This document shows positions 1 to 64,000 of a DNA stretch of 64,000 nt, one piece after another. The notes beneath the pieces are model-generated. The model did no database searches. It was given only the letters and a program-made list of their open reading frames with translations, and was not told where the DNA came from. Position 1 is the first letter of the stretch. The number at the start of each line of letters is the position of its first letter. The stretch lies in the NCBI GenBank assembly GCA_021791845.1, contig JAJYVT010000009.1:2176-66175 (forward strand), in the 5' to 3' direction. Both the position numbers and the translations under genes were made by a program. Source of the stretch: Actinomycetes bacterium (GTDB taxonomy: Bacteria; Actinomycetota; Acidimicrobiia; Acidimicrobiales; RAAP-2).

Positions 1-1
1 C

Positions 2-2437
2 GCCGAGGAGCCCCAGCGTCCCATCATCCAGCTGCTCACGGGACGACGCAGCGTTCCGGCCGACACCGTCACCTACGGCTCCCTGCACGAGGGCGCGCTC
101 ACCGCCGGCCACGCACTGGTTGCCGCCGGTCTGGGCCTTGGCGAGCGCGTGGGGATCATGCTCCCGACCGGCCGCGACTACTTCACCGTCTTCTTGGGCG
201 TTCTGTTCGCCGGAGGCGTCCCCGTGCCGCTCTACCCACCTGCTCGTCTGTCATCGGTGCGCGCCCATCTCGAGGCGCAGGCGGCCGTGCTCGAAAACGC
301 CGGCGCCAGCATGCTCGTCACCAGCCCGGAGATCCGAGCGATCGCCCGGCTGCTCCACGGCCGCGTCCCCAGCCTCCGGTCGATCCGGACCCCCCAGGCA
401 CTGGCGCGGGGCGCGCCGATCGGGCTGCTTCCGTCGGTGACGGGGTCCGACCTCGCCCTCATCCAGTACACGTCCGGCAGCACGGGTGACCCCAAGGGCG
501 TCGTCCTGAGCCAGGCGCAGCTGCTGGCCAACATGGCGGCGATGGCCGACGCCGCCCACGTCACGTCGGCCGACTCCGTCGTGACGTGGCTTCCGCTCTA
601 TCACGACATGGGTCTCATCGGCCTGTGGCTGACCCCGCTCGTGCTCGGGCTGCCGGCGGCCGTCCTCTCCCCGCTCGCCTTCCTGTCCCGGCCGGCGTCG
701 TGGCTCGAGGCGCTCACCGACGTCGGCGGCACGATCTCAGCCGCGCCGAACGCCGGCTACCAGGCGTGCGTCGACAGGGTCACCGACGCCGAACGGGAGA
801 CCCTGGACCTGTCGAGCTGGCGCCTGGCCTTCAACGGGTCGGAACCGGTGGTCTCGGACACGATCGACGCCTTCGTCTCCCGGTTCGAGCCGGTGGGGTT
901 CACTCGCCGCGCCATGTGCCCCGCCTACGGGCTGGCGGAGGCGGGCGTGGGCGTCGCCTTCTCCCCACCCGGCCGCGGCCCGCGCGTCGACACGATCTCC
1001 CGCGCGGTGCTGGCCGGTGCCGGCCGGGCCGACCAGCTGGCGCCCGGCGATCCCGACGCACGGGCGATCGTCGGTTGCGGGTACCCGCTCCCGGGTTACG
1101 AGGTGCGGGTAGCGAGCCCGGCCGGCCTCGAGCTCCCGGAGCGCCACGAGGGACGGGTCGAGTGCCGTGGCCCGTCGGCAAGCTCGGGCTACTACGCCAA
1201 CCCGGCGGCGACCCGCTCGCTGTGGAAGCAGCGGTGGCTGGACACCGGTGATCTCGGGTACGTGGCGGACGGGGAGCTCTTCCTCACCGGCCGCAGAAAG
1301 GATCTCGTGATCCGGGGCGGCCGCAACCTCCACCCCGAGGACCTCGAGGCAGCGGTCGGAAGCCTTCCGGGGCTGCAGCCAGGTCGCGTGGCCGTCTTCT
1401 CCAGTCCCGATGTCCGTCGCGCGACGGAGCGCCTGGTCGTCGTGGCCGAGACGGCGGCCGCAACCGACGAGGCGCGCCGCGACCTGGAGACCCGCGTGCG
1501 GCGCTGCACCGTCGAGCTGCTCCAGGCCCCGGCCGAGGTCGTCGCCCTCGTCCCCCCGGGGTCGATCCTGCGGACGCCGAGTGGCAAGGTGCGTCGGCAG
1601 GCCACCCGCCGGGAGTTCGAGGCCGGGACGCTCGGTCGCCCGAGCCCACCGGTCCCCGTCCAGCTGGCGCTGCTCGCCGCCGGCGGGGTGCGCCCCTTCG
1701 GGAGGCGGATGGTCCATCTGCTCGGCGCGTGGTCGTTCGCCCTCGCCACCTGGCTCCTCGTCGTGGCGCTCGGGGTGCCACTGTGGTTGGCCGTCCAACT
1801 ACCCGTTCCCTCCGGGCTCCGGTGGCTCCTCGTACGCCGCGCCGGAGCGATCCTCGCCGCGCTCTCGGGCATCGCCGTCCGCGTCGACGGCGCACTGCCG
1901 GACGCAGCGACGCCGCAGGTCGTGGTGGCCAACCATCCCAGCTTCGTCGACGGTCTGGCGCTCGTCCTGGCGTCGCCGCCCCCGCTGACGTTCGTCACCA
2001 GTACCGACATGGGGCGGGTCCCCCTGGTCGGCTCGTTCCTCCGTCGCCTCGGATGTCGCTTCGTGACGCGCGGCGATCCGATGCGAGTGCCCGAAGAGAT
2101 CGCATCGCTCGCAGCCGGCGCCCGGCGGGGGGAGCGACTCGTCTTCTTCCCAGAGGGGTCCCTGGCGCCGGTGCACGGCATCCGACCGTTCCATCTGGGC
2201 GCCTTTGCCGTCGCGGCGAGCAGTGGCGCCACCCTCGTGCCGGTCGCCATCTGCGGCACGGGCGCCATCTTGCGGCCCGGTTCCCGGGTGCCACACCGGG
2301 GAGCGGTCCAGCTCATCGTGGGTGACCCGGCGACGGCGCCGTCGCCCACCTTGTCCGACGAGGCGACCGCGGCCGCAACGATGCGGCGCCAGATCGCCGA
2401 GCTCATCGGTGAACCCGAGCTCGGGTCGAGCCGGTGA
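2..2437 (+). CDS. Acyl-AMP/acyl-CoA ligase (AMP-binding superfamily) fused through a hydrophobic linker to a PlsC-type acyltransferase; 5' end lies upstream of the window
   Basis: The frame is open from base 2 (AEEPQRPIIQLL...), so the Met listed at 149 is internal. AMP-binding motif QYTSGSTGDPKGV, later DTGDLGY and PSGKVRR. Hydrophobic block WSFALATWLLVVALGVPLWLAV. Acyltransferase HX4D box NHPSFVDG and FPEGS. Confidence 0.85.
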   Translation, partial: AEEPQRPIIQLLTGRRSVPADTVTYGSLHEGALTAGHALVAAGLGLGERVGIMLPTGRDYFTVFLGVLFAGGVPVPLYPPARLSSVRAHLEAQAAVLENAGASMLVTSPEIRAIARLLHGRVPSLRSIRTPQALARGAPIGLLPSVTGSDLALIQYTSGSTGDPKGVVLSQAQLLANMAAMADAAHVTSADSVVTWLPLYHDMGLIGLWLTPLVLGLPAAVLSPLAFLSRPASWLEALTDVGGTISAAPNAGYQACVDRVTDAERETLDLSSWRLAFNGSEPVVSDTIDAFVSRFEPVGFTRRAMCPAYGLAEAGVGVAFSPPGRGPRVDTISRAVLAGAGRADQLAPGDPDARAIVGCGYPLPGYEVRVASPAGLELPERHEGRVECRGPSASSGYYANPAATRSLWKQRWLDTGDLGYVADGELFLTGRRKDLVIRGGRNLHPEDLEAAVGSLPGLQPGRVAVFSSPDVRRATERLVVVAETAAATDEARRDLETRVRRCTVELLQAPAEVVALVPPGSILRTPSGKVRRQATRREFEAGTLGRPSPPVPVQLALLAAGGVRPFGRRMVHLLGAWSFALATWLLVVALGVPLWLAVQLPVPSGLRWLLVRRAGAILAALSGIAVRVDGALPDAATPQVVVANHPSFVDGLALVLASPPPLTFVTSTDMGRVPLVGSFLRRLGCRFVTRGDPMRVPEEIASLAAGARRGERLVFFPEGSLAPVHGIRPFHLGAFAVAASSGATLVPVAICGTGAILRPGSRVPHRGAVQLIVGDPATAPSPTLSDEATAAATMRRQIAELIGEPELGSSR

Positions 2438-2480
2438 TGGGAGGTCGACGCCCGTGGGCGGCGCACGAAGGAGGAGGCTC

Positions 2481-4253
2481 ATGACACGGACCACGCTGTC
2501 CCCCGAACGGCGGACGGAGGACCTCCGCCGCCTTACCGAGGAGTCGTTCGACGTGCTGGTGGTCGGCGGCGGCGTCACGGGCGCCGGCGTCGCCCTGGAT
2601 GCCGCCACCCGCGGCATGCGGGTGGCGATCGTGGAAGCGCAGGACTGGGGGGCGGGGACGTCCAGCCGGTCGAGCAAGCTGATCCACGGTGGTCTTCGCT
2701 ACCTCCAGATGCTCGACTTCCATCTGGTGCGTCAGGCGCTGCGCGAGCGGAGCCTGCTCCTCCGCACCGTGGCGCCGCACCTGGTCCGCCCGGTCCCCAT
2801 CGTGTACCCGCTCCGGCAACCGGTGGTCGAGCGGGCGTACGTGGGCGCCGGCATCGCGCTGTACGATGCGTTGGCCTGGTCGACCGGCACCAGCCGTGGC
2901 CTACCCTGGCACCGGCACCTTTCGAGAGCGCAGGCGCTGGCGGCCGCACCCGGCCTGCGGCGGGACAGCCTGGTAGGGGCGATCGAGTACTTCGACGCCC
3001 AGGTCGACGATGCCCGGTTCGTCACGGAGCTGGTGCGGACGGCCGTCGGGTTCGGCAGCGTCGCGGTCAACCGGGTCGCCATGGTGGGCGCCCTGCAGGA
3101 CGGCACACGTGTGACCGGAGCACGGGTCACCGACAACGAGACCGGCGAGGAGATCCGGGTCCAATCGGCCGTCACGATCCTCGCCACCGGCCCGTGGACC
3201 GAGGACACCGAGGCCATCGCCGGACGACCGCGCGCCGTCAACGTCCGGCCCTCGAAGGGTGTCCACCTCGTGGTCGGGCGGGACAAGATCGACGCGTCGG
3301 TCGCGCTCGTCGTGCGCACGGAGCGAAGCATGCTGTTCGTCCTCCCCTGGGGGGACCATTGGCTGATCGGGACCACCGACACCGACTGGGAGCACGACAA
3401 GGCCGTGCCGGTGACCACCGCTGCCGACGTCGACTACCTCCTGGCGCACGTCAACGAGGTCCTTGCCCGCCCGCTCTCGAGCGCCGACGTGGAGGCGACC
3501 TTCGGCGGGCTCCGGCCGTTGGTGGGCGGCGTCGGCGTCGTCCGTGGCCCGGGTGAGCAGGGGGCCGTTCGTCTCGACCGCCTGTCGCGGGGCCAGCCGT
3601 CGACCACGCGGATCTCGCGTGAGCACGCCGTCGCCCGTCCCTCTCCCGGGCTGGTGGTCGTCTCTGGTGGCAAGTTCACCACCTATCGGGTGATGGCCGC
3701 CGACGCCGTCGACGCGGCATTGGCGAGCGGCGGGCTCTCGGCCGGGCCGTGCATCACCTCGCGGGTCCGGCTCGTCGGCGCCGAGGGGTACGAGGTGTGG
3801 CGGGCACAGGCCGGCGCGCTCGCCGAGAAGCACCTGGTGCCGTCGGCGACGGTGGTGCGCCTCCTCGAGCGCTACGGAGGGCGCGCCCTCGACCTCCTCG
3901 ACGCCATCGACACGCACCGGCACCTGGCCGAGCCGATCCCCGACGGCGCCGGCTACCTCGCAGCGGAGGCGGCGTACGCCGTGACCCACGAGGGAGCGCG
4001 TCACCTGGACGACGTGCTGCTCCGCCGGACCAGGATCGGGATCGAGACCGCGGACGGCGGGCAGTCGGCGGCCAAGCTCGTGGCCGAGGTGGTCGCTCCG
4101 CTCCTCGGATGGGACGACGGCGTCGTGGACGAGGAGCTCGAGGCGTACCGGCGCATCGCCCAGCTGGAGTACGTCGCCGGCGATCGTCCGGCGGACGACG
4201 AGGCCGCGGCGCGACGGGCCGCCACCCTCGGCCCACGACTTCCCCTCCCCTGA
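2481..4253 (+). CDS. glpD: FAD-dependent glycerol-3-phosphate dehydrogenase
   Basis: ATG at 2481 follows GAAGGAGGAGG. N-terminal dinucleotide fold DVLVVGGGVTGAGVALDAATRG and the GlpD signature SSRSSKLIHGGLRYL. The upstream part of listed ORF 2205.. overlaps the previous gene and is Arg/Pro-rich. Confidence 0.9.
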   Translation: MTRTTLSPERRTEDLRRLTEESFDVLVVGGGVTGAGVALDAATRGMRVAIVEAQDWGAGTSSRSSKLIHGGLRYLQMLDFHLVRQALRERSLLLRTVAPHLVRPVPIVYPLRQPVVERAYVGAGIALYDALAWSTGTSRGLPWHRHLSRAQALAAAPGLRRDSLVGAIEYFDAQVDDARFVTELVRTAVGFGSVAVNRVAMVGALQDGTRVTGARVTDNETGEEIRVQSAVTILATGPWTEDTEAIAGRPRAVNVRPSKGVHLVVGRDKIDASVALVVRTERSMLFVLPWGDHWLIGTTDTDWEHDKAVPVTTAADVDYLLAHVNEVLARPLSSADVEATFGGLRPLVGGVGVVRGPGEQGAVRLDRLSRGQPSTTRISREHAVARPSPGLVVVSGGKFTTYRVMAADAVDAALASGGLSAGPCITSRVRLVGAEGYEVWRAQAGALAEKHLVPSATVVRLLERYGGRALDLLDAIDTHRHLAEPIPDGAGYLAAEAAYAVTHEGARHLDDVLLRRTRIGIETADGGQSAAKLVAEVVAPLLGWDDGVVDEELEAYRRIAQLEYVAGDRPADDEAAARRAATLGPRLPLP

Positions 4254-4422
4254 TCCGGTCGTGCGGCCAGGTCGGCACCCCGGCCCGGACCGGACGCCGG
4301 GACCTTCGGCCCTGTGAGCAGGCGGTCCATCGGCCGAACGATTGGTCCATCGGACCGGACACGACGTCCGGCCCGGCGCTGATGGCGGTGCCGAGGCACC
4401 GCGAAGAAGGAGGAGGACGGAC

Positions 4423-6498
4423 ATGAGCACGACGTCCCCTGATCCAGGCCGCGTCGACCCCGTCGCGCCGTCCCGTCCCGCGACGCCCCCGACCGAGGCA
4501 CCGCTCGTTGTCGCACCCGTCCGCCCGGCGCACGCCGAGCGCACCGGACCGGCGCCACTTCGCCGTCTGCGGTGGTTGCGCTCGGCCACGACCTCCCTCG
4601 TCCTCGGGCTGGGGCTCGTGCTGGTGGGGGGCTTCATGGCCAACACCGCCCAGACGGCCGGCGGCACGGTGCGTGTCAGCACCGTCTCCTTCCCGATGGC
4701 CAACGGCCAGATGGAGACCGGCCTCCTCTACGTGCCGGCGACCGCCTCGGCCAAGACCCCGGCCCCCGGCGTGATCACCATCGAGGGCTACATCAACTCC
4801 GTCGACACGATGGACGGCTTCTCCATCGAGATGGCCCGGCGGGGTGCGGTCGTGCTCGACGTCAACCAGTCCGGCCAGGGCGGGTCGGCGCCACCCGTCG
4901 GCGCGACAGCGTTCGGCGCCGTCCCGGCGCTGTCGTACCTGAGCCACATGTCGATCGTCCGACAGGGCGACATCGGCTTCATCGGGCACTCCATGGGAGG
5001 ATGGGCGTCAGTCCTGGCCGCCGCGTCGTCGCCGACCGGCTACCGCTCGATCGCTCTCATCAGCTCGTCGGTGGCGACCCCTCCCTATGAGCCGCTGCCC
5101 GGCACCACGACGTTCCCCCGAAACGTCGCGGTCATCGAGGCAGACGGCAGCGAGTTCTCCACACTGATGTGGGGCGTGCCCAAGGGGACCGACATCCCGA
5201 CGTCGGCCCGTCTGAAGGCGATGTTCGGGACCACCGACACGGTGGTGCCCGGCCACGTCTACGGATCGATCGCCGACGGAACTGCCCGGGTGCTCTACCT
5301 CAACAACGGGATCCACCCCGGGCTCACCTTCGACCCGAACGCCATCCAGCAGGCGGTCGCCTGGATGCAGCGCACGCTGCCGGGGACCACCGCGCTCCCG
5401 GCCACGAACCAGGTCTGGCTCTGGGACGAGGCGGGAACCTTCCTGGCCCTGATCGGCGCCCTCCTGCTCCTCTTCGGCGTGGGCGGTCTGCTGCTGCGGA
5501 CCCGCTTCTTCCGGCCCCTGGCCAAGAAGATGCCGGAGAACAAGTCCGTGCACGGCATCGCCTGGTGGGTGGGCGCCGCGGTGCTGGCGGGCATCGGGCC
5601 GCTCACGTTCTTCTGGTTCCAGACATGGGGCCAGAAGCAGTTCCCGGCCGGCTCGATCTTCCCGGAGAACATCCTGACGGGCATCGTGGTCTGGGCCGTC
5701 GGTGACGCGCTGATCGGTGGTGCGCTGTTCGTCCTGTGGCACTTCCTCGGTCGCCGCCGGACCGGCCAGCCCGCCCTGGCTGCGGCAGCCTCAGGCGAGC
5801 CCCAGCCGGCGCCGCGGTCGGGCGACGGGTCCGCGTCCCGGGTCGTGGCCATGCCCGAGCGGGGCGACGGGCGCGGCGGAGCCGCCGCAGGCGAGCTGGC
5901 CCTCGCCGGCGGCCCCCAGCGCCAGGCCTTCGCCTCGTACGGGATCACCGAACCCACCGGACGGGTCATCGACTGGGCCGGCATCGGAAAGGCCTTCCTG
6001 CTTGCGCTGGCCAGCGTGGCATCCGTCTACGTGGCGGTCTTCTTCTTCCAGTGGGCATGGTCCTCGGACGTCCGGATCTGGGTCTTCAACATCAAGCCGG
6101 TGACCCCCATGTACCTGCCCGCGTACCTGAGCTACGTGGGACCCCTGTTCGTGTACTTCCTGGTCGTCTCGACGATCGTCTTCGGACAGCTCCGTCCGCG
6201 GGTGGCCAGCGTGGGCAGGTTCATGGCCTCCATCACCGCCGTGCTGGTCGTGGGGTACGTGGCCCTGATCGGCATCGAGTACGGCGGACTGTGGGCGACC
6301 GGCCAGCTGACGACGGCCACACAGCCGCTCCTCGCGATCGTCGCCTTCCAGTTCGTCCCGGTGTTCGTGATCGTCGGAACGGCGCTCGGGTACTTCTTCT
6401 GGAAGACCGGTCGCATCTGGACGGGTGCCTTCGCCGCCACGTTGCTCATCACCGGCATCCTCGTGACGAACACGGCGTTGCAGTCGCCCCCGTGGTGA
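4423..6498 (+). CDS. Membrane-anchored alpha/beta hydrolase with a C-terminal polytopic membrane domain
   Basis: ATG at 4423 follows AAGGAGGAGGA. N-terminal TM (LVLGLGLVLVGGFMA), hydrolase nucleophile elbow GHSMGGW, then multiple hydrophobic helices to the C-terminus. Confidence 0.75.
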   Translation: MSTTSPDPGRVDPVAPSRPATPPTEAPLVVAPVRPAHAERTGPAPLRRLRWLRSATTSLVLGLGLVLVGGFMANTAQTAGGTVRVSTVSFPMANGQMETGLLYVPATASAKTPAPGVITIEGYINSVDTMDGFSIEMARRGAVVLDVNQSGQGGSAPPVGATAFGAVPALSYLSHMSIVRQGDIGFIGHSMGGWASVLAAASSPTGYRSIALISSSVATPPYEPLPGTTTFPRNVAVIEADGSEFSTLMWGVPKGTDIPTSARLKAMFGTTDTVVPGHVYGSIADGTARVLYLNNGIHPGLTFDPNAIQQAVAWMQRTLPGTTALPATNQVWLWDEAGTFLALIGALLLLFGVGGLLLRTRFFRPLAKKMPENKSVHGIAWWVGAAVLAGIGPLTFFWFQTWGQKQFPAGSIFPENILTGIVVWAVGDALIGGALFVLWHFLGRRRTGQPALAAAASGEPQPAPRSGDGSASRVVAMPERGDGRGGAAAGELALAGGPQRQAFASYGITEPTGRVIDWAGIGKAFLLALASVASVYVAVFFFQWAWSSDVRIWVFNIKPVTPMYLPAYLSYVGPLFVYFLVVSTIVFGQLRPRVASVGRFMASITAVLVVGYVALIGIEYGGLWATGQLTTATQPLLAIVAFQFVPVFVIVGTALGYFFWKTGRIWTGAFAATLLITGILVTNTALQSPPW

Positions 6499-6576
6499 GC
6501 GCCGGCGTCGCGTCGCCGAAGCGTCGCGGCCACGAGAACGCGAACGACCAGGGCTGGTTGACCACGGACCGCTGAC

Positions 6577-8307
6577 GTGCCCCGCTCGAACGATCTCGTC
6601 GCCAACGCGCTGAGTGAGCTTGCGGACCTCATCGCCATCACCGGCGGGGACCCGTTCCGGGTGCGGTCCTACGAGAAGGCGGCCCGGTCGGTGGCGGCCT
6701 ATCCCATCGACGTGGACACGCTCGGCGAGTCCGGGCTGGACGCCATACCGGCGGTCGGATCGCACATCGCCGCCAAGATCGCCTCGTTCGTGCACCGCGG
6801 CCACATCGACGAGCTCGACGAGCTGCGGGCACAGGTCCCGGCTGGGCTACGTTCCCTCCTGGACGTGCCCGGTCTCGGTCCTCGGCGGGCCCGACAGATC
6901 TACGACGAGCTGGGCGTGGCGTCGGTGCCGGACCTGCTCTCGGCGCTCGGCCACGAGCGCCTCCGTGGGCTGCGCGGCTGGGGCCCGACCAGCGAGGCCC
7001 GCCTGGCCCAGGCGATCCACGACTTCCAGGGAGCCGGCGGCCGCCTGCAGCTGGGCGTGGCGACGGAGGTCGCCGAGGAGCTCGTGGGCGGGCTCGGGTC
7101 GCAGGGCGCGGTGCAAAGGGTCACCTACGCAGGATCCCTGCGGCGCATGCGAGAGACGATCGGCGACATCGACCTGCTCGCCGCCGCCGACGACGCGGAG
7201 CAGGTGATGGACGCCTTCGCCGGCTTGGCGTCGATCGCAGACCTCCCGGTCCGCGGCCCGACCCGAGGGGCGGCCGTGACGACGACCGGCGTCCACGTCG
7301 ACCTCCGTGTGGTGCCGCCCGAGGTGTGGGGCGCGGCGCTGCTGTACTTCACCGGGTCCAAGGCCCACAACATCCATCTCCGACGCCTGGCCCAGCGCGC
7401 CGGGACGAAGCTGTCGGAGTACGGATTGACGCGCAACGGCCACGTCCTGGCGGCGGCCACCGAGGCGGAGGTGTACGCGCAGCTCGGCATGGCGTACGTG
7501 CCGCCAACCCTTCGAGAGGACCGGGGCGAGATCGAGGCCGCGCTGGACGGCTCCCTCCCGCACCTGGTGGAGCTCGACGCGATCCGGGGAGACCTCCACA
7601 CCCACACCGATCTCACCGACGGCCTGGCGTCGATGGAGGAGATGGCGGCCGCGGCCCGTGCCCGCGGCTACCGGTACATGGCAGTGACCGACCACGCACC
7701 CCTGCTCTCGATGCAGCGGATGACGACCGAGAAGGCGCTCGTCCAGCGGGCCGCCCTCCGTGCCCTCAGCGGCCGCGGCGGGCTCACGCTTTTGCACGGA
7801 TCCGAGCTCAACATTCAACCCGACGGCACGCTCGACTGGGACGACGACTTCCTGTCGCACTTTGACGTCCTGGTGGCCTCGGTGCACTCGGCGTTCCGGC
7901 TCGGACGAGACGCCATGACCGCTCGGATCATCCGGGCGATCGAGCACCCGGCCGTGAACATCATCGGGCACCCGACGGGGCGCAGCCTCGGGAGCCGGCC
8001 ACCGATCGACTTCGACCGTGACGCGGTCTTCCGGGCGGCCGCCCGGGCGGGGACCGCGCTCGAGATCAACTCCTTCCCCGACAGGTTGGACCTCGGCGAC
8101 GAGCTGGCCCGCCGAGCACAGGAGCTGGGTGTCCTCTTCGCCATCTCGAGCGACGCCCACGCCACGCGCCACCTCGACAACATGCGCTACGGCGTGGGGA
8201 CGGCCCAGCGAGGGTGGGTCCGACAGGAGAACGTCGTGAACACCTGGCCACTCGCCCGCCTGCGGCGGTTCCTCGCCAAGGAGCACGTCGCGAGCCGCTC
8301 GGCCTGA
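6577..8307 (+). CDS. Family X DNA polymerase with C-terminal PHP phosphoesterase domain (PolX)
   Basis: N-terminal HhH region (FRVRSYEKAARSV), nucleotidyltransferase motif GSLRRMRETIGDIDLL, PHP motifs DLHTHTDLTDG and ISSDAH. Confidence 0.9.
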   Translation: MPRSNDLVANALSELADLIAITGGDPFRVRSYEKAARSVAAYPIDVDTLGESGLDAIPAVGSHIAAKIASFVHRGHIDELDELRAQVPAGLRSLLDVPGLGPRRARQIYDELGVASVPDLLSALGHERLRGLRGWGPTSEARLAQAIHDFQGAGGRLQLGVATEVAEELVGGLGSQGAVQRVTYAGSLRRMRETIGDIDLLAAADDAEQVMDAFAGLASIADLPVRGPTRGAAVTTTGVHVDLRVVPPEVWGAALLYFTGSKAHNIHLRRLAQRAGTKLSEYGLTRNGHVLAAATEAEVYAQLGMAYVPPTLREDRGEIEAALDGSLPHLVELDAIRGDLHTHTDLTDGLASMEEMAAAARARGYRYMAVTDHAPLLSMQRMTTEKALVQRAALRALSGRGGLTLLHGSELNIQPDGTLDWDDDFLSHFDVLVASVHSAFRLGRDAMTARIIRAIEHPAVNIIGHPTGRSLGSRPPIDFDRDAVFRAAARAGTALEINSFPDRLDLGDELARRAQELGVLFAISSDAHATRHLDNMRYGVGTAQRGWVRQENVVNTWPLARLRRFLAKEHVASRSA

Positions 8308-8363
8308 GGGGGTAGCTGCAGCACTCCGATCGGGGCAAGCTCGCTCGCCCGACGTGCTGGTGG

Positions 8364-10145
8364 CTACGGGGTGCCGCGCCGGGTTGTGTGCCCAGGGGTT
8401 GTGCCAGCGTGGCCGGATGTCGCGCCTTGGTGGCCCGGGGCTGTGCCGGAGAGGCCGGGGGCTGTGCCCGTGAGACCCGGCGCTGTGCCCGTGAGACCCG
8501 GCGCTGTGCCCGAGTGGCCCGGCGCTGTGCCCGAGTGGCCCGGCGCTGTGCCCGTGAGACCCGGCGCTGTGCCCGAGTGGCCCGGCGCTGTGCCCGAGTG
8601 GCCCGGCGCTGTGCCCGTGAGACCCGGCGCTGTGCCCGTGAGGCCCGGCGCTGTGCCCGAGTGGCCGGGGGCTGTGCCCGAGAGGCCGGGGGCTGTGCCC
8701 GAGAGGCCGGGGGCTATGCCCGAGTGGCCCGGCGCTGTGCCCGTGAGGCCCGGCGCTGTGCCCGTGAGGCCGGGGGCTGTGCCCGAGAGGCCGGGGGCTG
8801 TGATCTGCGTCACCACCGGCGACGTGGTCGTGGCCGACACGGGAACCGTCGGCAGCGTGGCAGGCCTGGAACCGGCACCGGTCGAAACGGTCGCTGCACT
8901 CGCCGGAGGAGACAGCCTCGTCGTCCACCCGGTGGCCACGTTGCGCCCGTCGGCCCCCGGCGCCGCGGCGGTTGCGGCAGGCGGCCGCGCAGCCGGCGCG
9001 GCAGCGGGAGCGGGAGCCGACGCCGCGAGCGGGTTCACCATGAGGCTGGCTCCGAGCGTCGCGGTGGCGACACTGGCCAGGGTGGCGGTCGAGACGGCGC
9101 TGCCGCCGGCCCCCACCACCGCTCCGACCTGGGCGGCCGCCCGTGGGACGATGCCGATGAAGGGCAGTTCGGCGATCCAGGCCACCAGCCCGATGGTCCA
9201 GTGCACCCGGCCCAGCGACACGTTGACGAATGCCCGCACCACCTGGGGGTCGAACTGCGAACCGGCGACGCGAACGAGCTCCTCTCGTGCCGCAGTCGCC
9301 GATATCGGGCGCTTGTACGACCGGACCGCGGTCATGACCTCGAAGCTGTCGACCACGGCGACGATCCGTGCCGAAAGGGGGATCTCCTCCCCCTGGAGAC
9401 CGTTCGGGTACCCGGTGCCGTCGAAGAACTCGTGGTGGCACGCGACGGCATCCACGCCCGACCCGATGAAGGGCCGGAGCGGGTGGACGAGCCGGCCGCC
9501 TTCGGCCGGATGCCGGCGGAGCTGCTCCCACTCTGCGGGGGTGAGCGCGCCGGGCTTGTTCAGGATCTCTGCAGGGACGAGCAGCTTACCGATGTCGTGG
9601 AGAAAGGCGCCCCACCGCACCTCGTTGGCCTGCGCCTCGGTGAGCCCGAGCTCGTCGATGACCAGCTCGGCCAGTGCTCGCGTCCGTTCCGAATGGCCGC
9701 GGGTCCGCCGGTCGTGGAAGTTGAGCGCCGACGCGAGCGTGAGCACCTTCTCCGCCAGTGCTTGCGCGTCCAGCGGGTCATGATTGGTGCGGGCCCACTC
9801 CCGGAGTCGCCGCACGCTGGTGCTGCGGAGGGCGACGGCAAATCGCGACGGTGCATGGTCGGGGAACACGAGTGACAGGCGGAGCAGGACGGCGAGCGGG
9901 AGCAGTCGGCGGGCGGCCCACTCGACCACCACGAAGGTGACCACCGATGCCAGCCCAGCCGCGCCAACCCGGCCGACGATGTCGAGCGCGCTGTCGCCGG
10001 CGATGGCCCATCCAACGACCATGCCCACAGCCACAGAGGCCAAGAGCGGTCCCGCGGTCACGGTCGCTCGCAGCAATGCCGCCGCGAGCCCACGGTCCTC
10101 CCACCGGTCGCGCCGGGCCAGACGCGTCCCGAACGTGCTGGTCAT
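8364..10145 (-). CDS. Membrane HD-GYP domain protein (probable cyclic-di-GMP phosphodiesterase) with a C-terminal heptad-repeat tail
   Basis: ATG at 10145 follows GGGAGGTG. HD-GYP motifs HDIGKLLVP and HHEFFDGTGYP. Hydrophobic helices lie before and after the catalytic domain. The C-terminus is about 20 tandem PG(L/H)(S/T)GTA heptads. Confidence 0.85.
   Translation of the reverse strand: MTSTFGTRLARRDRWEDRGLAAALLRATVTAGPLLASVAVGMVVGWAIAGDSALDIVGRVGAAGLASVVTFVVVEWAARRLLPLAVLLRLSLVFPDHAPSRFAVALRSTSVRRLREWARTNHDPLDAQALAEKVLTLASALNFHDRRTRGHSERTRALAELVIDELGLTEAQANEVRWGAFLHDIGKLLVPAEILNKPGALTPAEWEQLRRHPAEGGRLVHPLRPFIGSGVDAVACHHEFFDGTGYPNGLQGEEIPLSARIVAVVDSFEVMTAVRSYKRPISATAAREELVRVAGSQFDPQVVRAFVNVSLGRVHWTIGLVAWIAELPFIGIVPRAAAQVGAVVGAGGSAVSTATLASVATATLGASLMVNPLAASAPAPAAAPAARPPAATAAAPGADGRNVATGWTTRLSPPASAATVSTGAGSRPATLPTVPVSATTTSPVVTQITAPGLSGTAPGLTGTAPGLTGTAPGHSGIAPGLSGTAPGLSGTAPGHSGTAPGLTGTAPGLTGTAPGHSGTAPGHSGTAPGLTGTAPGHSGTAPGHSGTAPGLTGTAPGLTGTAPGLSGTAPGHQGATSGHAGTTPGHTTRRGTP
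8385..8806. repeat. About 20 head-to-tail copies of a 21-bp unit (cccggcgctgtgcccgtgaga-like) inside the 3' end of the HD-GYP gene
   Basis: Direct reading of 8385-8806. Units differ at only a few positions (gtgaga / gagtgg / gagagg variants) and there are no spacers. Confidence 0.95.
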
Positions 10146-10267
10146 GGCACCTCCCATCCCCTGGTAATGCCGATGGCATGCTACATGAAGCAATGACCGA
10201 GCCGCCAGGGCGGGTCGGTCCCCTGGTCGACCCGCCCTCGTGCGTGGTTGCCCGTGCCCCGTCGCAC

Positions 10268-10303
10268 GCGACACCCCGGGACCGGAGGGCCCCGGGGTGT
10301 CGC
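10268..10303 (-). terminator. GC-rich hairpin 19 nt downstream of the secreted-repeat-protein stop (candidate intrinsic terminator or attenuator without a U-tract)
   Basis: cgGACACCCCGGG (10268-10280) pairs with CCCGGGGTGTCcg (10291-10303), loop 10 nt. A second 10-bp stem, GGGCGGGTCG 10208-10217 / CGACCCGCCC 10228-10237, lies between it and the HD-GYP start. Confidence 0.35.
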
Positions 10304-10321
10304 AGCGAGGTGGTCGGCGGG

Positions 10322-10957
10322 TCAGCTACCCGAGCACACCTTCAACCCGGCCGTGCTCACGCCAACGCTCAGCGTCCCGGCGGACGAGGAAAGGTTCAGG
10401 CCGCCAGCGCCGGTCACGGGCGACGCTGTGGCGCCCGGGATGCCCGGCGTGGTCACGCAGCCACCCTTCCCGGGCGTCGGAAGGGCCGGCAGTGTCGGCA
10501 GCGACGGTGGTGTGAGCGACGGTGGTGTGAGCGACGGTGGTGTGAGCGACGGTGGTGTGAGCGACGGTGGTGTGAGCGACGGTGGTGTGAGCGACGGTGG
10601 TGTCAGGGACGGCGGGCTCACGCTCACCGATCCGCCGCCGGAGGCACTCGTCCCGCCAGCCGATCCCGACCCGGTCACACGGCCGCCGGACGGCGACGCT
10701 GTCGCCTTCGCCGAGAGGCGACCACCCCCCGGCAATGTCGACGCGGTCGGCAGACCTGCCGTGGACGGACTTGCCGACTTCAGGCTGGCGAGCGCCGAGT
10801 GCGTCGGGGACGTCGAGGCTCCGCTGTCCAGGATGCCGGCAACGGCTGCCGCACCGCCTGCGGCGATGGCGAGCGCTGCGGCCGCGCCCAAGCGCCCGAG
10901 CTGCCCCCTCCGGCCCCGCGCGTCGCCGCCAGGCACCGGCCGGTCGTGTGTCGTCAT
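10322..10957 (-). CDS. Secreted Ser/Thr/Gly/Ala-rich protein with (PPSLT)x8 repeat
   Basis: ATG at 10957 follows GGAAGGAG. Arg-rich n-region plus hydrophobic core (RGRRGQLGRLGAAAALAIAAGGAAAVAG) resembles a signal peptide. G/C at third positions is good in this frame. The alternative frames give Arg-rich nonsense. Confidence 0.6.
   Translation of the reverse strand: MTTHDRPVPGGDARGRRGQLGRLGAAAALAIAAGGAAAVAGILDSGASTSPTHSALASLKSASPSTAGLPTASTLPGGGRLSAKATASPSGGRVTGSGSAGGTSASGGGSVSVSPPSLTPPSLTPPSLTPPSLTPPSLTPPSLTPPSLTPPSLPTLPALPTPGKGGCVTTPGIPGATASPVTGAGGLNLSSSAGTLSVGVSTAGLKVCSGS
10486..10612. repeat. 15-bp tandem repeat (gcgacggtggtgtga) with about 7 perfect copies plus degenerate ends
   Basis: Read directly; encodes PPSLT on the minus strand. 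Confidence 0.95.
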
Positions 10958-11240
10958 GTTCGCTCCTTCCTCGTGGGAACGGTGTGGCGGGCCACGGCAC
11001 CGATCCTCTGCGTCACCGGACGGCGCGCATCGCCGCATGCCCGGTGGTGGAACGCCTGGCGCGCCGCCACCTTTCGATCGGTCGAGCCGAACGTCGGGGT
11101 GCCGCCCGCTGCTGCACTCGGGGGGTTAGGGTCCCGGCTCGGGGGCATCCCCCATAGCCGGCCACGTCCGATCGGCTCATGCTGTCCGAAGTGCAGGTGC
11201 CGGGGCCAGCCGTCGGCGCCCGCGACCAGAAGGGAGAACC

Positions 11241-12179
11241 ATGATCGAGGCGCGGGGCCTGACCAAGCGCTACGGCGACAAGCTGGCGGTCGACGGGCTC
11301 ACCTTCGCCGTCCGGCCCGGCGTGGTCACCGGCTTCCTCGGGCCAAACGGGGCCGGCAAGTCCACCACCATGCGCATGATCATGGGTCTCGACGCACCCA
11401 GCGCCGGTGACGTCACGGTGAACGGGCGCCACTATCACGGTCTCCCCTGGCCGCTCCACGAAGTCGGTGCGCTGCTCGAAGCCAAGGCGATCCACCCCGG
11501 GCGCAGCGCTCGGGCCCACCTCCTCATGCTGGCAGAGGCGAACCGCATCCCCCGGCGCCGCGTGGAGGAGGTGCTCGAGCTCGTCGGCCTGACGGCGGTC
11601 GCAGGTCGCCGCGCCGGAAAGTTCTCGCTCGGGATGGGCCAGCGGCTGGGGATCGCCGCCGCTCTCCTCGGCGACCCCGAGGTGCTCCTCTTCGACGAGC
11701 CCGTCAACGGCTTGGACCCCGACGGCATCCGCTGGGTGCGCAACCTCCTGAAGGGCCTGGCGCACGAGGGACGGACGGTTTTCGTGTCGAGCCATCTCAT
11801 GAGCGAGATGGCGTTGACGGCCGACGAGGTGGTCATCATCGGCCGGGGCAGGCTCATCGCCCAGCACCCCATCGGGGACCTCCTCGACCGGAGCGCACAA
11901 CGCTTCGTGCGGGTCCGGTCGCCTCAGATGGAGCTGCTCGTCGCCGCCCTCGACGGGGCCGGCGCGACCGTGACCCTCGAAGAAGACGGGTCCGCGTCGG
12001 TGCGGGGGCTGGACGCCCCGACCATCGGCGACCTGGCGTCGGACGCCCGCGTCGCCCTGCACGAGCTGTCGCCGCAGTCGGCGTCGCTGGAGGAGGCCTA
12101 CATGGAGCTGACCGAAGACAGCATCGAGTACCACGGCGCCCACCCGGCCGTGGCGGTGCCGGCGGGAGGGACGAGGTGA
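11241..12179 (+). CDS. ABC transporter ATP-binding protein (ABC-2/DrrA-like exporter)
   Basis: Walker A GPNGAGKSTT, signature-like FSLGMGQRL, Walker B LLLFDEPVNGLD. RBS GAAGGGAGAA precedes the ATG. Confidence 0.9.
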   Translation: MIEARGLTKRYGDKLAVDGLTFAVRPGVVTGFLGPNGAGKSTTMRMIMGLDAPSAGDVTVNGRHYHGLPWPLHEVGALLEAKAIHPGRSARAHLLMLAEANRIPRRRVEEVLELVGLTAVAGRRAGKFSLGMGQRLGIAAALLGDPEVLLFDEPVNGLDPDGIRWVRNLLKGLAHEGRTVFVSSHLMSEMALTADEVVIIGRGRLIAQHPIGDLLDRSAQRFVRVRSPQMELLVAALDGAGATVTLEEDGSASVRGLDAPTIGDLASDARVALHELSPQSASLEEAYMELTEDSIEYHGAHPAVAVPAGGTR

Positions 12180-13015
12180 CCCTGGCCGCCACCAGTCCCA
12201 CCGGGGCCATTGCAAGAAAACACCTCCCGCCGGGCCGCTACGGCCTGGTCGACCTGCTCCGGTCGGAGTGGACCAAGCTCCGCACCGTCCGGTCGACCAT
12301 GTGGACGCTCGGGATCACGATCGTGGTCGGCGTCGGGGTGAGCGCGCTGGCCACCGGGGAGGCGCGGGCGCACTGGGCGTCCATGGCGGCGCCGACACGG
12401 CTCGGCTTCGATCCCACCCGGATCAGCCTGACCCCCCTCTTCTTCTGCCAGCTGGCGATCGGGGTGCTCGGCGTGCTGGTGATGAGCGCCGAGTACGGGA
12501 CCGGCACCGCGCGGGCCACCTTTGCCGCCGCGCCGCGCCGGGCGCAGGTGCTGGTGGCGAAGACCGCCGTGTTCGGCGCGGTGGCGCTCCTCGTCTCCGA
12601 GGTGACGGCGTTCCTGTCGTTCCTGGTCGGCCAGGCGATGCTCACCGCGCCGGCGAGCCACGCCAGCCTCTCGACACCCAGCGCGCTCAGAGCCGTCGTC
12701 GGGACGGGTCTCTACCTGTGCGTCGTCAGCCTCTTCGCCTTGGGCTTGGGGACCATCCTGCGGCACACGGCGGGAGGCATCAGCGCCTTCGTCGGCGTCC
12801 TGCTCGTCCTCCCGCTCATCGTCCAGGCCCTGCCCAGCTCCATCCAGAACGCCACGCTGCGGTTCCTCCCGGCTCGGATCGGCGTGACGATGATGACGCC
12901 GGCGTCGAGGACACCGCATGCCTTCTCGGTCTGGACCGGCTTCCTCGTCCTGTGCGCCTATGCGGTGGCCGCCCTGGTCGTCGGAGGAGTGCTCCTCGTC
13001 CGGCGAGACGCGTAG
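12176..13015 (+). CDS. ABC-2 type transporter permease
   Basis: GTG start overlaps the ATPase stop (GTGA). About six hydrophobic helices, typical partner of the preceding ATPase. Confidence 0.8.
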   Translation: MTLAATSPTGAIARKHLPPGRYGLVDLLRSEWTKLRTVRSTMWTLGITIVVGVGVSALATGEARAHWASMAAPTRLGFDPTRISLTPLFFCQLAIGVLGVLVMSAEYGTGTARATFAAAPRRAQVLVAKTAVFGAVALLVSEVTAFLSFLVGQAMLTAPASHASLSTPSALRAVVGTGLYLCVVSLFALGLGTILRHTAGGISAFVGVLLVLPLIVQALPSSIQNATLRFLPARIGVTMMTPASRTPHAFSVWTGFLVLCAYAVAALVVGGVLLVRRDA

Positions 13016-13018
13016 CGC

Positions 13019-14515
13019 TCAGGGCGCGGCCGTGCGCCAGCCCCGGCGGAAGGGAAGGCGCCAGGCGCGTGGCGCGATGAGCTCGTCGATCGTCGCCGGG
13101 CCCCAGCTGCCGGACCAGTACGGCAGGACCTGTGGCGGGTGGCCGAGCAGGGGTCCCGAGATCTCCCACAGTCGCTCGATCCCCTCGGCCGTGGTGAACA
13201 GGGTGCGGTCACCCACCATGGCGTCGTGGATGAGCCGCTCGTACGCCTCGAGGACGTCCCCCTCACGGCCGGTCTCGTGCAGGGCGAACTGCAGGCTCAG
13301 CTTGTCGAGCTTCATCCCCGGCCCTGGACGCTTGCCGTAGAACGACAGCGACAGCTTGGACGAGTCCGCGAGGTCGAACGTGAGGTGGTCGGGGCCCTGG
13401 GTCCCCACGCCGGAGCCGTCGGGGAACATGCTCTTCGGCGGCTCGCGGAAGGCGATCGAGACGATGCGGGCCCCTTCGGCCATCTGCTTGCCGGTGCGCA
13501 GGAAGAACGGCACGCCCGCCCACCGCCAGTTGTCGATGTCGGCCCGGAGGGCGACGAACGTCTCGGTCTGAGAGCGCTGGTCCACCCCCGGGGTGTGGCG
13601 GTAGCCCTCGTACTGTCCGCGCACGACCTGGGACGGGTCGATGGGGCGCATGGCCCGGAAGACCTTGTTCTTCTCCTCCCCGATGGCCTTTGGCTCGAGC
13701 GCGGTGGGCGGCTCCATGGCGATGAAAGCCAGGATCTGGAACAGGTGGGTCACCACCATGTCCCGGTACGCACCGGTCTCCTCGTAGAACGCCGCCCGCC
13801 CGTCGACCGACAGCGTCTCGGGCACGTCGATCTGGACGTGGTCGATGTGGTCGCGGTTCCAGATCGGCTCGAAGAGCCCGTTGGCGAACCGGAAGGCGAG
13901 GATGTTCTGCGCCGCCTCCTTCCCGAGGAAGTGGTCGATGCGGAAGACCTGCTCTTCACGGAAGACCTGGTGCACGGTGGCGTTGAGGCTCCGGGCGCTC
14001 TCGAGGTCGCTGCCGAAGGGCTTCTCCATGATGATCCTGGCCTTGTCGACCAGCTCGGCCTCGGCCAGCATCCGCACCACGGAGCCAGCGGCCGTCGGGG
14101 GGGTCGACAGGTAGTGCAGGTAGCGGGCCTCGCCACCCAGCTCTTTTTCGTGACGGAGCACCTGTTCGTGCAGCCCGGCGGGTCCTGCCGACGTCGGCAC
14201 ATAGGACAGCCGGCGTGCGAAGTCGCGCCAGCTCTCGTCGCTGACCCCGGCTCGGGCGAATTCGTCGACCGCCGAACGGGCCAGCGCCCGGAACTCGTCA
14301 CCGTCGATCTCGTCGGTCGCCACCCCGACGAGCCGGTAGTCGGGAAGGAGGCCCGACTCGGCCAGGTGCACCATCCCGGGGAGAAGCTTGCGTCGGGCGA
14401 GGTCGCCGGTGGCACCGAAGAGCACGATCACGTGCGGCAGCAACGGGGCTGTGACCGTGCCGACCGGCGCGTCGGACGGGTCGGTGGCAGGCACGTCAAC
14501 CATGACCACCATCAT
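13019..14515 (-). CDS. zwf: Glucose-6-phosphate 1-dehydrogenase
   Basis: NADP-binding LFGATGDLARRKLLPG, EKPFGSDLESA, active-site RIDHFLGKE. Start is set at the MMVVM cluster (14515, 14512 or 14503); the listed upstream extension is Arg/Gly/Pro-rich. Confidence 0.9.
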   Translation of the reverse strand: MMVVMVDVPATDPSDAPVGTVTAPLLPHVIVLFGATGDLARRKLLPGMVHLAESGLLPDYRLVGVATDEIDGDEFRALARSAVDEFARAGVSDESWRDFARRLSYVPTSAGPAGLHEQVLRHEKELGGEARYLHYLSTPPTAAGSVVRMLAEAELVDKARIIMEKPFGSDLESARSLNATVHQVFREEQVFRIDHFLGKEAAQNILAFRFANGLFEPIWNRDHIDHVQIDVPETLSVDGRAAFYEETGAYRDMVVTHLFQILAFIAMEPPTALEPKAIGEEKNKVFRAMRPIDPSQVVRGQYEGYRHTPGVDQRSQTETFVALRADIDNWRWAGVPFFLRTGKQMAEGARIVSIAFREPPKSMFPDGSGVGTQGPDHLTFDLADSSKLSLSFYGKRPGPGMKLDKLSLQFALHETGREGDVLEAYERLIHDAMVGDRTLFTTAEGIERLWEISGPLLGHPPQVLPYWSGSWGPATIDELIAPRAWRLPFRRGWRTAAP

Positions 14516-14649
14516 CCCCCGCCGGGCCACTCGCGGTGCGCCACCCCACGAGGGTGTGCCGGCGCTGCCGGCGTGTGAGCGCATCCACCGGTCCCATTCC
14601 CACGCTCCCCCCGTCCGATCCCCCGAGGGCGCGGCGCGCGTGTCGGCCC

Positions 14650-15168
14650 CTAGCGACGATCGAACGCCGCAACGTCCTCGAAGGGCCTGAGGTCCAGGAC
14701 CATCCGTCGCTCCGGGTGGGGAGCGGCCGGGGACGACGCCGTGCCCACGTCGTAGAAGCCGTGGCGACGGTACAGGAGGATGGCCGGCAGGTTTCCCTGG
14801 CGCACGTCGAGCGCAAGCCGACGTGCCCCCTGCGTCCGGGCCCACCGGAGGGCCGCGCCGATGAGGGCGTCACCCACCCCGTGCCCCCGCGCCGCCGGGG
14901 CGACCCACATCGAGAGGAGCTCTGCCGTGCCCTCGACCGGGAGGGAAGCGCTGAGCATGCCGACCGCCTCGCCGTCGAGATCGGCCAGGACGTTCAGGGC
15001 GACCGCGACCAACCGCCCCCGCCAGCGGGACTCGGCGTCCCCCGGACCGCTCCACTCGGCCAGCGTCGATCCGAACGCCTCGGGGTCCGCCGCCAGGGCG
15101 GCCAGGCGCAGAGCCCGCCATTCGGCCCACTGGTCCTCGGTCAGCACCCGGGTCCTGACGGTGGTCAC
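14650..15168 (-). CDS. GNAT family N-acetyltransferase
   Basis: GTG at 15168 overlaps the upstream gene's stop (GTGA). Acetyl-CoA motif VAPAARGHGVGDALI and the GNAT beta-strand pattern. Confidence 0.8.
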   Translation of the reverse strand: MTTVRTRVLTEDQWAEWRALRLAALAADPEAFGSTLAEWSGPGDAESRWRGRLVAVALNVLADLDGEAVGMLSASLPVEGTAELLSMWVAPAARGHGVGDALIGAALRWARTQGARRLALDVRQGNLPAILLYRRHGFYDVGTASSPAAPHPERRMVLDLRPFEDVAAFDRR

Positions 15169-15722
15169 GGCCCGTTCGAGATCTCGAGCATGACCCGCGC
15201 GCCGCGAGCGGCGCTGGCACCGGCACCTGGATGCTCCGAGACGACCGTCCCCGCCGCGGCCGGGTCCCGCCGCCGCTCGACGGCACCGACCCCGAAGTGG
15301 GCAGCCCCCAGCGCCCGCGCCGCGGCCGTCTCGCTCCGGCCGATCACGTCGGGAACGGTGGCCGCCGTCCCGCTCCCGTCGGACCCGCTGCGGGTGGAGG
15401 CCACGACCGTCACCGAACCTGCGGCCACGAGCGAGAGTGCGACGACCGCTGCCGCACCGCGGCGCCACCGAGACCGTCGGCTGGACCACGGATGGAACGC
15501 GTGCTCTCGGGCGGCGACCTCCTCGGGAGACCCGACTGAGGCGAGCACGGCGCGAACACCAGCCTCCGAATCGACCGGCAGGTCCAGTCGTGCCGCGTCG
15601 ATCCGCTCGCCCACCTCGGACACGAGTTGCCGGCGCCGGCGCTCGGGGATCCCGTCGAGCGCCGCGTCAAGTCGGTCGAGGTAGGCGCCGACCATGCCGT
15701 CGAGCGTTCGTGTCGTCATCAC
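15165..15722 (-). CDS. Single-pass membrane protein: DUF1700/HAAS-like cytoplasmic helical module, TM, extracytoplasmic PASTA domain
   Basis: N-terminus YLDRLDAALDGIPERRRRQLVSEVGERI...LASVGSPEEVAA; TM AAAVVALSLVAAGSVTVVA; C-terminal PASTA-like VPDVIGRSETAAARALGAAHFGVGAV...GTVVSEHPGAGASAARGARVMLEISNG. Start is GTG 15722 or ATG 15719. Confidence 0.7.
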   Translation of the reverse strand: MMTTRTLDGMVGAYLDRLDAALDGIPERRRRQLVSEVGERIDAARLDLPVDSEAGVRAVLASVGSPEEVAAREHAFHPWSSRRSRWRRGAAAVVALSLVAAGSVTVVASTRSGSDGSGTAATVPDVIGRSETAAARALGAAHFGVGAVERRRDPAAAGTVVSEHPGAGASAARGARVMLEISNGP

Positions 15723-15811
15723 CGCGCCGACCGAGCGCTTGGGACAACCGCTCCCATGACCCCGACGCTACCGGACCCTCGGCATCTGGTCGCGAGGAAC
15801 CCCGGCGCGGC

Positions 15812-15883
15812 GGGGCGGCGGCACTGCGGGGCGGCGGCACTGCGGGGTGGCGGGGCGGCGGCACTGCGGGGCGGCGGGGGCGG
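15812..15883 (+). repeat. G-tract repeat: three copies of GGGGCGGCGGCACTGC plus degenerate copies in a divergent intergenic region
   Basis: Copies at 15812-15827, 15828-15843 and 15852-15867. Six GGGG-or-longer tracts within about 70 nt on the plus strand. Confidence 0.9.
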
Positions 15884-15960
15884 CCGTCGCGCTCGATCGA
15901 CTGACCCGCCGGCGCGCATACTTGCTCGTGGCACGGAACGGGGGGATCGACAGCACGAGC

Positions 15961-18006
15961 ATGCCGTCGGCGTCGAGGCGGTCCGCGCGTGCCCACGTCC
16001 CCGCCCTCGATGGTGTGCGCGCCCTCGCCGTGCTTGGCGTCCTCGCCTTCCACGGCGGTGTCTCGTGGCTCCCGGGCGGCTTCCTCGGCGTGGACGCATT
16101 CTTCGTTCTCTCGGGGTTCCTCATCACCACGCTACTGATCGACGAATGGCAGGGGTCCGGGACGGTACGCCTCCGCGCCTTTTGGGCTCGGCGGGCCCGC
16201 CGCCTGCTTCCGGCACTGTTCGCCGTGCTCGTGGTGGTCGCCTGCTATGCCGCCTTCGCCGTGCCCCCCGGCACGTACCCCGGGCTCCGCGGCGACGCGC
16301 TGGCAGCGCTGTTCTACGTGGCGAACTGGCACTTCATCCTGAACGGGTCCAACTACTTCGCTCAGACGGCCGCGACGTCACCCCTGACCCACACCTGGTC
16401 CCTGGCGATCGAGGAGCAGTTCTACCTGCTCTGGCCCGTCTTGGTGCTCCTCGTGCTCCGGACCTGGCGCAGCGTCCGAACGATCTGGTGGATCTCGGTG
16501 GCCGGCGCCCTCGGGTCCGCTTTGGAGATGGCGCTCCTGTTCCGGGCCGGCACCGGCACCACGCGCCTCTACGACGGGACCGACACCCACGCCCAGGCGC
16601 TGCTCGTGGGCACGGCGTTGGCAGCTGGCCTCGCCCTCCTGGCGGAGCGGCAGCGGCAGGGCACCCCGGGCCGTCGGTGGTGGCGCCGGGCGGGGGACGG
16701 CGGGCGCCACCGGGTGCTCGTCAGCACCCTGGGGTGGGCTGGCGTGGGCGCGTCCGTTCTCACGTGGGGCCACCTCGGTGGCAACTCGCCCCTCCTCTAC
16801 CAGGGCGGGTTCCTGATCGCCGCCATGAGCGCCGCCGGGGTGGTGACCTCGGCCGTCCGTGATCCGGACGGTTGGCTGGCCCGAGCCCTCTCGGTCCGGC
16901 CGCTCCGCGCGCTCGGGCGCATCTCCTACGGCGTCTACCTCTGGCACTACCCCCTCTTTCTCTGGATCGACGGCCAGCGGACCGCGCTCGAGGGGTACCC
17001 CCTGCTCGGGGTGCGCTGCGCCGTCACCTTGGTGGTGGCATCGCTGTCGTACGTGCTCGTCGAGCAGCCGATCCGCCGGCGCCGCCTGCTGCTCGGCTGG
17101 AAGGCGTGGGTCGCCGCACCGGCGGGCGCCGGTGCCACCGCGCTCGCCGTCGTGTTCGCCACCGTGACGCCCAACGTGGCCGCTGCTCCCCTGGCTCGGC
17201 CCGTCCGGACCGCTGGCGCCCGACCGGTGCGAGTGCTCCTCATCGGCGACTCGACCGCGCTCACGCTCGGCGTCGCCCTCGCCGGGGACGCCCCCACATA
17301 CGGGGTCACCCAGAGCGTGAAAGCGATCCTCGGGTGCGGGGTGACCGATGGCCGACTGGTCGCCCCCACCGGCAAAGTGTCCCCGGTCGCCCGCCCGTGC
17401 GACACCGCGCCGGCGCCACCGGGGACGCCGCTGGTCCGGACGACACCGACGCCGTACGGCGTGCCCGCCATCACCCCCGACGGGGAGCGATGGACAGCGT
17501 GGTACCGCCACTGGGTCGGCGTGCTCCACCCCGACGTGGTCGTCCTGCTCGCCGGGCGCTGGGAGGTGGTGACACGCACCTACCGGGGTCACTGGACCAA
17601 CATCCTGCACCCCGCCTTCGCCGCCTACGTGCGACGCCAGCTCCAGCGCGCCGTCCACCTCGCGGATGCCGGCGGTGCGCACGTCGTCTTGATGACGGCG
17701 CCCTGCTACGACAACGGTGAGCAGCCGGACGGCCAACCATGGCCGACAGATGCCCCGGCCCGGGTGGACACGTACAACCGGCTCGTACGGGCGGTGGCGG
17801 CTGCGGACGCGCCGCGGGTGTCGGTGTTCGACCTCGGGCAGCTCGTGTGCCCGGGCGGCCACTTCCGGAGGACGCTGGACGGGGTCACCGTCCGAATGGC
17901 GGACGGCATCCACTTCACACCGGACGCCGGCCCGGTCCTCGGCCCGGCAATCTGGCCGACGATCGTCCGGATCGCCCGAACGGGGCCCCTGGCCCGTGGA
18001 TCCTGA
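15961..18006 (+). CDS. Acyltransferase family 3 (OafA/YrhL-like) membrane protein with C-terminal SGNH-like domain
   Basis: ATG at 15961. N-terminus LDGVRALAVLGVLAFHGG, about ten TM helices, C-terminal soluble domain (VRVLLIGDSTAL) typical of the fused SGNH extension. Confidence 0.85.
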   Translation: MPSASRRSARAHVPALDGVRALAVLGVLAFHGGVSWLPGGFLGVDAFFVLSGFLITTLLIDEWQGSGTVRLRAFWARRARRLLPALFAVLVVVACYAAFAVPPGTYPGLRGDALAALFYVANWHFILNGSNYFAQTAATSPLTHTWSLAIEEQFYLLWPVLVLLVLRTWRSVRTIWWISVAGALGSALEMALLFRAGTGTTRLYDGTDTHAQALLVGTALAAGLALLAERQRQGTPGRRWWRRAGDGGRHRVLVSTLGWAGVGASVLTWGHLGGNSPLLYQGGFLIAAMSAAGVVTSAVRDPDGWLARALSVRPLRALGRISYGVYLWHYPLFLWIDGQRTALEGYPLLGVRCAVTLVVASLSYVLVEQPIRRRRLLLGWKAWVAAPAGAGATALAVVFATVTPNVAAAPLARPVRTAGARPVRVLLIGDSTALTLGVALAGDAPTYGVTQSVKAILGCGVTDGRLVAPTGKVSPVARPCDTAPAPPGTPLVRTTPTPYGVPAITPDGERWTAWYRHWVGVLHPDVVVLLAGRWEVVTRTYRGHWTNILHPAFAAYVRRQLQRAVHLADAGGAHVVLMTAPCYDNGEQPDGQPWPTDAPARVDTYNRLVRAVAAADAPRVSVFDLGQLVCPGGHFRRTLDGVTVRMADGIHFTPDAGPVLGPAIWPTIVRIARTGPLARGS

Positions 18007-18109
18007 CCCTCGTCGAGACCCCATGACTCTGCAATGGGGGATGGATACCACGACCAGGGACTTCGCGGGCGCTGTGTAACGCACCCGGCTCCGGGGCAAC
18101 AATGGCGTC

Positions 18110-19483
18110 GTGGCTCGGCGACCGCCCGATCCCAGGCGCAGTTCCGGCGGGCCTCCACCCGGCGAGCCCGACCGGCGGGCGCTCGACGCGATGGCGGCAG
18201 CCGTCCGCAGGGCTCGTCTGAATGCCGGCGAGCCGTCCGGCGTCGCATCGCCGGCCTCCCCCGCGGGCGGGGATCCCCCTCCTGGCGTCCGCACAGCTCC
18301 GGGCGAGCCCGCGACTCGGGCTCGACCTTCCTTCCCGCCCCATCGGCCCTCCCCAGCCGATCCGCCCTTCCCGGACGATCCGGCCTTCCCGCCCCATCGG
18401 CCCTCCCCGGCCGATCCGCCCGTCCCGGTCGATCCGGCCTTCCCACCCCATCTGGCGCACCAGACGGGCCAGCGCCGGCTCATCACCTCCAGTTCCGGCG
18501 GGCCGGCGGCGGGCCGCAGCCGCCCGAAGGGCCCCGCCGCCAAGGACCCCGCCGACAAGGACTCCGCCGCCAAGGACCCCGCCGCCTCCGGCCGCGCCGG
18601 CTCCGACCGTCGTGCGACCGATCCCGGTGGCGCGGCTCGGACCGGGCCGCCGATGCGCGCCATCCCCTCCGATGCCGACTTCGACAACGATGCCGGCCGT
18701 GACCGCGTGGGGAAGGACGGGTTCGTCGACGACCCGGATCGCCCTTCCGCCACGGCGGCGGCCGGAATGCCGGTCTTCGACGACTTGGCTCCGGCGAGGC
18801 GGGACTCACGCTCCGGCCAGCGCGGGGGCATCCCACCTTCCCGCCCGAAACGCCCCCCGGGCCGTGTGGACCCCCGGGCAGTTCCTCCGCTCCCTGCGGC
18901 CCGGGCGCGACCGCAGCGTCCCGTGCCGCGACTCCCGAGCCATCACTCGGTGGTCGTTGCCGTCGCGATCGTGGCCGTGGCGGTGGTTGTCGCCGGCGGC
19001 CTGGCGGCGGGCCTGACGCTCGCCTCCACACCCACGCCGTCCTCCGCCCCAACGCGCACGCACGCATCCTCGGGGGCGACAGTCCCGACGGGCACCGGCT
19101 CGGGGTCGCCCGCCTCCGGCACCCCCACAGCGGGGGCCGTCCCGACGACATCGTCGTCGGGAACCGGGTCGTCGAACAGCGGGACGCCACCCTCGACGGC
19201 GCCGCCGGCCACGGGTGCCGGATCCACCGCTCCGCCTCGCCTCAGCGCGGTGCAGCCGGCTTCCGGCGGGGCCGGGCAGACCGTGCGGGTGACCGGCTCG
19301 GGGCTCTACAGCGCAAATGGCACCATCACGGCCTATGTCGGAGGCGCGGCGGCCCCCACCAGCTGCCCGTCGCAGACCAGCTGCACGGTGACCGTTCCGA
19401 ACCTCGGAGGCCCGCGGCACACCACGCTCTTCATCGCCACGCCGAGCGGGTCGTCGAACGGCGTCGCCTTCGACTACACCTGA
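18110..19483 (+). CDS. Pro-rich single-pass membrane protein with extracellular Ser/Thr linker and C-terminal IPT/TIG-like domain
   Basis: TM VVVAVAIVAVAVVVAGGLAAGLTL. C-terminus PRLSAVQPASGGAGQTVRVTGSGL...CTVTVPNLGG...VAFDYT looks like an IPT/TIG beta-sandwich. The start is uncertain. Confidence 0.55.
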   Translation: MARRPPDPRRSSGGPPPGEPDRRALDAMAAAVRRARLNAGEPSGVASPASPAGGDPPPGVRTAPGEPATRARPSFPPHRPSPADPPFPDDPAFPPHRPSPADPPVPVDPAFPPHLAHQTGQRRLITSSSGGPAAGRSRPKGPAAKDPADKDSAAKDPAASGRAGSDRRATDPGGAARTGPPMRAIPSDADFDNDAGRDRVGKDGFVDDPDRPSATAAAGMPVFDDLAPARRDSRSGQRGGIPPSRPKRPPGRVDPRAVPPLPAARARPQRPVPRLPSHHSVVVAVAIVAVAVVVAGGLAAGLTLASTPTPSSAPTRTHASSGATVPTGTGSGSPASGTPTAGAVPTTSSSGTGSSNSGTPPSTAPPATGAGSTAPPRLSAVQPASGGAGQTVRVTGSGLYSANGTITAYVGGAAAPTSCPSQTSCTVTVPNLGGPRHTTLFIATPSGSSNGVAFDYT

Positions 19484-19569
19484 CGCTCGGACACCCCCGC
19501 CGCGCTCGGCCGCCCGCACAGTCCTACCGCGCCCGGGAGAGGCCTCCCCGCAGCCCTAGGCTCGGTCAC

Positions 19570-20379
19570 GTGACCGCGGCAGAAACGCCCGAACCCGAAG
19601 CGAGCGCGCCCTCCGACGCTGCCTCCTCCACGACCGAGCAAGAGCGGCTGATCGCCGACCACCAAGCACGCCACGGGCCACTCCCCACCCGGATCCTGGG
19701 CGAGCTCCGTTCGGCCGAGCGCCACGGCACGACGGTCGGGGCCAGGGCGGCCACGGCGGTGGGGACCGTCGGCGCCAAGGCGGCCACGGCGGTTGGAACG
19801 TCGGCGGAGGCGCTGCATCTCGAGGTCGTCACGACCGATCTCGCCGGAGCCCGCGCCCTTGTCGGCCACGTGCTCGGGATGCGGCTGCTCATCCCCGCCG
19901 AAGGGATCCACGGCCCGCGCGAAGCGCCGGCGCTGCTGTACCTGTTCCGCGACGCGTTGGCGATCCGACCCACCGACGATGCGCCGATGTCGGCAATCCC
20001 GCTGTACGGGCTCCACATGGTGATGCCCCACGTCGCCGTGGCCCACTGGGTCTACAAGGCCGGGCGCACCGCCCACGCCGACCTCGACCTCGCTCGCCAG
20101 GAGGAGGACTTCGAAGCCGCCCTGCCACGCTGGACCGTGGACGACTTCCACGAGGCGACAGCCAAGCTCCAGGTTCACCCGACGGCCAAGATCGTCGGGC
20201 CCGTTCGCCTCTACGAGCACCTGGGGTTCGTCTGGTTGACGATCCCTGCAACAGATCGCCCCCAGGTCCGGTTGAAGAGCTCCCTGCCGGAGTCGGCCGC
20301 CGCCTACGTGCGGATGTGGAAGCTGTTCGACTCCGTGCCGTGGCCCGAGGGGCTCACCATGGAGGAGCCGCCCGGCTGA
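19570..20379 (+). CDS. Hypothetical protein (internal 10-aa duplication GA(R/K)AATAVGT)
   Basis: Long ORF with good G/C at third positions and no competing credible frame. No motif recognised with confidence. Confidence 0.55.
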   Translation: MTAAETPEPEASAPSDAASSTTEQERLIADHQARHGPLPTRILGELRSAERHGTTVGARAATAVGTVGAKAATAVGTSAEALHLEVVTTDLAGARALVGHVLGMRLLIPAEGIHGPREAPALLYLFRDALAIRPTDDAPMSAIPLYGLHMVMPHVAVAHWVYKAGRTAHADLDLARQEEDFEAALPRWTVDDFHEATAKLQVHPTAKIVGPVRLYEHLGFVWLTIPATDRPQVRLKSSLPESAAAYVRMWKLFDSVPWPEGLTMEEPPG

Positions 20380-20398
20380 GCGCCGGGAGGCCGCAAGC

Positions 20399-21628
20399 TC
20401 AGCCGGGCAGCACGCCCTCCCCGTCGCTGGTGAACCAGGACGGGTCGAGGTGGTCGATCGAACGGCACCCGAGCAGCATCATCGTGCGCCGCATCTCGGT
20501 CTCGAGCACCTCGAGCACCCGGAGCACACCGGCCTCTCCGGCCGCGGCCAGGCCGTAGAGGTAGGGGCGCCCGACCATCACGGCCCGGGCACCGAGGGCG
20601 AGGGCGGCCACGACATGGCTGCCGCGGCGGATTCCACCGTCCACCAGCACCTCCGCGTCCCGGCCTGCCGCATCGACCACCTCGGGCAGGACGGCGAAGG
20701 TGGCGGGGCCGCCATCGAGCTGCCGTCCCCCGTGGTTGGAGACGACCACGGCGTCGGCCCCCACCTCGACGGCCCGGCGGGCGTCGCGGCCGCTGAGGAT
20801 GCCCTTCACCACGAGCGGCCCGGGCCATCGACCGCGCAGGTGCGCCACGTCGTCCCAGGTGAACGGCGAGGCCACCGCTTGCAGCATGCCGCTCCCGTGG
20901 CCGGCAGGCCCGGCGCCCCTGGTGCTGAGTCGAATACCCGTTGCCGCCAGCTGCGCCGCCCACAGGGGGCGCTGGAGCACCTGCATGCCCAGAGGTGCGG
21001 CGTTGCGTGCATCGAGCCGCAGCGGGGGGGCGACGCCGTTCCGGACGTCGCGGGTCCGGTTGCCGAGCGCCGGCGTGTCCACCGTGACGACGAGCACCTC
21101 GATCCCGGCGTCGATGGCGCGGTCGCACAGCCCGTCGGCCTCGGCGAGGCCACCTGCCGCATACAGCTGGAACCACATCGGCACCCGGGCCGCCGCCGTC
21201 ACCTCCTCGACGGGGCTGCCGGCCACCGTGCTGAGCACCGACAGCGTGCCTCGTGCTGCAGCAGCCCGCGCCACCCCCGCCGGGCCGTCAGGATGCAGCA
21301 GGCGCACCAGACCGCACGGCGCGAGGAGGATCGGAAGGGCGACGCGCGTCCCGAGGACCGTCGTCGCCAGGTGGGGATCGACCGGGCCGATGCCCATTCG
21401 GGGGCGGAAGGTGACGTCGGCGAAGGCGGCGGCATTGCGCCGCATGGTCACCTCGTCGTCGGCCCCTCCGTCCACGTAGTCGAACACGACGGCCGGCACG
21501 CGACGCCGTGCGGCACGGCGGGCGTCCCGCACGCTGTGCAACCGGGCGGCGGCGCGCGCGTCCATGGGTCGGGTGACCCTCTGCAGGAAGGCGGGACCTG
21601 CCGTCCCGGCGGTGTCAGAGGGCGTCAT
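20399..21628 (-). CDS. FMN-dependent alpha-hydroxy acid dehydrogenase (LldD / glycolate oxidase family)
   Basis: VFDYVDGGADDE near the N-terminus and the active-site region VVSNHGGRQLDG. The ATG sits 1 nt after the SDR stop. An alternative start is at 21565. Confidence 0.85.
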   Translation of the reverse strand: MTPSDTAGTAGPAFLQRVTRPMDARAAARLHSVRDARRAARRRVPAVVFDYVDGGADDEVTMRRNAAAFADVTFRPRMGIGPVDPHLATTVLGTRVALPILLAPCGLVRLLHPDGPAGVARAAAARGTLSVLSTVAGSPVEEVTAAARVPMWFQLYAAGGLAEADGLCDRAIDAGIEVLVVTVDTPALGNRTRDVRNGVAPPLRLDARNAAPLGMQVLQRPLWAAQLAATGIRLSTRGAGPAGHGSGMLQAVASPFTWDDVAHLRGRWPGPLVVKGILSGRDARRAVEVGADAVVVSNHGGRQLDGGPATFAVLPEVVDAAGRDAEVLVDGGIRRGSHVVAALALGARAVMVGRPYLYGLAAAGEAGVLRVLEVLETEMRRTMMLLGCRSIDHLDPSWFTSDGEGVLPG

Positions 21629-21629
21629 C

Positions 21630-22367
21630 TCAGCTCCTGTGGACGGTGGCGGCGCCAGCCTGGTCGCGGGCGAGCACCACGAGGGTGTCGATGTTCACGT
21701 GCGGTGGCCGGGTCACGGCGAACGAGACGCACTCGGCCACGTCCTCGGCGCTGAGGGGCGTCACCCCGTTGTAAACCGCGGACGCACGCTCGGCATCTCC
21801 GCGGAAGCGCACCGTGCTGAACTCCGTCTCGACCATGCCCGGGTCGATCTCCGTCACGCGGACGGGACGGCCGAGCAGCTCGAGCCGGAGCACTCTCGTC
21901 AGGGCCCGCTCGGCGAACTTGGCGGCGTTGTAGCCGGCACCGCCGACGTACGCCTCGTAGGCGGCGATCGAGCCCACCGTCACGACGTGCCCGTTGCCGC
22001 TCGCTTCCATCTGCCCGAGCAGGCGACGGGTCATCCGCAACGTGCCCAGCACGTTGACCTGGTACATGGCCAACCAGTCCCGCTCGTCGGCATCTTCGAT
22101 CCGGTCCAGTCCCAATGCCCCGCCGGCATTGTTCACGAGCACCCGGCACGACGCCACGCCGTCGCAGAACCGGTCCACCGAAGAGGGGTCGGAGACGTCG
22201 AGCGGTGCCCATCGGCCGCCGATCGACTCGGCCAGCCGGCGGACGCGCTCCTCGCGCCGGGCGCCGACGTACACGTCGAAGCCGTCTGCAGCGAGCCGGC
22301 GGGCCGTCGCCTCGCCGATGCCGCTGCTCGCGCCGGTGACCACCGCTACTCCCATGTCAGCGCTCAT
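21630..22367 (-). CDS. Short-chain dehydrogenase/reductase (SDR)
   Basis: Cofactor motif VVTGASSGIGEATARRL, NNAG, and catalytic Y-x3-K (YNAAK). Confidence 0.9.
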   Translation of the reverse strand: MSADMGVAVVTGASSGIGEATARRLAADGFDVYVGARREERVRRLAESIGGRWAPLDVSDPSSVDRFCDGVASCRVLVNNAGGALGLDRIEDADERDWLAMYQVNVLGTLRMTRRLLGQMEASGNGHVVTVGSIAAYEAYVGGAGYNAAKFAERALTRVLRLELLGRPVRVTEIDPGMVETEFSTVRFRGDAERASAVYNGVTPLSAEDVAECVSFAVTRPPHVNIDTLVVLARDQAGAATVHRS

Positions 22368-22421
22368 CGCCCCGACGCTATGCGACGCGGAAGGGGGTCC
22401 GTCACCTCTTCGGGGAGATCG

Positions 22422-23429
22422 TCACCTCTTTTGTGCGGGACTGGCCGCCTGGCGGTTCGCCTCCTGCCGTGCAGCCCGCCGATCCCGCAGGGCGTCACGC
22501 GCCTGAGCGCGATCGGCGGCCAGCCGGTGCTCCAAGAGGCGGCGGCGCGACTGGAGCAGTCGGAGCACCGTCGTCAGCGCCATCCCACCGGCGACGTTGC
22601 CGACCACTGCCTCGCCGAAGAACCGCAACCAGTCGAGGTAGCCGAAGGGAGCCCGGCCGGACTGGAGCGCGAAGAAGATGAGCAACGAGTCGAGCACGGA
22701 GTGGAACAGGCGCAGGCCGGCGAGGAGGAAGGCGATGGCGATGCTCGCCACGAGCTTGACAGGCATCGAGTCCGTCCCGTTGTGCATGCGGGTCATGAGG
22801 GTGACGGCCATCCCGGCCAGGATGGCCAGCGCGAGCCCGCGCAACGACCAGCCCTCCGAGACGAAATAGGCCGCGGCGTGGCGCGCCTCGTGGTGGAGCT
22901 GCGGGAACCCCTGCATCGCGAACCAGGCGATGAGCATGCCGCCCGCCAGGTTGCCGGCCAGGATGCCGGTCCACAGCTTGAGCGCGTCGATCATGCGCGC
23001 CCGCTTGGCGACCACGACCGCTACCGGTACCAGGAACCCTTCCGTGAACAACTCGCTGCGCCCGAGCAGCAGCGCAACGAACCCGATCGAGAAGGCGAGA
23101 CCGGCGAGGGCCTGGGACCCCGTCTGCTGGCGCACGTAGAGAAGGGCCAGCACCCCGAGGCCGACTTCGAGGCCGGCGACCACCCCGGTGACGACGGTGA
23201 CCGGCCAGGTCCGCAACAGGCGGGGCGTGCCCTCGAGCACGATCCGGTCGAAGGCTGCGTCCGCCTCCGGGTCACGGCCGGCCGGTGCGTCCACCTCGGG
23301 CGCGTCGATCGGCGCCCCTCCGTCCTGCCCGCCGTCCACCACACCGCATTCGTGTCCGCCGGGGGCGAAGTCGAAACGTCCGCTGCCACGGTGGTGCGAT
23401 GGCCAGCGAACTGGCGCTCGCGCTCGCAA
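22422..23429 (-). CDS. Formate/nitrite transporter (FNT) family channel
   Basis: Six-helix pattern with SELFTEGF and NVAGG-type loops. The N-terminal start is uncertain. Confidence 0.7.
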   Translation of the reverse strand: MRARAPVRWPSHHRGSGRFDFAPGGHECGVVDGGQDGGAPIDAPEVDAPAGRDPEADAAFDRIVLEGTPRLLRTWPVTVVTGVVAGLEVGLGVLALLYVRQQTGSQALAGLAFSIGFVALLLGRSELFTEGFLVPVAVVVAKRARMIDALKLWTGILAGNLAGGMLIAWFAMQGFPQLHHEARHAAAYFVSEGWSLRGLALAILAGMAVTLMTRMHNGTDSMPVKLVASIAIAFLLAGLRLFHSVLDSLLIFFALQSGRAPFGYLDWLRFFGEAVVGNVAGGMALTTVLRLLQSRRRLLEHRLAADRAQARDALRDRRAARQEANRQAASPAQKR

Positions 23430-23465
23430 CCTGCCGGGCCTAGCGCACGCGCGGTGGTGGCGCGA

Positions 23466-24548
23466 TCAGTTACGGCAGGGGTCGTACCACGGCTGCTCGC
23501 CGTCGGCCTTGTAGAGGGCGATGGCCAGCAGGTCCTGATCCACCGGTGAGGCGTCGTAGGGTGGCACGCCCACGAGCGACGGCAGGCCGGCGAGGAGCGC
23601 CGCCTCGTTCCACGTCGGTTGGCTGAACTGGAACGCACCCATGTACTGCCCTGTCGGCGACACGGCCTGGTAGTCGCCGCCGGACTCCGCCTTCACGACA
23701 CAGGTGAGGAACGGGTTGAGCACCGGCAGCACCCCCCCGCCGGGTGTCGGTGCCGCCCCGGGCCCGGGTGCCCCCGCCGTCTGTCCCGCCCCCGACGACA
23801 CCGGCAACGGTGCGGCCGGAGCCTGCGCGGCGCGGGCTGCCGCAAGCGCGGCGGCTTGCTGGGCCGCTTGCTGCGCCTGGATGGCCGCGGCCAGTTGCCC
23901 GGTCACATTGGCTTTCTGCTGCTGCAGCTTTGTCTGCGCGACCTCGGCGCCCGCCAGCGCGGCGTTGGCCTGAGACTCCGCCTGCGCGGCTGCCGCGGCA
24001 GCGCGCGCCTGTGTCGCTTGCTCCTGGTGCAAGGAATGCCGGTCGGTCTCCAGGTTGTCCACCGCGGTCGTCAGGTTGCCGGCCATCACCTGGTCGTAGA
24101 GGACGGTGGTGCTCTGTGTTGTGGTCCCACCGAAGAGGGCCACCGTGCCCTGTGCGGTGCCACCCGCCACGTATGCCTTCACCGCAGCCGAGCGCAGGTT
24201 GGCCATGTCGGTCTCGATCTTGTGGCGCGTCGCCTGGATGCGGGCGTCCGTCGCGTGGAGCGCAGCGTCGTCGGCAGCCACCGCCGCCATGTCCGATGCC
24301 TGTTGCCGCTGGTCGGCGGCGATCTGGAGCTGCTCCAGGAGCATCTCTTGGGAGAGCTGGGCCGCCTCGGCTTGGAGGCCGCTGATCGGGTCCCCGTTCG
24401 CGGGCATGGCGGGACCGAGCAGCGTTGCGCCGAACACCGCTGCGACGCCGAGGCAGCAGATCAGGCGCACGCAGGCCGACCCCGTGCGCACTCTGACGCG
24501 CCGCCCCGTGTCAGAACCGGCCGTGGAGGCACTCCAGACGACGGTCAC
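23466..24548 (-). CDS. Secreted coiled-coil protein with C-terminal transglycosylase-like (Rpf/SLT-type) cell-wall domain
   Basis: Signal-like RLICCLGVAAVFGATLLGPAMPANG; long Q/A-rich heptad region; C-terminus CVVKAESGGDYQAVSPTGQYMGAFQFSQPTWN. Confidence 0.7.
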   Translation of the reverse strand: MTVVWSASTAGSDTGRRVRVRTGSACVRLICCLGVAAVFGATLLGPAMPANGDPISGLQAEAAQLSQEMLLEQLQIAADQRQQASDMAAVAADDAALHATDARIQATRHKIETDMANLRSAAVKAYVAGGTAQGTVALFGGTTTQSTTVLYDQVMAGNLTTAVDNLETDRHSLHQEQATQARAAAAAAQAESQANAALAGAEVAQTKLQQQKANVTGQLAAAIQAQQAAQQAAALAAARAAQAPAAPLPVSSGAGQTAGAPGPGAAPTPGGGVLPVLNPFLTCVVKAESGGDYQAVSPTGQYMGAFQFSQPTWNEAALLAGLPSLVGVPPYDASPVDQDLLAIALYKADGEQPWYDPCRN

Positions 24549-24656
24549 GGGGCCCTCTTTCTACCGAGATCGATCGGCGCCGTCAAATGGCACCAGCGGC
24601 ACCGGGAGCCCGCGAGCACCCTGGCCAGGGCGGATCCCCCCTGGGGACACCCCCAG

Positions 24657-26642
24657 TCAGGCGGACCCAGGCGCTCCCGAGCCCTCTGGGCAAGACCCCC
24701 GAGGCGGCCCGACAGGCCCGGCGGCGGCGGCGGACGTCTCCGGCACGTTCGCACCCTCGAGGCAGCGATCCATGTCCAACGAGAAGGTCACCCGGGTCAC
24801 CACCACCTTGTCGTTCCCGGCCAAGGCGGCGGCAACCACCCGGTCGACGTGGTTGTGCAGGATGGCGTAGCGCCGCCGGCTCGGGTGCACGACGGGGAGC
24901 AGCACCATGATCGTCTGCTGGCGCTCCTCGGCCAGGTGGTCGATGAACTGCACGATGGGACGCGCCACCGACGCGTACTGGGTGTGCAAGATGTGGATCG
25001 GGACACCAGGACCCCAGCGCGTCCACTCGTCACGCAAGGCGGCGGCACGGTCGGACGCGCCAACACCTTCGTCGGGGACCACGGTGAGCGCCATCACGTC
25101 ATGGCTCACGGACAAGGCCTGGCTCAACGCCAATTCCGCCAGGCGGTTCACCCCGGTGATCGCCACGACAACGGTGATCGGCCCCGGGCGCGGCTTGGAC
25201 GGGATCGCGCCCAGCCCCAGCGCGCGTCCGGCCGCCCGGTAGTAGCGCTGGATGCGCACGAAGACCACGATGAAGGCCGGCACCGCCACGAGCACGACCC
25301 AGCCACCGGCGGCGAACTTGGTCACCACGAAAATGACCGTCGCCGCGCCGGTCACCAGCGCTCCCAACCCGTTGAACGCCGCCCGGAGGCCCCAGTGCGC
25401 GGGGCGCGTCCGGCGCCAATGGACCACGAGGCCCGACTGCGCCAGCGTGAACCCGGTGAAGACGCCGATGGCGAACATGGGGATCAACCGCTGTGTGCTG
25501 CCGTCCACGGCAACGAGGAGGACGCCGGCCAGCACCGCCAGCGTGACGATCCCGTACGTGAAGACCTGGCGGTCGCCACGCAGCCCGAAGAGGTGCGGGA
25601 GATAGCCATCACGCCCGAGGAGGCTGGCGAGCACCGGGAGCCCACCGAACGAAGTGTTCGCGGCCAGCGCCAGGACGATGGTGATCGTGACCGAAACGAG
25701 GAAGTACGCCCAGTGCCGTCCTACGGCATCAGCCATGATCTGGCTCAGCACCGTCTGGCCGGACCGCGGCGCGACGTGCCATCGGGTGGCGAGGGTCGCC
25801 AACCCCAAGAGCATCGCGGCCAGGATCACGCCGAGAAGGAGCTCGGTCCGCTTGGCCCGCGCCACTCGCGGCGACTTGAACAGCGGCACGCCGTTTGCAA
25901 TGGCCTCCACGCCGGTGAGGGCGCTGCACCCGGCCGAGAAGGCCTTGAGCACGAGCAGGACGCCGACCACCTCCAAGCCGTGCGCCGGCACCAGCGAGTG
26001 CCCCGGACCCGGCTCGTGGAGCCCGAGCGGGTGCACGAGCCCGACCAGGATGATCGCCAGGACCCCCACGATGAAGACGAGCGTCGGGAGGAGGAAGGCG
26101 CGCGCCGTCTCGCCGAGCCCGCGCAGGTTCAGCACCATGATGACGGCGAGGATGCCCAAGCACAGCGGGAGCGTCGCCGGTGACAGTGCAGGAAAGGCGG
26201 ACCTGAGTGCGCTCACGCCGGCGGCGATGGAGACCGCGACCGTGAGGGTGTAGTCGACCACCAGCGCCGCTGCCGCCACCAGGCTGGCCCTCGTCCCGAG
26301 GTTGGCTCGGGACACGGCGTAGGCTCCGCCACCGCTCGGATAGGCGGCGATGACCTGGCGATAGGAGAAGACGAGGAGCACCAGCAGGACCACGATGGCC
26401 ACCGTGATGGGGAGCATCAGGTGGAGCGCGCCCGCTCCGGCGGCCGCCAGGACCACGAGGATCGCCTCGGGACCGTAGGCCACGGAGGTGAGCGCGTCCA
26501 GCGACAGCGCCGAGAGCCCCTCGACCGGCGTGATCTGCTCCTTACCGAGGTCGCGGAACCGGAGCGGCGGCCCGACCAGCACGCGCCACGCCCGGGAGAC
26601 CGACCCGCCGTTCGCCTCACCGGCTTCCGTCGTCCGCGTCAC
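24657..26642 (-). CDS. APC superfamily amino-acid/polyamine permease with C-terminal cytoplasmic domain
   Basis: ITPVEGLSALSLDALTSVAYGPEAI and about 12 TM helices. Start is set at GTG 26642 because the longer listed ORF would overlap the small plus-strand gene and is Arg-rich. Confidence 0.8.
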   Translation of the reverse strand: MTRTTEAGEANGGSVSRAWRVLVGPPLRFRDLGKEQITPVEGLSALSLDALTSVAYGPEAILVVLAAAGAGALHLMLPITVAIVVLLVLLVFSYRQVIAAYPSGGGAYAVSRANLGTRASLVAAAALVVDYTLTVAVSIAAGVSALRSAFPALSPATLPLCLGILAVIMVLNLRGLGETARAFLLPTLVFIVGVLAIILVGLVHPLGLHEPGPGHSLVPAHGLEVVGVLLVLKAFSAGCSALTGVEAIANGVPLFKSPRVARAKRTELLLGVILAAMLLGLATLATRWHVAPRSGQTVLSQIMADAVGRHWAYFLVSVTITIVLALAANTSFGGLPVLASLLGRDGYLPHLFGLRGDRQVFTYGIVTLAVLAGVLLVAVDGSTQRLIPMFAIGVFTGFTLAQSGLVVHWRRTRPAHWGLRAAFNGLGALVTGAATVIFVVTKFAAGGWVVLVAVPAFIVVFVRIQRYYRAAGRALGLGAIPSKPRPGPITVVVAITGVNRLAELALSQALSVSHDVMALTVVPDEGVGASDRAAALRDEWTRWGPGVPIHILHTQYASVARPIVQFIDHLAEERQQTIMVLLPVVHPSRRRYAILHNHVDRVVAAALAGNDKVVVTRVTFSLDMDRCLEGANVPETSAAAAGPVGPPRGSCPEGSGAPGSA

Positions 26643-26701
26643 GGGCACCACAGTCGCACAGTGCCGGTGGACGGACGGGTGCGGGCGGGCAGACTGGGGC
26701 A

Positions 26702-26929
26702 GTGGCTCGACGACGCCGACCGCACCGCCCCTTGACCCTCGACGCCTCGCACTGGCGCGCCGACGGCCAGCCCAAGGTCCGCTTCGGATCCCGGGCCGAC
26801 GCCCTCGTCGCCGCATACGAGCGGGCGCAGGACGCCGACGCCGAGCTGGGCGTCTACGAGTGCGCCTTCTGCCACGGATGGCACATGGGCCGTCGCGCCG
26901 GCCGCCGTGGCGGCGTCGACGAACGCTGA
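26702..26929 (+). CDS. Small conserved-looking protein with CxxCHxxH motif (true start probably internal, around 26730)
   Basis: Very high G/C at third positions. Sequence ...PKVRFGSRADALVAAYERAQDADAELGVYECAFCHGWHMGR. Confidence 0.5.
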   Translation: MARRRRPHRPLTLDASHWRADGQPKVRFGSRADALVAAYERAQDADAELGVYECAFCHGWHMGRRAGRRGGVDER

Positions 26930-26968
26930 CACTGCACCGCTGGAGTGCTCAGGTCACGCTTGCGGTGC

Positions 26969-28861
26969 TCAGGTCTGCTCCGGCTCGCGACCCCGAGGGG
27001 CGGCGCGCGTTCCTCCCCCGCTCCCTCCGGCACCTTGCCCCGTCGGTGCGCCGGCGCCCTGGGACACGCCGTTCCCGGTCGCTCCCTCCACCGTTCCGGC
27101 GGTCCGGGGCGCAGGCTCGACGTACACGTACTTGCCGCCCCGCAGCCACGAGGCAGCAGCTGCGATCAGGCAGGCGGCGAGCGCGAAGTCGAACGCCTCG
27201 TGGAGACCGCTTCGGAACGGTGACGTGATCAGGTCGGGGAAGAAGGACCGGCCGGTCAGGGCGGTGACGCTCGCCCGCGAGAGGTGGGCGAGCACGCTCG
27301 GACCGAGCAGGTGCTTGACGGGGCTGTAACCCAAGAAGGCGGCGAAGAGGATGGACACCGGCGGCAGGTGGGCGACCGTTTGGGCCGCGCCCGCCGGCAC
27401 CCCGTGCGCCACGAGGCCGTGGGCGAGCGCCGTCGGCAAGGTGCTCGAAAGCCCGACGATCATGAGCGTGAAGAAGATGCCGATCGAGAGGACCTGGGCG
27501 GAGTTCTGGAACGTCGAGTTCATCCCCGAGCCGACCCCTCGGTGCTGCGGCGGCAGGCTGTTCATGACGCCCGCCCGGTTGGGGGCGGCGAAGCACCCCA
27601 TCGCCAGCCCGTTCATCAGCAGCAGCAGCGCGAACGCCCAATAGGGGAAGTCGATGGGCAGCAGCTCGAGGAGCCCGAACGACGCCGCGGCACCGAGCAT
27701 GCCCCCTGAGGCGAAGGGCCGAGAGCCGAACTTGTCGGACAAGATCCCTGAGACCGGACCGGCGAGGAGGAAGCCGCCGGTGAGCGGCATCATGTAGATG
27801 CCGGCCCACAGGGGCGTGGCGGCGAAGCTATAGCCGTGCAGGGGCAGCCAGATCCCCTGCAGCCAGATGATCATCATGAACATGAGGCCGCCACGTCCCA
27901 TCGACGAGAGCAGCGACGACAGGCTGCCGGCGGTGAAGGCGCGAATGCGGAACAGCTGCAGCCGGAACATCGGGTCGGGCACCTTCGTCTCGATGAAGGC
28001 GAACGCTGCCAACAGGGCGATCGCAGCGCCGAAGCAGCCGTCCACGAGTGGGCTGGACCACCCCATGGTGGCGCCTCCGTAGGGCTGGATGCCGTAGGTG
28101 ATGGCGATCATGAGCGCCACCAGACCGAGGGAGAAGGTGATGTTCCCGGCCCAGTCCAGACGGGCGTTCGCCCGGCGCGGCACCTCACGGAGCTTCGTGT
28201 AGGCCCAGATGGTGCAGAAGAGGCCGACGGGAACGGACACGAGGAAGATCAGCCGCCACTGGATCGGAGCCAGGACGCCGCCCAGCACCAACCCGATGAA
28301 CGTCCCGCTGATGCCGGCGATCTGATTGACCCCGAGCGCCATGCCCCGCTGCCCGGGCGGGAAGGCGTCGGTCAGGATCGCCGACGAGTTGGCGATGAGG
28401 AACGCCGCACCCACGCCCTGGAAGAGGCGCATCACCACGAGCCAGACGGCGGCCGTCGTCCCGTGCATCCACGTGACCGTCAGCACCAGCGAGAAGAACG
28501 TATAGATGGCGAAGCCGAGGTTGTACATCCTCACCCTGCCGTACATGTCGCCGAGACGCCCGAGGCTCACCACGAGCACGCTCGTGACGACCATGAACCC
28601 GAGGATCATCCACAAGAGGAAAAAGCTGTTGCCGGCCTCGAGCGGGTCGATCCCGATCCCCCGGAAGATGTTGGGGAGGGCGATCAGCATGATGGAGGTG
28701 TCGATCGTCGCCATCATCATGCCGAGCGTGGTGTTGGTGAGGACCACCCACTTGTACCGACCCGTGGCATCCCCGCTCCCGATCGCCGGGCCCTCGCCCC
28801 CGCGGCCACGCCGGTCGCTCCCGTCAACGAGTGGGTCGACAGGGCCGGGGGGTGGGCGCAT
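26969..28861 (-). CDS. MFS transporter, DHA2 (EmrB/QacA, 14-TM) family
   Basis: N-terminus WVVLTNTTLGMMMATIDTSIMLIALPNI, motif LGRLGDMYGR, about 14 hydrophobic helices. Confidence 0.9.
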   Translation of the reverse strand: MRPPPGPVDPLVDGSDRRGRGGEGPAIGSGDATGRYKWVVLTNTTLGMMMATIDTSIMLIALPNIFRGIGIDPLEAGNSFFLLWMILGFMVVTSVLVVSLGRLGDMYGRVRMYNLGFAIYTFFSLVLTVTWMHGTTAAVWLVVMRLFQGVGAAFLIANSSAILTDAFPPGQRGMALGVNQIAGISGTFIGLVLGGVLAPIQWRLIFLVSVPVGLFCTIWAYTKLREVPRRANARLDWAGNITFSLGLVALMIAITYGIQPYGGATMGWSSPLVDGCFGAAIALLAAFAFIETKVPDPMFRLQLFRIRAFTAGSLSSLLSSMGRGGLMFMMIIWLQGIWLPLHGYSFAATPLWAGIYMMPLTGGFLLAGPVSGILSDKFGSRPFASGGMLGAAASFGLLELLPIDFPYWAFALLLLMNGLAMGCFAAPNRAGVMNSLPPQHRGVGSGMNSTFQNSAQVLSIGIFFTLMIVGLSSTLPTALAHGLVAHGVPAGAAQTVAHLPPVSILFAAFLGYSPVKHLLGPSVLAHLSRASVTALTGRSFFPDLITSPFRSGLHEAFDFALAACLIAAAASWLRGGKYVYVEPAPRTAGTVEGATGNGVSQGAGAPTGQGAGGSGGGTRAAPRGREPEQT

Positions 28862-28986
28862 GGACGTTCACGTTAACGGGAGGTGCGGACTGCCCGCCTC
28901 CATCTCCAGCAGGACCGGGCGCCAGTGCCCGCGTCCCCCGGGTGCCGCCGGAACCCCCTGGCGGGGACGGCGGTAGCCTGTCGTCG

Positions 28987-29403
28987 ATGGACGAGACCCT
29001 CGGGGGTGGCGCCGGAGACGACTCCTTGGACCTGGACCTCCTGGCGTCGTCGCTGCGAGCCGACGACGGCGACGTCCGGGTCCTGCTCCGAGCGCTCGTG
29101 ACCCGGCTCGCCGGGGCCCTCGGCGAGCGCTTGGAGATCGAACGGACGGGCCGGTTCCGCAAGAGCGACGAGATCCGGCGCGTCTCGATCCGTCTCGGCG
29201 ACGACCAGCTGGACGCCGTCGTTGACCGAGGCAGCCTCGAGTGCACGATCAGCCGCAGCAGCGGCGGTATCCGGATCCGCTCGAGCCGGGTCACCCTCGA
29301 CGAGTGGCTGCGCCGGCTCCTCGGCGCGCTGCGGGACGAGGCGGCCACCACGCAGGCGACCCGCCTGGCCCTCGAGTCGCTCGTGATCGGAGGAACGCAA
29401 TGA
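28987..29403 (+). CDS. Small soluble protein of unknown function (first gene of the YbjQ operon)
   Basis: ATG at 28987. Good G/C at third positions. Acidic N-terminus, no TM. Its stop overlaps the next start (ATGA at 29400), with GGAGGA 5 nt upstream of that start. Confidence 0.65.
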   Translation: MDETLGGGAGDDSLDLDLLASSLRADDGDVRVLLRALVTRLAGALGERLEIERTGRFRKSDEIRRVSIRLGDDQLDAVVDRGSLECTISRSSGGIRIRSSRVTLDEWLRRLLGALRDEAATTQATRLALESLVIGGTQ

Positions 29404-30281
29404 CGGACCGTGAGCCGCAGACCGACGGGCGGGGCGCCCCGGCAGAGGCGCCCGCCGAGGAGGTCGCCGCCGGCCGTCTGCCCGCGGGCCTTCCCCCGGA
29501 CGCCAACCGGCGCCTGGCCGAGCTGGAGGACCGGCCGGGCCACAAGGGGATGTTCACCTCCGACCTGTCGGTGAACGAGTTCCTGCTCATCAAGGAGGTG
29601 GGGTTCCACCCGCTCGGCTTCGTGATGGGCAGCTCGATCTACCACCTCGGCATCCAGACCCGGCGGTGGTCGCAGAGCCAGGAGCTCTCCAAGCTGACGG
29701 AGGCGATGTACGAGGCCCGGCAGCTGGCCATGGACCGGATGGACGCCGAGGCGACCGAGCTCGGGGCCGACGGCGTGGTCGGGGTGCGCCTCGACGTCAA
29801 CTACTACGAGTGGGGGTCGGACACGGCGGAGTTCATCGCCGTCGGCACCGCGGTCAAGTCCGAGGACGGTCGCTCGTACCGCAACCAGCAGGGAAAGCCC
29901 TTCACCTCCGACCTGTCGGGCCAGGACTTCTGGGTGCTGATGCAGACCGGGCACGTTCCCCTCGGGCTGGTCATGGGAACCTGCGTGTACCACATCGCCC
30001 ACCGGGGGGTGGGCCAGACCCTGCGCAACGCCGGACGGAACGTCGAGCTGCCGAACTTCACCCAGGCCCTCTACGAGGCACGGGAGCTGGCCATGACCAG
30101 GATGCAGGACGAGGCCAACGCCCTCGGCGCCACCGGCATCGTCGGGGTGCGCCTCGAGGAGAAGAGCCACATGTGGGGCGACCACACGATCGAGTTCCTC
30201 TCCCTCGGCACGGCCGTGGCCGACACCACGGTCGGCCACACCATTCCCCAGCCGCAGACCATCATCTCCCTCGACGGGTGA
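29400..30281 (+). CDS. Tandem double YbjQ (DUF74/UPF0145) domain protein, paralogue 1
   Basis: Two repeats of the YbjQ pattern: FTSDLSVNEFLLIKEVGFHPLGFVMG...ARQLAMDRMDAEATELGADGVVGVRLDV...EFIAVGTAVK, then FTSDLSGQDFWVLMQTGHVPLGLVMG...ARELAMTRMQDEANALGATGIVGVRLEE...EFLSLGTAVA. Confidence 0.8.
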   Translation: MTDREPQTDGRGAPAEAPAEEVAAGRLPAGLPPDANRRLAELEDRPGHKGMFTSDLSVNEFLLIKEVGFHPLGFVMGSSIYHLGIQTRRWSQSQELSKLTEAMYEARQLAMDRMDAEATELGADGVVGVRLDVNYYEWGSDTAEFIAVGTAVKSEDGRSYRNQQGKPFTSDLSGQDFWVLMQTGHVPLGLVMGTCVYHIAHRGVGQTLRNAGRNVELPNFTQALYEARELAMTRMQDEANALGATGIVGVRLEEKSHMWGDHTIEFLSLGTAVADTTVGHTIPQPQTIISLDG

Positions 30282-31273
30282 TGACCCCGACAGCACCGAC
30301 AGCCGGGGCCGTCACAGGCGGCGCAGGCACAGCCGGCGGGGAAGGCGGCCTTCCCGAGGCCGCCACGCGCCGGTTGTCCGGCGGCGCCTGGTCCTCGGGG
30401 CTCTCGGTCACCGACTTCGCCTCCTGCCTCGACATGGGCATGCGGCCACTGGGCTTCGTCCAGGGCTACGCCGTGATGCAATGGAGCTGGTACATGGCCA
30501 CAGGCGGCTTCGCCGGCATGCGCGGGGGGCTCGGCGGCGGTGGCGCCTTCGGTGCAGGCTGGGGAACGGCGCAGCGCCGTCGCGGCCAGTACGTGGAGCA
30601 GTGGCAGTGCCCCCACGGCTTTGTCGGGGCCGAGCACCGCATGTACGGCATGAACTACGAGCTCACATGGCTCGAGCAGAGTTGGGCCACCGGGTGGGGT
30701 CTTGCCGTCGGCCGGATGGTGGACGAGGCTGCATCGCTGGGCGCCACCGGGATCGTGGGCGTCATCGACGACATGCGCCCCCTCGCCGGGGTCAACACGG
30801 TCGAGTTCCGAGCCAGCGGGACGGCCGTGGCCGTGGACGACGCCCCGGCGCCGGCGGCGCCGTTCACCACGTACCTGTCGGGACAGCGTCTGGCCAAGCT
30901 CTTCGAAGCGGGGTTCGCTCCGGTGTCCGTCGTGGCCACCTTGAGCGCAGTCCAGATGCTGGGCTACTGCATCACCAACTACCAGCTCGCCGGTACGGCG
31001 CAGGTCGGGTGGTACGGGGCCGGGGGCGGTGGAGGTGTCGGCACCATCGACCAGGTCAACCGGGCGCAAGCGGCGGCGCGGCGGCTGGCACGGGAGCGGG
31101 TCCGCGCCCAGCTCGGAGGGGACGTCCTCCACGGCGCCACGCTCGAGAGCTCGGAACGGGAGATCGGCGAAGGGGACCTCTCCGTCCAGTGCCTGCTCAA
31201 GGGCAGTCGCGTGCGCCAGTTCAAGGACTTCGACCCGCTCCCCCACCCGGCTCCGGTGGTGCGGCTCACGTGA
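30281..31273 (+). CDS. Tandem double YbjQ-like domain protein, paralogue 2 (Gly/Trp-rich insertions)
   Basis: ATG overlaps the previous stop by 1 nt (TGATG). LSVTDFASCLDMGMRPLGFVQG...VGRMVDEAASLGATGIVGV...VEFRASGTAVAV, plus a diverged second copy FTTYLSGQRLAKLFEAGFAPVSVV. Confidence 0.7.
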   Translation: MTPTAPTAGAVTGGAGTAGGEGGLPEAATRRLSGGAWSSGLSVTDFASCLDMGMRPLGFVQGYAVMQWSWYMATGGFAGMRGGLGGGGAFGAGWGTAQRRRGQYVEQWQCPHGFVGAEHRMYGMNYELTWLEQSWATGWGLAVGRMVDEAASLGATGIVGVIDDMRPLAGVNTVEFRASGTAVAVDDAPAPAAPFTTYLSGQRLAKLFEAGFAPVSVVATLSAVQMLGYCITNYQLAGTAQVGWYGAGGGGGVGTIDQVNRAQAAARRLARERVRAQLGGDVLHGATLESSEREIGEGDLSVQCLLKGSRVRQFKDFDPLPHPAPVVRLT

Positions 31274-31292
31274 TCGCCGGAGGCGACGCCAC

Positions 31293-32117
31293 ATGAGCGT
31301 TCGTGACGAGGTTCGCCAGGCGATGGGTGCTCTCTCCGGCGGCTCCGCCCCGGGCGGGCGCGGGGCCACGTCGGATCTCAGCATCGACGAGACGCTGCTC
31401 CTGCACTCGGTCGGCTGGGAGCCGGTGGACATGGTGTTCGGCGTCTCCTGGTGGTCGATCCCGTGGGGCGTGTGGCAGTGGACGACGGGCGAGGTGCAGG
31501 CGGCCTCCGCAGCGTTCGCCGGCGCCGTGGACCAAGCCGCCGGGCTGCTCCGCGGCGAGTGCCAGAAGGTTGGCGGGACCGGTGTGCTCGGCGTGGAGGT
31601 GTCGGTGCGCGTGTCGTCGCACCACGTCGCCATCGAGCTTGCCGGGACCGCGGTCAAGCGGACGGGTCGCCCGCACGAGGGGTTCGAGTTCATCTCCGAC
31701 CTCTCGGCCCGCGACTTCGTGCTGCTGACACGAGCGGGCTGGTGGCCGCTCGGGCTGGCGGCGGGGGCGAGCTTTGTCGTCGCCCCCCGACGCACCGTCG
31801 GCCAATGGGCGTCCCAGCAGGGCCAGAACACCGAGCTCCCGAACCTGACGGAGGCGCTCTACCTCGCCCGCGAAGGCGCGATGGAGCGCATGCAGCGGGC
31901 CGGCGCGTCCATGAAGGCGGACGGCATCGTCGCGGTGAAGCTCCGCGAGGGCAGGGCGAGCTCCAACATCCGGGTCATGCAGTTCGTGGCCATCGGGACC
32001 GGCGTGCACCTTCGGGCGGGCGAGCACCAGGTGATCGCGCCCACCATGGTCGTGCCGCTCGACGAACGGGTCCGCCAGTTCGACGTGACGAGCCTGCGGG
32101 GGTCCGGGGGGCGCTGA
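31293..32117 (+). CDS. Tandem double YbjQ-like domain protein, paralogue 3
   Basis: ATG at 31293 follows GGAGGCG. SDLSIDETLLLHSVGWEPVDMVFG...GTGVLGVEVSV...IELAGTAVK, then ISDLSARDFVLLTRAGWWPLGLAAG...AREGAMERMQRAGASMKADGIVAVKL...QFVAIGTGV. Confidence 0.75.
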   Translation: MSVRDEVRQAMGALSGGSAPGGRGATSDLSIDETLLLHSVGWEPVDMVFGVSWWSIPWGVWQWTTGEVQAASAAFAGAVDQAAGLLRGECQKVGGTGVLGVEVSVRVSSHHVAIELAGTAVKRTGRPHEGFEFISDLSARDFVLLTRAGWWPLGLAAGASFVVAPRRTVGQWASQQGQNTELPNLTEALYLAREGAMERMQRAGASMKADGIVAVKLREGRASSNIRVMQFVAIGTGVHLRAGEHQVIAPTMVVPLDERVRQFDVTSLRGSGGR

Positions 32118-32150
32118 GCTCCGTCCGCTGCAGGGCCTGCGTGGGCCGGA

Positions 32151-32519
32151 TCAGCGTCGCCCGGTGGCGTTGATCAGCTGCGTGGCCGCCATGCGGAAGT
32201 AGGCGAGCATCTCGCCCTCGTCGTCGGGGGCCAGCCCGCCGGAGCGCACCGCGGCCTCCATGTGGGCGAGCCAGGCGTCCCGTTCGGCGAGCCCGATGAC
32301 GAAGGGCGCATGGCGCATGCGCAGCCGAGGGTGGCCCCGCTCGTCGCCGTAGGTGCGCGGCCCTCCCCAGTACTGCACGAGGAACAGGCGCAGGTGCTCC
32401 TTCGGTGCCTCCAGGTCGTCCGGGTAGAGCGGGCGAAGGACCGGGTCCTCGGCGACACCGCCGTAGAACCGGTCGACCAGGTCCTCGAAGAAGGCGTCAC
32501 CACCGGCTCGCTCGTACAT
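32151..32519 (-). CDS. glbO: Group II truncated hemoglobin
   Basis: MYERAGGDAFFEDLVDRFYGGVAEDPVLRPLYP...FLVQYWGGP...RLRMRHAPF is the trHbO signature. Start is at ATG 32519. Confidence 0.85.
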   Translation of the reverse strand: MYERAGGDAFFEDLVDRFYGGVAEDPVLRPLYPDDLEAPKEHLRLFLVQYWGGPRTYGDERGHPRLRMRHAPFVIGLAERDAWLAHMEAAVRSGGLAPDDEGEMLAYFRMAATQLINATGRR

Positions 32520-32698
32520 CGTGGAAACCACCCTGATGACGGTAGACGGTCCACGGCCGTCCCGGGACGCCCGTCGGCCGTGCTCCGGGTGGGCCATCGG
32601 GAGCACCAGGCACGGGACGGGTCCCGGCCCTGGTCCGGGGACGCCTACACTCTCTCGTCGGCGACCGGCGCACCGTTGCCCGCCGGCGCGCACACCGC

Positions 32699-32769
<71 letters not shown>

Positions 32770-33011
32770 CTCATCCCAGCGCAGCCTCGTCCCTGGCGAG
32801 GACCCCCCGGGGGCGCGGGCGTGGCGGCGAGGCGGCATCGTGCCGGTGGCGCCTGCGGCATCGTGCCCGATTCGCCCGCGGCGGACCCGGGGGCTTAGCG
32901 TTGGGAACGGCACGCTCCTTGATGCCGGGGCACTGCCAGCCCGTGCCCGGGAGCCGTGGGCGGCGTTCGACCCCGACCCTGGACTTCGACGCGAGGAGAG
33001 GAGGATCCGGA

Positions 33012-33782
33012 ATGTGGAACAGCTTCAAGACGGATGACGACCACCTGGGAATCTCCGCCGGGATCACGACGTACCGTGCGGGGAACGGCGACGAGACCCA
33101 CACCTACGTGGTCCGGCCGACCACCGACGGCCCGGTGCCCGGCATCGTGCTCGTGCACCACATGCCGGGATGGGACGAGTTCACCCAGGAGTTCGCCGAG
33201 CGGCTCGGCCGGCACGGGTACCTCGTCACCTGCCCGGACCTCTACTGCCGCTTCGGCCACGGCACCCCCGACGACGTCGCGGCCAAGGTGCGCAGCGAGG
33301 GCGGGGTCCACGACGACAGCGTGGTCGCGGACTGCGAAGCGGCCGCGCAGTGGTTGCGCCAGGATCCCCAGTGCAGCGGCAAGCTGGGCATCATCGGACC
33401 GTGCTCAGGCGGCCGGCACGCGCTGCTCGTCGCCTCGCGCGTTGGAGGGTTCGACGCGGTGGTCGACCTCTGGGGCGGTGGCGTCATCATGCCGGACGAC
33501 CAGCTGACGCCAGCGCGTCCTGTGGCTCCGATCACCTACACCGCCGACCTCGACGCCCCCCTCTTGGGGATCTTCGGCAACGACGACCAGTCGCCGACGC
33601 CGGCCCAGGTCGACGAACACCAGGCCGAGTTGGAGAAGCACGGCAAGACCTTCGAGTTCCACCGCTACGACGGCGCGGGGCACGGGTTCTTCTACTACCA
33701 CACGCCCATGTACCGCCAGGAGCAGGCGATGGACGCGTGGGACAAGGTGTTCACCTTCTTCGACAGCCACCTGAAGCGCTGA
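33012..33782 (+). CDS. Dienelactone hydrolase family protein
   Basis: ATG at 33012 follows GAGGAGAGGAGG. PGIVLVHHMPGWDEFTQEFAERLGRHGYLVTCPDLY, nucleophile region GPCSGGRHA, C-terminal YDGAGHGF. Confidence 0.8.
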   Translation: MWNSFKTDDDHLGISAGITTYRAGNGDETHTYVVRPTTDGPVPGIVLVHHMPGWDEFTQEFAERLGRHGYLVTCPDLYCRFGHGTPDDVAAKVRSEGGVHDDSVVADCEAAAQWLRQDPQCSGKLGIIGPCSGGRHALLVASRVGGFDAVVDLWGGGVIMPDDQLTPARPVAPITYTADLDAPLLGIFGNDDQSPTPAQVDEHQAELEKHGKTFEFHRYDGAGHGFFYYHTPMYRQEQAMDAWDKVFTFFDSHLKR

Positions 33783-33836
33783 CAATCGCCGGCGGGGTTG
33801 TCGACCCGTCGACCGCGAGCGAGAGAGGAAAACGCC

Positions 33837-34103
33837 ATGTGCACGATGATCGCCGTCACCTCCCCGGTCACCGGGACGGGGAAGGGCGCGGAGGGCTGGT
33901 TCCCGATCACCCAGGCAACGGTCGGATACGACCACGCCACGCACTCGGGCACAGCGCATGCCCTCCTGCTGGACTTCACCAACTACGACCTCGGCCTCGA
34001 CGCGCGCGTTGCCGTCGAGCTCGACCTCGACTCGGGCCGCGCCCTGCTGGCGCAGCTGCAGTCCGCCATCGAGGCGGCGGAGGCGAGCGGCCAGGTGGCG
34101 TAG
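33837..34103 (+). CDS. Small conserved hypothetical protein (begins MCTMIAV; tentatively DUF6295-like)
   Basis: ATG at 33837 follows GAGAGAGGAAAA. Good G/C at third positions. 54 nt downstream of the hydrolase gene. The family assignment is from memory only. Confidence 0.55.
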   Translation: MCTMIAVTSPVTGTGKGAEGWFPITQATVGYDHATHSGTAHALLLDFTNYDLGLDARVAVELDLDSGRALLAQLQSAIEAAEASGQVA

Positions 34104-34162
34104 CCGGCGCGCGGCGCCGGGGCTGGCGCTGGCAGGCCCGAGAAGCTCGCAGGCTCGAGAAG

Positions 34163-35368
34163 TCAGCCGGTCCCGGCGAGGGCGCGCCCCATCCGCTCCA
34201 CCGCCTCGGTGAGCACGGTGGCCGACGTGGCGAAGTTGAGGCGGGCGCAGCTTGCACCGCCGGCCCCGAAGGCCGGTCCCGAGCTCAGCAGGACCCGGGC
34301 GTGCTCGAGCAGCCACGCGGCCGCCCCGACCTGGGCGCTGGCATCCCCCCGGGCGGCCCGTCCGCCGCCGTCGGCCGCTCCGAGGCGGGCCTCGCCGCCG
34401 AAGTCCATCCACGCCAGGTACGTCGCCGCTCCGGGCGTCCAGTGCACCGCGGGCAGGTGGTCGGCGAGCAGCTGGCCGAGCAGGGTCCGGTTGCGGTCCA
34501 GGCCGCGCAGCACGCCGTCCAGCCACTCCCGCCCGTGGCGCAAGGCGGCGGTGTGCGCCAGCACGCCGAGGTGGCTCGGCCCATGGCTCACCTCTTCGGG
34601 CAGCCGGGCGAGGTCCTCCGCGGCATCCGGTCCGGCGAAGGCGATCGCCGCCTTCAGGCCCGGCAGGTTCCACCCCTTGGATGCAGAGACGAGGGCGAAG
34701 CCCCGGCCGCCGCCGGGGACGGCGAGGTAGGAGGTGAAGGTCGCACCCGGCAGCACGAGCGGCGCGTGGATCTCGTCCGCCACGACCCGCACGCCCGTGG
34801 CGTTGGCGGCGGCGGCGAGGGCGGCGAGCTCGTCGGCCGAATGGACCGTCCCGGTCGGGTTGTGCGGGTTGCAGAGGAGGAACGCAGCCGGCCCCGCGGC
34901 CGCGGCCGCTGCGAAAGCGTCGGCGAGGGCGGGAGGGTCAAGGCGCCGGTCGGCCGTCAAGGGCACCTCGACCACGCGCCGGCCGAGGTGCTCGGCGAAG
35001 GCGTAGAACGGCGGGTACACCGGCGGGGTGACCAGGACCGCGTCACCAGGGCCGGTCACCAGCTTGAGGAGCTCCACCGCCCCGAGCATGACGTCGGGGA
35101 CCATCGCGCTGCGTGCCGGCTCGAAGCCGGCGAACCCCCACCGGTCGGCGGCGAAGTCGGCGTACGCCTCGGCATAGTCCGTGCCGAAGGCGTACCCCGT
35201 GTCTCCCCGATCGAGGGCCCGGCGCAGCGCCTCGACGATCGGGCGAGCCGGCATGACGTCCATCTCGGCGACCCAGAGAGGCAGTACCTCGGGTCCGGCC
35301 ACGCGCCACTTCGCGCTCGTGCGTTGACGGAGCTGGTCGAGCGAAAGGTTGAAGGGTTCCTCGTCCAT
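34163..35368 (-). CDS. PLP-dependent aminotransferase class I/II, MalY/PatB-type C-S lyase
   Basis: [13 protein letters not shown]...[11 protein letters not shown]-terminal signature of PatB/MalY, plus the [12 protein letters not shown] lysine motif. Confidence 0.85.
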
Positions 35369-35463
35369 CACCGCATGGACGCTACCGGTGCGGGGACCGC
35401 CCCACGGGTGACCGGTGCCCGGACCGAGCAGCCCGCCCGCTCGCGCCGGCGTATCGTCGGAGC

Positions 35464-35775
35464 ATGCCGGGGCCACCGGGCGAGTTGAGCGAGCAGCCGG
35501 CTGCAGAGCCGGGCGCAGAGCCGGCTCCTCCCACTCCGCGCCCGTGGTACCGGCGCAAGGCGGTTTGGGTCCCGGCTTGTGGTGCCGTGGTCGGGCTCGG
35601 CCTCGTGGTGGCGGCGCGCAGGCGACGCAACCCCCGGTCGATGGTGCCGTCGCGCCGGCGGGTCCCGGCCCCCTCGATGCTGCAGGTCGGCGTCGTCAAC
35701 ATCTACAGCCGGCCCGACGTGCATCGGCCGTCGAGGACCGTCGTCCCGAGGACGCCACGGCGCCCGAGTCCGTAG
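35464..35775 (+). CDS. Possible small single-TM protein
   Basis: Third positions are mostly G/C. One hydrophobic helix [18 protein letters not shown] followed by RRRR. No other support. Confidence 0.3.
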
Positions 35776-35878
35776 CCCCTTGCCGCGGTTGGCGTCTACG
35801 GACGGTCCGGGGCGAGGAGCACCCGGGAGCGGTCGCGCCGCGCCGGAGCGACCGGCGGGAAGCTGCCATCCTGGCACG

Positions 35879-36523
35879 GTGACTCGGCTCCCGCCCGACT
35901 ACGACTCGGACCCGGAGCGCTGGCAATCGTGGTCCTCCCGACGTGACGTGCACGAGGCGGTGGCCTCCGAGCTGCGCGGTCCCATCCTCGACGTCGGCTG
36001 CGGGGACGGCCGCCTTCCCCCGCTCCTCGGTGCGTCTGTCCGCTGGATCGGGGTCGACTCCTCCCCGACGCAGGTGTCGGCCAACCCGCACCGCCCGATC
36101 GTCCTGGCCGACATGCGGCGGCTGCCCCTTGCCGACGCCACCGTCGCAGAAGTCGCCCACCTGTGGTGCTTGTACCACCTCGGCGACCCGGTCGACGCCA
36201 TCGCCGAAGCGATGCGGGTGCTGCGGCCGGGGGGTCGCTACTTCGCCTGCACCGCCGCTCGTGACAACGACCCCGAGCTCGTTCCCGGCGGCTACCCGCC
36301 GAGCACGTTCGACGCCGAGGAGGCAGCGGGCATCGTCGGGTCGGTCTTCGACGACGTCGCAGTGGAGCGCTGGGACGGCACCTTCGCGCCCCTGTCCACG
36401 AGGGAGGAGGTCCGGGCCTACTGCCGTCATGCCTCCATCCCCGTCGAGACGGCGGACGCGGTTCCCGTTCCGCTCTGGCTCACCAAGCGTGGCGTGCTCG
36501 TCCGGGCCACCAAGCCGCGGTGA
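35879..36523 (+). CDS. Class I SAM-dependent methyltransferase
   Basis: Motif I ILDVGCGDGRL and post-I/II LRPGGRYF. GTG start at 35879; the longer listed ORF is Arg/Pro-rich upstream of it. Confidence 0.75.
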   Translation: MTRLPPDYDSDPERWQSWSSRRDVHEAVASELRGPILDVGCGDGRLPPLLGASVRWIGVDSSPTQVSANPHRPIVLADMRRLPLADATVAEVAHLWCLYHLGDPVDAIAEAMRVLRPGGRYFACTAARDNDPELVPGGYPPSTFDAEEAAGIVGSVFDDVAVERWDGTFAPLSTREEVRAYCRHASIPVETADAVPVPLWLTKRGVLVRATKPR

Positions 36524-36529
36524 CGGGCG

Positions 36530-37585
36530 GTGACGGGCATGCCCCGACCCGGCCGGGACGCCCTGCCGTTCGGAGCGGTGATGGCCACCGGTGCGGCCTC
36601 CCAGCTTGCGGTTCGGGCCGGGGTCGGCGTGTTGCGCGTCCCGCTGCTCTGGTTGGCCGTCGCCGTGGCCTTGACCGTCGTCGTCCGCACCGCCGCAGCG
36701 CCGGGCCGGCGCCCGCGGCGCGACGGCGTGGCGACCCGCTTCGGGGACTTCACCGTCCCGATCGGTCTCGCCGTCATCGGCGGCGGGCTCGCCCGGCTCG
36801 GAGGGGCGGCGGCCGTGACCGGCACCTTCGTCCTCCTTGGCGCGTGGGTGGTCACGGGTGTGCTCCTTGCGACCGTCGTCGGACCGCTCGTCACCTCGCT
36901 CGGCGCCGCGCCGCTCGGACTGGAGGCCGTGGACGGCACGTGGTTCCTGGCCCCCGCCGCTCTCCTGGCCGACGCCATCGGGGTGGCGGCCATGGCCGGG
37001 CCGCTCTCGGGCCACAGCCCCGCGCTGCGCTGGCTGGCGTTGGCGGCCGCCGGGGCGGGCGCGATCGGCTACCTGCTGGTCGTCGCGCTCGGCGCCGCCC
37101 GGGTGCTCGTCCACGGGCTCGGCGGCACCCCGTTGGCCGCGTGGTGGATCGCTGCCGGCTGTGGCGGGCTGTCGGCAGCCGCCCTCGGCCGGGCTGCCAG
37201 CCTCGACCCTGCCGGCGGCGGTGCCGCGGCGCTCCACGGCTTCGGCTGGGCGGCCATGGCGTGCTGGGCGGTCGGCAGCGTCTGGCTGGCTCCCGTGCTC
37301 GCTGCCAGCCTGCGGTCCCTCGCCTCGCTGCGGCGGGCATCGGGGCGACCGCCGTGGCCGCCCACCTTCTCCACCGGCGTCTACGCCCTGGGGGCCGCCC
37401 AGGTCGGCCACCTCCTGGTCACAGCCTCGATCACCCGCTTGGCCGACCTGGCCGCTGCTGCCACCATCGGGCTGTGGGCGCTCACCGTGTGCGCCCACCT
37501 TCCCCGCGCTCTCGGCCGTGGCCGCCACCGCCGCGCTGCGTTGGAGCAGGCCGGCCGAGGGGGTCCGCCGCCGGGGCCGAGCTGA
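36530..37585 (+). CDS. Tellurite-resistance/dicarboxylate transporter (TDT, TehA/SLAC1-like) family membrane protein
   Basis: About ten TM helices. N-terminus LPFGAVMATGAASQLA is typical of the family. Start is GTG 36530 or ATG 36539. Confidence 0.55.
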   Translation: MTGMPRPGRDALPFGAVMATGAASQLAVRAGVGVLRVPLLWLAVAVALTVVVRTAAAPGRRPRRDGVATRFGDFTVPIGLAVIGGGLARLGGAAAVTGTFVLLGAWVVTGVLLATVVGPLVTSLGAAPLGLEAVDGTWFLAPAALLADAIGVAAMAGPLSGHSPALRWLALAAAGAGAIGYLLVVALGAARVLVHGLGGTPLAAWWIAAGCGGLSAAALGRAASLDPAGGGAAALHGFGWAAMACWAVGSVWLAPVLAASLRSLASLRRASGRPPWPPTFSTGVYALGAAQVGHLLVTASITRLADLAAAATIGLWALTVCAHLPRALGRGRHRRAALEQAGRGGPPPGPS

Positions 37586-37868
37586 AGCAGACTGCAGACT
37601 GTTCGAGGGGGACCTACCCTGCTCCCGTGCTCCGGGTGCTGATCACGGTCCGAGCGAGTCCGGGACCTGCTCGAGGAGCGGCTCACGTGCAGGACGACCA
37701 ATACCTACGGCAAGACGCCGGCGTCGCGGCTCCGCGCAGGCGCCGGCCTCGTCGTCGAGACCACCGTGCTCGATGCCTCCGATGCCCAGGCCCGAGCAGC
37801 CGGGGAGACGGGCGCGTCCGGACGCCGGTCGTGACCGGCGCGCCACGGGGCGTGCCGGCGGGGCGCGC

Positions 37869-39902
37869 TCATGTGGCCGGGCTGCAGACGGCTGTGCACG
37901 GCGTCGAGAAGGCGCTCGCCGGTGCCAGCGGCACGTTGAGGAACGACGCCGCCCCGGCGTGGCGCTGCACGCGGTAGACCCCGCCGACCAAGGCGGGCAT
38001 CTGCGCCAACGTGGGTGCGAGCTGCGGGGTGTCCGAGGTCGTGATCGTCACCCGGATGCTCCACCCGGCCGGGACTTCGGCGAAGGTCGGGAAGACCTGG
38101 ATGTCGTAGCGGGTCACGACCCCGGGGACGACGGGCTCGACCGAGCCGGCCGTCTCCGCATGCGCCGGGAGCAGCGGTTGGCCGTCGGAGCCCATCCACG
38201 TGTGGGCGGCTGTCTCTCGTCGCATCTCGCCCAGGAGCGCGCCGGAGGTGAGCGGCACCGACGTGCCTGTCGGACCGACCTCCTCGACGGTGGCCACCAG
38301 CTCGGTGTCGGTGGTGGTGGAGGTGGCATAGACACTGACGTCGATGGGCCCCCCGATGACCTCGTCGGTGCCGACGGGGGCGGACGTGTAGGTGAGGGCG
38401 CCGGGCCCCGCCCCCAGCGTGACGTCGTCGGTTGTGCAGGGGTCGGGAACGCCGCTGTCGGCGCTGGCGGCGGCGATCAGGCCGGCGCTCCACTGGTCGG
38501 TCTGGAGGTCGCAGGCGGACGAGGCGCCCGTGAAGACGACCGGGTCCGACCCGGTCGATGTCCCGGGGGGTGCGGCCGTCAGGGTCCCCTGATTGTCCGA
38601 GGCGGACGCAGTGGCCCCCGGGCCGGCGCCGAAGTAGAGCTGCGTCGCCGATGCCGACGCGAGCGGCCAGGTCGCGGTGTTGATCCAGCGGTGCGTGTCG
38701 AGCAGGTTGAGGTGCAGCGGCGTCGTCGTGGAGCCGAGCGGCGTCGTCTGGCCGAGCAGCCACGTGTCGAACCACTCGAGCTCAACGCGTGTGAGGTCCA
38801 CGCCGGCACCGGTCGTGAGGTGCGTCCAGGGGCCCATGAGGAGCTGGTACCTGGGTGTGACGGGCTGGCCGGCGCGCATCGGGGCGAGCACCGGACGCTG
38901 GGCCGCCAGGTTCTGGAGCCCGGTGTAGTTGAGGAGCTCGCCGCGTTGGAAGAGGTCGTGCCACCCCCCGACGAGGAACGCCGGAATGTGGTCGGCCACC
39001 ACCTTGGCCAGGGTCGAGAGCGGGCTCCGTGCCATCCAATAGGGGCCGTCGTAGGACTGCGGCCCTCCCCGCTCGACTGTGAGGAGCGCCGGCGCGTCGT
39101 AGGACAGCAGGCCGGCGTCGTGCTGGAGCTCTTCGGCGAGGGCGTTCGTCGCCGTTGTTGCGGGCCCCCCTGTTGTCCCGGCCCCTGCCCGCTGGAGCGG
39201 TGTGGTCAGCGGGTTGGCCGCGTTGAGCCCGCCCACGAGGCCGAGGTAGAACGCCGAGAACTCGAGGTCGAGCAGCCCGCCTTGGGTGACCGTGTCCTGG
39301 TACAGGTCGTTGCCGGCGATGATGGGGAACATCGCCTTCACCGGGTTGTGCCTGGGGAGGGCGGCGACGGTGAGGAACTGGTTGATGCCCATGTAGGACT
39401 CGCCGAACAGCCCGACCTTGCCGTCTGCGTGCGGGAGCTTCGCCGACCAGTCGACGAGTGCGGCGCCGTCGGTGCCCTGGACCGGTGTGAAGAGGCCCCA
39501 GGTGCCGGCCGACGACCCGGTCCCGCGAACGTCGGCGACAACCACGATGTAGCCGCGCTCGACGAAGTAGCTCACGTTGGTGTTCGCCAGCGAGGCCGCG
39601 CCGGACGACACGTTCTGCTTGCCGTACGGGGTCTGCTGGAGGAGAACGGGGAACGGCCCGGTCGCGGCGGCGCCGGTTGCCGGGTCCGTCGGGTAGAAGA
39701 CGTCGGCGCGGAGGACGGTCCCGTCCGACATCGTCACCGGCTGGTTGAGCTCGCTCCCCTCCCCGTACGAGGGCGGCTGGGGTGACCACCCGGCCCCCGA
39801 CGCCGACCCCGATGTCGTCGCGGCGCCGACCGGCACCGCCGGTGCGGTGGTGGAGGCGACGATCGCCACGAGGGCGGCGACCATGAGGTGCGTTCGGCGC
39901 AT
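37869..39902 (-). CDS. Secreted CocE/NonD family hydrolase (S15 X-Pro dipeptidyl-peptidase fold)
   Basis: ATG at 39902 follows AGGAGA. Signal peptide MRRTHLMVAALVAIVASTTAPAVPVGA. FPVLLQQTPYGK, VVVADVRGTGSSAGTW, nucleophile GESYMG. Confidence 0.85.
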   Translation of the reverse strand: MRRTHLMVAALVAIVASTTAPAVPVGAATTSGSASGAGWSPQPPSYGEGSELNQPVTMSDGTVLRADVFYPTDPATGAAATGPFPVLLQQTPYGKQNVSSGAASLANTNVSYFVERGYIVVVADVRGTGSSAGTWGLFTPVQGTDGAALVDWSAKLPHADGKVGLFGESYMGINQFLTVAALPRHNPVKAMFPIIAGNDLYQDTVTQGGLLDLEFSAFYLGLVGGLNAANPLTTPLQRAGAGTTGGPATTATNALAEELQHDAGLLSYDAPALLTVERGGPQSYDGPYWMARSPLSTLAKVVADHIPAFLVGGWHDLFQRGELLNYTGLQNLAAQRPVLAPMRAGQPVTPRYQLLMGPWTHLTTGAGVDLTRVELEWFDTWLLGQTTPLGSTTTPLHLNLLDTHRWINTATWPLASASATQLYFGAGPGATASASDNQGTLTAAPPGTSTGSDPVVFTGASSACDLQTDQWSAGLIAAASADSGVPDPCTTDDVTLGAGPGALTYTSAPVGTDEVIGGPIDVSVYATSTTTDTELVATVEEVGPTGTSVPLTSGALLGEMRRETAAHTWMGSDGQPLLPAHAETAGSVEPVVPGVVTRYDIQVFPTFAEVPAGWSIRVTITTSDTPQLAPTLAQMPALVGGVYRVQRHAGAASFLNVPLAPASAFSTPCTAVCSPAT

Positions 39903-40061
39903 GGGCTCTCCTGTGGGTGGGTGCCGAGGGCTCACGGCCCTCCTCCCCTTCACAACGTCCCGGGGAGCCGCTCCTTTCGGCCCTCGTCGGCGGTCTCGTG
40001 CGCCGCGCCGGTCGGCAATGCCGGTGACAGGCGCACGCCGAAGGGACGCTTCCACGTGAGA

Positions 40062-40104
40062 CCGTGCCGTGCCGTGCCGTGCCGTGCCGTGCCGTGCCGT
40101 GCCG
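40062..40104. repeat. Pentanucleotide microsatellite (CCGTG) x 8.6
   Basis: Read directly. Lies about 160 nt upstream of the CocE/NonD start and 70 nt downstream of the preceding gene's stop. Confidence 0.98.
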
Positions 40105-40173
40105 AGGCAGACCGTCGAACATGCGCGGTCGTCCGACCAGCGCGCCCCAGGACACGGGTGCCCGGGCGCCCGA

Positions 40174-40827
40174 TCAGGCGAAGTGGTCGGTCCAGGCGGT
40201 GCCGTCCCAGTAGCGGAGCCGTCCGTCGGGGACCCGGTACCAACCGGGCGGCGGCTCAGCCGGCGCGGCCTGTGCTCCGACCGGTGCTTCGATGGGTTCG
40301 GCCGCCGCCTGCGGCGAGGGTGCCTCCTCCGGGCTTGGCGCCTCGGCAGCGGGGTGGAACGGCGGGAGCGGCGCCTCGGCCTCGAGGTGCCCCCCACCGC
40401 CCTCCCCCGCAGCGAGCCGGTCGGCGTCCGGAGCCGGAGCGCCCCCGAACGGTGGCCCCGGGGGAGGGAAGGCACCGCCTGCGCCCCCCGTCATCCACGG
40501 TCCCGGGCCACCGCCGAACCCGGCTCCCGGGCCGGCCGGCCAGCTCGGCGCCTGGGCGCGCAACACCCGGATCTCGCGCAGCACCGGCCAGTCGGAGAAG
40601 GCGAAGACGAGCACCATGACGAAGTTGACGACCGGCACCAGGGTGATGAGCACCCACCAACCCGAGTACCCGGCCTTGGTCACGACCCTGACCGCGGCGA
40701 CGAAGGAGACCACCACGATGGCCAGGTACACGAGCACCAGCACGCCCGCAGCGGGGGCGACAACAGTCGTGGCGAGCACCGCGTGGACGGGCCCGACCAT
40801 GTGCAAGGGCGCTGAGGGCTGGGTCAT
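40174..40827 (-). CDS. Membrane protein with Gly/Pro-rich linker and C-terminal DUF2510-type motif
   Basis: Three N-terminal hydrophobic helices. C-terminus PPGWYRVPDGRLRYWDGTAWTDH is the DUF2510 signature. Confidence 0.7.
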   Translation of the reverse strand: MTQPSAPLHMVGPVHAVLATTVVAPAAGVLVLVYLAIVVVSFVAAVRVVTKAGYSGWWVLITLVPVVNFVMVLVFAFSDWPVLREIRVLRAQAPSWPAGPGAGFGGGPGPWMTGGAGGAFPPPGPPFGGAPAPDADRLAAGEGGGGHLEAEAPLPPFHPAAEAPSPEEAPSPQAAAEPIEAPVGAQAAPAEPPPGWYRVPDGRLRYWDGTAWTDHFA

Positions 40828-41036
40828 CCTTGGCCTCCTTCTGCCGTCGCCCGGCTCCGCCGCAGCAACGACCTGCTCGAGCCGGCGGGAACCGCCCCCG
40901 CACCGACGCCGTGCACAGATCTAGCCCAACCGCGAGCCGTCTGCGGGGATGGAGGCGTAGGAGCGCGCCGGCGCGCCGGCGCGCCGCCCCCGGCATGCCG
41001 CGGCCTCGACACTTGCCGTCGCCGTCGGCGTCGGCC

Positions 41037-42359
41037 TCAGCTGACGACGGTCACGTTCCCCAGCGGCTCGAGGGCCGGAGCCACGACGGCCGCGTCGCCG
41101 ACGACCACGGTCGTCATGGACGCCGGGCCGAGGAAGCGCGCCGCGGCTGCCGCCACGTCCGGGGCGTCCACCGCGGCAAGCTCCCGGAGGAAGCGCTCCA
41201 GGTACCTCGGCTCGAGCCCCTGGGAGACGAAGGCGCCCAGCAGGCCGGCGAGCCCCGACTGGGTCGCCGCGGCCATCGAGAGCACCCCGGCCCGGTAGCG
41301 GCGCGCCGCGTCCAGCTCCTCGGCGGGCACCTCCGTCGTCGCCATGCGGCCCAGCTCGTACTGGATCTCCGTCAGGGCCGCCGCCGTCACCTCGGTCCCG
41401 ACCTCCGCCCGCACGGCGAACGCCGCGCCCAGGCGGTGCTCGTCGATGCCCGACCGCGGCGAGTAGGTGTACCCGTGCCGCTCCCGGAGGTTGTCGACGA
41501 GGCGGCTGGTGAAGTACCCGCCGAGCACGGTTGACGCCAGGGACAGGGCGGCGAAGCCGGGGTCCTCGCGCCCGGCGCAGCGGGTCCCCACCCGCACGTT
41601 GGACTGGACGGCACCGGGCCGGTCCAGGAGCACGACGCCGGGGGCCGGGGCGGGCGACGCCGGGCCCGGGAGCTCGGCGCGCCCACGCTCGCCCTCCCAG
41701 GCCGCGAACGCTTCCTCCACCAGGCCGGTCAGCCGCTCCGGGTCGACGTCGCCCACCGCCACGAACAGGCTCTTCGACGGAACCACCCGCTCGCCGTGGA
41801 ACTGTTCGAGGCGCGCCCGCCCGGTGCGCCGGACTGCAGCAGACGTGGGGAGCGGATCGGCGTAGGGATGCCGGGGGAACAGTCGGGCGTCCAGCCCGTG
41901 TGTGGCGATCGCCATGGGGTCGACCGCCTCCTGGGTGATCTCCTGCACCACCCGCTCCCGCTCGCCCGCCACCTCGGCCCGGGGGAAGGAGGGGTGGGCC
42001 ACGACGTCGGCCAGCTGCGCCAGCGCGTCGCGCAGAGCAGCCACCGGCACACCGGCCGAGACGGAGAGGTCGTCCACGTCGGCGCCCGCGCCGACGAGCA
42101 TCCCCAGGGCCTGCAGGTCGGCGGCGACCTGGCTGCCCGTGCGGTCCCCCGTCCCGGAGAGCAGCGTCTTGGGCAGCAAGCGCATCACCGGCGCGTCGCG
42201 CAGGGCGACGTCGCCCAGCGGGACGTGGAGCCGGAGCTGCACCAGGGGGACGTTCGGCCGGCGGACGGCGACGACGCGGATGCCGTTGCCGGTGACGGTG
42301 TCGGACACGTCCGACAGGTCCACCACCGGGAGCGGCCCGGTGTCCGGGATGCCGGTCAC
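41037..42359 (-). CDS. M16 (pitrilysin) family peptidase, non-catalytic partner subunit
   Basis: GTG overlaps the upstream stop (GTGA). M16 fold pattern (GIRVVAVRRPNVPLVQLRLHVP...) but no HxxEH motif. Confidence 0.8.
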   Translation of the reverse strand: MTGIPDTGPLPVVDLSDVSDTVTGNGIRVVAVRRPNVPLVQLRLHVPLGDVALRDAPVMRLLPKTLLSGTGDRTGSQVAADLQALGMLVGAGADVDDLSVSAGVPVAALRDALAQLADVVAHPSFPRAEVAGERERVVQEITQEAVDPMAIATHGLDARLFPRHPYADPLPTSAAVRRTGRARLEQFHGERVVPSKSLFVAVGDVDPERLTGLVEEAFAAWEGERGRAELPGPASPAPAPGVVLLDRPGAVQSNVRVGTRCAGREDPGFAALSLASTVLGGYFTSRLVDNLRERHGYTYSPRSGIDEHRLGAAFAVRAEVGTEVTAAALTEIQYELGRMATTEVPAEELDAARRYRAGVLSMAAATQSGLAGLLGAFVSQGLEPRYLERFLRELAAVDAPDVAAAAARFLGPASMTTVVVGDAAVVAPALEPLGNVTVVS

Positions 42360-43648
42360 GACGCCGCTCCCGCGCCGGGCGCTCCCGGGACGAGGGCGCA
42401 GACCGCGCGGCGGTCGGGGCGGAACCACGACGACGCCACCTCGGGCACGAGGTCGGCGGCGGCGCCCAGCCGCTCCACGAGCTCGAAGGCCAGCGAGGGG
42501 TCGCCTCGCTGCTGGGCGAAGAAGGCGGCCTGCACGGCCAGGTTGTACTTGCTGTCGAGACCCATCCAATGGGCGGAGGCGGCCTGGGCGAGCACCGGCT
42601 CGAGCGTGCCGGGGGCGAGGCCGGCGCCAACCGCCGTCAGCTCCTCGTCCACCACCGAGATGATGCGCTCGGTCAGGTCCACCTCGGGGTAGTGGGCGAT
42701 CAGCGCGACGTAGGTGGGGTCCCGGCTGTACCACGCCGAGTCCAGCCCGCCCCACATCGCCCCCACGTCGGCGGCGAGCTTGTCCCGGCGGACGAGCCGG
42801 TCGAAGAGCCGTGAGGCCGCGCCGGCCGTCAGCAGGCTGACGAGGAGCACCGTGGCGAAGTACCGGCGCTCGTCGCCGATGGGGTCGGGGACCCGGTAGC
42901 CGAGCGCCACCGCCGGGAGGGGCGCCAACGGGTCGACCCGGCTGGCGCGGCGCTCGCCGTCGGGGAGCGGCTCGGCAAAGCTCGGCCGGGCCGGCACGTC
43001 TCGGGCCGGGATGTCGGAGAAGTGACGCTCCACCAGGCGCAGGACATGGTCGGGGTCGACGCCGCCGGCCACGCTCAGCACGGCGTTCGCTGGTGCGTAG
43101 TAGGCGTCGAAGAAGGCCTGCACGTCCCCCAAGCTCGCGGCCTCCAGGTCCCCGAAGCTGCCGTAGCCGTTGTGGGCGTTGGGGAACGTGTGGAACATGA
43201 GCGGCGGGAGGTCCTCCAGCCACGGGAAACCCCCGTACGGCTGGTTCAGGACGTTGACGCGGATCTCCTCCTTCACCACGTCGATCTGGTTGGCCAGGTT
43301 CTCCTCGGTGATCCGGGGCGCACGCATGCGGTCGGCCTCGCAGAACAACGCGAGCTCGAGCGCGCCACCCGGGACCTGCTCGAAGTACACCGTGGCGTCC
43401 GGCCGGGTGAACCCGTTGAAGACGCCGCCGTTCCCCTGGATCCGGCGGCCGAACTCCCCCTTGGGCAGGTGCTCGGACCCTTGGAACATGAGGTGCTCGA
43501 AGAGGTGGGCGAAGCCCGTGGACCCTGCAGGCTCGGAGCGGAACCCCACGTCGTAGAGGAGCGACACGGCGGCCACGGGCGAGGCGGGGTCGGGGGCGAC
43601 CAGCACCCGAAGCCCGTTGTCCAGCGTCGCCTGCTCGATCGTCGCCAC
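42356..43648 (-). CDS. M16 (pitrilysin) family zinc peptidase, catalytic subunit
   Basis: GTG at 43648 follows AGGGAGGA. LDNGLRVLV... and the inverted zinc motif HLFEHLMFQGS. The long upstream extension of the listed ORF is out of character. Confidence 0.85.
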   Translation of the reverse strand: MATIEQATLDNGLRVLVAPDPASPVAAVSLLYDVGFRSEPAGSTGFAHLFEHLMFQGSEHLPKGEFGRRIQGNGGVFNGFTRPDATVYFEQVPGGALELALFCEADRMRAPRITEENLANQIDVVKEEIRVNVLNQPYGGFPWLEDLPPLMFHTFPNAHNGYGSFGDLEAASLGDVQAFFDAYYAPANAVLSVAGGVDPDHVLRLVERHFSDIPARDVPARPSFAEPLPDGERRASRVDPLAPLPAVALGYRVPDPIGDERRYFATVLLVSLLTAGAASRLFDRLVRRDKLAADVGAMWGGLDSAWYSRDPTYVALIAHYPEVDLTERIISVVDEELTAVGAGLAPGTLEPVLAQAASAHWMGLDSKYNLAVQAAFFAQQRGDPSLAFELVERLGAAADLVPEVASSWFRPDRRAVCALVPGAPGAGAAS

Positions 43649-43779
43649 CTCGTCCTCCCTGCCGTGGGCTCCTCGAAGGTTATGCGAGAGCGAGGAGCGC
43701 CCCTGCCCCGGTAGCAGCCGGGCCCGCCGGGCCTCGTTCTGGCGCGCCGCCCCCGACGTGGCCGCGTGCGAGCGTGCGG

Positions 43780-45099
43780 TCAGCGATCCGACGTCTCCCC
43801 CTCGACCACGACCTCGGGCTCCACGAGTGCCTCGAGGATCTCTGGTGGCGGCTCCGCTGTGGGGCCCCGCCGAAGCTCGCGAGCGATGAGCTGGATGGCG
43901 CCGCCCACCGGGATCGAGATGAGCGCCCCGACAAAGGCGCCGAGGCCGGAGCCGATCTTCTCCCCCAGCGTGGCGCCGACCAGGACCGCCACCAGCACCC
44001 ACAGCGGGCTCAGGCGCACCGTCTTGCTCATCACCAGCGGGTACAGCACGTGGTTCTCGATCTCCTGGTAGGCGAGGAAGACCACCAACATCACCAGCGC
44101 GGCGCCAAAGGAGTGGAAGGCGGCGATGACGACGACCGGCACGCCGGCCAGCAACCCTCCCACCAGGGGCAGGAAGTCCACGAGCCCCACCCAGAGGCCG
44201 AGCAGCAACGGGTACGGCACCCCGAGGAGCGAGAGGGACACCGCCACCACGACGCCGGCGATCACCGACGTGAGGAAGTCGCCGAACATGTAGCCGGTGA
44301 CCGAGCCCGAGACCTGGCGGTACACCTTGGCCACGCGCGCCGCGGTCGGCGGTGACAACCTGCCCAGAAGGCTGCGGCGCAGGTTCGGACCCTCGAGCAG
44401 CAGGAAGAGCGTGAGGACTGCCACGGCCGCCAGGGCCACGAGCGTGGAGAGCGCCGTCGCCCCGACCGAGAACGCCTGGGCAGGCTTGAGGCTCTTCGTG
44501 ATGTCGGAGGCGATCTTCGGCACGTTCTTCTTCACCCAGGACTCGAGGTGGAAGTGCTCGAGCAGGTGGCCGACCCGGCCGTGCCCTGCCTCGGCCTGAC
44601 GCACGAGCGTGGGGAGCTCCTTGGCGAAATGGGTGATGGCGGCGACCAGCGGCGCGGTGAAGGCGGCGATGACCCCGCCGACGGCCAGCAGGCAGGCGAC
44701 GAACACGATCACGACCGCGAGCCCGTGGCGGATCGGGCCGCGCTCGACCAGCCGGACCGCCGGCGCCAGCAGGAGGGCCAGGAACAGTCCCATCACGATG
44801 TAGAGGACCACGAAGCGGAGCACGACGAGAAGCCAGATGGCGAGCAGGTTGACGTCGAGCACGAGGAACACCACGAGCACCGTGGTGAGGATCGTCGCCA
44901 TCGGCACCCGCCGCCGGGCCGCCGCCCGCCACATCCGGCCCCGGTAGGTCTCCTCACCCGCCTGGCGGCCGGGATCGGACGGTGAGGACGCGGCGTCCGC
45001 CGCGCCGCGCCGCGCCGAGCCCCCGCGCCCCGTGGTCCCGGCCGCCGGGTCCGGCTCGGTCCCGGTCGGGTTGCGCCCTTCGGCCGAGGTCGAGGTCAT
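43780..45099 (-). CDS. AI-2E family transporter (PerM/YhhT, UPF0118)
   Basis: About eight TM helices. Conserved C-terminal region VDFLPLVGGLLAGVPVVVIA...ENHVLYPLVMSK. Confidence 0.8.
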   Translation of the reverse strand: MTSTSAEGRNPTGTEPDPAAGTTGRGGSARRGAADAASSPSDPGRQAGEETYRGRMWRAAARRRVPMATILTTVLVVFLVLDVNLLAIWLLVVLRFVVLYIVMGLFLALLLAPAVRLVERGPIRHGLAVVIVFVACLLAVGGVIAAFTAPLVAAITHFAKELPTLVRQAEAGHGRVGHLLEHFHLESWVKKNVPKIASDITKSLKPAQAFSVGATALSTLVALAAVAVLTLFLLLEGPNLRRSLLGRLSPPTAARVAKVYRQVSGSVTGYMFGDFLTSVIAGVVVAVSLSLLGVPYPLLLGLWVGLVDFLPLVGGLLAGVPVVVIAAFHSFGAALVMLVVFLAYQEIENHVLYPLVMSKTVRLSPLWVLVAVLVGATLGEKIGSGLGAFVGALISIPVGGAIQLIARELRRGPTAEPPPEILEALVEPEVVVEGETSDR

Positions 45100-45199
45100 C
45101 GCGCGCGCATGGTAGGGCACGCAACGACGGGCGTCGCGGAGGACCCGCACGAGCCGCGCCCTGCCAGCCCACCAGGCCCGGTCAGGCGCCAGGTGCCGT

Positions 45200-45706
45200 T
45201 CAGCGCAGGGCCAGGCGGTAGGCGAGGAGCGGGACGTCCGGCTCGGGCGTCCAGTCCCGTTCGGGGAGCCGGGTGAACCCGGCGTGCTCGTAGAGGCGGT
45301 GGGCCACGGTCATCCAGGGCGTCGTGTGGAGCATCAGGGCGCGCCGCCCCTCGGCTCTCGCCCTGTCCACGCAGGCGTCGAGCAGCGTGCGCCCCACGCC
45401 GCGCCCCTGGGCCGACGGCCGGACCGCCAGCATCCGGAGCCCCGCCTCGCCCTCGTCGAGCAGCTCGGCCCACGGCGACGAACGGTCGGGGACGTAGGTG
45501 GCACAGCCGAGGAGATCCCCGCCGTCCACGGCGACCAGCACGACCGCCTCGTGCGCCCGCCGGGCGACGTCCGCCAGCACGGCGGCGTACCCCCCCGACA
45601 GGTGGGCGCCGGGCAACGCCTCGTAGGCGGCGATGACCAGGGCGCCCGCCGCCTCGTGCTCCTCGGGACGCACCGGGCGCACCTCGAGGCCGGGAGGACC
45701 GCTCAC
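45200..45706 (-). CDS. GNAT family N-acetyltransferase
   Basis: GTG at 45706. MLAVRPSAQGRGVGRTLL acetyl-CoA motif and C-terminal YEHAGF. Confidence 0.8.
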   Translation of the reverse strand: MSGPPGLEVRPVRPEEHEAAGALVIAAYEALPGAHLSGGYAAVLADVARRAHEAVVLVAVDGGDLLGCATYVPDRSSPWAELLDEGEAGLRMLAVRPSAQGRGVGRTLLDACVDRARAEGRRALMLHTTPWMTVAHRLYEHAGFTRLPERDWTPEPDVPLLAYRLALR

Positions 45707-45820
45707 CGCTGGCTCCGCACGCCGTCGATCCGCGCCACGTCGTCGAAGGGACCGGCCACGAGGCACGATACCGCCGCCTGCTCCGATGCGTCCCCGACGC
45801 CGTGCACTACCGTCGGCCGG

Positions 45821-46603
45821 ATGCCCGCACCGAGCCCCCGCTCCCCGGACGGCGCCCCCCATCCCCTGGGCTCGATGATCCTCGACGCCGCCGCGGGGCA
45901 GTTCCCCGTGCCCGACGGCGGCTGGCGCCGGCTGGCCCCGTGGCGGTCCGGCCTCGAGGCGATGGTCGCCTTCACCGCCCATGCCGTGGCGTGCGTCGAC
46001 GACGACGTCGGAGACGGCCTCCTCGACGAGCTGGGCGTGGACGGCTTGGGGGGCGCCCATGCGCCGCACGTGCTCACCACCCTGGCTGGCCCCGGTGGGT
46101 GGGCGTCGAGCCTCGACGCGGTTCTCGTGCGCCCGCCCGGGCAGCTCGGCCTTCGCCCGCCCCCCGGGCCTCCCCTGGTCGAACGACCCGACCTGGCCGG
46201 CGAGCCCCGCGTGGCCTACGCGGCGCGCCTCCGGGACGACCTCGCCGTCTTCGGCTTCCCCGACCCCGACCGCACGGCCGTCGCCATCGTCGGGCGCGGG
46301 ATCGGGGGGTTGCGCGAGCTCAGCTACGAGCTCGAGCCCGGCCGTCGCGGCCGGGGCGAGGGGGCAGCGTTGGTCCGGGCCGCCCTCGGCGCCGTCGGCA
46401 CCGCCACGCCGCTGGTCGCCTGCGTCGCCCCCGGGAACGTCGCCAGCCTCCGGGTCCTGCTCGCCTGTGGCTTCGCCCCGGTCGGATCGGTACAGCTCCT
46501 CCAGCGCCCTCCCGGCTACGCGCCCTCGTGCCGCGCACCGGCGCGGCCGTCGGGGGCGCACAAGCCGCGGGCGGGCGCGATGATGCCGTCGACGATGCCG
46601 TAG
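45821..46603 (+). CDS. GNAT-fold protein, conserved actinobacterial type
   Basis: ATG at 45821. C-terminal half GRRGRGEGAALVRAAL...VAPGNVASLRVLLACGFAPVG. Its 3' tail overlaps the clpP 3' end. Confidence 0.6.
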   Translation: MPAPSPRSPDGAPHPLGSMILDAAAGQFPVPDGGWRRLAPWRSGLEAMVAFTAHAVACVDDDVGDGLLDELGVDGLGGAHAPHVLTTLAGPGGWASSLDAVLVRPPGQLGLRPPPGPPLVERPDLAGEPRVAYAARLRDDLAVFGFPDPDRTAVAIVGRGIGGLRELSYELEPGRRGRGEGAALVRAALGAVGTATPLVACVAPGNVASLRVLLACGFAPVGSVQLLQRPPGYAPSCRAPARPSGAHKPRAGAMMPSTMP

Positions 46604-47160
46604 GCCTTGGCCTCCTCGGCCGTCATGAAGAAGTCGCGGTCGATGTCGCGCTCGACCTTGTCGAGCGGCTGGCCGCTGTGGAAGGCGATGATCTCGGCCA
46701 TGCGGCGCGTCGTGGCGAGGACCTCCCGCAGGTGGATCTCCATGTCCCTCGGCGCCCCCCGGGTGCCGGCGGTGCCCTGGTGGATCATGATGCGGGAGTT
46801 CGGCAGGGCGTAGCGCTTCCCGGGAGCACCCCCGCACAGGATCATGGCCGCCGCCGACATGCCCATGCCCACGCAGATGGTCGAGACGTCGCAGGAGACG
46901 TGCTGCATTACGTCGTAGATCGCCATCCCTGCGTAGGAGAGCCCGCCGGGCGAGTTGATGTAGAGCGCGATGTCCCGGTCAGGCTCCTCGGCCGCCAGGT
47001 ACAGGATCTCGGCCACCAACAGGTTGGCGATCTGGTCGTCCACCTCCTGGCCCAGGAACACGATCCGGTCCTTGAGGAGGAGGGAGTAGATGTCGAAGGG
47101 TCGGTCGCCGCGTGCCGTCTGGTCGAAGACGGTGGGGATCACGGCTCGTGGCTGCGGCAT
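46516..47160 (-). CDS. clpP: ATP-dependent Clp protease proteolytic subunit
   Basis: Intact triad context: GMGMSAAAMIL (Ser), RIMIHQ (His), DRDFFMTAEEA (Asp). YINSPGG motif. RBS GGAGAGG. Confidence 0.92.
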   Translation of the reverse strand: MPQPRAVIPTVFDQTARGDRPFDIYSLLLKDRIVFLGQEVDDQIANLLVAEILYLAAEEPDRDIALYINSPGGLSYAGMAIYDVMQHVSCDVSTICVGMGMSAAAMILCGGAPGKRYALPNSRIMIHQGTAGTRGAPRDMEIHLREVLATTRRMAEIIAFHSGQPLDKVERDIDRDFFMTAEEAKAYGIVDGIIAPARGLCAPDGRAGARHEGA

Positions 47161-47176
47161 GGCGACCTCTCCTCAC

Positions 47177-47190
47177 ATCGCACGTGCGAT
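47177..47190. promoter_or_regulatory. Perfect 14-bp palindrome ATCGCACGTGCGAT between divergent clpP and the XRE gene; candidate operator
   Basis: Read directly. It sits immediately upstream of the clpP RBS. A further GCGAT half-site is at 47214-47218, in the locally AT-richer stretch 47195-47220. Confidence 0.5.
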
Positions 47191-47286
47191 CTCACTGACG
47201 AGATATCATATTCGCGATAGCACGCCCTCCGGCGCCCGCCGGTACCGTCCGGCGCCGGAGCCGGCGCAGACCGTGGAGGCACGAAC

Positions 47287-47616
47287 GTGAACGAGCGCCG
47301 GCACGACCCGCTGCTGCCGGGCTTCAAGCAGATGGCCGCCCGGCGCCGCGCCCTGGCCGACGACCTCGCGGCCAGGCGGGTCGCGCTCGGCCTGACCCAG
47401 ACCGAGGTCGCGGCGCGGATGGGCACGTCGCAGTCGGCGGTCGCCCGGATGGAGACGGGCGGCTCCGATCTGCGCCTCTCCACCGTCGAGCGGTACGCGG
47501 CAGCGGTGGGGGCCGTCGTCGACTGGAGCCTTCGGTCTGGGACCGACGGCGGCGGAGTCGAAGACGCTGGGACCGGGGACCCAGGGACCGGGGCCGGGGC
47601 CGGGGGGCAGCCGTGA
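47287..47616 (+). CDS. XRE-family helix-turn-helix transcriptional regulator
   Basis: HTH LGLTQTEVAARMGTSQSAVARMETGGSDLRLSTVERYAAAVG. GTG start. Its stop overlaps the next gene's GTG (GTGA). Confidence 0.8.
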   Translation: MNERRHDPLLPGFKQMAARRRALADDLAARRVALGLTQTEVAARMGTSQSAVARMETGGSDLRLSTVERYAAAVGAVVDWSLRSGTDGGGVEDAGTGDPGTGAGAGGQP

Positions 47617-48248
47617 GGTCCGGGATCCGCACAGGGGTACCCGACGGCGTGCTCGGACCCCTGCCGGGCCCGGGTGGCCCCGGCGACGTGGGCGACGTGG
47701 GCGACGTGGTCCGACGTGCCCTCCTCGCCCGGCGTGTGATCCTCCTCCACGGCGAGCTCGACGACGCGGCGGTGGCGGAGGCTGCAGCCACGTTGCTCAT
47801 GCTCGACGCCGGCGGCGACGAGCGGATCGTGGTCCGGCTGACCGGGACGTCGGCGAGCATCGACGCCGCCCTGGTCCTGATGGACGTCATGGAGGTGGCG
47901 GGCGTGCCGGTCGACACCGTCGCCGCCGGGACGATCAGCGGTGGGGCGATCGGCATCCTGGCCGCCGGGCGGCAGCGGCGCCTCGCGCCCCACGCCCGCC
48001 TCAGGCTCTTCGAGCCCGACACCTCCGTCGCCGGGCGCGCCGCCGACATCGAGCAGGCCCTCGCCGCCCAGTCGTCGCAGCGCGACCGCTTCCTGCAGCG
48101 ACTGTCGGACTGCACCCGGCGCCCGGTCGCCCACGTGGCCCGGGAGTGGGGCGGCGGCGCCTACCTCGAACCCGAGGACGCCATCGTCCTGGGCTATGCC
48201 GACGAAGTCGAAGGGGGCTCCCCCACGACGGGACGCACCGACGTCTGA
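47613..48248 (+). CDS. ClpP-fold paralogue lacking the canonical Ser-His-Asp triad (ClpR-like pseudo-protease)
   Basis: Aligns by eye with the neighbouring ClpP (VILLHGELDD.., DVMEVAGVPVDTV.., LGYADEV). The Ser position is GTISGGA (Ser shifted by one, Gly at the nucleophile site), His is replaced (RLRLFEP vs RIMIHQ), and Asp is replaced (GGGAYLEPEDA vs DRDFFMTAEEA). Confidence 0.7.
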   Translation: MRSGIRTGVPDGVLGPLPGPGGPGDVGDVGDVVRRALLARRVILLHGELDDAAVAEAAATLLMLDAGGDERIVVRLTGTSASIDAALVLMDVMEVAGVPVDTVAAGTISGGAIGILAAGRQRRLAPHARLRLFEPDTSVAGRAADIEQALAAQSSQRDRFLQRLSDCTRRPVAHVAREWGGGAYLEPEDAIVLGYADEVEGGSPTTGRTDV

Positions 48249-48288
48249 CCGATCCGGGGGCACGGGCACGGTGTCGTAGAGTGCGCGG

Positions 48289-49335
48289 ATGGCGAAGGCA
48301 ACCGGTGCACCGTCGCGGACCGGCGAGCCGCTCGTCGACAACCTCGTCGACACCGGCCGGGCCGACTTGGGTGCCCTGGAGGATGCTGCCATCGGGCGCG
48401 CCGCGGTGGCCGCGCTGCTGCCGACGTTGCGGCCCTACGTGCGCACGACGCCGGTCGTCCGAATCGACCGGGCCGAGCTCGACCTCCCGCCGGGGCCCCT
48501 CGTGCTCAAGCTCGAGCACCTCCAACACTCCGGTTCGTTCAAGGTCCGGGGCGCCTTCGCCAACCTCCTCACCCGCCCGGTCCCGGCCGCCGGGATCGTC
48601 GCCGCCTCGGGCGGCAACCACGGCTCGGCCGCCGCCTATGCCGCCGCACGCCTGGGCATCCCGGCCACGATCTTCGTCCCCGAGGTGTCGTCGCCGGCCA
48701 AGCGGGCCCGCATCGAGTCGTACGGCGCCACCCTCGTGGTCGGCGGGCCCGACTACGACGCCGCGCGCGCCGCCGCCGCCGAGTTCCAGGCCGCCACCGG
48801 CGCGATGGACGTCCCGGCCTTCGACGCCGCGCCCACCGTCCTCGGGGCCGGGTCGGCGGCGCTCGAGCTCCAGGACCAGGCGCCCGACGTCGACACGGTG
48901 CTGGCATCGGTGGGCGGCGGAGGGCTCCTGGCCGGGCTGTGCGCCGGCTACTCCCCGGAGGGGGGCGGACCGCACGTGCGGGTGATCGGCGCCGAGCCCG
49001 AGGGCGCCCCGACCCTGGCGACCGCGCTCGCCGCCGGGCGGCCGGCGGACGCGCCTGTCGGGAGCATCGCCATCGACTCGCTGGCCCCGCGCCGCATGGG
49101 GACCCACACCTTCGCCGTGATCGCCAGGCTCGGCTCGGGCGTGACGCTCGTGGACGACGACGCCATCGCCTCCACCCAGCAGTTGCTGTGGGACCGCCTT
49201 CGCCTCGTACTGGAGCCAGGAGGCTGCACCGGGTTGGCGGCCCTGGTCGCCGGCCGCTACGAGCCCGATCCGGGCGAGACGGTGGCGGTCGTGCTCAGCG
49301 GCGCCAACACGACGGCGGTCGACTTCTCCCGCTGA
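48289..49335 (+). CDS. PLP-dependent serine/threonine dehydratase family enzyme
   Basis: PLP-lysine motif LQHSGSFKVRGAF and glycine loop ASGGNHG. Confidence 0.85.
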   Translation: MAKATGAPSRTGEPLVDNLVDTGRADLGALEDAAIGRAAVAALLPTLRPYVRTTPVVRIDRAELDLPPGPLVLKLEHLQHSGSFKVRGAFANLLTRPVPAAGIVAASGGNHGSAAAYAAARLGIPATIFVPEVSSPAKRARIESYGATLVVGGPDYDAARAAAAEFQAATGAMDVPAFDAAPTVLGAGSAALELQDQAPDVDTVLASVGGGGLLAGLCAGYSPEGGGPHVRVIGAEPEGAPTLATALAAGRPADAPVGSIAIDSLAPRRMGTHTFAVIARLGSGVTLVDDDAIASTQQLLWDRLRLVLEPGGCTGLAALVAGRYEPDPGETVAVVLSGANTTAVDFSR

Positions 49336-49424
49336 GCTGCCGCACGCCGAGCCGCGGCCCGCGTGCCGCCGCCTCAGCTGCGGCGCCTCGCGCCGTCTCC
49401 CCCGCTTACTGGTCCACCATTACG

Positions 49425-49452
49425 GCACCAGGGCGAGTCATCCTCCTGGTGC
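49425..49452. terminator. 8-bp perfect inverted repeat GCACCAGG / CCTGGTGC (12-nt loop) between convergent genes; candidate bidirectional terminator
   Basis: Read directly, in a locally lower-GC convergent intergenic region (49336-49514). Confidence 0.3.
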
Positions 49453-49514
49453 ACCTCTGGTGACCACCGGTCCACCGCCATGCCCGCTCGCCACTCGATG
49501 GCCAGCCTGAGTTC

Positions 49515-51533
49515 TCAGGCGGTGCCCCGGCCGCGGCCGAGCCGGTCGGCGTGGACGATCTCGACGGGCGTCAGCTCGTCCGCCGGCTCGAAGCCCAGCA
49601 CCTTCCCGTAGAAGTAGAGCTCGGCCTCGGCCGTGCGCCGGACGTTCTCGGCCCGGCGGAACCCGTGCTGCTCGCCCTCGTAGGGCACGTAGGCGTGGGG
49701 AACGCCCTTGTCGCGCAATGCGGCGACCATGATCTCGGCCTGGTCCGGCGGCACGACCTTGTCCTCCAGTCCCTGGAAGATGATCAAGGGCGTGGCCAGC
49801 CGCTCGGCGTGCGCCACCGGCGAGCGGTCGCGGTACACGTCGGCTGTGTCCGGCCAGGGGCCGAACAGCCCGTCGGTGTAGCGAGACTCGAACTTGTGCG
49901 TCTCGTTCACGAAGACCATGGTGTCGGCGATCCCGAAGTAGCTGGCGCCGGCGGCGAAGACGTCGGTGAAGGTCGCGGCGCACAGCGTCGTGTACCCGCC
50001 GGCGCTCCCTCCGTGGATGAGGAGCCTGTTGCCGTCGACCCGTCCGGTGTCCACGAGGTGGCGCGCGGCGTTGACGCAGTCGGCGAGGTCGACCACGCCC
50101 CACGCCCCCCGGAGGCGCTCCCGGTAGGCCCGGCCGTACCCGGCGCTGCCCCCGTAGTTCACGTCCACCACGGCAAAGCCCCGGCTCGTCCAGAACTGGA
50201 TCCCGTAGGTGAGCACGGACCGGGCCATGCCCGTCGGCCCCCCGTGGATGCTCACGATCAACGGGGGGAGCTCGCCGGCGGGCGGCACGGCGTCCACGTT
50301 GCGCGGCGGATAGAAGAGCGCGTGGGCCGTCAGGTTCCCCTCGGTCGGGAACTCGATCGGTTCGGGCACCGACAGGTAGGCCTCACCCACGGTGTCGTCC
50401 CGGGACCGGCGCAGGACGTCGATCGGCGTGCTCGCCTCCTCTCCGGTCGCTGCGGCGCCGATCCGGACCACCGCCGGCGGCTGGGACGCAGAGCCGGCGA
50501 CGGCCACGACCGACCGGCCCTCGTCGTCAGGGCGCAGCTCGCCGAGCTCGGTGAGCGGCGTCGGGATCTCGACGAAGCGCCGGGCCCCCGGGCGCAGCAC
50601 GCCGAGCCGGCACAACCCCCGGTCGAACCACGTCCCGACGACGGACCCGTCGTGGCGGACGGCGAACGACGACGTGCCGAACACCCAGTCGGGCGACCCG
50701 AGGTCGTGGTCCATGACAGCGAGCGGCCGGTCCGGGCCGCCGTCGGGGTCCGCCGCGTAGATGTTCCACCAGCCGGTCCGGTCGGAGAGGAAGAGGAGCG
50801 TCCCGTCCGGCGCGAACTTGGGCTGGGTCACCGACTCCGACGGCCCGCCCGCCACGCGCCGCCGGGACGTCACCGAGGGGTGACCATCGGCGTCCTCGTG
50901 CAGCTCGCCGCACCACACCTCCGACTCGTCCCACGGCATGTTGGGATGGTCCCAGGTGACCCACGCCATCCGCCGCCCGTCCGGCGAGAGCACGGGATGG
51001 CCGAAGAAGTCGTGGCCTTCGAGGAGGACCCTCGGCTCCGAGCTCCCGTCGGTCGGCAGGACCACCACGTCGTTCGTCACCCCTGCGGGGGTGTCGGGGT
51101 CGGGGTGGCGCTCCCGCACGGCGACCAGGTGCTGCCCGCCGGGGGTGACGACGGGTGCCGCGAACCGGACGGCCCTCGGGGCCGGCGGCTCCGGCGTGAT
51201 GGGCCGCGGGACTCCGCCCGGATCGACGCGGTAGATGCGCTGGTCGGCGAAGTTGGAGAAGTACACGGTGTGGCCGTCGACCGCGTAACAGAGGCCGCCG
51301 TACTCGTGCACCAGCGTGCGAACGCTGAAGTCGGGGCCGAACACGTCCTCGGGGTCGGTCCCGTCGACCGCCGACCGCACGAGCACCAGGCGACCGCCCT
51401 CGGCCGGCCGGCTCTCGACCCAGTAGGTCCTGCCGCCCACCACCGACGGGAACGAAAGCCCCACGGCGCCTTCCACCAACACGTCGAGGGTGAGCGGCGA
51501 CGGCCAGGTTCCGAACGGGGCGGCGGAGGTCAT
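49515..51533 (-). CDS. S9 family serine peptidase (prolyl oligopeptidase / acylaminoacyl-peptidase type) with N-terminal beta-propeller
   Basis: C-terminal catalytic domain IHGGSAGGYTT (GxSxGG) and later ...GEQHGF. The long N-terminal region has a propeller-like repeat pattern. Confidence 0.85.
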   Translation of the reverse strand: MTSAAPFGTWPSPLTLDVLVEGAVGLSFPSVVGGRTYWVESRPAEGGRLVLVRSAVDGTDPEDVFGPDFSVRTLVHEYGGLCYAVDGHTVYFSNFADQRIYRVDPGGVPRPITPEPPAPRAVRFAAPVVTPGGQHLVAVRERHPDPDTPAGVTNDVVVLPTDGSSEPRVLLEGHDFFGHPVLSPDGRRMAWVTWDHPNMPWDESEVWCGELHEDADGHPSVTSRRRVAGGPSESVTQPKFAPDGTLLFLSDRTGWWNIYAADPDGGPDRPLAVMDHDLGSPDWVFGTSSFAVRHDGSVVGTWFDRGLCRLGVLRPGARRFVEIPTPLTELGELRPDDEGRSVVAVAGSASQPPAVVRIGAAATGEEASTPIDVLRRSRDDTVGEAYLSVPEPIEFPTEGNLTAHALFYPPRNVDAVPPAGELPPLIVSIHGGPTGMARSVLTYGIQFWTSRGFAVVDVNYGGSAGYGRAYRERLRGAWGVVDLADCVNAARHLVDTGRVDGNRLLIHGGSAGGYTTLCAATFTDVFAAGASYFGIADTMVFVNETHKFESRYTDGLFGPWPDTADVYRDRSPVAHAERLATPLIIFQGLEDKVVPPDQAEIMVAALRDKGVPHAYVPYEGEQHGFRRAENVRRTAEAELYFYGKVLGFEPADELTPVEIVHADRLGRGRGTA

Positions 51534-51576
51534 CGCCTCACCTTAGGCACGCCGGCTCTCGGGGCACCTGCCCCGT

Positions 51577-51891
51577 TCAATCGTCGAGGACGTCGCTCAG
51601 ACCCGCGGCCTCGAAGATGCGCCGGGTGGCACCACGCGCGCCCCGGATCTCCAGGCGGTGGCGACGCGTCAAGATGGCGTGGCGGGCGAGCAGCAGCGCC
51701 GACAGGCCGGTCGAGTCGATGAACTCCAATTGCGACAGGTCGGCCACGACCACGGGGCCGGTGCGCTCCACCAGGGTCCGCTCGACGGCGTCGGCGCTCA
51801 CCAGGTCGAGCTCGCCGAAGAGCTGCACGATGTCCACGCCGTGATCGCAGCTCACCTCGATCCGGAACGGTTGGGGGATCATCTCGTCCAT
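51577..51891 (-). CDS. STAS domain protein (anti-sigma-factor antagonist family)
   Basis: LFGELDLVSADAVERTL...VVADLSQLEFIDSTGLSALL is a typical SpoIIAA/RsbV-like core, including the conserved Ser in DSTG. The listed upstream extension is Arg-rich. Confidence 0.8.
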   Translation of the reverse strand: MDEMIPQPFRIEVSCDHGVDIVQLFGELDLVSADAVERTLVERTGPVVVADLSQLEFIDSTGLSALLLARHAILTRRHRLEIRGARGATRRIFEAAGLSDVLDD

Positions 51892-51977
51892 GGAATGCGG
51901 TACACCCTTCCCGGACGGGACCGCGCGCCGACGACGTCCCGCCGGGCGGACCACCGCCCGACGGCGGTTGGGGACGA

Positions 51978-52229
51978 CTACGCGTCGGCTGCGGGGATCT
52001 CCTCCCACCACTGGCACCACCAGTTCGCCCCGACCAGGATGCGGAGCTTGGGGTGCCAGCAGTACGACAGATCGTTGTACGGCTCGAGGTAGTAACGGCA
52101 GTTGTCGCACTTCTCGTCGCCCGACGGGTGCCCGCGCAGCACGGCGTTCTCCGCCATGTGGCGCAGCTCGATCGACACCTTCTCGTCGATCTCCTTCGGC
52201 TCGGGCTCGGGAATGACGTAGTCGGCCAC
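51978..52229 (-). CDS. HiPIP-like 4-Cys iron-sulfur protein without signal peptide
   Basis: Cys41-x2-Cys44-x12-Cys57-x14-Cys72 with CDNCRYY and PKLRILVGANWWCQWW. This closely mirrors the HiPIP pattern CxNCxF...CxxFPGKxVxxNGWCxxW. GTG start. No Tat/Sec leader. Confidence 0.65.
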   Translation of the reverse strand: MADYVIPEPEPKEIDEKVSIELRHMAENAVLRGHPSGDEKCDNCRYYLEPYNDLSYCWHPKLRILVGANWWCQWWEEIPAADA

Positions 52230-52341
52230 GCCCCGAACCTACTCGCCGGGCGGTGCGCACGCGAGCTGGCACACCCGGCGGCGACAGCGTGCCGGGTCCC
52301 GGCGCTGGCCCCCGGCGCGCCGGTCCCGACGGCTCACCCTC

Positions 52342-53898
52342 CTACGTCGGAGCACCCGGTCGCGCCGGTCCGGCGGCGGACCGCCCCGTGCCGCGGTGCG
52401 CGTCGCGAGCGGCGGCGCGGCGCCGCAGGCGCACGGGCACGTGCACGTAGAGGTCCTCCCGGTCGGGGGCTTCCTCCCGGTGGCCCGGCGGCTCCGGCAG
52501 CTCGTACGCCACCGGCCGAGCGTGGTCGGCGAGCTGGCGGTTCGGGTTGTAGACACGGCTGAAGTTCCAGATCATCTTGAGGAAGTTCGTCTGCCCGTGC
52601 GCGAGGTGGCGACCCACGATCCCCGCCGTCTGCGCCAGGGCCGAGACGCCGAGGTGCTTCTTGGCGAGGATCGCCTGGGTCCGGACGAGCTCCTCGTAGA
52701 AGCGGTGCAGCGGCAACGTGGTGGGGAGCACCGCGTGCTGGATGTCGAAGAGCCGGTAGTCCCGGGTGGTGAGCTTGCGCGACTCGCTGTGCCAGGTCTC
52801 GGTGCCGGGGTAGGGGGTCTGCACCGTGAGGTGCACGATCTCGGGCACCTCGGTCGCCCACTGCCGGACGGTGGCGAATTGCCGCTCGTCCCACGCCGGG
52901 TCCACGATCAGGTTGACGGCCACCGACAGGCCGAGCTGGCGGGCCAGCTCGAGGGCACGCATGTTGACGTCGGTGGTGCTGCGCTTGCGGAAGGCCTTCA
53001 GCCCCTCTTCGTCGATCGACTCGATGCCGAGGAACATGTAGTTGAGCCCGAGCCGCTTCCAGTACCGGAACACCTCGGGCTGTCGCACGAGGACGTCGCA
53101 CCGGGTCTCGAGGTAGTACTCCTCTTTGATACGCCGTCGCTCGATCTCGCGCCCGATGGCCATCCCGTGCTCGGGCTTGATGAAGGCGACGTCGTCGACG
53201 AGGAAGACCCCGGGCTCGCGTACCCGGGCCAGGTCATCCACGGCCGCCTCCGGCGACACCTGGCGATAGCTCCGGCCGTAGAACGTCCATGCGCTGCAGA
53301 ACGAGCAGTCCCACGGGCACCCCCGGCTGAACTCGATCGACGCGCAGGGGTCCAGCACCCCGATGAAGTACTTCCGGCGCCGGCCGCCGATGTGGCGCGC
53401 CGGGAGGTGGTCGTCGAGGCTGTGCACGGTCTCGGGGGACGGACCCGTGACGCCCGGGCCCACGGCCCCGGGCACCGACTCGAGCCCGCCGTCCCGAAGC
53501 GCCTCGACGAGCAACGGCGCGCCGGCCTCGCCCTCGCCGCGCAGCACGGCGTCGATGGCGCCGCCGGCGTGCTCGAGGACCCGCTCGGCCACGAACGACA
53601 CACTGTGGCCGCCGACGAACACGGCGCACCCGGGGGCCACCGCCTTGGTCGCCTTGGCCAGGTCGACGACCTCGGGCACGTTCGCCAGGTAATTCAGGCT
53701 CATCCCCACCGCGTCGGGCTGGAAGTCACGGAGCAGGGCGAAGTAGTCGTCGTGGTCGTACACCTGCAGGTCCACCATGCGGACGTCGTGGCCCGCGCCG
53801 AGGAGCGCGCTGGCCACGCGCTCGAGCCCCAGCGGCTCCAGGCGCAGGTAGAGCTCCGAGTACATCAAGGCACTCGGGTGGACGAGCACGATCCGCAT
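52342..53898 (-). CDS. Cobalamin-binding-domain (class B) radical SAM enzyme
   Basis: N-terminal B12-binding Rossmann-like domain (MRIVLVHPS...DAVGMSLNYL...VFVGGHSVSF), then radical SAM cluster motif FSRGCPWDCSFCSAW. About 518 aa. Confidence 0.88.
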   Translation of the reverse strand: MRIVLVHPSALMYSELYLRLEPLGLERVASALLGAGHDVRMVDLQVYDHDDYFALLRDFQPDAVGMSLNYLANVPEVVDLAKATKAVAPGCAVFVGGHSVSFVAERVLEHAGGAIDAVLRGEGEAGAPLLVEALRDGGLESVPGAVGPGVTGPSPETVHSLDDHLPARHIGGRRRKYFIGVLDPCASIEFSRGCPWDCSFCSAWTFYGRSYRQVSPEAAVDDLARVREPGVFLVDDVAFIKPEHGMAIGREIERRRIKEEYYLETRCDVLVRQPEVFRYWKRLGLNYMFLGIESIDEEGLKAFRKRSTTDVNMRALELARQLGLSVAVNLIVDPAWDERQFATVRQWATEVPEIVHLTVQTPYPGTETWHSESRKLTTRDYRLFDIQHAVLPTTLPLHRFYEELVRTQAILAKKHLGVSALAQTAGIVGRHLAHGQTNFLKMIWNFSRVYNPNRQLADHARPVAYELPEPPGHREEAPDREDLYVHVPVRLRRRAAARDAHRGTGRSAAGPARPGAPT

Positions 53899-54136
53899 GG
53901 CTGCCTCCCATCGGTATGGACGCCGAGCCCACTGCCCCGTCGCCCGGGAGGTGGGCGTCGCAGTGCCATTGCCCCGTCCGCCTCCCCTCGTAACGGGCGG
54001 GCGGGGAGGCGGGCGGCTCGAGGTGATGCCCCGGAGAATCCGAGGCTAGTCCCGGCGGGACGGGTACCGGCCCTTTGATGCGATCCGAGACCGGGCTCCC
54101 GTGAGCGGCCCGATGCCGGTTCTCCCGATGTTCTGA

Positions 54137-54158
54137 TACAATACGTCTCGTATCGTTA
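54137..54158 (+). promoter_or_regulatory. Candidate promoter (-10 TACAAT, 54137-54142) overlapped by palindrome ATACG-tct-CGTAT (54141-54153); likely TetR operator for the MFS-tetR operon
   Basis: The only AT-rich patch in the 342-bp divergent intergenic region, about 90 nt upstream of the MFS ATG. The TetR gene follows the MFS gene. Confidence 0.45.
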
Positions 54159-54240
54159 CCTCCGGTCCCCGAGACCCGGCCCGCTCCGCCCCCGACCATC
54201 TACCCGGCACCCGCGACGGTCAGCCAGGAAGGCGCACGAC

Positions 54241-55947
54241 ATGCCCGGCTTGCATCGCAAATGGTGGACGTTGATCGCCGTCTGCACCGCCATCTTCATG
54301 CTGCTGCTCGACATCACCATCGTGAACGTGGCGCTGCCCAGCATCCAGCACTCCCTCCACGCAAGCTTCAGCGACCTCCAGTGGGTGGTGGACGCCTACG
54401 CCCTCACCCTCGCCGCCTTCATGCTGACGGCAGGCGTGCTCGGCGACATGTTCGGCCGGCGGGGAACCTTCGCCATCGGCCTCGGCATCTTCTCGGCCTC
54501 CTCGTTCGTCTGTGGGGTGTCGGTCGACTCCCTCATGCTGAACCTGGCCCGCGCCGCGCAGGGCGTCGGTGGCGCCGTCATGTTCGCCACCTCGCTGGCC
54601 CTGATCGCCGAGGCCTTCCACGGCCGGGAGCGGGGCACGGCCTTCGGGATCTACGGCGCGGTGGTCGGCGGCGCCGTCGCCATCGGCCCGCTCCTGGGAG
54701 GGGCGATCACGAGCGCCGTCGGATGGCGCTGGATCTTCTTCGTGAACGTGCCCATCGGCGCCGTCGCCATCCTCCTCACGCTGACCCGCGTGCAGGAGTC
54801 CAGGGACCCAACCGGCCGGCACGTCGACTGGCTCGGGTTCCTCACCTTCTCGGGATCGCTGTTCCTGCTCGTCCTCGCACTGGTGCGCGCCGACACAGAC
54901 GGGTGGGGCAGCCCCCTCATCGTGAGCCTGTTCGCCGGCGCCGCGGCGCTGATGGCCGCCTTCGTGATCGGCGAGCTGCGCCAGCGACAGCCGATGCTGG
55001 ACCTTTCGCTGTTCCGTCGCCCGGCCATGGTCGGCGTGTCGTTCACCGCCTTCACCGTCGCAGCGTCGATCTTCGCCATGTTCCTGTACTTGACGCTGTT
55101 CCTCCAGGACGACCTGGGCTACAGCCCGTTGGGCGCGGGGGTGCGCTTCCTGCCGATCTCCATGCTCTCCTTCTTTGTCGCTCCGGTGGCGGGGAAGCTC
55201 ACGCAGCGCGTCCACGCCCGCGTCATGCTCGGCACCGGCCTGCTGCTCGTTGCCGTCGGGTGCCTGCTCATGGGGTTCCTCTCCCCCACGTCGGGTTGGA
55301 CGGCACTGCTGCCCGGGTTCATCGTCGCCGGCGTGGGGATCGGGATGGCCAACCCGGTGCTGGCCTCCTCGGCGGTGGCCGTCGTGCGTCCCGAGCGGAG
55401 CGGCATGGCCTCGGGGGCGAACAACACGTTTCGCCAGGTTGGCATCGCCACCGGGATCGCCGCCCTGGGGACGATCTTCGAGACGCAAGTGCGCAGCAAG
55501 GTGACCTCCTCGCTGCTCTCCACGCCGGCAGGGCGGGCCGCGGCCACCCAGCACGGCAAGGCGCTGGCGACAGCCCTCGTCTCCGGCGAGGTGCGCACAC
55601 GGATCGCCCACTGGCCGGCCGCCCAGGGCCACGCCGTGCTCGACGCCTACCGCGGAGCCTTCGCCACCAGCATGGACCACCTCTTCTTCGTGGCGGCCGG
55701 CGTCGCCTTCGTGGGCTCGGTGCTCTCCTACCTGCTGGTGCGTCAGCGTGACTTTGTCGCCTTTCAGGCGCCCCACGGTGGAGGCGGCGCCCCGGGTGGT
55801 GCCGGCGGACCCGCCGGAGGCGGGGGGCCGGGCGGAGGCGGCGGGAGCGGGCCGGCCGGCGGCCGGGACGGATCGGACGGCTCGGGAGCCGCCCCGGCGC
55901 CCGTCCCGGCAGGCACCGGGCCCGGTCGTGTGCCGGCACGGGCTTGA
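54241..55947 (+). CDS. MFS drug efflux transporter, DHA2 (EmrB/QacA) family, with Gly-rich C-terminal tail
   Basis: WWTLIAVCTAIFMLLLDITIVNVALPSI, LGDMFGRR, 14 TM helices. Tail GGGGAPGGAGGPAGGGGPGGGGGSGPAGG. Confidence 0.9.
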   Translation: MPGLHRKWWTLIAVCTAIFMLLLDITIVNVALPSIQHSLHASFSDLQWVVDAYALTLAAFMLTAGVLGDMFGRRGTFAIGLGIFSASSFVCGVSVDSLMLNLARAAQGVGGAVMFATSLALIAEAFHGRERGTAFGIYGAVVGGAVAIGPLLGGAITSAVGWRWIFFVNVPIGAVAILLTLTRVQESRDPTGRHVDWLGFLTFSGSLFLLVLALVRADTDGWGSPLIVSLFAGAAALMAAFVIGELRQRQPMLDLSLFRRPAMVGVSFTAFTVAASIFAMFLYLTLFLQDDLGYSPLGAGVRFLPISMLSFFVAPVAGKLTQRVHARVMLGTGLLLVAVGCLLMGFLSPTSGWTALLPGFIVAGVGIGMANPVLASSAVAVVRPERSGMASGANNTFRQVGIATGIAALGTIFETQVRSKVTSSLLSTPAGRAAATQHGKALATALVSGEVRTRIAHWPAAQGHAVLDAYRGAFATSMDHLFFVAAGVAFVGSVLSYLLVRQRDFVAFQAPHGGGGAPGGAGGPAGGGGPGGGGGSGPAGGRDGSDGSGAAPAPVPAGTGPGRVPARA

Positions 55948-56702
55948 CCCCGGTCGACGAGCCAGCTGAGATGGCGGCAGGGAAGGTCGAGATGACGACC
56001 GAGCACGCCGCTGACGAGGTGGGCGCCCCCGGCGCTGCGAGCACCGGCGCCGGCGAGGTGGCCGCTACCTGCCGCGGCCGGCCGAGGGACGAGCGGGCAA
56101 CCGCAGCCATCGCCGCCGCTGCGCTGCGGCAACTGGACGAGCTCGGCTACAGCCGCATGTCGATGGAATCGGTGGCGGCCGAGGCCGGGGTGGGACGGGC
56201 CACCGTCTACCGCCGCTTCCACGACAAGGCCGACCTCGTGACGGCGGCGATCGCCAGCCGGCCGGAGCCGGAAGCCGGTGACGGCGGCACGCTGGAGGCG
56301 CTCGTCGCCTTCCTGGACCGGTTCGACGCCCGGCTGGCCGAGCACTGCCTCGAGGTGATCGGCTGCCTGCTGGCCGCCCGGGAGGAGCCCCAGGCGATGG
56401 CGCTCCACCGCGACCGGGTCGTCCAACCCCGCATGCAGGTGGTGCGGGCCCTCCTCGAGCGGGCCCGCGACGACGGCCTCCTGCGGGACGACGCCGATCT
56501 CGACCTCGTCCTCCAGATGCTCGCCGGCGCCGTGTTCGCCCGCCGCATTGCCGGAGTGCCGTACGAGCCGAGCTGGGCACGCCGCGCCGTCGCCGAGGCG
56601 TGCCGCGGGGCGGCGACGCCCGACGGCCTGGCACGACTGCGACCGCACGGAGCGGCCAAGGCCGCCGCGGGCCGGGTGCCCAAGCGGGCCCGCCGGGGCT
56701 GA
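55944..56702 (+). CDS. TetR family transcriptional regulator
   Basis: HTH GYSRMSMESVAAEAGVGRATVYRRFHDKADLV. The start is uncertain: the listed TTG at 55944 overlaps the MFS stop, and ATG alternatives lie at 55971 and 55992. Confidence 0.85.
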   Translation: MTPVDEPAEMAAGKVEMTTEHAADEVGAPGAASTGAGEVAATCRGRPRDERATAAIAAAALRQLDELGYSRMSMESVAAEAGVGRATVYRRFHDKADLVTAAIASRPEPEAGDGGTLEALVAFLDRFDARLAEHCLEVIGCLLAAREEPQAMALHRDRVVQPRMQVVRALLERARDDGLLRDDADLDLVLQMLAGAVFARRIAGVPYEPSWARRAVAEACRGAATPDGLARLRPHGAAKAAAGRVPKRARRG

Positions 56703-56716
56703 GGCGCTCCGCCCCG

Positions 56717-57538
56717 TCAGCCCGACGGGGGGTCGCCGCCGGTGAGCCGCCGGCCCGGCGGCCACCCGACCACCCAGGCGGCACGACGCTTCTCCAAGAA
56801 GGCGGCCATCCCCTCGGCCGCCGGCTCGGAGGCGAACAGCACATCGGAGAGCTCCTCGGCCGCAGCGAGCGCCTCGCCCCATGGGCGGTCGACGAGGTCG
56901 GCCAGGCCCTTGGTCGCAGCCACCGCCCCTGGCTCGGCCGCGAGGAGCGACGAGACCGCCTCGTCCACCCAGGCGTCCAGCGCGTGCCCGTCGGGGACCG
57001 CCGTGGTCAGGAGCCCCGCGGCCACGGCCTCCCCCGCCGAGAAGACGTCGCCGGTGAGCGCGTAGCGGTCGAACGCGCGCCGGCCCATCCGCCGCAAGGC
57101 CGGGACGGCGATCAGCGCCGGGGCCACGCCCACCCGGACCTCCGTGAACGCGAACGTGGCCGCATCGGCGGCCACCGCGAGGTCGCAGGCGGCGACCAGG
57201 CCCATCCCCCCGGCGCGCACGTGGCCGTTGACCCGGGCGATGACCGGCTGGGGCATCGACACGATCGTGGTGAGCACCTCGGCCAGCGTCGCGGGCGGTT
57301 CCCCGGGTGGCGGATGCAGCCGCTCGTTCAGGTCGACCCCCGAGCAGAACACCCGTCCGGCCCCGGTGAGCACCACCGCCCGCACATCGGGATCGGCCTG
57401 CGCCCCGGCAAGTGCGGCGTGGAGCTCGGCCAGGAGCTGCCTCGACAGGGCGTTGCGGTTCTCCGGCGAGTCCAGCGTGACCGTGAGGACAGGGCCGATG
57501 CGATCGGAGTGCACGAGCATGGCGGCACCGGCGGCCAT
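56717..57538 (-). CDS. Enoyl-CoA hydratase/isomerase (crotonase) family protein
   Basis: LTVTLDSPENRNALS...VVLTGAGRVFCSGVDL oxyanion-hole motif. Start is at 57538 or 57520. Confidence 0.85.
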   Translation of the reverse strand: MAAGAAMLVHSDRIGPVLTVTLDSPENRNALSRQLLAELHAALAGAQADPDVRAVVLTGAGRVFCSGVDLNERLHPPPGEPPATLAEVLTTIVSMPQPVIARVNGHVRAGGMGLVAACDLAVAADAATFAFTEVRVGVAPALIAVPALRRMGRRAFDRYALTGDVFSAGEAVAAGLLTTAVPDGHALDAWVDEAVSSLLAAEPGAVAATKGLADLVDRPWGEALAAAEELSDVLFASEPAAEGMAAFLEKRRAAWVVGWPPGRRLTGGDPPSG

Positions 57539-57632
57539 GGGCTGGAGTGTAGGAGGCACCGGCCGGCCCCTCACGCCCGGTGCGCCGGGCGACATCGCGG
57601 CCCGGCGCGGCGTGGCGGCGCCGCCGCCGGCC

Positions 57633-58025
57633 TCACAACGGCAGGCGGGGGGCGTCGGCGAGCGACGGTCCGGCGGGCCCCTTGGCGCCTCGTCGACCCC
57701 TGCCCGGCGTGGCCGGGAAGATCTGCTCGGGGCGGAAGGACCGCACCGCATGGTTGCCGGACCTGCCGCCCACCACCTCGACCCACTCCTCGCCCGTACG
57801 GGCGTTGCGCACGTGTGCGACGAACGCCCAGCTGGCCGACCGCTGGCGCACGCCGTCGACCTGGACCTCCTCCCCGGCGTGCACGCCGGCCCAGGACGTC
57901 GAGCGCACCAGGTGGGGCGGGCCGGGCGCCGGTTGGCGGCCGGCACGGCGGGCCTGAGGGCGCGCCGGCCGCGCCGCGGGGCCGCGGGCGCCCCCCTCGG
58001 GCTCGTGCGGAGCGGCGCGGGACAT
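57633..58025 (-). CDS. Conserved hypothetical small protein
   Basis: Very high G/C at third positions. Core WAGVHAGEEVQVDGVRQRSASWAFVAHVRNARTGEEWVEVVGGRSGNHAVRSFRPEQIF has a beta-rich look. No motif assigned. Confidence 0.55.
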   Translation of the reverse strand: MSRAAPHEPEGGARGPAARPARPQARRAGRQPAPGPPHLVRSTSWAGVHAGEEVQVDGVRQRSASWAFVAHVRNARTGEEWVEVVGGRSGNHAVRSFRPEQIFPATPGRGRRGAKGPAGPSLADAPRLPL

Positions 58026-58125
58026 CGACGCGATGATGGCATCGGACCACCGTCCCTCCGGCGATGCCCGACCGGCAGCCCGGCGTCAGCGGGAGGGGCA
58101 CAGCCTCGTCGTAGTGTTCACGACG

Positions 58126-58962
58126 ATGTCGCCCACGTTGCCCCGGTCGCTCTCGCCCAGCCGGGTCACCTCGTTCACCGACTGCCCCCTGGCGTTCCGG
58201 TTCCGGGCCATCGACCGGATCCCCGAGGCGCCATCGCCGCACGCCACCAAGGGGACGCTCGTCCACCGCGTGCTCGAGCGGCTCGTCTGGGAGCACGCCG
58301 CCGGTGACCGGACGCCGGCAGTGGCCGCGGCCGAGCTCGACCGGGCCTGGGCCGACCTCGTCGACGACCCCCGGTTCGGCTCGCTCGAGCTCGACGAGGG
58401 GGCCCGGGCCGCCTTCCGGGCCGACGCCGCGCAGCTCGTCGAGAACTACTTCGCCCTGGAGGATCCCGACGCCGTCGAGGCGGTGGGCGTCGAGGTGTCG
58501 CTGGAGGCCGACCTCGGCGGCCTCCGGCTGCGCGGCATCATCGACCGGCTCGACCGCATGGAGGACGGCACCCTGGTGGTCGTCGACTACAAGACCGGCC
58601 GTGCCCCCTCCCCCCGCTTCGAGCGGGTCAAGCTCACCGGGGTCCACCTGTACGCGCTCCTGTGCGAGCTGGCGCTGGGTGCCGTCCCGGTCGAGGTGCG
58701 CCTGCTCCACCTGCGTGAGCCCGTCGTGATCACCGCCTACCCGAGCCCCCAGACCCTGCGCGGCCAGCGGCAACGCACGATGGCCGTCTGGCACGCCATC
58801 GAGCGGGCCTGCGAGCACGCCGACTTCCAGCCCCGCCCGTCGGGGCTGTGCGCCTACTGCAGCTACCAGCCGCTGTGCCCGGCGTTCGGCGGCACCCCGC
58901 CGGACCTGGTCCCGCCGGACCTGGTCCCCCCGGAGCTGGTCCCCCCGGCATCGGTCTCGTGA
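58126..58962 (+). CDS. PD-(D/E)XK nuclease, RecB/Cas4-like, with 4-Cys cluster and C-terminal PPDLV repeats
   Basis: LSPSRVTSFTDCPLAFRF, nuclease core GIIDRLD...VVVDYKTG, C-terminal CAYCSYQPLCP. The tail is PPDLVPPDLVPPELVPP. Confidence 0.8.
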   Translation: MSPTLPRSLSPSRVTSFTDCPLAFRFRAIDRIPEAPSPHATKGTLVHRVLERLVWEHAAGDRTPAVAAAELDRAWADLVDDPRFGSLELDEGARAAFRADAAQLVENYFALEDPDAVEAVGVEVSLEADLGGLRLRGIIDRLDRMEDGTLVVVDYKTGRAPSPRFERVKLTGVHLYALLCELALGAVPVEVRLLHLREPVVITAYPSPQTLRGQRQRTMAVWHAIERACEHADFQPRPSGLCAYCSYQPLCPAFGGTPPDLVPPDLVPPELVPPASVS

Positions 58963-59555
58963 GCGTCGACGCACCACGCCGGCCGCTCGCCTCGAGAGGA
59001 CCGGCCGTCGCGCAGCTCCTGGAGTCGCTCGATGACGCCGGCGAAGCCACGCTCGGCAGGCTGCGCGGGCGGCCGTGGGCCGACACGGCCGCCGCCGCCG
59101 TCTCGAACCTCGCCGACTACGGGTACGTCTGGGTCGGGCTGGCGCTGTGGAAGGCGCGGCGTCCTGGCCCGTCCCGGCGCCGGGCGGTGCTCGCGCTGGC
59201 TGGCGCCGGCGTCACGTCCTACGGCGTCAACAAGGCGGTCAAACGCCTCGTGGGGCGGCAGCGGCCGCACGACGTCACCGCCACCGGGCGCGGCGGCCCT
59301 TTGGCCGTCCGTCGGCCGACGAGCAGCAGCTTCCCGAGCGGCCACACGCTCGCCGCCTTCTGCACCGCCGTGGTCCTCACCGACGGGCCGGCCCAGACGG
59401 CCGGGGCCCTCGGCTTTGCCGCCGTGGTCGCCGCCAGCCGGGTGCACCTCCGGGCGCACCATGCGAGCGACGTCGTCGGCGGCGCCCTGATCGGGACTGC
59501 GGCCGGCCTGGCGGTGCGCCGCTTCGTCCTCGACCGCTGCGACGCCCAGGAATAG
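58959..59555 (+). CDS. PAP2 superfamily phosphatase (membrane)
   Basis: GTG overlaps the nuclease stop (GTGA). PAP2 motifs KRLVGRQRP, PSGHT, SRVHLRAHHASDV. Confidence 0.8.
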   Translation: MSVDAPRRPLASRGPAVAQLLESLDDAGEATLGRLRGRPWADTAAAAVSNLADYGYVWVGLALWKARRPGPSRRRAVLALAGAGVTSYGVNKAVKRLVGRQRPHDVTATGRGGPLAVRRPTSSSFPSGHTLAAFCTAVVLTDGPAQTAGALGFAAVVAASRVHLRAHHASDVVGGALIGTAAGLAVRRFVLDRCDAQE

Positions 59556-59584
59556 CGCCGGCCCACCCGGCGTTGGCCCCCGGC

Positions 59585-60190
59585 ATGGACACCCCGCCCT
59601 TTGCCGTCACCTGGGACTACCTCTGCCCGTTCGCCCGCAACGTGCATGAGCACCTGGTCACCGCGCTCGAGGCCGGTGCGCCGTGGGACGTGACCTTCAC
59701 CCCCTTCTGCTTGATGCAGGCGCACGTGGAGGAGGGTGAGCCGCCGGTGTGGGACCGGGAGGAGAAGGCCCGGGGTGTCCTGGCGCTCGAGGCGGGCATC
59801 GTGGTGCGCGACCGCTTCCCCGACCGGTTCCTGGCCGCCCACCGGGCGCTCTTCTCCGCTCGCCACGACGAGGGCAAGGAGCTGGCCGATCCTGCCGTCG
59901 TGCGGGAAGTGCTCGAGCGCGTCGGCGTCCCGGCCGAGGAGGTGTTCGGCCACATCGAGCAGGGGTGGCCGCTCGACACGCTCCGTGCCGCCCACGAGAA
60001 GTCGGTGGCCGAGCACGACGTCTTCGGCGTCCCGACGTTCGTCCTCGGCGACTCGGCGGTGTTCGTCCGGCTCATGACACGGCCGCAGGGTGACGGGGCC
60101 CGGGCCCGGACCGTCATCGAGGGCGTGGTCGCGCTCGTGGCGGAGCGCCCGGAGCTCAACGAGTTCAAGCACACGTCCATCCCCCGCTGA
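59585..60190 (+). CDS. DsbA-like thioredoxin-fold protein (single-Cys CPF type, HCCA-isomerase-like)
   Basis: ATG at 59585. WDYLCPFARN near the N-terminus, later GVPTFVLGD. Confidence 0.7.
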   Translation: MDTPPFAVTWDYLCPFARNVHEHLVTALEAGAPWDVTFTPFCLMQAHVEEGEPPVWDREEKARGVLALEAGIVVRDRFPDRFLAAHRALFSARHDEGKELADPAVVREVLERVGVPAEEVFGHIEQGWPLDTLRAAHEKSVAEHDVFGVPTFVLGDSAVFVRLMTRPQGDGARARTVIEGVVALVAERPELNEFKHTSIPR

Positions 60191-60211
60191 GCTCCCGCCC
60201 GGGGGAGCGGG

Positions 60212-61123
60212 TCAGCCGGACCGGGCGAGCTCCGCCAGCACAGCCCTCGTGCGGACCCGCTCCTCGTCGCCCCCGACGACCGCGGCGGCGACGTCGGTGG
60301 CGCCGGCGTCGGCCAGCCGCCGGATGCCCTCGGCCACCGCCCCCTCGTCGCCGACCAGCGCCACGTCCGACGGCCCGGCGGCGCCTTCGCGGTCGAGCAT
60401 CGCCCGGTAGGAGGGCAGCGAGGGATAGATGGCGAAAACCTCGTCGATCCTCCGGCGAGCCGCTTCGGCGTCGGCGGTGACCGTGACCGGCACCATCACG
60501 ACCACCCGAGGGGTGCCGCGCCCGGCCTCGTGGGCCGCCGCGCCGATGGTGGGCACGATGTGCTCGGCCACCGTCTTCGTGCCGGTCATCCAGGTGACCG
60601 TGCCGTCCGCCACCCGGCCGGCGAGCCGCAGCATGGCCGGCGCCAGGGCGGCCACCAGCACCGGCGGGGCGGGGGCGTCGGGGATCTCGAGCGGGCCGGC
60701 GGACCGGGCGGTCACCACCTCGCCCTCGACCCGGGCGGGCTCGCCGTGCAGCATCGGCACCAGCGCCGCCAGGTACTCGCGCAGGTAGCGCGCCGGGCGG
60801 TCGAAGGAGAGGCCCCACATGCCCTCCACCACCACTTGGTGCGACAGGCCGACGCCGAGCGCCAATCGGCCGCCGGTGGCCGACTGCACGGTCAGGGCCT
60901 GCTGGGCCATGACCTGCGGAAGGCGGCTGTAGACGGGGACCACGGCCGTCCCGAGCTCGATGTCGGGGACCGACGTACCCACCACGGCCAGCAGGGTCAG
61001 GGCGTCGTAGCCGAAGATCTGGCTCGCCCACACCGAGGCGAACCCCTGCGCCCGGTACTCCCCCACCTCCTCGCGGACCTCGGCCACCGACTTGCCCAGG
61101 TCCAAGAGCACACCAACGCGCAT
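60212..61123 (-). CDS. LLM-class (luciferase-like) F420/flavin-dependent oxidoreductase
   Basis: MRVGVLLDLG...GFASVWASQIFGYDALTLLA...GRLALGVGLSHQ is a typical LLM TIM-barrel pattern. Start at 61123 is set by frame arithmetic. Confidence 0.85.
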   Translation of the reverse strand: MRVGVLLDLGKSVAEVREEVGEYRAQGFASVWASQIFGYDALTLLAVVGTSVPDIELGTAVVPVYSRLPQVMAQQALTVQSATGGRLALGVGLSHQVVVEGMWGLSFDRPARYLREYLAALVPMLHGEPARVEGEVVTARSAGPLEIPDAPAPPVLVAALAPAMLRLAGRVADGTVTWMTGTKTVAEHIVPTIGAAAHEAGRGTPRVVVMVPVTVTADAEAARRRIDEVFAIYPSLPSYRAMLDREGAAGPSDVALVGDEGAVAEGIRRLADAGATDVAAAVVGGDEERVRTRAVLAELARSG

Positions 61124-61249
61124 GAGCACCCTCCTCGTCCCGGCGTGCCGCGGTCTGCACCGCCGCGCCGCCTGCGCCGACACTACGGCGACGGACGGGT
61201 GGCAGCACCCCGGTATCGTTCCGGCGTGCCCGACGCCCGCACCCAGGTC

Positions 61250-62479
61250 ATGCGCGCCGCGCCGCCCGGCGCGCCCGTGGTCGGCGTGGTCGGCGCCGGG
61301 CAGCTGGCGCGCATGCTGTGCGAGGCCGCCAGCGCGCTCGACATCGGCGTGGTGGTGCTGGCCGAGCGCGCCGACGACGCCGCCGCGCCGGTGGCGCCCG
61401 GCCTGGTCGTCGGGAGCCCGTCCGACCCGGCGGCCATGCGGGCGCTGGCGGGGATGGTCGACGTCGTGACGTTCGACCACGAACAGGTCGACCTGGGCAT
61501 CCTGGCCGAGCTGGCGGCCGAGGGCGCGGTGGTGCGCCCCGGGCTCGAGACGCTGCAGATGGCGGTCGACAAGTCGGTGATGCGGGCACGCCTCGCCGCC
61601 GCCGGGCTCCCCGTTCCACCCTACGAGTCCCTCCACCCGGCGGTCTCGTCCGACCCGGCAGCGGCAACGGCGGCCATCGCCTCGTTCGCGGACCGCCACG
61701 GCTGGCCCGTCGTGGTGAAGGCGGCGCGGGGCGGCTACGACGGCAAGGGCGTCTGGCCCGTGCCCGACGTGGACGCGACGCGCCGGCTCTGCGAGACCAC
61801 CGCCCGGGCCGGCACGCCCCTCCTGGTGGAGGCCTTCGTCCCCATCGAGGCCGAGCTGGCGGTGGTGGTGGCCCGGCGCCCCGGCGGGGACGTCGTCGCC
61901 TGGCCACCGGTGGAGACCGCCCAGGTGGACGGGGTCTGCCGGGAGGTGCTCTTCCCCGGCCGCTTGGACCCGGCCGTCGCCGGGCGGGCGGCAGCGCTCG
62001 GCCGTGCCGTGGCGGAGGTCGCCGGCTCCGTCGGCGTGCTGGCGGTCGAGCTCTTCCTCGCCGGCGGGGCGCTGCTGGTCAACGAGGTGGCTGCCCGGCC
62101 CCACAACAGCGCTCACTGGACCATCGAGGGCTCCATCACGTCCCAGTTCGAGAACCACCTGCGCGGCGTGCTCGACCTGCCCCTCGGGTCCACGGCACCG
62201 GCCGCCGCCGAGGTCGCCAGCGTGAACGTCTTCGGCGCACCGCCGGAGGTCCCCCCGTCCGGCGGCCCGCGGGGACCGGACGCGACCCTGCCGCGTGCCC
62301 TGGCGGTCGAGGGCGCCCACGTGCACCTCTATGGCAAGACGCCGCGCCCGGGACGCAAACTGGGGCACGTGACGGTGTGCGGCAGCGATGCCGGCGAGGT
62401 GCGGGCGCGGGCGTGGGCGGCCGCTCGGGCACTGGGCACGCCGCTGCCGGCGTCGCTGGACGTGGAGCTGGCGCGGTGA
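61250..62479 (+). CDS. purK: N5-carboxyaminoimidazole ribonucleotide synthase
   Basis: [14 protein letters not shown]-terminus, ATP-grasp core, [10 protein letters not shown] and [16 protein letters not shown]-terminal signatures. Confidence 0.9.
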
Positions 62480-63096
62480 CGAGGGACCTCGAGCCTGTTC
62501 CGCCCGGCGCGCCGGGCGATCCCCTGGTCGGCGTGGTCATGGGCAGCGCATCGGACCTCGAGGTGATGCGGGGCGCGGTCGAGGTGCTCGACGAGTTCGG
62601 CGTCCCCCGCGAGGTACGGGTGGTCTCTGCCCACCGCACGCCCGACGACATGCTCGCCTACGGTCACGGCGCCGCCCAGCGAGGGCTGCGGGTGCTCGTG
62701 GCGGGTGCGGGCGGGGCCGCGCACCTGCCCGGGATGCTGGCGGCCGCCACCGTCCTGCCCGTGGTGGGGGTCCCGGTGGCGCTCGCCCGGCTGGACGGCC
62801 TGGACTCGCTGCTCTCCATCGTGCAGATGCCGCGGGGCGTGCCCGTGGCCACGGTGGCGGTGAACGGGGCGGCCAACGCCGCGCTGCTGGCGGTGCGCAT
62901 CCTCGCCGCCTCGGACCCCGACCTGGCGAGGGAGCTCGGCGCCTACCAGGTGGTCCTGGCCGAGACGGCCAAGGCGCAGGACGCCGCCCTTCGGTCCCCC
63001 GAACGAGGGGGCGTCGACCGGGGGGACGCCGGGCGGGGGGGCGTCGACCGGGGGGACGCCGGGCGGGGGGGCGTCGACCGGGGGGACGCCGAATGA
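62476..63096 (+). CDS. purE: N5-carboxyaminoimidazole ribonucleotide mutase with an unusual repeated C-terminal tail
   Basis: GTG overlaps the purK stop (GTGA). [30 protein letters not shown]. The tail is ([10 protein letters not shown]) x about 3. Confidence 0.9.
63005..63092 (+). repeat. 30-bp tandem repeat (gcgtcgaccggggggacgccgggcgggggg), 2.7 copies, G-tract rich, at the purE 3' end
   Basis: Perfect copies at 63011-63040 and 63041-63070, partial copy at 63071-63090. Confidence 0.95.
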
Positions 63097-63189
63097 GCGG
63101 CCGCCCCACGGCGGGGCGTCGGGCGGGCGTGCGCCGCATGCGCGGATGCCGTTGATCGGTCGCCGCCGGGCCGGCGCTACCGTCGTGTG

Positions 63190-64000
63190 ATGCCCGCGCT
63201 GGCCGAACGGTTGGGGTACCCCGCCGACGCCAAGCTCCTCGTGGTGAACGCCGAGGACCTCGGCCTCTGCCACGCCGCCAACGTCGGGGTCTACGACGGT
63301 CTGCACTCGGGCCTCGTGACCAGCGCCACGCTGATGGTGCCGTGCCCCTGGGCCCGCGACGCGGCGGCTCGGTACCGGGGCGAGGACGTGGGCGTCCACC
63401 TCACGGTCAACGCCGAGTGGGACCGCTACCGCTGGGGCCCCATCACCCACGCCCCGTCGCTCCTCGACGGGGACGGCGGGTTCCCGCGCACGGTGGAGGA
63501 CGTGTGGGACCACGCCGACGTCGACGAGGTGCGGCGCGAGTGCCGGGCCCAGATCGAGCGGGCCATCCTCTGGGGCTTCGACGTGAGCCACCTCGACGCC
63601 CACATGGGGACGCTGCTGCTTCGCCCCGAGTTCTTCGACGTCTACCTCGAGCTGGCCGTCGAGTTCGGCCTGCCCGTGCGGATCCCACAGCGCCGGGCGG
63701 AGCTGCTGGGCTTCCCCGCCCGCCAGCTGGCGGCCGAGGCCGGGGCCATCTTCGTCGACCGCGTGCTGTCGGTCCCGAGGACCGGCGCCCGCCCGCTGGT
63801 GGAGGAGCGGCTGGCGCACATCGAGCCCGGCGTCACCGAGCTGCGCCTCCATCCCGCGGCCGACTCGGCCGAGCTCCGGGCCATCGCCTCCGACTGGCTG
63901 GCGCGCGTCGACGACTACCGGATGGTGTGCGAGGACCAGACCCTGGAGAAGTCCCTGGCGGCGGCCGGAGTGACGCTCATCGGCTACCGGCGCCTGCGGG
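63190..64000 (+). CDS. YdjC/ChbG family carbohydrate deacetylase; 3' end beyond the window
   Basis: Not in the ORF track (no stop in window); translated by hand from ATG 63190: MPALAERLGYPADAKLLVVNAEDLGLCHAANVGVYDGLHSGLVTSATLMVPCPW...VGVHLTVNAEW...SHLDAHMG, which is the YdjC pattern. Confidence 0.8.
   Translation, partial: MPALAERLGYPADAKLLVVNAEDLGLCHAANVGVYDGLHSGLVTSATLMVPCPWARDAAARYRGEDVGVHLTVNAEWDRYRWGPITHAPSLLDGDGGFPRTVEDVWDHADVDEVRRECRAQIERAILWGFDVSHLDAHMGTLLLRPEFFDVYLELAVEFGLPVRIPQRRAELLGFPARQLAAEAGAIFVDRVLSVPRTGARPLVEERLAHIEPGVTELRLHPAADSAELRAIASDWLARVDDYRMVCEDQTLEKSLAAAGVTLIGYRRLR

Follow-up and report, generated by a model that had tools for sequence, protein, structure and literature searches.

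A 21-bp coding minisatellite in the disordered, probably outward-facing tail of a membrane HD-GYP protein from an uncultured Acidimicrobiales bacterium

The 3′ end of an HD-GYP gene from an uncultured Acidimicrobiales bacterium carries a genuine in-frame 21-bp coding minisatellite. Taken as a whole, the array is a coding minisatellite inside a disordered stalk, and one lineage's version of a family-wide, probably outward-facing tail. The explanation we favor, with a probability of roughly 0.6, is that the minisatellite built a disordered outside tail on a receptor-type membrane HD-GYP protein, and that this tail is rebuilt under selection for its bulk properties. The outside topology and the slippage mechanism are what we infer here; that the tail acts as a flexible spacer or an envelope-spanning stalk is conjecture.

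According to this explanation, the protein would consist of an N-terminal transmembrane (TM) hairpin, a cytoplasmic HD-GYP domain that is catalytically intact by its motifs, one further crossing, and a last stretch of ~220 residues outside, with the array supplying about two-thirds of this intrinsically disordered C-terminal tail. Across the Acidimicrobiia family the outside part would be a low-charge, A/G/P/S/T-rich stalk, either bare or bearing Ig-like, cadherin, lamin-tail or PA14 domains. The target of selection would be the stalk's bulk properties (a length near 200 aa, its composition and its frame), not its sequence, so that lineages could build the stalk anew time and again, by slippage during replication or by unequal recombination between short units with lengths that are multiples of three. 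In the present case the unit PG(L/H)(S/T)GTA would have passed through expansion, divergence into three peptide types, decay at the 3′ edge and, latest, duplication of a 63-bp block.

Results

A genuine HD-GYP gene in a GC-rich genome

The window analyzed here is a 64,000-nucleotide stretch of contig JAJYVT010000009.1, from an uncultured Acidimicrobiales genome of 3.55 Mb (73% GC, 91% complete). The original prediction that the window holds a real HD-GYP gene was borne out: the product matches PF13487 (HD_5; E=9.8e-36, about 1e-35, and 123.5 bits against a cut-off of 27.2) and, as a second Pfam match, PF01966 (HD; E=1.4e-15), and it contains the motifs HDIGK and HHEFFDGTGYP, the latter with the HHE and GTGYP signatures. 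In an alignment of 53 homologues, H144/D145, H151, H183/D184, K187, H212, H237/H238, GxGYP at 243-247 and D266 are invariant, and the metal-ligand residues are in place. The PDB relatives of the catalytic domain are 5z7c, 4mcw and 4r8z, the top match being 5z7c, a cGAMP-specific enzyme; the membrane-bound enzyme of the window probably degrades c-di-GMP. An identical 593-aa product is recorded in an NCBI assembly. The gene was delimited as follows.

8364..10145, minus strand: HD-GYP phosphodiesterase gene, 593 aa from ATG 10145 (P0122; ORF list, translation and Pfam)
Start at GTG 10274, minus strand: longest ORF of the same gene (P0001, 636 aa)
8364-8366, minus strand: stop codon of the gene, with no stop before 8366 (translation)

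The region 8200-11200 yielded neither a sigma-70-type promoter nor an intrinsic terminator. All six reading frames are open across the array region in the ORF list of this 73% GC DNA, and the plus-strand ORFs at 8371-9783 and 8388-9875, which lie antisense to the HD-GYP domain, were rejected as genes. Synteny is not kept, as the same-genus orthologue (G008) has neither PolX downstream nor the PPSLT-repeat gene upstream.

The array is an in-frame minisatellite with largely synonymous unit variation

TRF reported a 21-bp array at 8432-8802 with 17.7 copies, 90% matches, 0% indels and a score of 518. Read in the gene frame, the full array (8376-8795, minus strand) comprises 17 clean and three decayed units in register with the HD-GYP codons, which agrees with the initial description of about 20 in-frame heptads at the C-terminus.

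8439..8795, minus strand: 17 clean 21-bp units, PG[L/H][S/T]G[T/I]A, aa 451-569 of P0122 (TRF and in-frame reading)
8376..8438, minus strand: three decayed units (PGHQGAT, SGHAGTT and PGHTTRR) that close the array on its 3′ side; GTP and the stop codon come next
8481..8606, minus strand: perfect tandem duplication of a 63-bp block (HS-HS-LT twice), a 100-nt exact repeat at offset 63

The units have one length divisible by 3, run head to tail without indels and stay in the codon register, so that the array is a coding minisatellite and the frame is kept, as had been proposed. With a 21-bp unit at the 3′ end of the gene, a change in copy number affects the length of the tail only, and a frameshift-type, phase-variable on/off locus was rejected on the same grounds. 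The array is the top-scoring short-period repeat across the 3.55-Mb genome, in which no other PGxxGTA arrays were found.

The initial description of the units as near-identical proved slightly too strong, since their mean pairwise identity is 88% (minimum 76%) and they fall into nine DNA variants. These nine variants encode only four peptides in the gene frame, whereas the two other frames on that strand give eight each, because four of the seven variable unit positions are third codon positions at which the changes are synonymous in the gene frame. One antisense frame likewise gives four peptides, as expected because its third positions coincide; the antisense ORF lies opposite the HD-GYP domain and was not taken as a gene.

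Long, low-charge tails are the rule in the enzyme family

The tail had been regarded as unusual for c-di-GMP phosphodiesterases. Judged from the sequences compared, however, a long C-terminal tail is the rule in this enzyme family, and only the PGxxGTA sequence is lineage-specific. The suggestion that orthologues might stop upstream of the repeats was not upheld, as none does so and all continue into tails of about 60-270 aa. These tails are rich in A/G/P/S/T, poor in charge and not conserved in sequence, and often contain lineage-specific repeats; 17 of 80 have tandem repeats of their own, with unrelated units. Among 117 homologue tails the composition is A 17, G 14, P 13.5, S 13.6 and T 12%, with no aromatics and with 2.5% Arg compared with 10% in the core. 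The median tail length in the family is 166 aa (range 61-272 aa). In the clade with at least 70% identity, all 12 members have tails of 193-219 aa, the sequences of which are unalignable. The closest relatives share the C-terminal motif VPVVSTVL..VGGVV..LG..GKLG...LLGL, which the window tail lacks, so the array may have replaced a functional element and not preserved one.

These data bear directly on the reading in which the tail is a functionless leftover, that is, a linker that has lost its ectodomain and is kept by the rarity of stop codons at 73% GC, the array itself being neutral slippage. With six frames open at this GC content an open tail alone proves little, and GC3 fails to tell the reading frames apart within the tail (0.82 at the third codon position, 0.85 at the second). 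Such a leftover would also fit the ectodomains of relatives, which come after similar T/P-rich linkers, the spread of tail lengths in the family from 61 to 272 aa, and the failure of tails to align even between proteins that are ~80% identical in the core. However, reading the array in either of the two remaining frames on its strand would give Arg-rich RATRAQR or GPLGHSA units, and the low Arg content of all tails thus indicates that the reading frame is maintained; a frameshift would break the uniform composition of the 117 tails. The narrow range of tail length held in the closest clade and the four synonymous sites among the seven that vary within the array likewise speak against a functionless leftover, which we regard as unlikely.

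The tail most likely lies outside the cell

The remaining parts of the protein were assigned as follows, where KD and dG denote hydropathy and additive insertion values.

10005..10091, minus strand: TM helix 1, aa 19-47 of P0122 (AF2 helix with pLDDT >90; KD peak 1.86)
9912..9989, minus strand: TM helix 2, aa 53 to ~78 (AF2 helix 53-93; KD 2.04)
9225..9767, minus strand: predicted cytoplasmic HD-GYP catalytic domain, aa 127-307 (Pfam; HD, HHE and GYP motifs; conservation; PDB relatives)
9147..9215, minus strand: first post-catalytic hydrophobic segment, aa 311-333, VHWTIGLVAWIAELPFIGIV (KD 1.52, additive dG 5.35)
9036..9095, minus strand: second post-catalytic hydrophobic segment, aa 351-370, VSTATLASVATATLGASLMV (additive dG 3.5, comparable to TM1/TM2)
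8796..9035, minus strand: non-repetitive part of the tail, aa 371-450, A/P/T/S-rich and without predicted structure (AF2, composition)

TM helix 2 runs on as a long helix into the conserved juxtamembrane motif RRLLPLAxLLRLSLVFPDxAPSRF, in which the columns R79, P83, L87, F94, P95, D96, P99 and R101 are invariant (R79 to R101). The sequence LPLAxLLRLSLVFPDxAPSRF also precedes the catalytic domain in two homologues with the same two-TM core (G028 and G039), each of which continues in one ORF into He_PIG/Big_9 plus LTD domains, or into PA14. Among the best 120 relatives of the G039 protein, most have Big_9, cadherin, LTD or FG-GAP domains. Ig-like, cadherin, LTD and PA14 domains are typically extracytoplasmic.

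These receptor-type proteins of Acidimicrobiia, of which we found no published description, are 40-44% identical to the window protein over the core and share with it the N-terminal TM hairpin, the juxtamembrane motif, an intact HD-GYP domain, a post-catalytic hydrophobic region and a C-terminal part beyond the membrane segment. In the receptor-type proteins that part is a Thr/Pro linker followed by an Ig-like, cadherin, LTD or PA14 ectodomain, whereas in the window protein and its ~120 closest relatives it is a disordered tail of 60-270 aa with no folded ectodomain. In the window protein, AF2 gave no secondary structure and a pLDDT <50 for residues 369-593 (its confidence is also <50 for residues 331-397), Pfam gave no match C-terminal to residue 345 of P0001 even with E relaxed to 0.1, and folded adhesin-type ectodomains (Big_9, cadherin, LTD, He_PIG, PA14) are absent.

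Simple hydropathy together with an additive insertion scale does not tell whether one or both of the post-catalytic segments of the window protein cross the membrane. If both did, there would be four TM helices with both ends inside, and the Thr/Ser/Pro-rich heptads could serve in the cytoplasm as, for example, a phospho-acceptor, docking or autoregulatory disordered region. This arrangement draws support from the window's own subfamily, in which 85 of 118 proteins have two moderate segments (KD 1.3-1.7), from the second segment being as favorable as TM1 and TM2 on the crude additive scale, from the far better conservation of both segments than of the tail, and from the abundance of Thr and Ser in the heptads. 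On the other hand, the homologues with the same core bear their Ig-like, cadherin, LTD or PA14 domains at the C-terminal end, and in 65 of 87 ectodomain-bearing relatives there is a single hydrophobic post-catalytic segment, the homologue of the first segment falling under the TM threshold. With its conserved Glu or Asn and its Pro, the first segment clearly fails to resemble a TM helix in those relatives; it is more hydrophobic in the window protein and its closest relatives. Analogous PGxSGxA arrays in other proteins, moreover, always follow a signal peptide or a single TM, as judged by simple hydropathy and FecR context. A cytoplasmic tail with such functions therefore seems improbable.

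The first segment is probably an interfacial or half-membrane helix and not a full crossing, and the second is likely the membrane crossing that places the tail outside; its position matches that of the single hydrophobic segment in the Ig-, LTD- or PA14-bearing relatives, an equivalence taken from the offset to the FDP motif and from side-by-side reading of the sequences. Since the relatives with the same core continue into ectodomains, mostly via a single hydrophobic segment, the tail most likely lies outside the cell. The earlier suggestion of an outside tail is thus supported indirectly by the relatives, whereas the two moderately hydrophobic segments of the protein's own subfamily would also fit two crossings and hence a cytoplasmic tail.

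Copy number differs between assemblies at one duplicated block

Three assemblies, drawn from two archives, contain the array, and its units follow the same order in each. The window has 17 clean units compared with 14 in the two other assemblies (proteins P0002 and P0123), both of which lack exactly 21 residues, or one copy of the 63-bp block, when the alleles are compared as protein sequences. Because this sole copy-number difference falls exactly on the sole perfect 63-bp duplication, an assembly collapse is possible, and the difference could reflect either real slippage or collapse of the 100-nt exact repeat. The predicted variation in copy number is thus seen, but at one perfect block. The rest of the array assembles unambiguously because no other exact internal repeat reaches 40 nt. 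In one strain that differs by 15 substitutions, the 14-unit order is identical to that in another assembly, indicating that the array is stable over that divergence.

The occurrence of 17- and 14-unit alleles in otherwise identical proteins might suggest a contingency-type hypervariable locus, in which frequent gain and loss of heptads adaptively tunes signaling or surface properties. Length differences of this kind are seen elsewhere: a protein with a PGQxG array has six length alleles (6 to 14 heptads) within one 90%-identity cluster, and in a sister species, whose tail array is a different one with 15-bp units, near-identical proteins differ by two units. Against this, the same unit order is kept in the strain with 15 substitutions, the single difference falls on the one block whose assembly is ambiguous, and the divergence of the units to 88% identity does not fit very rapid turnover, so we consider a hypervariable locus quite improbable. 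An artefact, arising either in assembly or from a wrongly called gene end, the true product then stopping short of the repeats, is very improbable and already largely refuted: tandem repeats are poorly handled by short-read metagenome assembly and a 100-nt exact internal repeat is present, but three assemblies agree on the unit order, exact repeats of at least 40 nt are confined to one block, and the reading frame has no earlier stop in a family in which every orthologue has a long tail.

Similar heptads end unrelated envelope proteins

The search for PGxxGTA-like arrays in other proteins that had been proposed did return similar ones. PGxSGxA heptad arrays end many secreted FecR-domain and single-pass anti-sigma-like proteins and show copy-number alleles there; 38 of the best 150 representative matches share the PGxxGxx register, and ~25 have Ser at position 4. 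Ten array-bearing proteins scanned gave no match to Pfam or NCBIfam models. We define this class as C-terminal tails of at least four consecutive heptads in which residues 1, 2 and 5 are Pro, Gly and Gly, and positions 4 and 7 hold a small or hydroxyl residue, a definition that includes the window array with its 17 PG[LH][ST]GTA units. The FecR/anti-sigma-like tails resemble the window tail in their C-terminal heptads, in Pro1, Gly2, Gly5, Ser/Thr4 and a small residue at 7, and in having copy-number alleles. However, their host proteins are unrelated to the window protein, position 4 is almost always Ser compared with Ser/Thr in the window, and most heptads there have Q, N, K or R at position 3 compared with L/H. 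The likeness is probably convergent, not homologous.

It is a tentative, and in our view doubtful, extension that PGxSGxA-type arrays form a widespread, unannotated, length-variable outside module on envelope-signaling proteins (single-pass anti-sigma-like, FecR-domain and receptor-type HD-GYP proteins), the copy number of which tunes signaling. If so, the number of heptads would determine how far a flexible stalk, which might serve as a glycosylation scaffold, extends across the wall or periplasm, and in the window gene slippage would yield heritable variants of a c-di-GMP phosphodiesterase that differ in the length of the outside tail.

Discussion

What is new here is the minisatellite-built tail together with the wider heptad class; the basic annotation of the gene is unchanged, and the array is an ordinary kind of sequence feature. 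Canonical HD-GYP enzymes (the RpfG family; PmGH 4MCW, PA4781 4R8Z and V-cGAP3 5Z7C) match the catalytic domain at E=1e-23 to 1e-33 and share all signature motifs. According to a published HD-GYP census, in which the terms cadherin, Ig-like, lamin and Acidimicrobia do not occur, the HD-GYP domain is typically C-terminal, after N-terminal sensor domains. Unlike these proteins, the window enzyme lacks an N-terminal sensor domain, and behind its HD-GYP domain come a membrane segment and then a long tail. Thus, whereas HD-GYP is usually the output domain behind N-terminal sensors, the variable part here follows the enzyme and is very probably outside, and the window protein would be the minimal form, a bare stalk with nothing folded on top. 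It would illustrate cleanly how minisatellite expansion can rebuild a disordered region outside the cell at constant length and composition, which bears on what selection sees in such tails. The occurrence of similar heptads on the outer ends of unrelated envelope-signaling proteins provides a searchable motif class that is unmodelled in the databases scanned.

Two known systems are related in kind. Borg aaTRs (PMC9879509), like coding VNTRs in general, are in-frame tandem repeats that create disordered regions; as in the window, the aaTRs have a length divisible by 3 and a disordered product in membrane or extracellular host proteins, and in both Borgs and the window family homologous proteins have independently formed repeats of similar composition. 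In contrast to the aaTRs as described there, the window array is chromosomal in a high-GC actinobacterium, its units are ~88% identical and not perfect, and it is stable between two diverged strains. Streptococcal membrane proteins have Ser/Thr-rich extracytoplasmic disordered tails that are O-glycosylated, according to PMC12041528; like the window tail, these are C-terminal, of low complexity and membrane-associated, the window tail being probably outside. Compared with the streptococcal tails, the window tail belongs to another phylum with another envelope and consists of Pro/Gly-containing heptads. No PMT-type O-mannosyltransferase (PF02366) was found in the 91%-complete host genome, so that a role as a Pmt-type O-mannosylation substrate is unsupported; other glycosyltransferases are possible.

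Several resemblances of the heptads to known repeats were rejected. A search of the literature for the pentapeptide strings returned only collagen, silk and unrelated matches. In a phmmer search the tail aligned to RPB1 CTDs (E ~1e-20), a match that arises from period-7 low complexity; Tyr is absent from the unit and Pro occurs at position 1 only, and the unit is thus not an RNA polymerase II CTD-like heptad (YSPTSPS). A collagen-like GXY repeat does not fit either, as within a 7-residue unit the Gly residues lie alternately 3 and 4 residues apart. A His-rich or metal-binding tail was rejected for the family, in which His makes up 1.8% of the 117 tails compared with 3.1% of the cores; the window tail alone is mildly enriched in His (9 of 215 residues).

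A coding minisatellite in the tail of an HD-GYP protein

The HD-GYP gene of the window carries a coding minisatellite within a disordered, probably extracytoplasmic stalk that is common to the whole protein family.

8364-10274, minus strand: HD-GYP gene, longest ORF (636 aa, P0001)
10145, minus strand: start ATG of the product on record (593 aa, P0122)
8439-8795, minus strand: 17 clean units, PG[L/H][S/T]G[T/I]A, in the HD-GYP frame
8376-8438, minus strand: three decayed units (PGHQGAT, SGHAGTT and PGHTTRR), then GTP and the stop

Tandem Repeats Finder placed a 21-bp array at 8432-8802 (17.7 copies, 90% matches, no indels, score 518), which scores highest among the short-period repeats of the 3.55-Mb, 73% GC genome; no PGxxGTA arrays were found elsewhere in that genome. 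The original prediction had described about 20 heptads in the C-terminus of a real HD-GYP protein, and this observation was confirmed, with 17 clean and three decayed units in frame, while its interpretation was partly supported. "Near-identical" proved slightly too strong a term for the units, which fall into nine DNA variants with a mean pairwise identity of 88% and a minimum of 76%. Seven of the 21 unit positions vary, and since four of them fall on synonymous third codon positions in the HD-GYP frame, the nine variants encode only four peptides there; the remaining two same-strand frames would yield eight each. One antisense frame likewise gives four peptides, as expected where third positions coincide. 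The ORF in that frame was rejected as a gene, since it runs antisense to the HD-GYP domain.

The gene itself is a real HD-GYP gene with all signature motifs kept: the protein matches Pfam HD_5 (E=1e-35), and an alignment of 53 sequences shows no variation in the HDIGK, HHE and GTGYP motifs or in the other conserved His and Asp positions. The closest solved structures to the catalytic domain are V-cGAP3 (5z7c), PmGH (4mcw) and PA4781 (4r8z). From these relatives, the domain match and the motifs, the catalytic domain looks active, with c-di-GMP or cGAMP as candidate substrates.

Alleles of the array

The 90%-identity cluster of the window protein has three members, each from a different assembly, which we compared as proteins. 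The NCBI member, which has 17 clean units, is the product of the window gene itself; the first ENA member is the same except that 21 residues (unit block HS-HS-LT) are absent, and the second has 15 substitutions, 14 of them within the N-terminal transmembrane (TM) hairpin, and the same 14 units in the same order. Because the array is present in three assemblies and the 14-unit order recurs in a diverged strain, it is not the assembly artefact that had been considered; the array is real, and diverged strains keep its unit order. What is absent corresponds exactly to one of the two copies in a perfect 63-bp tandem duplication, and it is this duplication that gives the array its sole exact internal repeat of at least 40 nt (100 nt at offset 63). 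Short-read assembly could collapse such a repeat, so that the proposed variation in copy number, seen as 17 versus 14 clean units across assemblies, reflects either a single real event of slippage or unequal exchange or a collapse of the 63-bp block during assembly. Of the 15 amino-acid differences between the two ENA alleles, P0123 and P0002, 14 fall within the TM hairpin (residues 9-77), and the last 381 residues, array included, are free of any; this pattern would fit an allele of mosaic or recombinant origin, or else a contig that is chimeric.

Every homologue has a tail

We examined the 120 best homologues, which are Acidimicrobiales or Acidimicrobiia according to their source-given names. 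The core was well conserved to about residue 370 and none of the 120 stopped before the tail, which argues against a true stop upstream of the repeats. A long tail had been thought unusual for such enzymes; within the family it is the rule, and only the tail sequence is not shared. Tails are 61-272 aa long (median 166) and consist largely of A (17%), G (14%), P (13.5%), S (13.6%) and T (12%), with aromatics nearly absent and Arg at 2.5% versus 10% in the core. They cannot be aligned even between proteins about 80% identical across the core, and 17 of 80 contain tandem repeats of their own with unrelated units (for example TLPPQATSH, NAGGNGVAATS, TGNPHQPGA and PGGPA). The single orthologue found within the genus (G008) carries a 15-bp array of 7.1 copies at 98% identity (L002:1650-1755) encoding PGGPA, and a near-identical database protein, P0014, has two PGGPA units fewer. 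Length is nevertheless kept in the closest clade (at least 70% core identity), where all 12 members have tails of 193-219 aa and the window tail has 215. Frameshifted, the window array would encode Arg-rich RATRAQR or GPLGHSA units, and the uniformly low Arg of all tails indicates that the reading frame and tail composition are maintained in the family. From residue 369 onward, AlphaFold2 run with the family alignment predicted no secondary structure, and pLDDT stayed <50. The closest relatives (P0003-P0011, about 80% core identity) have a common tail-end motif, VPVVSTVL..VGGVV..LG..GKLG...LLGL, which the window protein lacks; its PGxxGTA array starts about where the motif would fall.

Location of the tail

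AlphaFold2 and hydropathy place the TM hairpin at residues 19-47 and 53 to about 78, followed by the cytoplasmic HD-GYP domain and by two hydrophobic stretches, at 311-333 (with a conserved Glu and Pro) and 351-370. The window sequence taken alone fits one or two crossings after HD-GYP and does not decide between them. Proteins from two same-order genomes, G039 and G028, have the hairpin, the juxtamembrane motif LPLAxLxxLSLVFPDxAPSR and HD-GYP as in the window protein. In both, the same ORF runs on past a linker rich in Thr and Pro; in G039 (954 aa) it leads to He_PIG/Big_9 and a lamin-tail domain, in G028 (946 aa) to PA14. Most of the best 120 relatives of the G039 protein carry Big_9, cadherin-like, LTD, He_PIG or FG-GAP domains, which are extracytoplasmic domain types in bacteria. 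A single hydrophobic segment follows the catalytic domain in 65 of 87 ectodomain-bearing relatives, at the place that corresponds to the second segment of the window protein; their equivalent of its first segment is not TM-like. Members of one family normally share their topology, and these relatives therefore favour the proposed position of the window tail outside the cell, to which we assign a probability of about 0.8.

Heptads in other proteins

The last 150 residues were searched with phmmer against 1.84 billion representatives, and the matches were mostly periodic low complexity. Arrays resembling PGxxGTA were nevertheless found: 38 of the best 150 matches have at least four consecutive PGxxGxx heptads, and about 25 follow the consensus PG[QLHNKR]SG[STNDA][ATP]. 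One group of hosts combines a signal peptide and a FecR domain (PF04773) in a short protein. A second group, to which some Acidimicrobiia proteins belong, is single-pass and has a conserved 'LPxPxQ...G..LP' segment behind the TM. In addition, one ECF sigma factor is fused to a membrane-spanning C-terminal part bearing the heptads, and there is one small secreted protein. The array is C-terminal to a signal peptide or TM in every group, and in the ten array-bearing proteins scanned it had no match in Pfam or NCBIfam. Six alleles of a single-pass, anti-sigma-like protein (P0242 cluster, P0279-P0283, 90% identity) have 6, 8, 8, 10, 12 and 14 PGQ[S/G]G[N/T/D][A/S] heptads, in two-unit steps with one substitution otherwise. 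Among 200 genomes of the class, four more have similar arrays (E 1e-8 or better), and the three ORFs inspected encode single-pass proteins of the 'LPxPxQ...G..LP' type. The hosts are not related to one another, so the likeness probably arose by convergence.

The terms cadherin, Ig-like, lamin and Acidimicrobia are absent from a published HD-GYP census, and a literature search on the pentapeptide strings turned up nothing relevant. Borg elements are known to have in-frame repeats by which membrane or extracellular proteins gain disordered regions (PMC9879509), and in streptococci O-glycosylation of Ser/Thr-rich outside tails of membrane proteins has been described (PMC12041528); a PMT-type mannosyltransferase was not found in the window's genome, which is 91% complete. 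New here are the minisatellite-built tail with its kept length and composition, its alleles, and the wider heptad class.

Neighbouring genes and other repeats

The co-directional upstream neighbour (10322-10957, minus strand) encodes a membrane-anchored or secreted S/T/G/A/P-rich protein with (PPSLT)x8, from a 15-bp array of 7.5 copies at 10500-10612 (97% identity), so that two adjacent genes both have young in-frame arrays; this neighbour is absent from the G008 orthologue locus. The convergent neighbour (6577-8307, plus strand), a 576-aa ORF ending 57 nt from the HD-GYP stop, reads in translation as a putative PolX-type protein with polymerase X and PHP domains, and no intrinsic terminator pattern was found between the two genes. 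Repeats of 126-bp period (42-aa protein repeats) predominate in the genome's tandem-repeat list, at more than 20 loci on contigs including C30, C32, C149, C152, C127, C46 and C97, which look like a large paralogous repeat-protein family. The period is divisible by 3 in 323 of the genome's 396 arrays; a perfect 28-bp head-to-tail array of 5.4 copies (C70:50059-50208, 100% matches) is not among these.

Follow-up and report, generated by a model that had tools for sequence, protein, structure and literature searches.

3-Methylhopanes are rock biomarkers that have traditionally been attributed to aerobic methanotrophs and acetic acid bacteria. To our knowledge, the characterized HiPIPs are exported periplasmic carriers. 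Their clusters work at +0.05 to +0.5 V (PMC10654088). The hopanoid C-3 methylase HpnR was defined genetically in Methylococcus capsulatus (work cited by PMC13459092 and PMC12324291); the corresponding equivalog model is TIGR04367 (IPR027564), and Actinomycetota are already known to carry the enzyme (PMC12324291). The window analyzed here, a stretch of 64,000 nucleotides on contig C106 of an uncultured Acidimicrobiales genome, contains a gene run in which a predicted HpnR, a small HiPIP-like protein, a STAS protein and an S9 peptidase are encoded side by side.

ORF coordinates checked in the window agreed with the four closely spaced minus-strand genes that the original prediction had described (Table 1), and re-measurement of the gaps yielded 112 nt between hpnR and the gene of the 83-aa protein (hereafter, the small gene), 86 nt between the small gene and the STAS gene, and 43 nt between the STAS and S9 genes. 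GC3 values of 0.93–0.95 supported coding for three of the four ORFs; the STAS frame failed the GC3 filter and is taken to be coding because of its family matches. The Rfam scan of positions 49,000–54,600 at E ≤ 1 returned zero matches, including upstream of hpnR, and thus revealed no cobalamin riboswitch there. In folding, none of the three gaps did better than shuffled sequence (z-scores −0.3 to −1.0), and a pattern scan of the locus for sigma-70-like promoters and intrinsic terminators found nothing, such a scan being uninformative in actinobacterial DNA of 73% GC. We consider it highly probable that chance has placed four genes without a functional relationship on one strand, with hpnR ancestral and being lost, the small gene standing alone, the STAS protein an orphan and the S9 peptidase a housekeeping enzyme.

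Table 1 Features of the four-gene run and its flank in the window.
Feature	Position	Strand	Evidence
S9 (prolyl oligopeptidase family) serine peptidase, 672 aa, predicted cytoplasmic	49515..51533	-	Peptidase_S9, PD40
Putative orphan STAS-domain anti-sigma-factor antagonist, 104 aa, variable gene	51577..51891	-	PF01740, TIGR00377
Small gene, leaderless 83-aa protein of predicted HiPIP fold	51978..52229	-	Profile match, AF2 model, Foldseek
TAGGTT, -10-like hexamer, 6 nt before the small-gene GTG	52236..52241	-	Conservation; putative promoter
hpnR, predicted hopanoid C-3 methylase, 518 aa	52342..53898	-	TIGR04367, PF02310, PF04055
Divergent intergenic region, 342 nt, hpnR (-) vs MFS transporter/TetR pair (+)	53899..54240	.	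ORF coordinates

The radical SAM protein matched TIGR04367 with 832.8 bits (cut-off 650) over model positions 1–489 of 490; the second-best family, BchE, reached 144 bits, and none of the control genomes exceeded the TIGR04367 cut-off. An N-terminal B12-binding domain (PF02310, residues 16–128, 76 bits) is followed by the Radical_SAM domain (PF04055, residues 188–347, 72 bits) and the CPWDCSFC sequence, a CxxxCxxC radical SAM motif, at residues 194–201. These matches bore out the cobalamin domain and motif seen earlier, and the search against radical SAM subfamilies turned a suspected resemblance to hopanoid-type methylases into an assignment: judged from its sequence, the gene is hpnR at the equivalog level.

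The same genome encodes the hopanoid substrate pathway, as indicated by shc (737 bits) in a cluster with hpnC (306 bits) and hpnH (513 bits), accompanied by ispH and dxs, and it contains the cobalamin-synthesis marker cobQ (460 bits). This cluster sits on contig C75, not on the contig of the window. Across a set of 41 relatives, shc was present in 16 of the 17 genomes of the genus, and it accompanied HpnR in every HpnR-bearing relative except G014, which is 59% complete and contains only an hpnR fragment. By homology, HpnR would rely on methylcobalamin and a 5'-deoxyadenosyl radical generated from [4Fe-4S]/SAM to methylate, at C-3, the hopanoids supplied by the squalene-hopene cyclase cluster on the other contig, yielding 3-methylhopanoids. 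Methylation of a non-hopanoid substrate would agree with the separation of hpnR from the hopanoid cluster and with an Arg/Ala-rich C-terminal tail of ~30 aa that lies outside the TIGR04367 model; however, the protein clearly exceeds the equivalog cut-off across the whole model, shc and hpnH occur in the same genome, shc is lacking among HpnR-bearing relatives only in the incomplete G014, and Streptomyces and other taxa have HpnR proteins of comparable length, so we regard another substrate as very unlikely.

Comparison of the genus loci revealed the order ClpP–x–PALP–S9–(STAS)–small–(HpnR)–(MFS–TetR)–ECH–PDDEXK, in which the genes in parentheses appeared in all combinations and the MFS–TetR pair was present or absent independently of hpnR. 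The S9 gene was found in 12 of 13 loci and the STAS gene in 6, being missing from the other 7; most genus members contained S9 without HpnR, and G016 had HpnR without S9. In three or four HpnR-less genomes of the genus, relics of hpnR occupied precisely the interval from ECH to the small gene: the relic of G001 comprises residues 177–232 fused to 480–502 (E 5e-19); G012 and G005 exhibited matches with E values of 1e-9 and 0.004, respectively; and a fourth relic, that of G009, was recognized solely by visual inspection of the aligned DNA. Since these relics occupy the site in genomes without HpnR, hpnR is ancestral here and is now being lost. The HpnR tree, in which the window grouped with its own genus (99), then with an Acidimicrobiales MAG (95) and then with another genome from its family (93), likewise favors vertical inheritance with later loss. 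The gene would thus have stood at this site in the genus ancestor already, and would now be an accessory gene that disappears lineage by lineage.

The 83-aa protein has exactly four cysteines (41, 44, 57 and 72), each at least 90% conserved in its family, and contains the sequence WWCQWW. The Pfam HIPIP model (PF01355) gave 16.8 bits, under the gathering score of 22, and databases therefore label the protein hypothetical; a tandem-domain relative (P0121) reached 22.3 bits with the same model. The profile of the family matched the PDB HiPIPs 1pih and 2hip at an E value of about 9e-6 with all four cysteines aligned. An AF2 model (pLDDT 90.3) was used for a Foldseek search, in which the best ten matches were all HiPIPs, with TM scores of 0.46–0.70 normalized to the target and rmsd values of 2.1–2.7 Å for the crystal-structure matches. 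The earlier HiPIP-like label was thus right at the level of profile and fold; the modeled HiPIP fold appears genuine, and the protein would be expected to bind a [4Fe-4S] cluster. Its N-terminus is MADYVIPEPEPKE. The stop-to-stop frame spans only 86–87 codons and is therefore too short to accommodate a signal peptide; the frames of homologues span 84–107 aa, and neither frame length, N-terminus nor homologue frames gave an export signal for a periplasmic location, so the protein is presumably cytoplasmic. Fusions of the HiPIP-like domain (P0180, P0169, P0238 and P0161) contained no informative partner domains and are probably gene-calling artefacts.

Upstream of the small gene, the sequence TA[GA]NTT followed by GTG was kept in 13 of 13 genus loci, with or without hpnR, and the remainder of the upstream region was not conserved among them. 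TAGGTT in the window probably serves as the promoter for a leaderless mRNA, and the small gene would probably be transcribed from this promoter of its own. Read-through from hpnR is also possible, because no terminator-like pattern was found between the two genes.

Analysis of co-occurrence revealed the small gene in 20 and HpnR in 7 of the 41 relatives, and 14 of the 20 carriers of the small gene had no HpnR. Among 300 sampled Acidimicrobiia genomes, the small gene occurred in 38 (26 of 136 genera) and HpnR in one, with zero overlap. HpnR was found without the small gene in G268, and both were present but unlinked in G022. Eighty HpnR loci of other taxa (Actinomycetes, Binatia, Rokubacteria, Methylomirabilota and Proteobacteria; L044 among them) contained no HiPIP-like gene (E ≤ 1) and no STAS or S9 gene (E ≤ 1e-5) within 8 kb, in a neighbor search whose positive control recovered 17 of 17. 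The linkage of the four genes was therefore limited to one genus, with a variable subset even there, and was absent in the family, the order, the class and other phyla; the functional four-gene unit failed the neighborhood test that the original prediction had set for it. Outside the genus, the small gene had no conserved neighbor, and nothing united the genes around it; visual inspection identified their products as a PAS-GAF-PP2C phosphatase, a peroxiredoxin, DnaE2, a chorismate mutase, a GMC oxidoreductase and a P450. Going by its distribution, the small gene is a core, stand-alone gene of many Acidimicrobiia with no specific tie to HpnR.

These data bear on the proposal that the HiPIP-like protein is a dedicated, co-transcribed redox partner of HpnR, a private donor that would reduce cob(II)alamin or pass electrons to the radical SAM cluster. 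B12-dependent radical SAM enzymes need a reductant, hpnR directly precedes the small gene, in the same orientation, in each of the 5 genus genomes found to have both, and the gap between them contains no recognizable terminator. However, the adjacency within the genus follows from shared ancestry, and the small gene remains intact, with 83–91% identity, beside the decayed hpnR relics. Of its carriers, 14 of the 20 relatives and all 38 at the class level lack HpnR, and it has its own conserved -10-like box, whereas HpnR does without it in G268, has no such gene within 8 kb at 80 of 80 external loci and is unlinked to it in G022. Furthermore, the radical SAM cluster or the formation of cob(I)alamin needs a potential far below the HiPIP range, so that a HiPIP-type cluster would be too high in potential to act as the reductant. 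A dedicated donor is thus very unlikely on both phyletic and energetic grounds, and we attach equally little weight to the variant in which the small protein also serves HpnR in strains with both genes, a reading less likely than a HiPIP-fold branch of its own. Such an independent branch, undescribed, leaderless and cytoplasmic, occurring in ~13% of sampled Acidimicrobiia genomes, translated from a leaderless mRNA and without a conserved partner gene, is a proposal that we consider evenly balanced; a literature search on HiPIPs in Acidimicrobiia and on cytoplasmic HiPIPs in Actinobacteria yielded nothing specific.

The STAS protein matched PF01740 (53 bits) and TIGR00377 (59 bits, cut-off 53.45) and contains a DSTGL motif with a phosphorylatable serine. 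The genome contains 17 HATPase_c_2 (RsbW/SpoIIAB-type kinase) matches above cut-off, all on other contigs and none on C106; the earlier observation that no kinase or anti-sigma factor lies nearby therefore holds. The protein may act as an orphan anti-sigma antagonist within a large partner-switching repertoire. The neighboring peptidase matched Peptidase_S9 with 167.7 bits as well as the PD40 repeat, and has the nucleophile motif GGSAGG at residue 508, in agreement with its original assignment to the prolyl-oligopeptidase type. It reached no equivalog (Dpp5, 50 bits against 900; lasso-peptide isopeptidase, 47.6 bits against 400). Its presence across the genus loci marks it as a backbone gene of the genus, and it would be a housekeeping cytoplasmic oligopeptidase.

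A RiPP maturation pathway, with C-methylation by the radical SAM enzyme and subsequent cleavage by the POP-type peptidase, draws on the occurrence of both enzyme types in some RiPP clusters and on weak sub-threshold matches, that of the peptidase to the lasso isopeptidase and that of the radical SAM protein to TIGR03975 (60.9 bits, cut-off 281.85), but is effectively refuted and has a negligible probability, since the radical SAM protein is an HpnR equivalog far below every RiPP maturase cut-off (ApyD, 59.1 against 750), no precursor ORF is present, as had already been noted, the gaps of 43–112 nt leave no room for one, and the enzyme and peptidase are not co-conserved, as the HpnR of G016 and the S9-free external loci indicate.

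The preferred reading, that of a chance neighborhood of unrelated genes, provides a useful negative result: a B12-dependent radical SAM gene beside genes for a small Fe-S protein and a peptidase mimics a RiPP or redox module, yet forms none. Each further lineage with hpnR weakens the specificity of the 3-methylhopane biomarker, and the capacity predicted here extends to uncultured Acidimicrobiales, an incremental addition to the known picture. The capture of hpnR in mid-loss across one genus indicates that bacteria can dispense with C-3 methylation even when hopanoid synthesis belongs to their core functions. Within the locus, only the leaderless HiPIP-fold family could lead to something new; if the proposal is true, it would represent a cytoplasmic high-potential [4Fe-4S] protein that might, e.g., sense redox state or pass electrons to an oxidase-type enzyme of the cytoplasm.

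Compared with the described systems, the STAS protein resembles the SpoIIAA/RsbV-type anti-sigma-factor antagonists (TIGR00377) in being a single domain of ~104 aa with a DSxGL phospho-serine motif, and differs from them in that no gene for an RsbW-type kinase or a PP2C phosphatase adjoins its own, with at least 17 such kinases elsewhere in the genome. The peptidase shares with the S9 prolyl oligopeptidase family (acylaminoacyl-peptidase/dipeptidyl-peptidase type) an N-terminal beta-propeller followed by an alpha/beta-hydrolase domain with GGSAGG; unlike the named subtypes, it has no equivalog-level assignment. The predicted HpnR corresponds to known HpnR in the full equivalog model, the N-terminal B12-binding domain and the CxxxCxxC core, and in a host with shc, hpnH and a marker of cobalamin synthesis, whereas the host itself is an uncultured Acidimicrobiales genus within a class where the gene is rare (1 of 300 sampled genomes), and hpnR stands alone, apart from the hopanoid cluster, with sister species losing it. 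The 83-aa protein exhibits the C-x2-C-x12-C-x14-C pattern of HiPIPs (PF01355; Halorhodospira halophila HiPIP I, 1pih/2hip; Rhodothermus marinus, 3h31), aromatic residues around the last cysteine and a matching predicted fold; unlike known HiPIPs, it has an acidic N-terminus with a helix at its start in place of a Tat or other leader, and it occurs in monoderm Acidimicrobiia without a conserved redox partner gene nearby.

The radical SAM protein matched the NCBIfam model for the hopanoid C-3 methylase HpnR (TIGR04367) with 832.8 bits (cut-off 650), covering model positions 1–489 of 490; the runner-up family, BchE, scored 144 bits, and the TIGR04367 cut-off was reached in none of 14 control genomes. 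The protein is HpnR, a known enzyme, with its methylation chemistry assigned by homology, and the hopanoid-type methylase that the original prediction had mentioned as an aside was right. The window belongs to contig C106 of a 3.5-Mb MAG, about 91% complete, which its relatives and named homologues assign to Acidimicrobiales. The same genome encodes a squalene-hopene cyclase (737 bits) on another contig, flanked by genes for HpnC (306 bits), an IspH fusion, HpnH (513 bits) and Dxs (assigned by eye). The IspH reading frame of this cluster carries approximately 230 extra N-terminal residues, which may be a fused domain resembling hopanoid-associated nucleosidases. A match to CobQ (460 bits) points to possible cobalamin synthesis in this genome.

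The four minus-strand reading frames lie as predicted, 112, 86 and 43 nt apart, and domain searches confirmed the labels given to all of them. In HpnR a B12-binding domain is combined with a Radical_SAM domain, and residues 194–201 read CPWDCSFC; the third protein matched STAS and the anti-sigma-factor antagonist model TIGR00377 (59 bits), and the fourth Peptidase_S9 (168 bits) with PD40 propeller repeats. The GC content of the window (70–77%) generates numerous spurious reading frames. Three of the four frames showed a GC3 of 0.93–0.95 and the codon-position GC pattern of genuine genes, and the STAS frame, which failed this filter, is taken as coding from its family matches. The STAS gene is an orphan, as had been proposed, because no RsbW-type kinase domain is encoded on its contig, with at least 17 elsewhere in the genome. 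Divergent from hpnR, genes for an MFS transporter and a TetR regulator overlap by 4 nt (54241–56702, plus strand).

Coordinates of the four reading frames and related features (window positions unless another contig is named)
Feature	Position	Strand	Detail
HpnR (radical SAM)	52342–53898	minus	518 aa
Small HiPIP-like protein	51978–52229	minus	83 aa
STAS protein	51577–51891	minus	104 aa
S9 peptidase	49515–51533	minus	672 aa
TAGGTT hexamer	52241–52236	minus	window's copy of TA[GA]NTT
hpnR relic, G001	L022 (G001:C86) 9106–9351		residues 177–232 fused in frame to 480–502; 66% identity, E 5e-19
hpnR relic, G012	L021 (G012:C152) 3882–4080		residues 405–471, E 1e-9
hpnR relic, G005	L031 (G005:C194) 4095–4175		C-terminal tail, E 0.004
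Hopanoid cluster hpnC, shc, hpnH, dxs	G000:C75, about 23877–34988		window's genome, outside the window

Comparison with other genomes revealed that the four genes are not a functional unit; HpnR adjoins unrelated genes. The small gene was present in 20 and HpnR in 7 of 41 relatives, and an even sample of 300 Acidimicrobiia yielded a single genome with HpnR and 38 with the small gene, the latter from 26 of 136 genera, with no genome among the 300 carrying both. A further comparison covered 80 external HpnR loci and the 8 kb on either side, taken from Streptomyces, Actinomadura, Streptosporangiaceae, Binataceae, Rokubacteria, Methylomirabilota and Proteobacteria: no locus contained a HiPIP-like protein (HMM, E ≤ 1; the HMM recovered 17/17 positive controls), and none a STAS protein or S9 peptidase (phmmer, E ≤ 1e-5). 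Linkage is variable even within the genus, where the backbone reads ClpP-x-PALP-S9-(STAS)-small-(HpnR)-(MFS-TetR)-ECH-PDDEXK with the bracketed genes in every combination, and all four genes are common only to the window and one relative (G006). G022, from a different genus of the same family, has HpnR on one contig and a distant homologue of the small gene on another, and outside the genus no neighbour of the small gene is conserved. The predicted functional coupling is thus unsupported. Also in this family but outside the window's genus (L024, G019:C3, 6697–9766), a large PAS-GAF-PP2C (SpoIIE/RsbU-type) phosphatase gene and a STAS-like reading frame directly precede the HiPIP-like gene, a second, non-homologous juxtaposition of STAS with this gene that is probably coincidental.

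In genus members without HpnR (G001, G012 and G005), remnants of hpnR occupy precisely the interval from ECH to the small gene, and G009 has an apparent 3′ remnant recognized by eye in a DNA alignment. In the HpnR tree the window clustered with the other members of its genus (SH-aLRT 99); an Acidimicrobiales MAG joined this group next (95), followed by the same-family G022 (93). Remnants and tree together show that hpnR is old in the lineage, stood at this site in the genus ancestor and was repeatedly deleted; the relics are snapshots of its loss within one genus. The in-frame G001 relic still keeps the CxxxCxxC motif. As shc occurs in 16 of 17 genus members, hopanoid synthesis is core there and C-3 methylation accessory. 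The MFS-TetR pair was gained or lost independently of hpnR, marking the interval from ECH to the small gene as an indel hot spot. The small gene remained intact through these changes (83–91% amino-acid identity), and its neighbours diverged more (S9 60–78%, STAS 63–84%).

Read-through co-transcription of the run is possible, because the genes are adjacent on one strand with no recognizable terminator between them. Intergenic folds were no better than those of shuffled sequence, and no riboswitch was found at the locus. Just 5′ of the small gene's GTG, which has no upstream Shine-Dalgarno sequence, the sole conserved DNA is TA[GA]NTT followed by a 6–7-nt spacer, present in 13/13 genus genomes with or without hpnR. 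This element fits an actinobacterial −10 box, suggesting a leaderless mRNA, and would give the small gene a promoter independent of hpnR.

The HiPIP-like label was borne out by profile and fold. Phyletic pattern and synteny leave unsupported the proposal that this protein is a private electron donor to the radical SAM enzyme. Reducing a radical SAM [4Fe-4S]2+ cluster or cob(II)alamin takes roughly −0.4 to −0.6 V. HiPIP clusters operate instead at about +0.05 to +0.5 V (PMC10654088), a range from other HiPIPs, which makes the mismatch a supporting rather than decisive argument against the donor role. A RiPP pathway also found no support, RiPP-type and P-methyltransferase models all scoring far under their cut-offs for HpnR.

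The 83-aa protein matched Pfam HIPIP weakly (16.8 bits; gathering score 22) and belongs to a small family, which 50% clustering reduces to 155 representatives; the members that the homologue search listed are all unannotated or called "hypothetical protein". Conservation is at least 90% at Cys41, Cys44, Cys57, Cys72 and Trp70, and the family profile hit only HiPIPs in the PDB (top 1pih and 2hip, E about 9e-6), with all four cysteines aligned. The AlphaFold model (pLDDT 90.3) retrieved HiPIPs as all ten top Foldseek hits (target-normalised TM 0.46–0.70; rmsd 2.1–2.7 Å for the crystal structures among them). The stop-to-stop frame is so short (86–87 codons; 84–107 in homologues) and the N-terminus so acidic that no export signal is possible; this is thus a leaderless, presumably cytoplasmic protein, with profile and model placing it in the HiPIP fold. 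Homologues P0121, P0152 and P0167 (147–171 aa) carry tandem duplications of the domain in two matched stretches, P0121 narrowly exceeding the Pfam threshold (22.3 bits). This leaderless family is the sole element of the locus deserving separate follow-up.

HpnR is a B12-dependent radical SAM methylase yielding 3-methylhopanoids, identified genetically and still lacking in vitro study (PMC13459092), and was previously recorded in Actinomycetota (PMC12324291). The locus is an ordinary finding: HpnR in a lineage where HpnR is rare.
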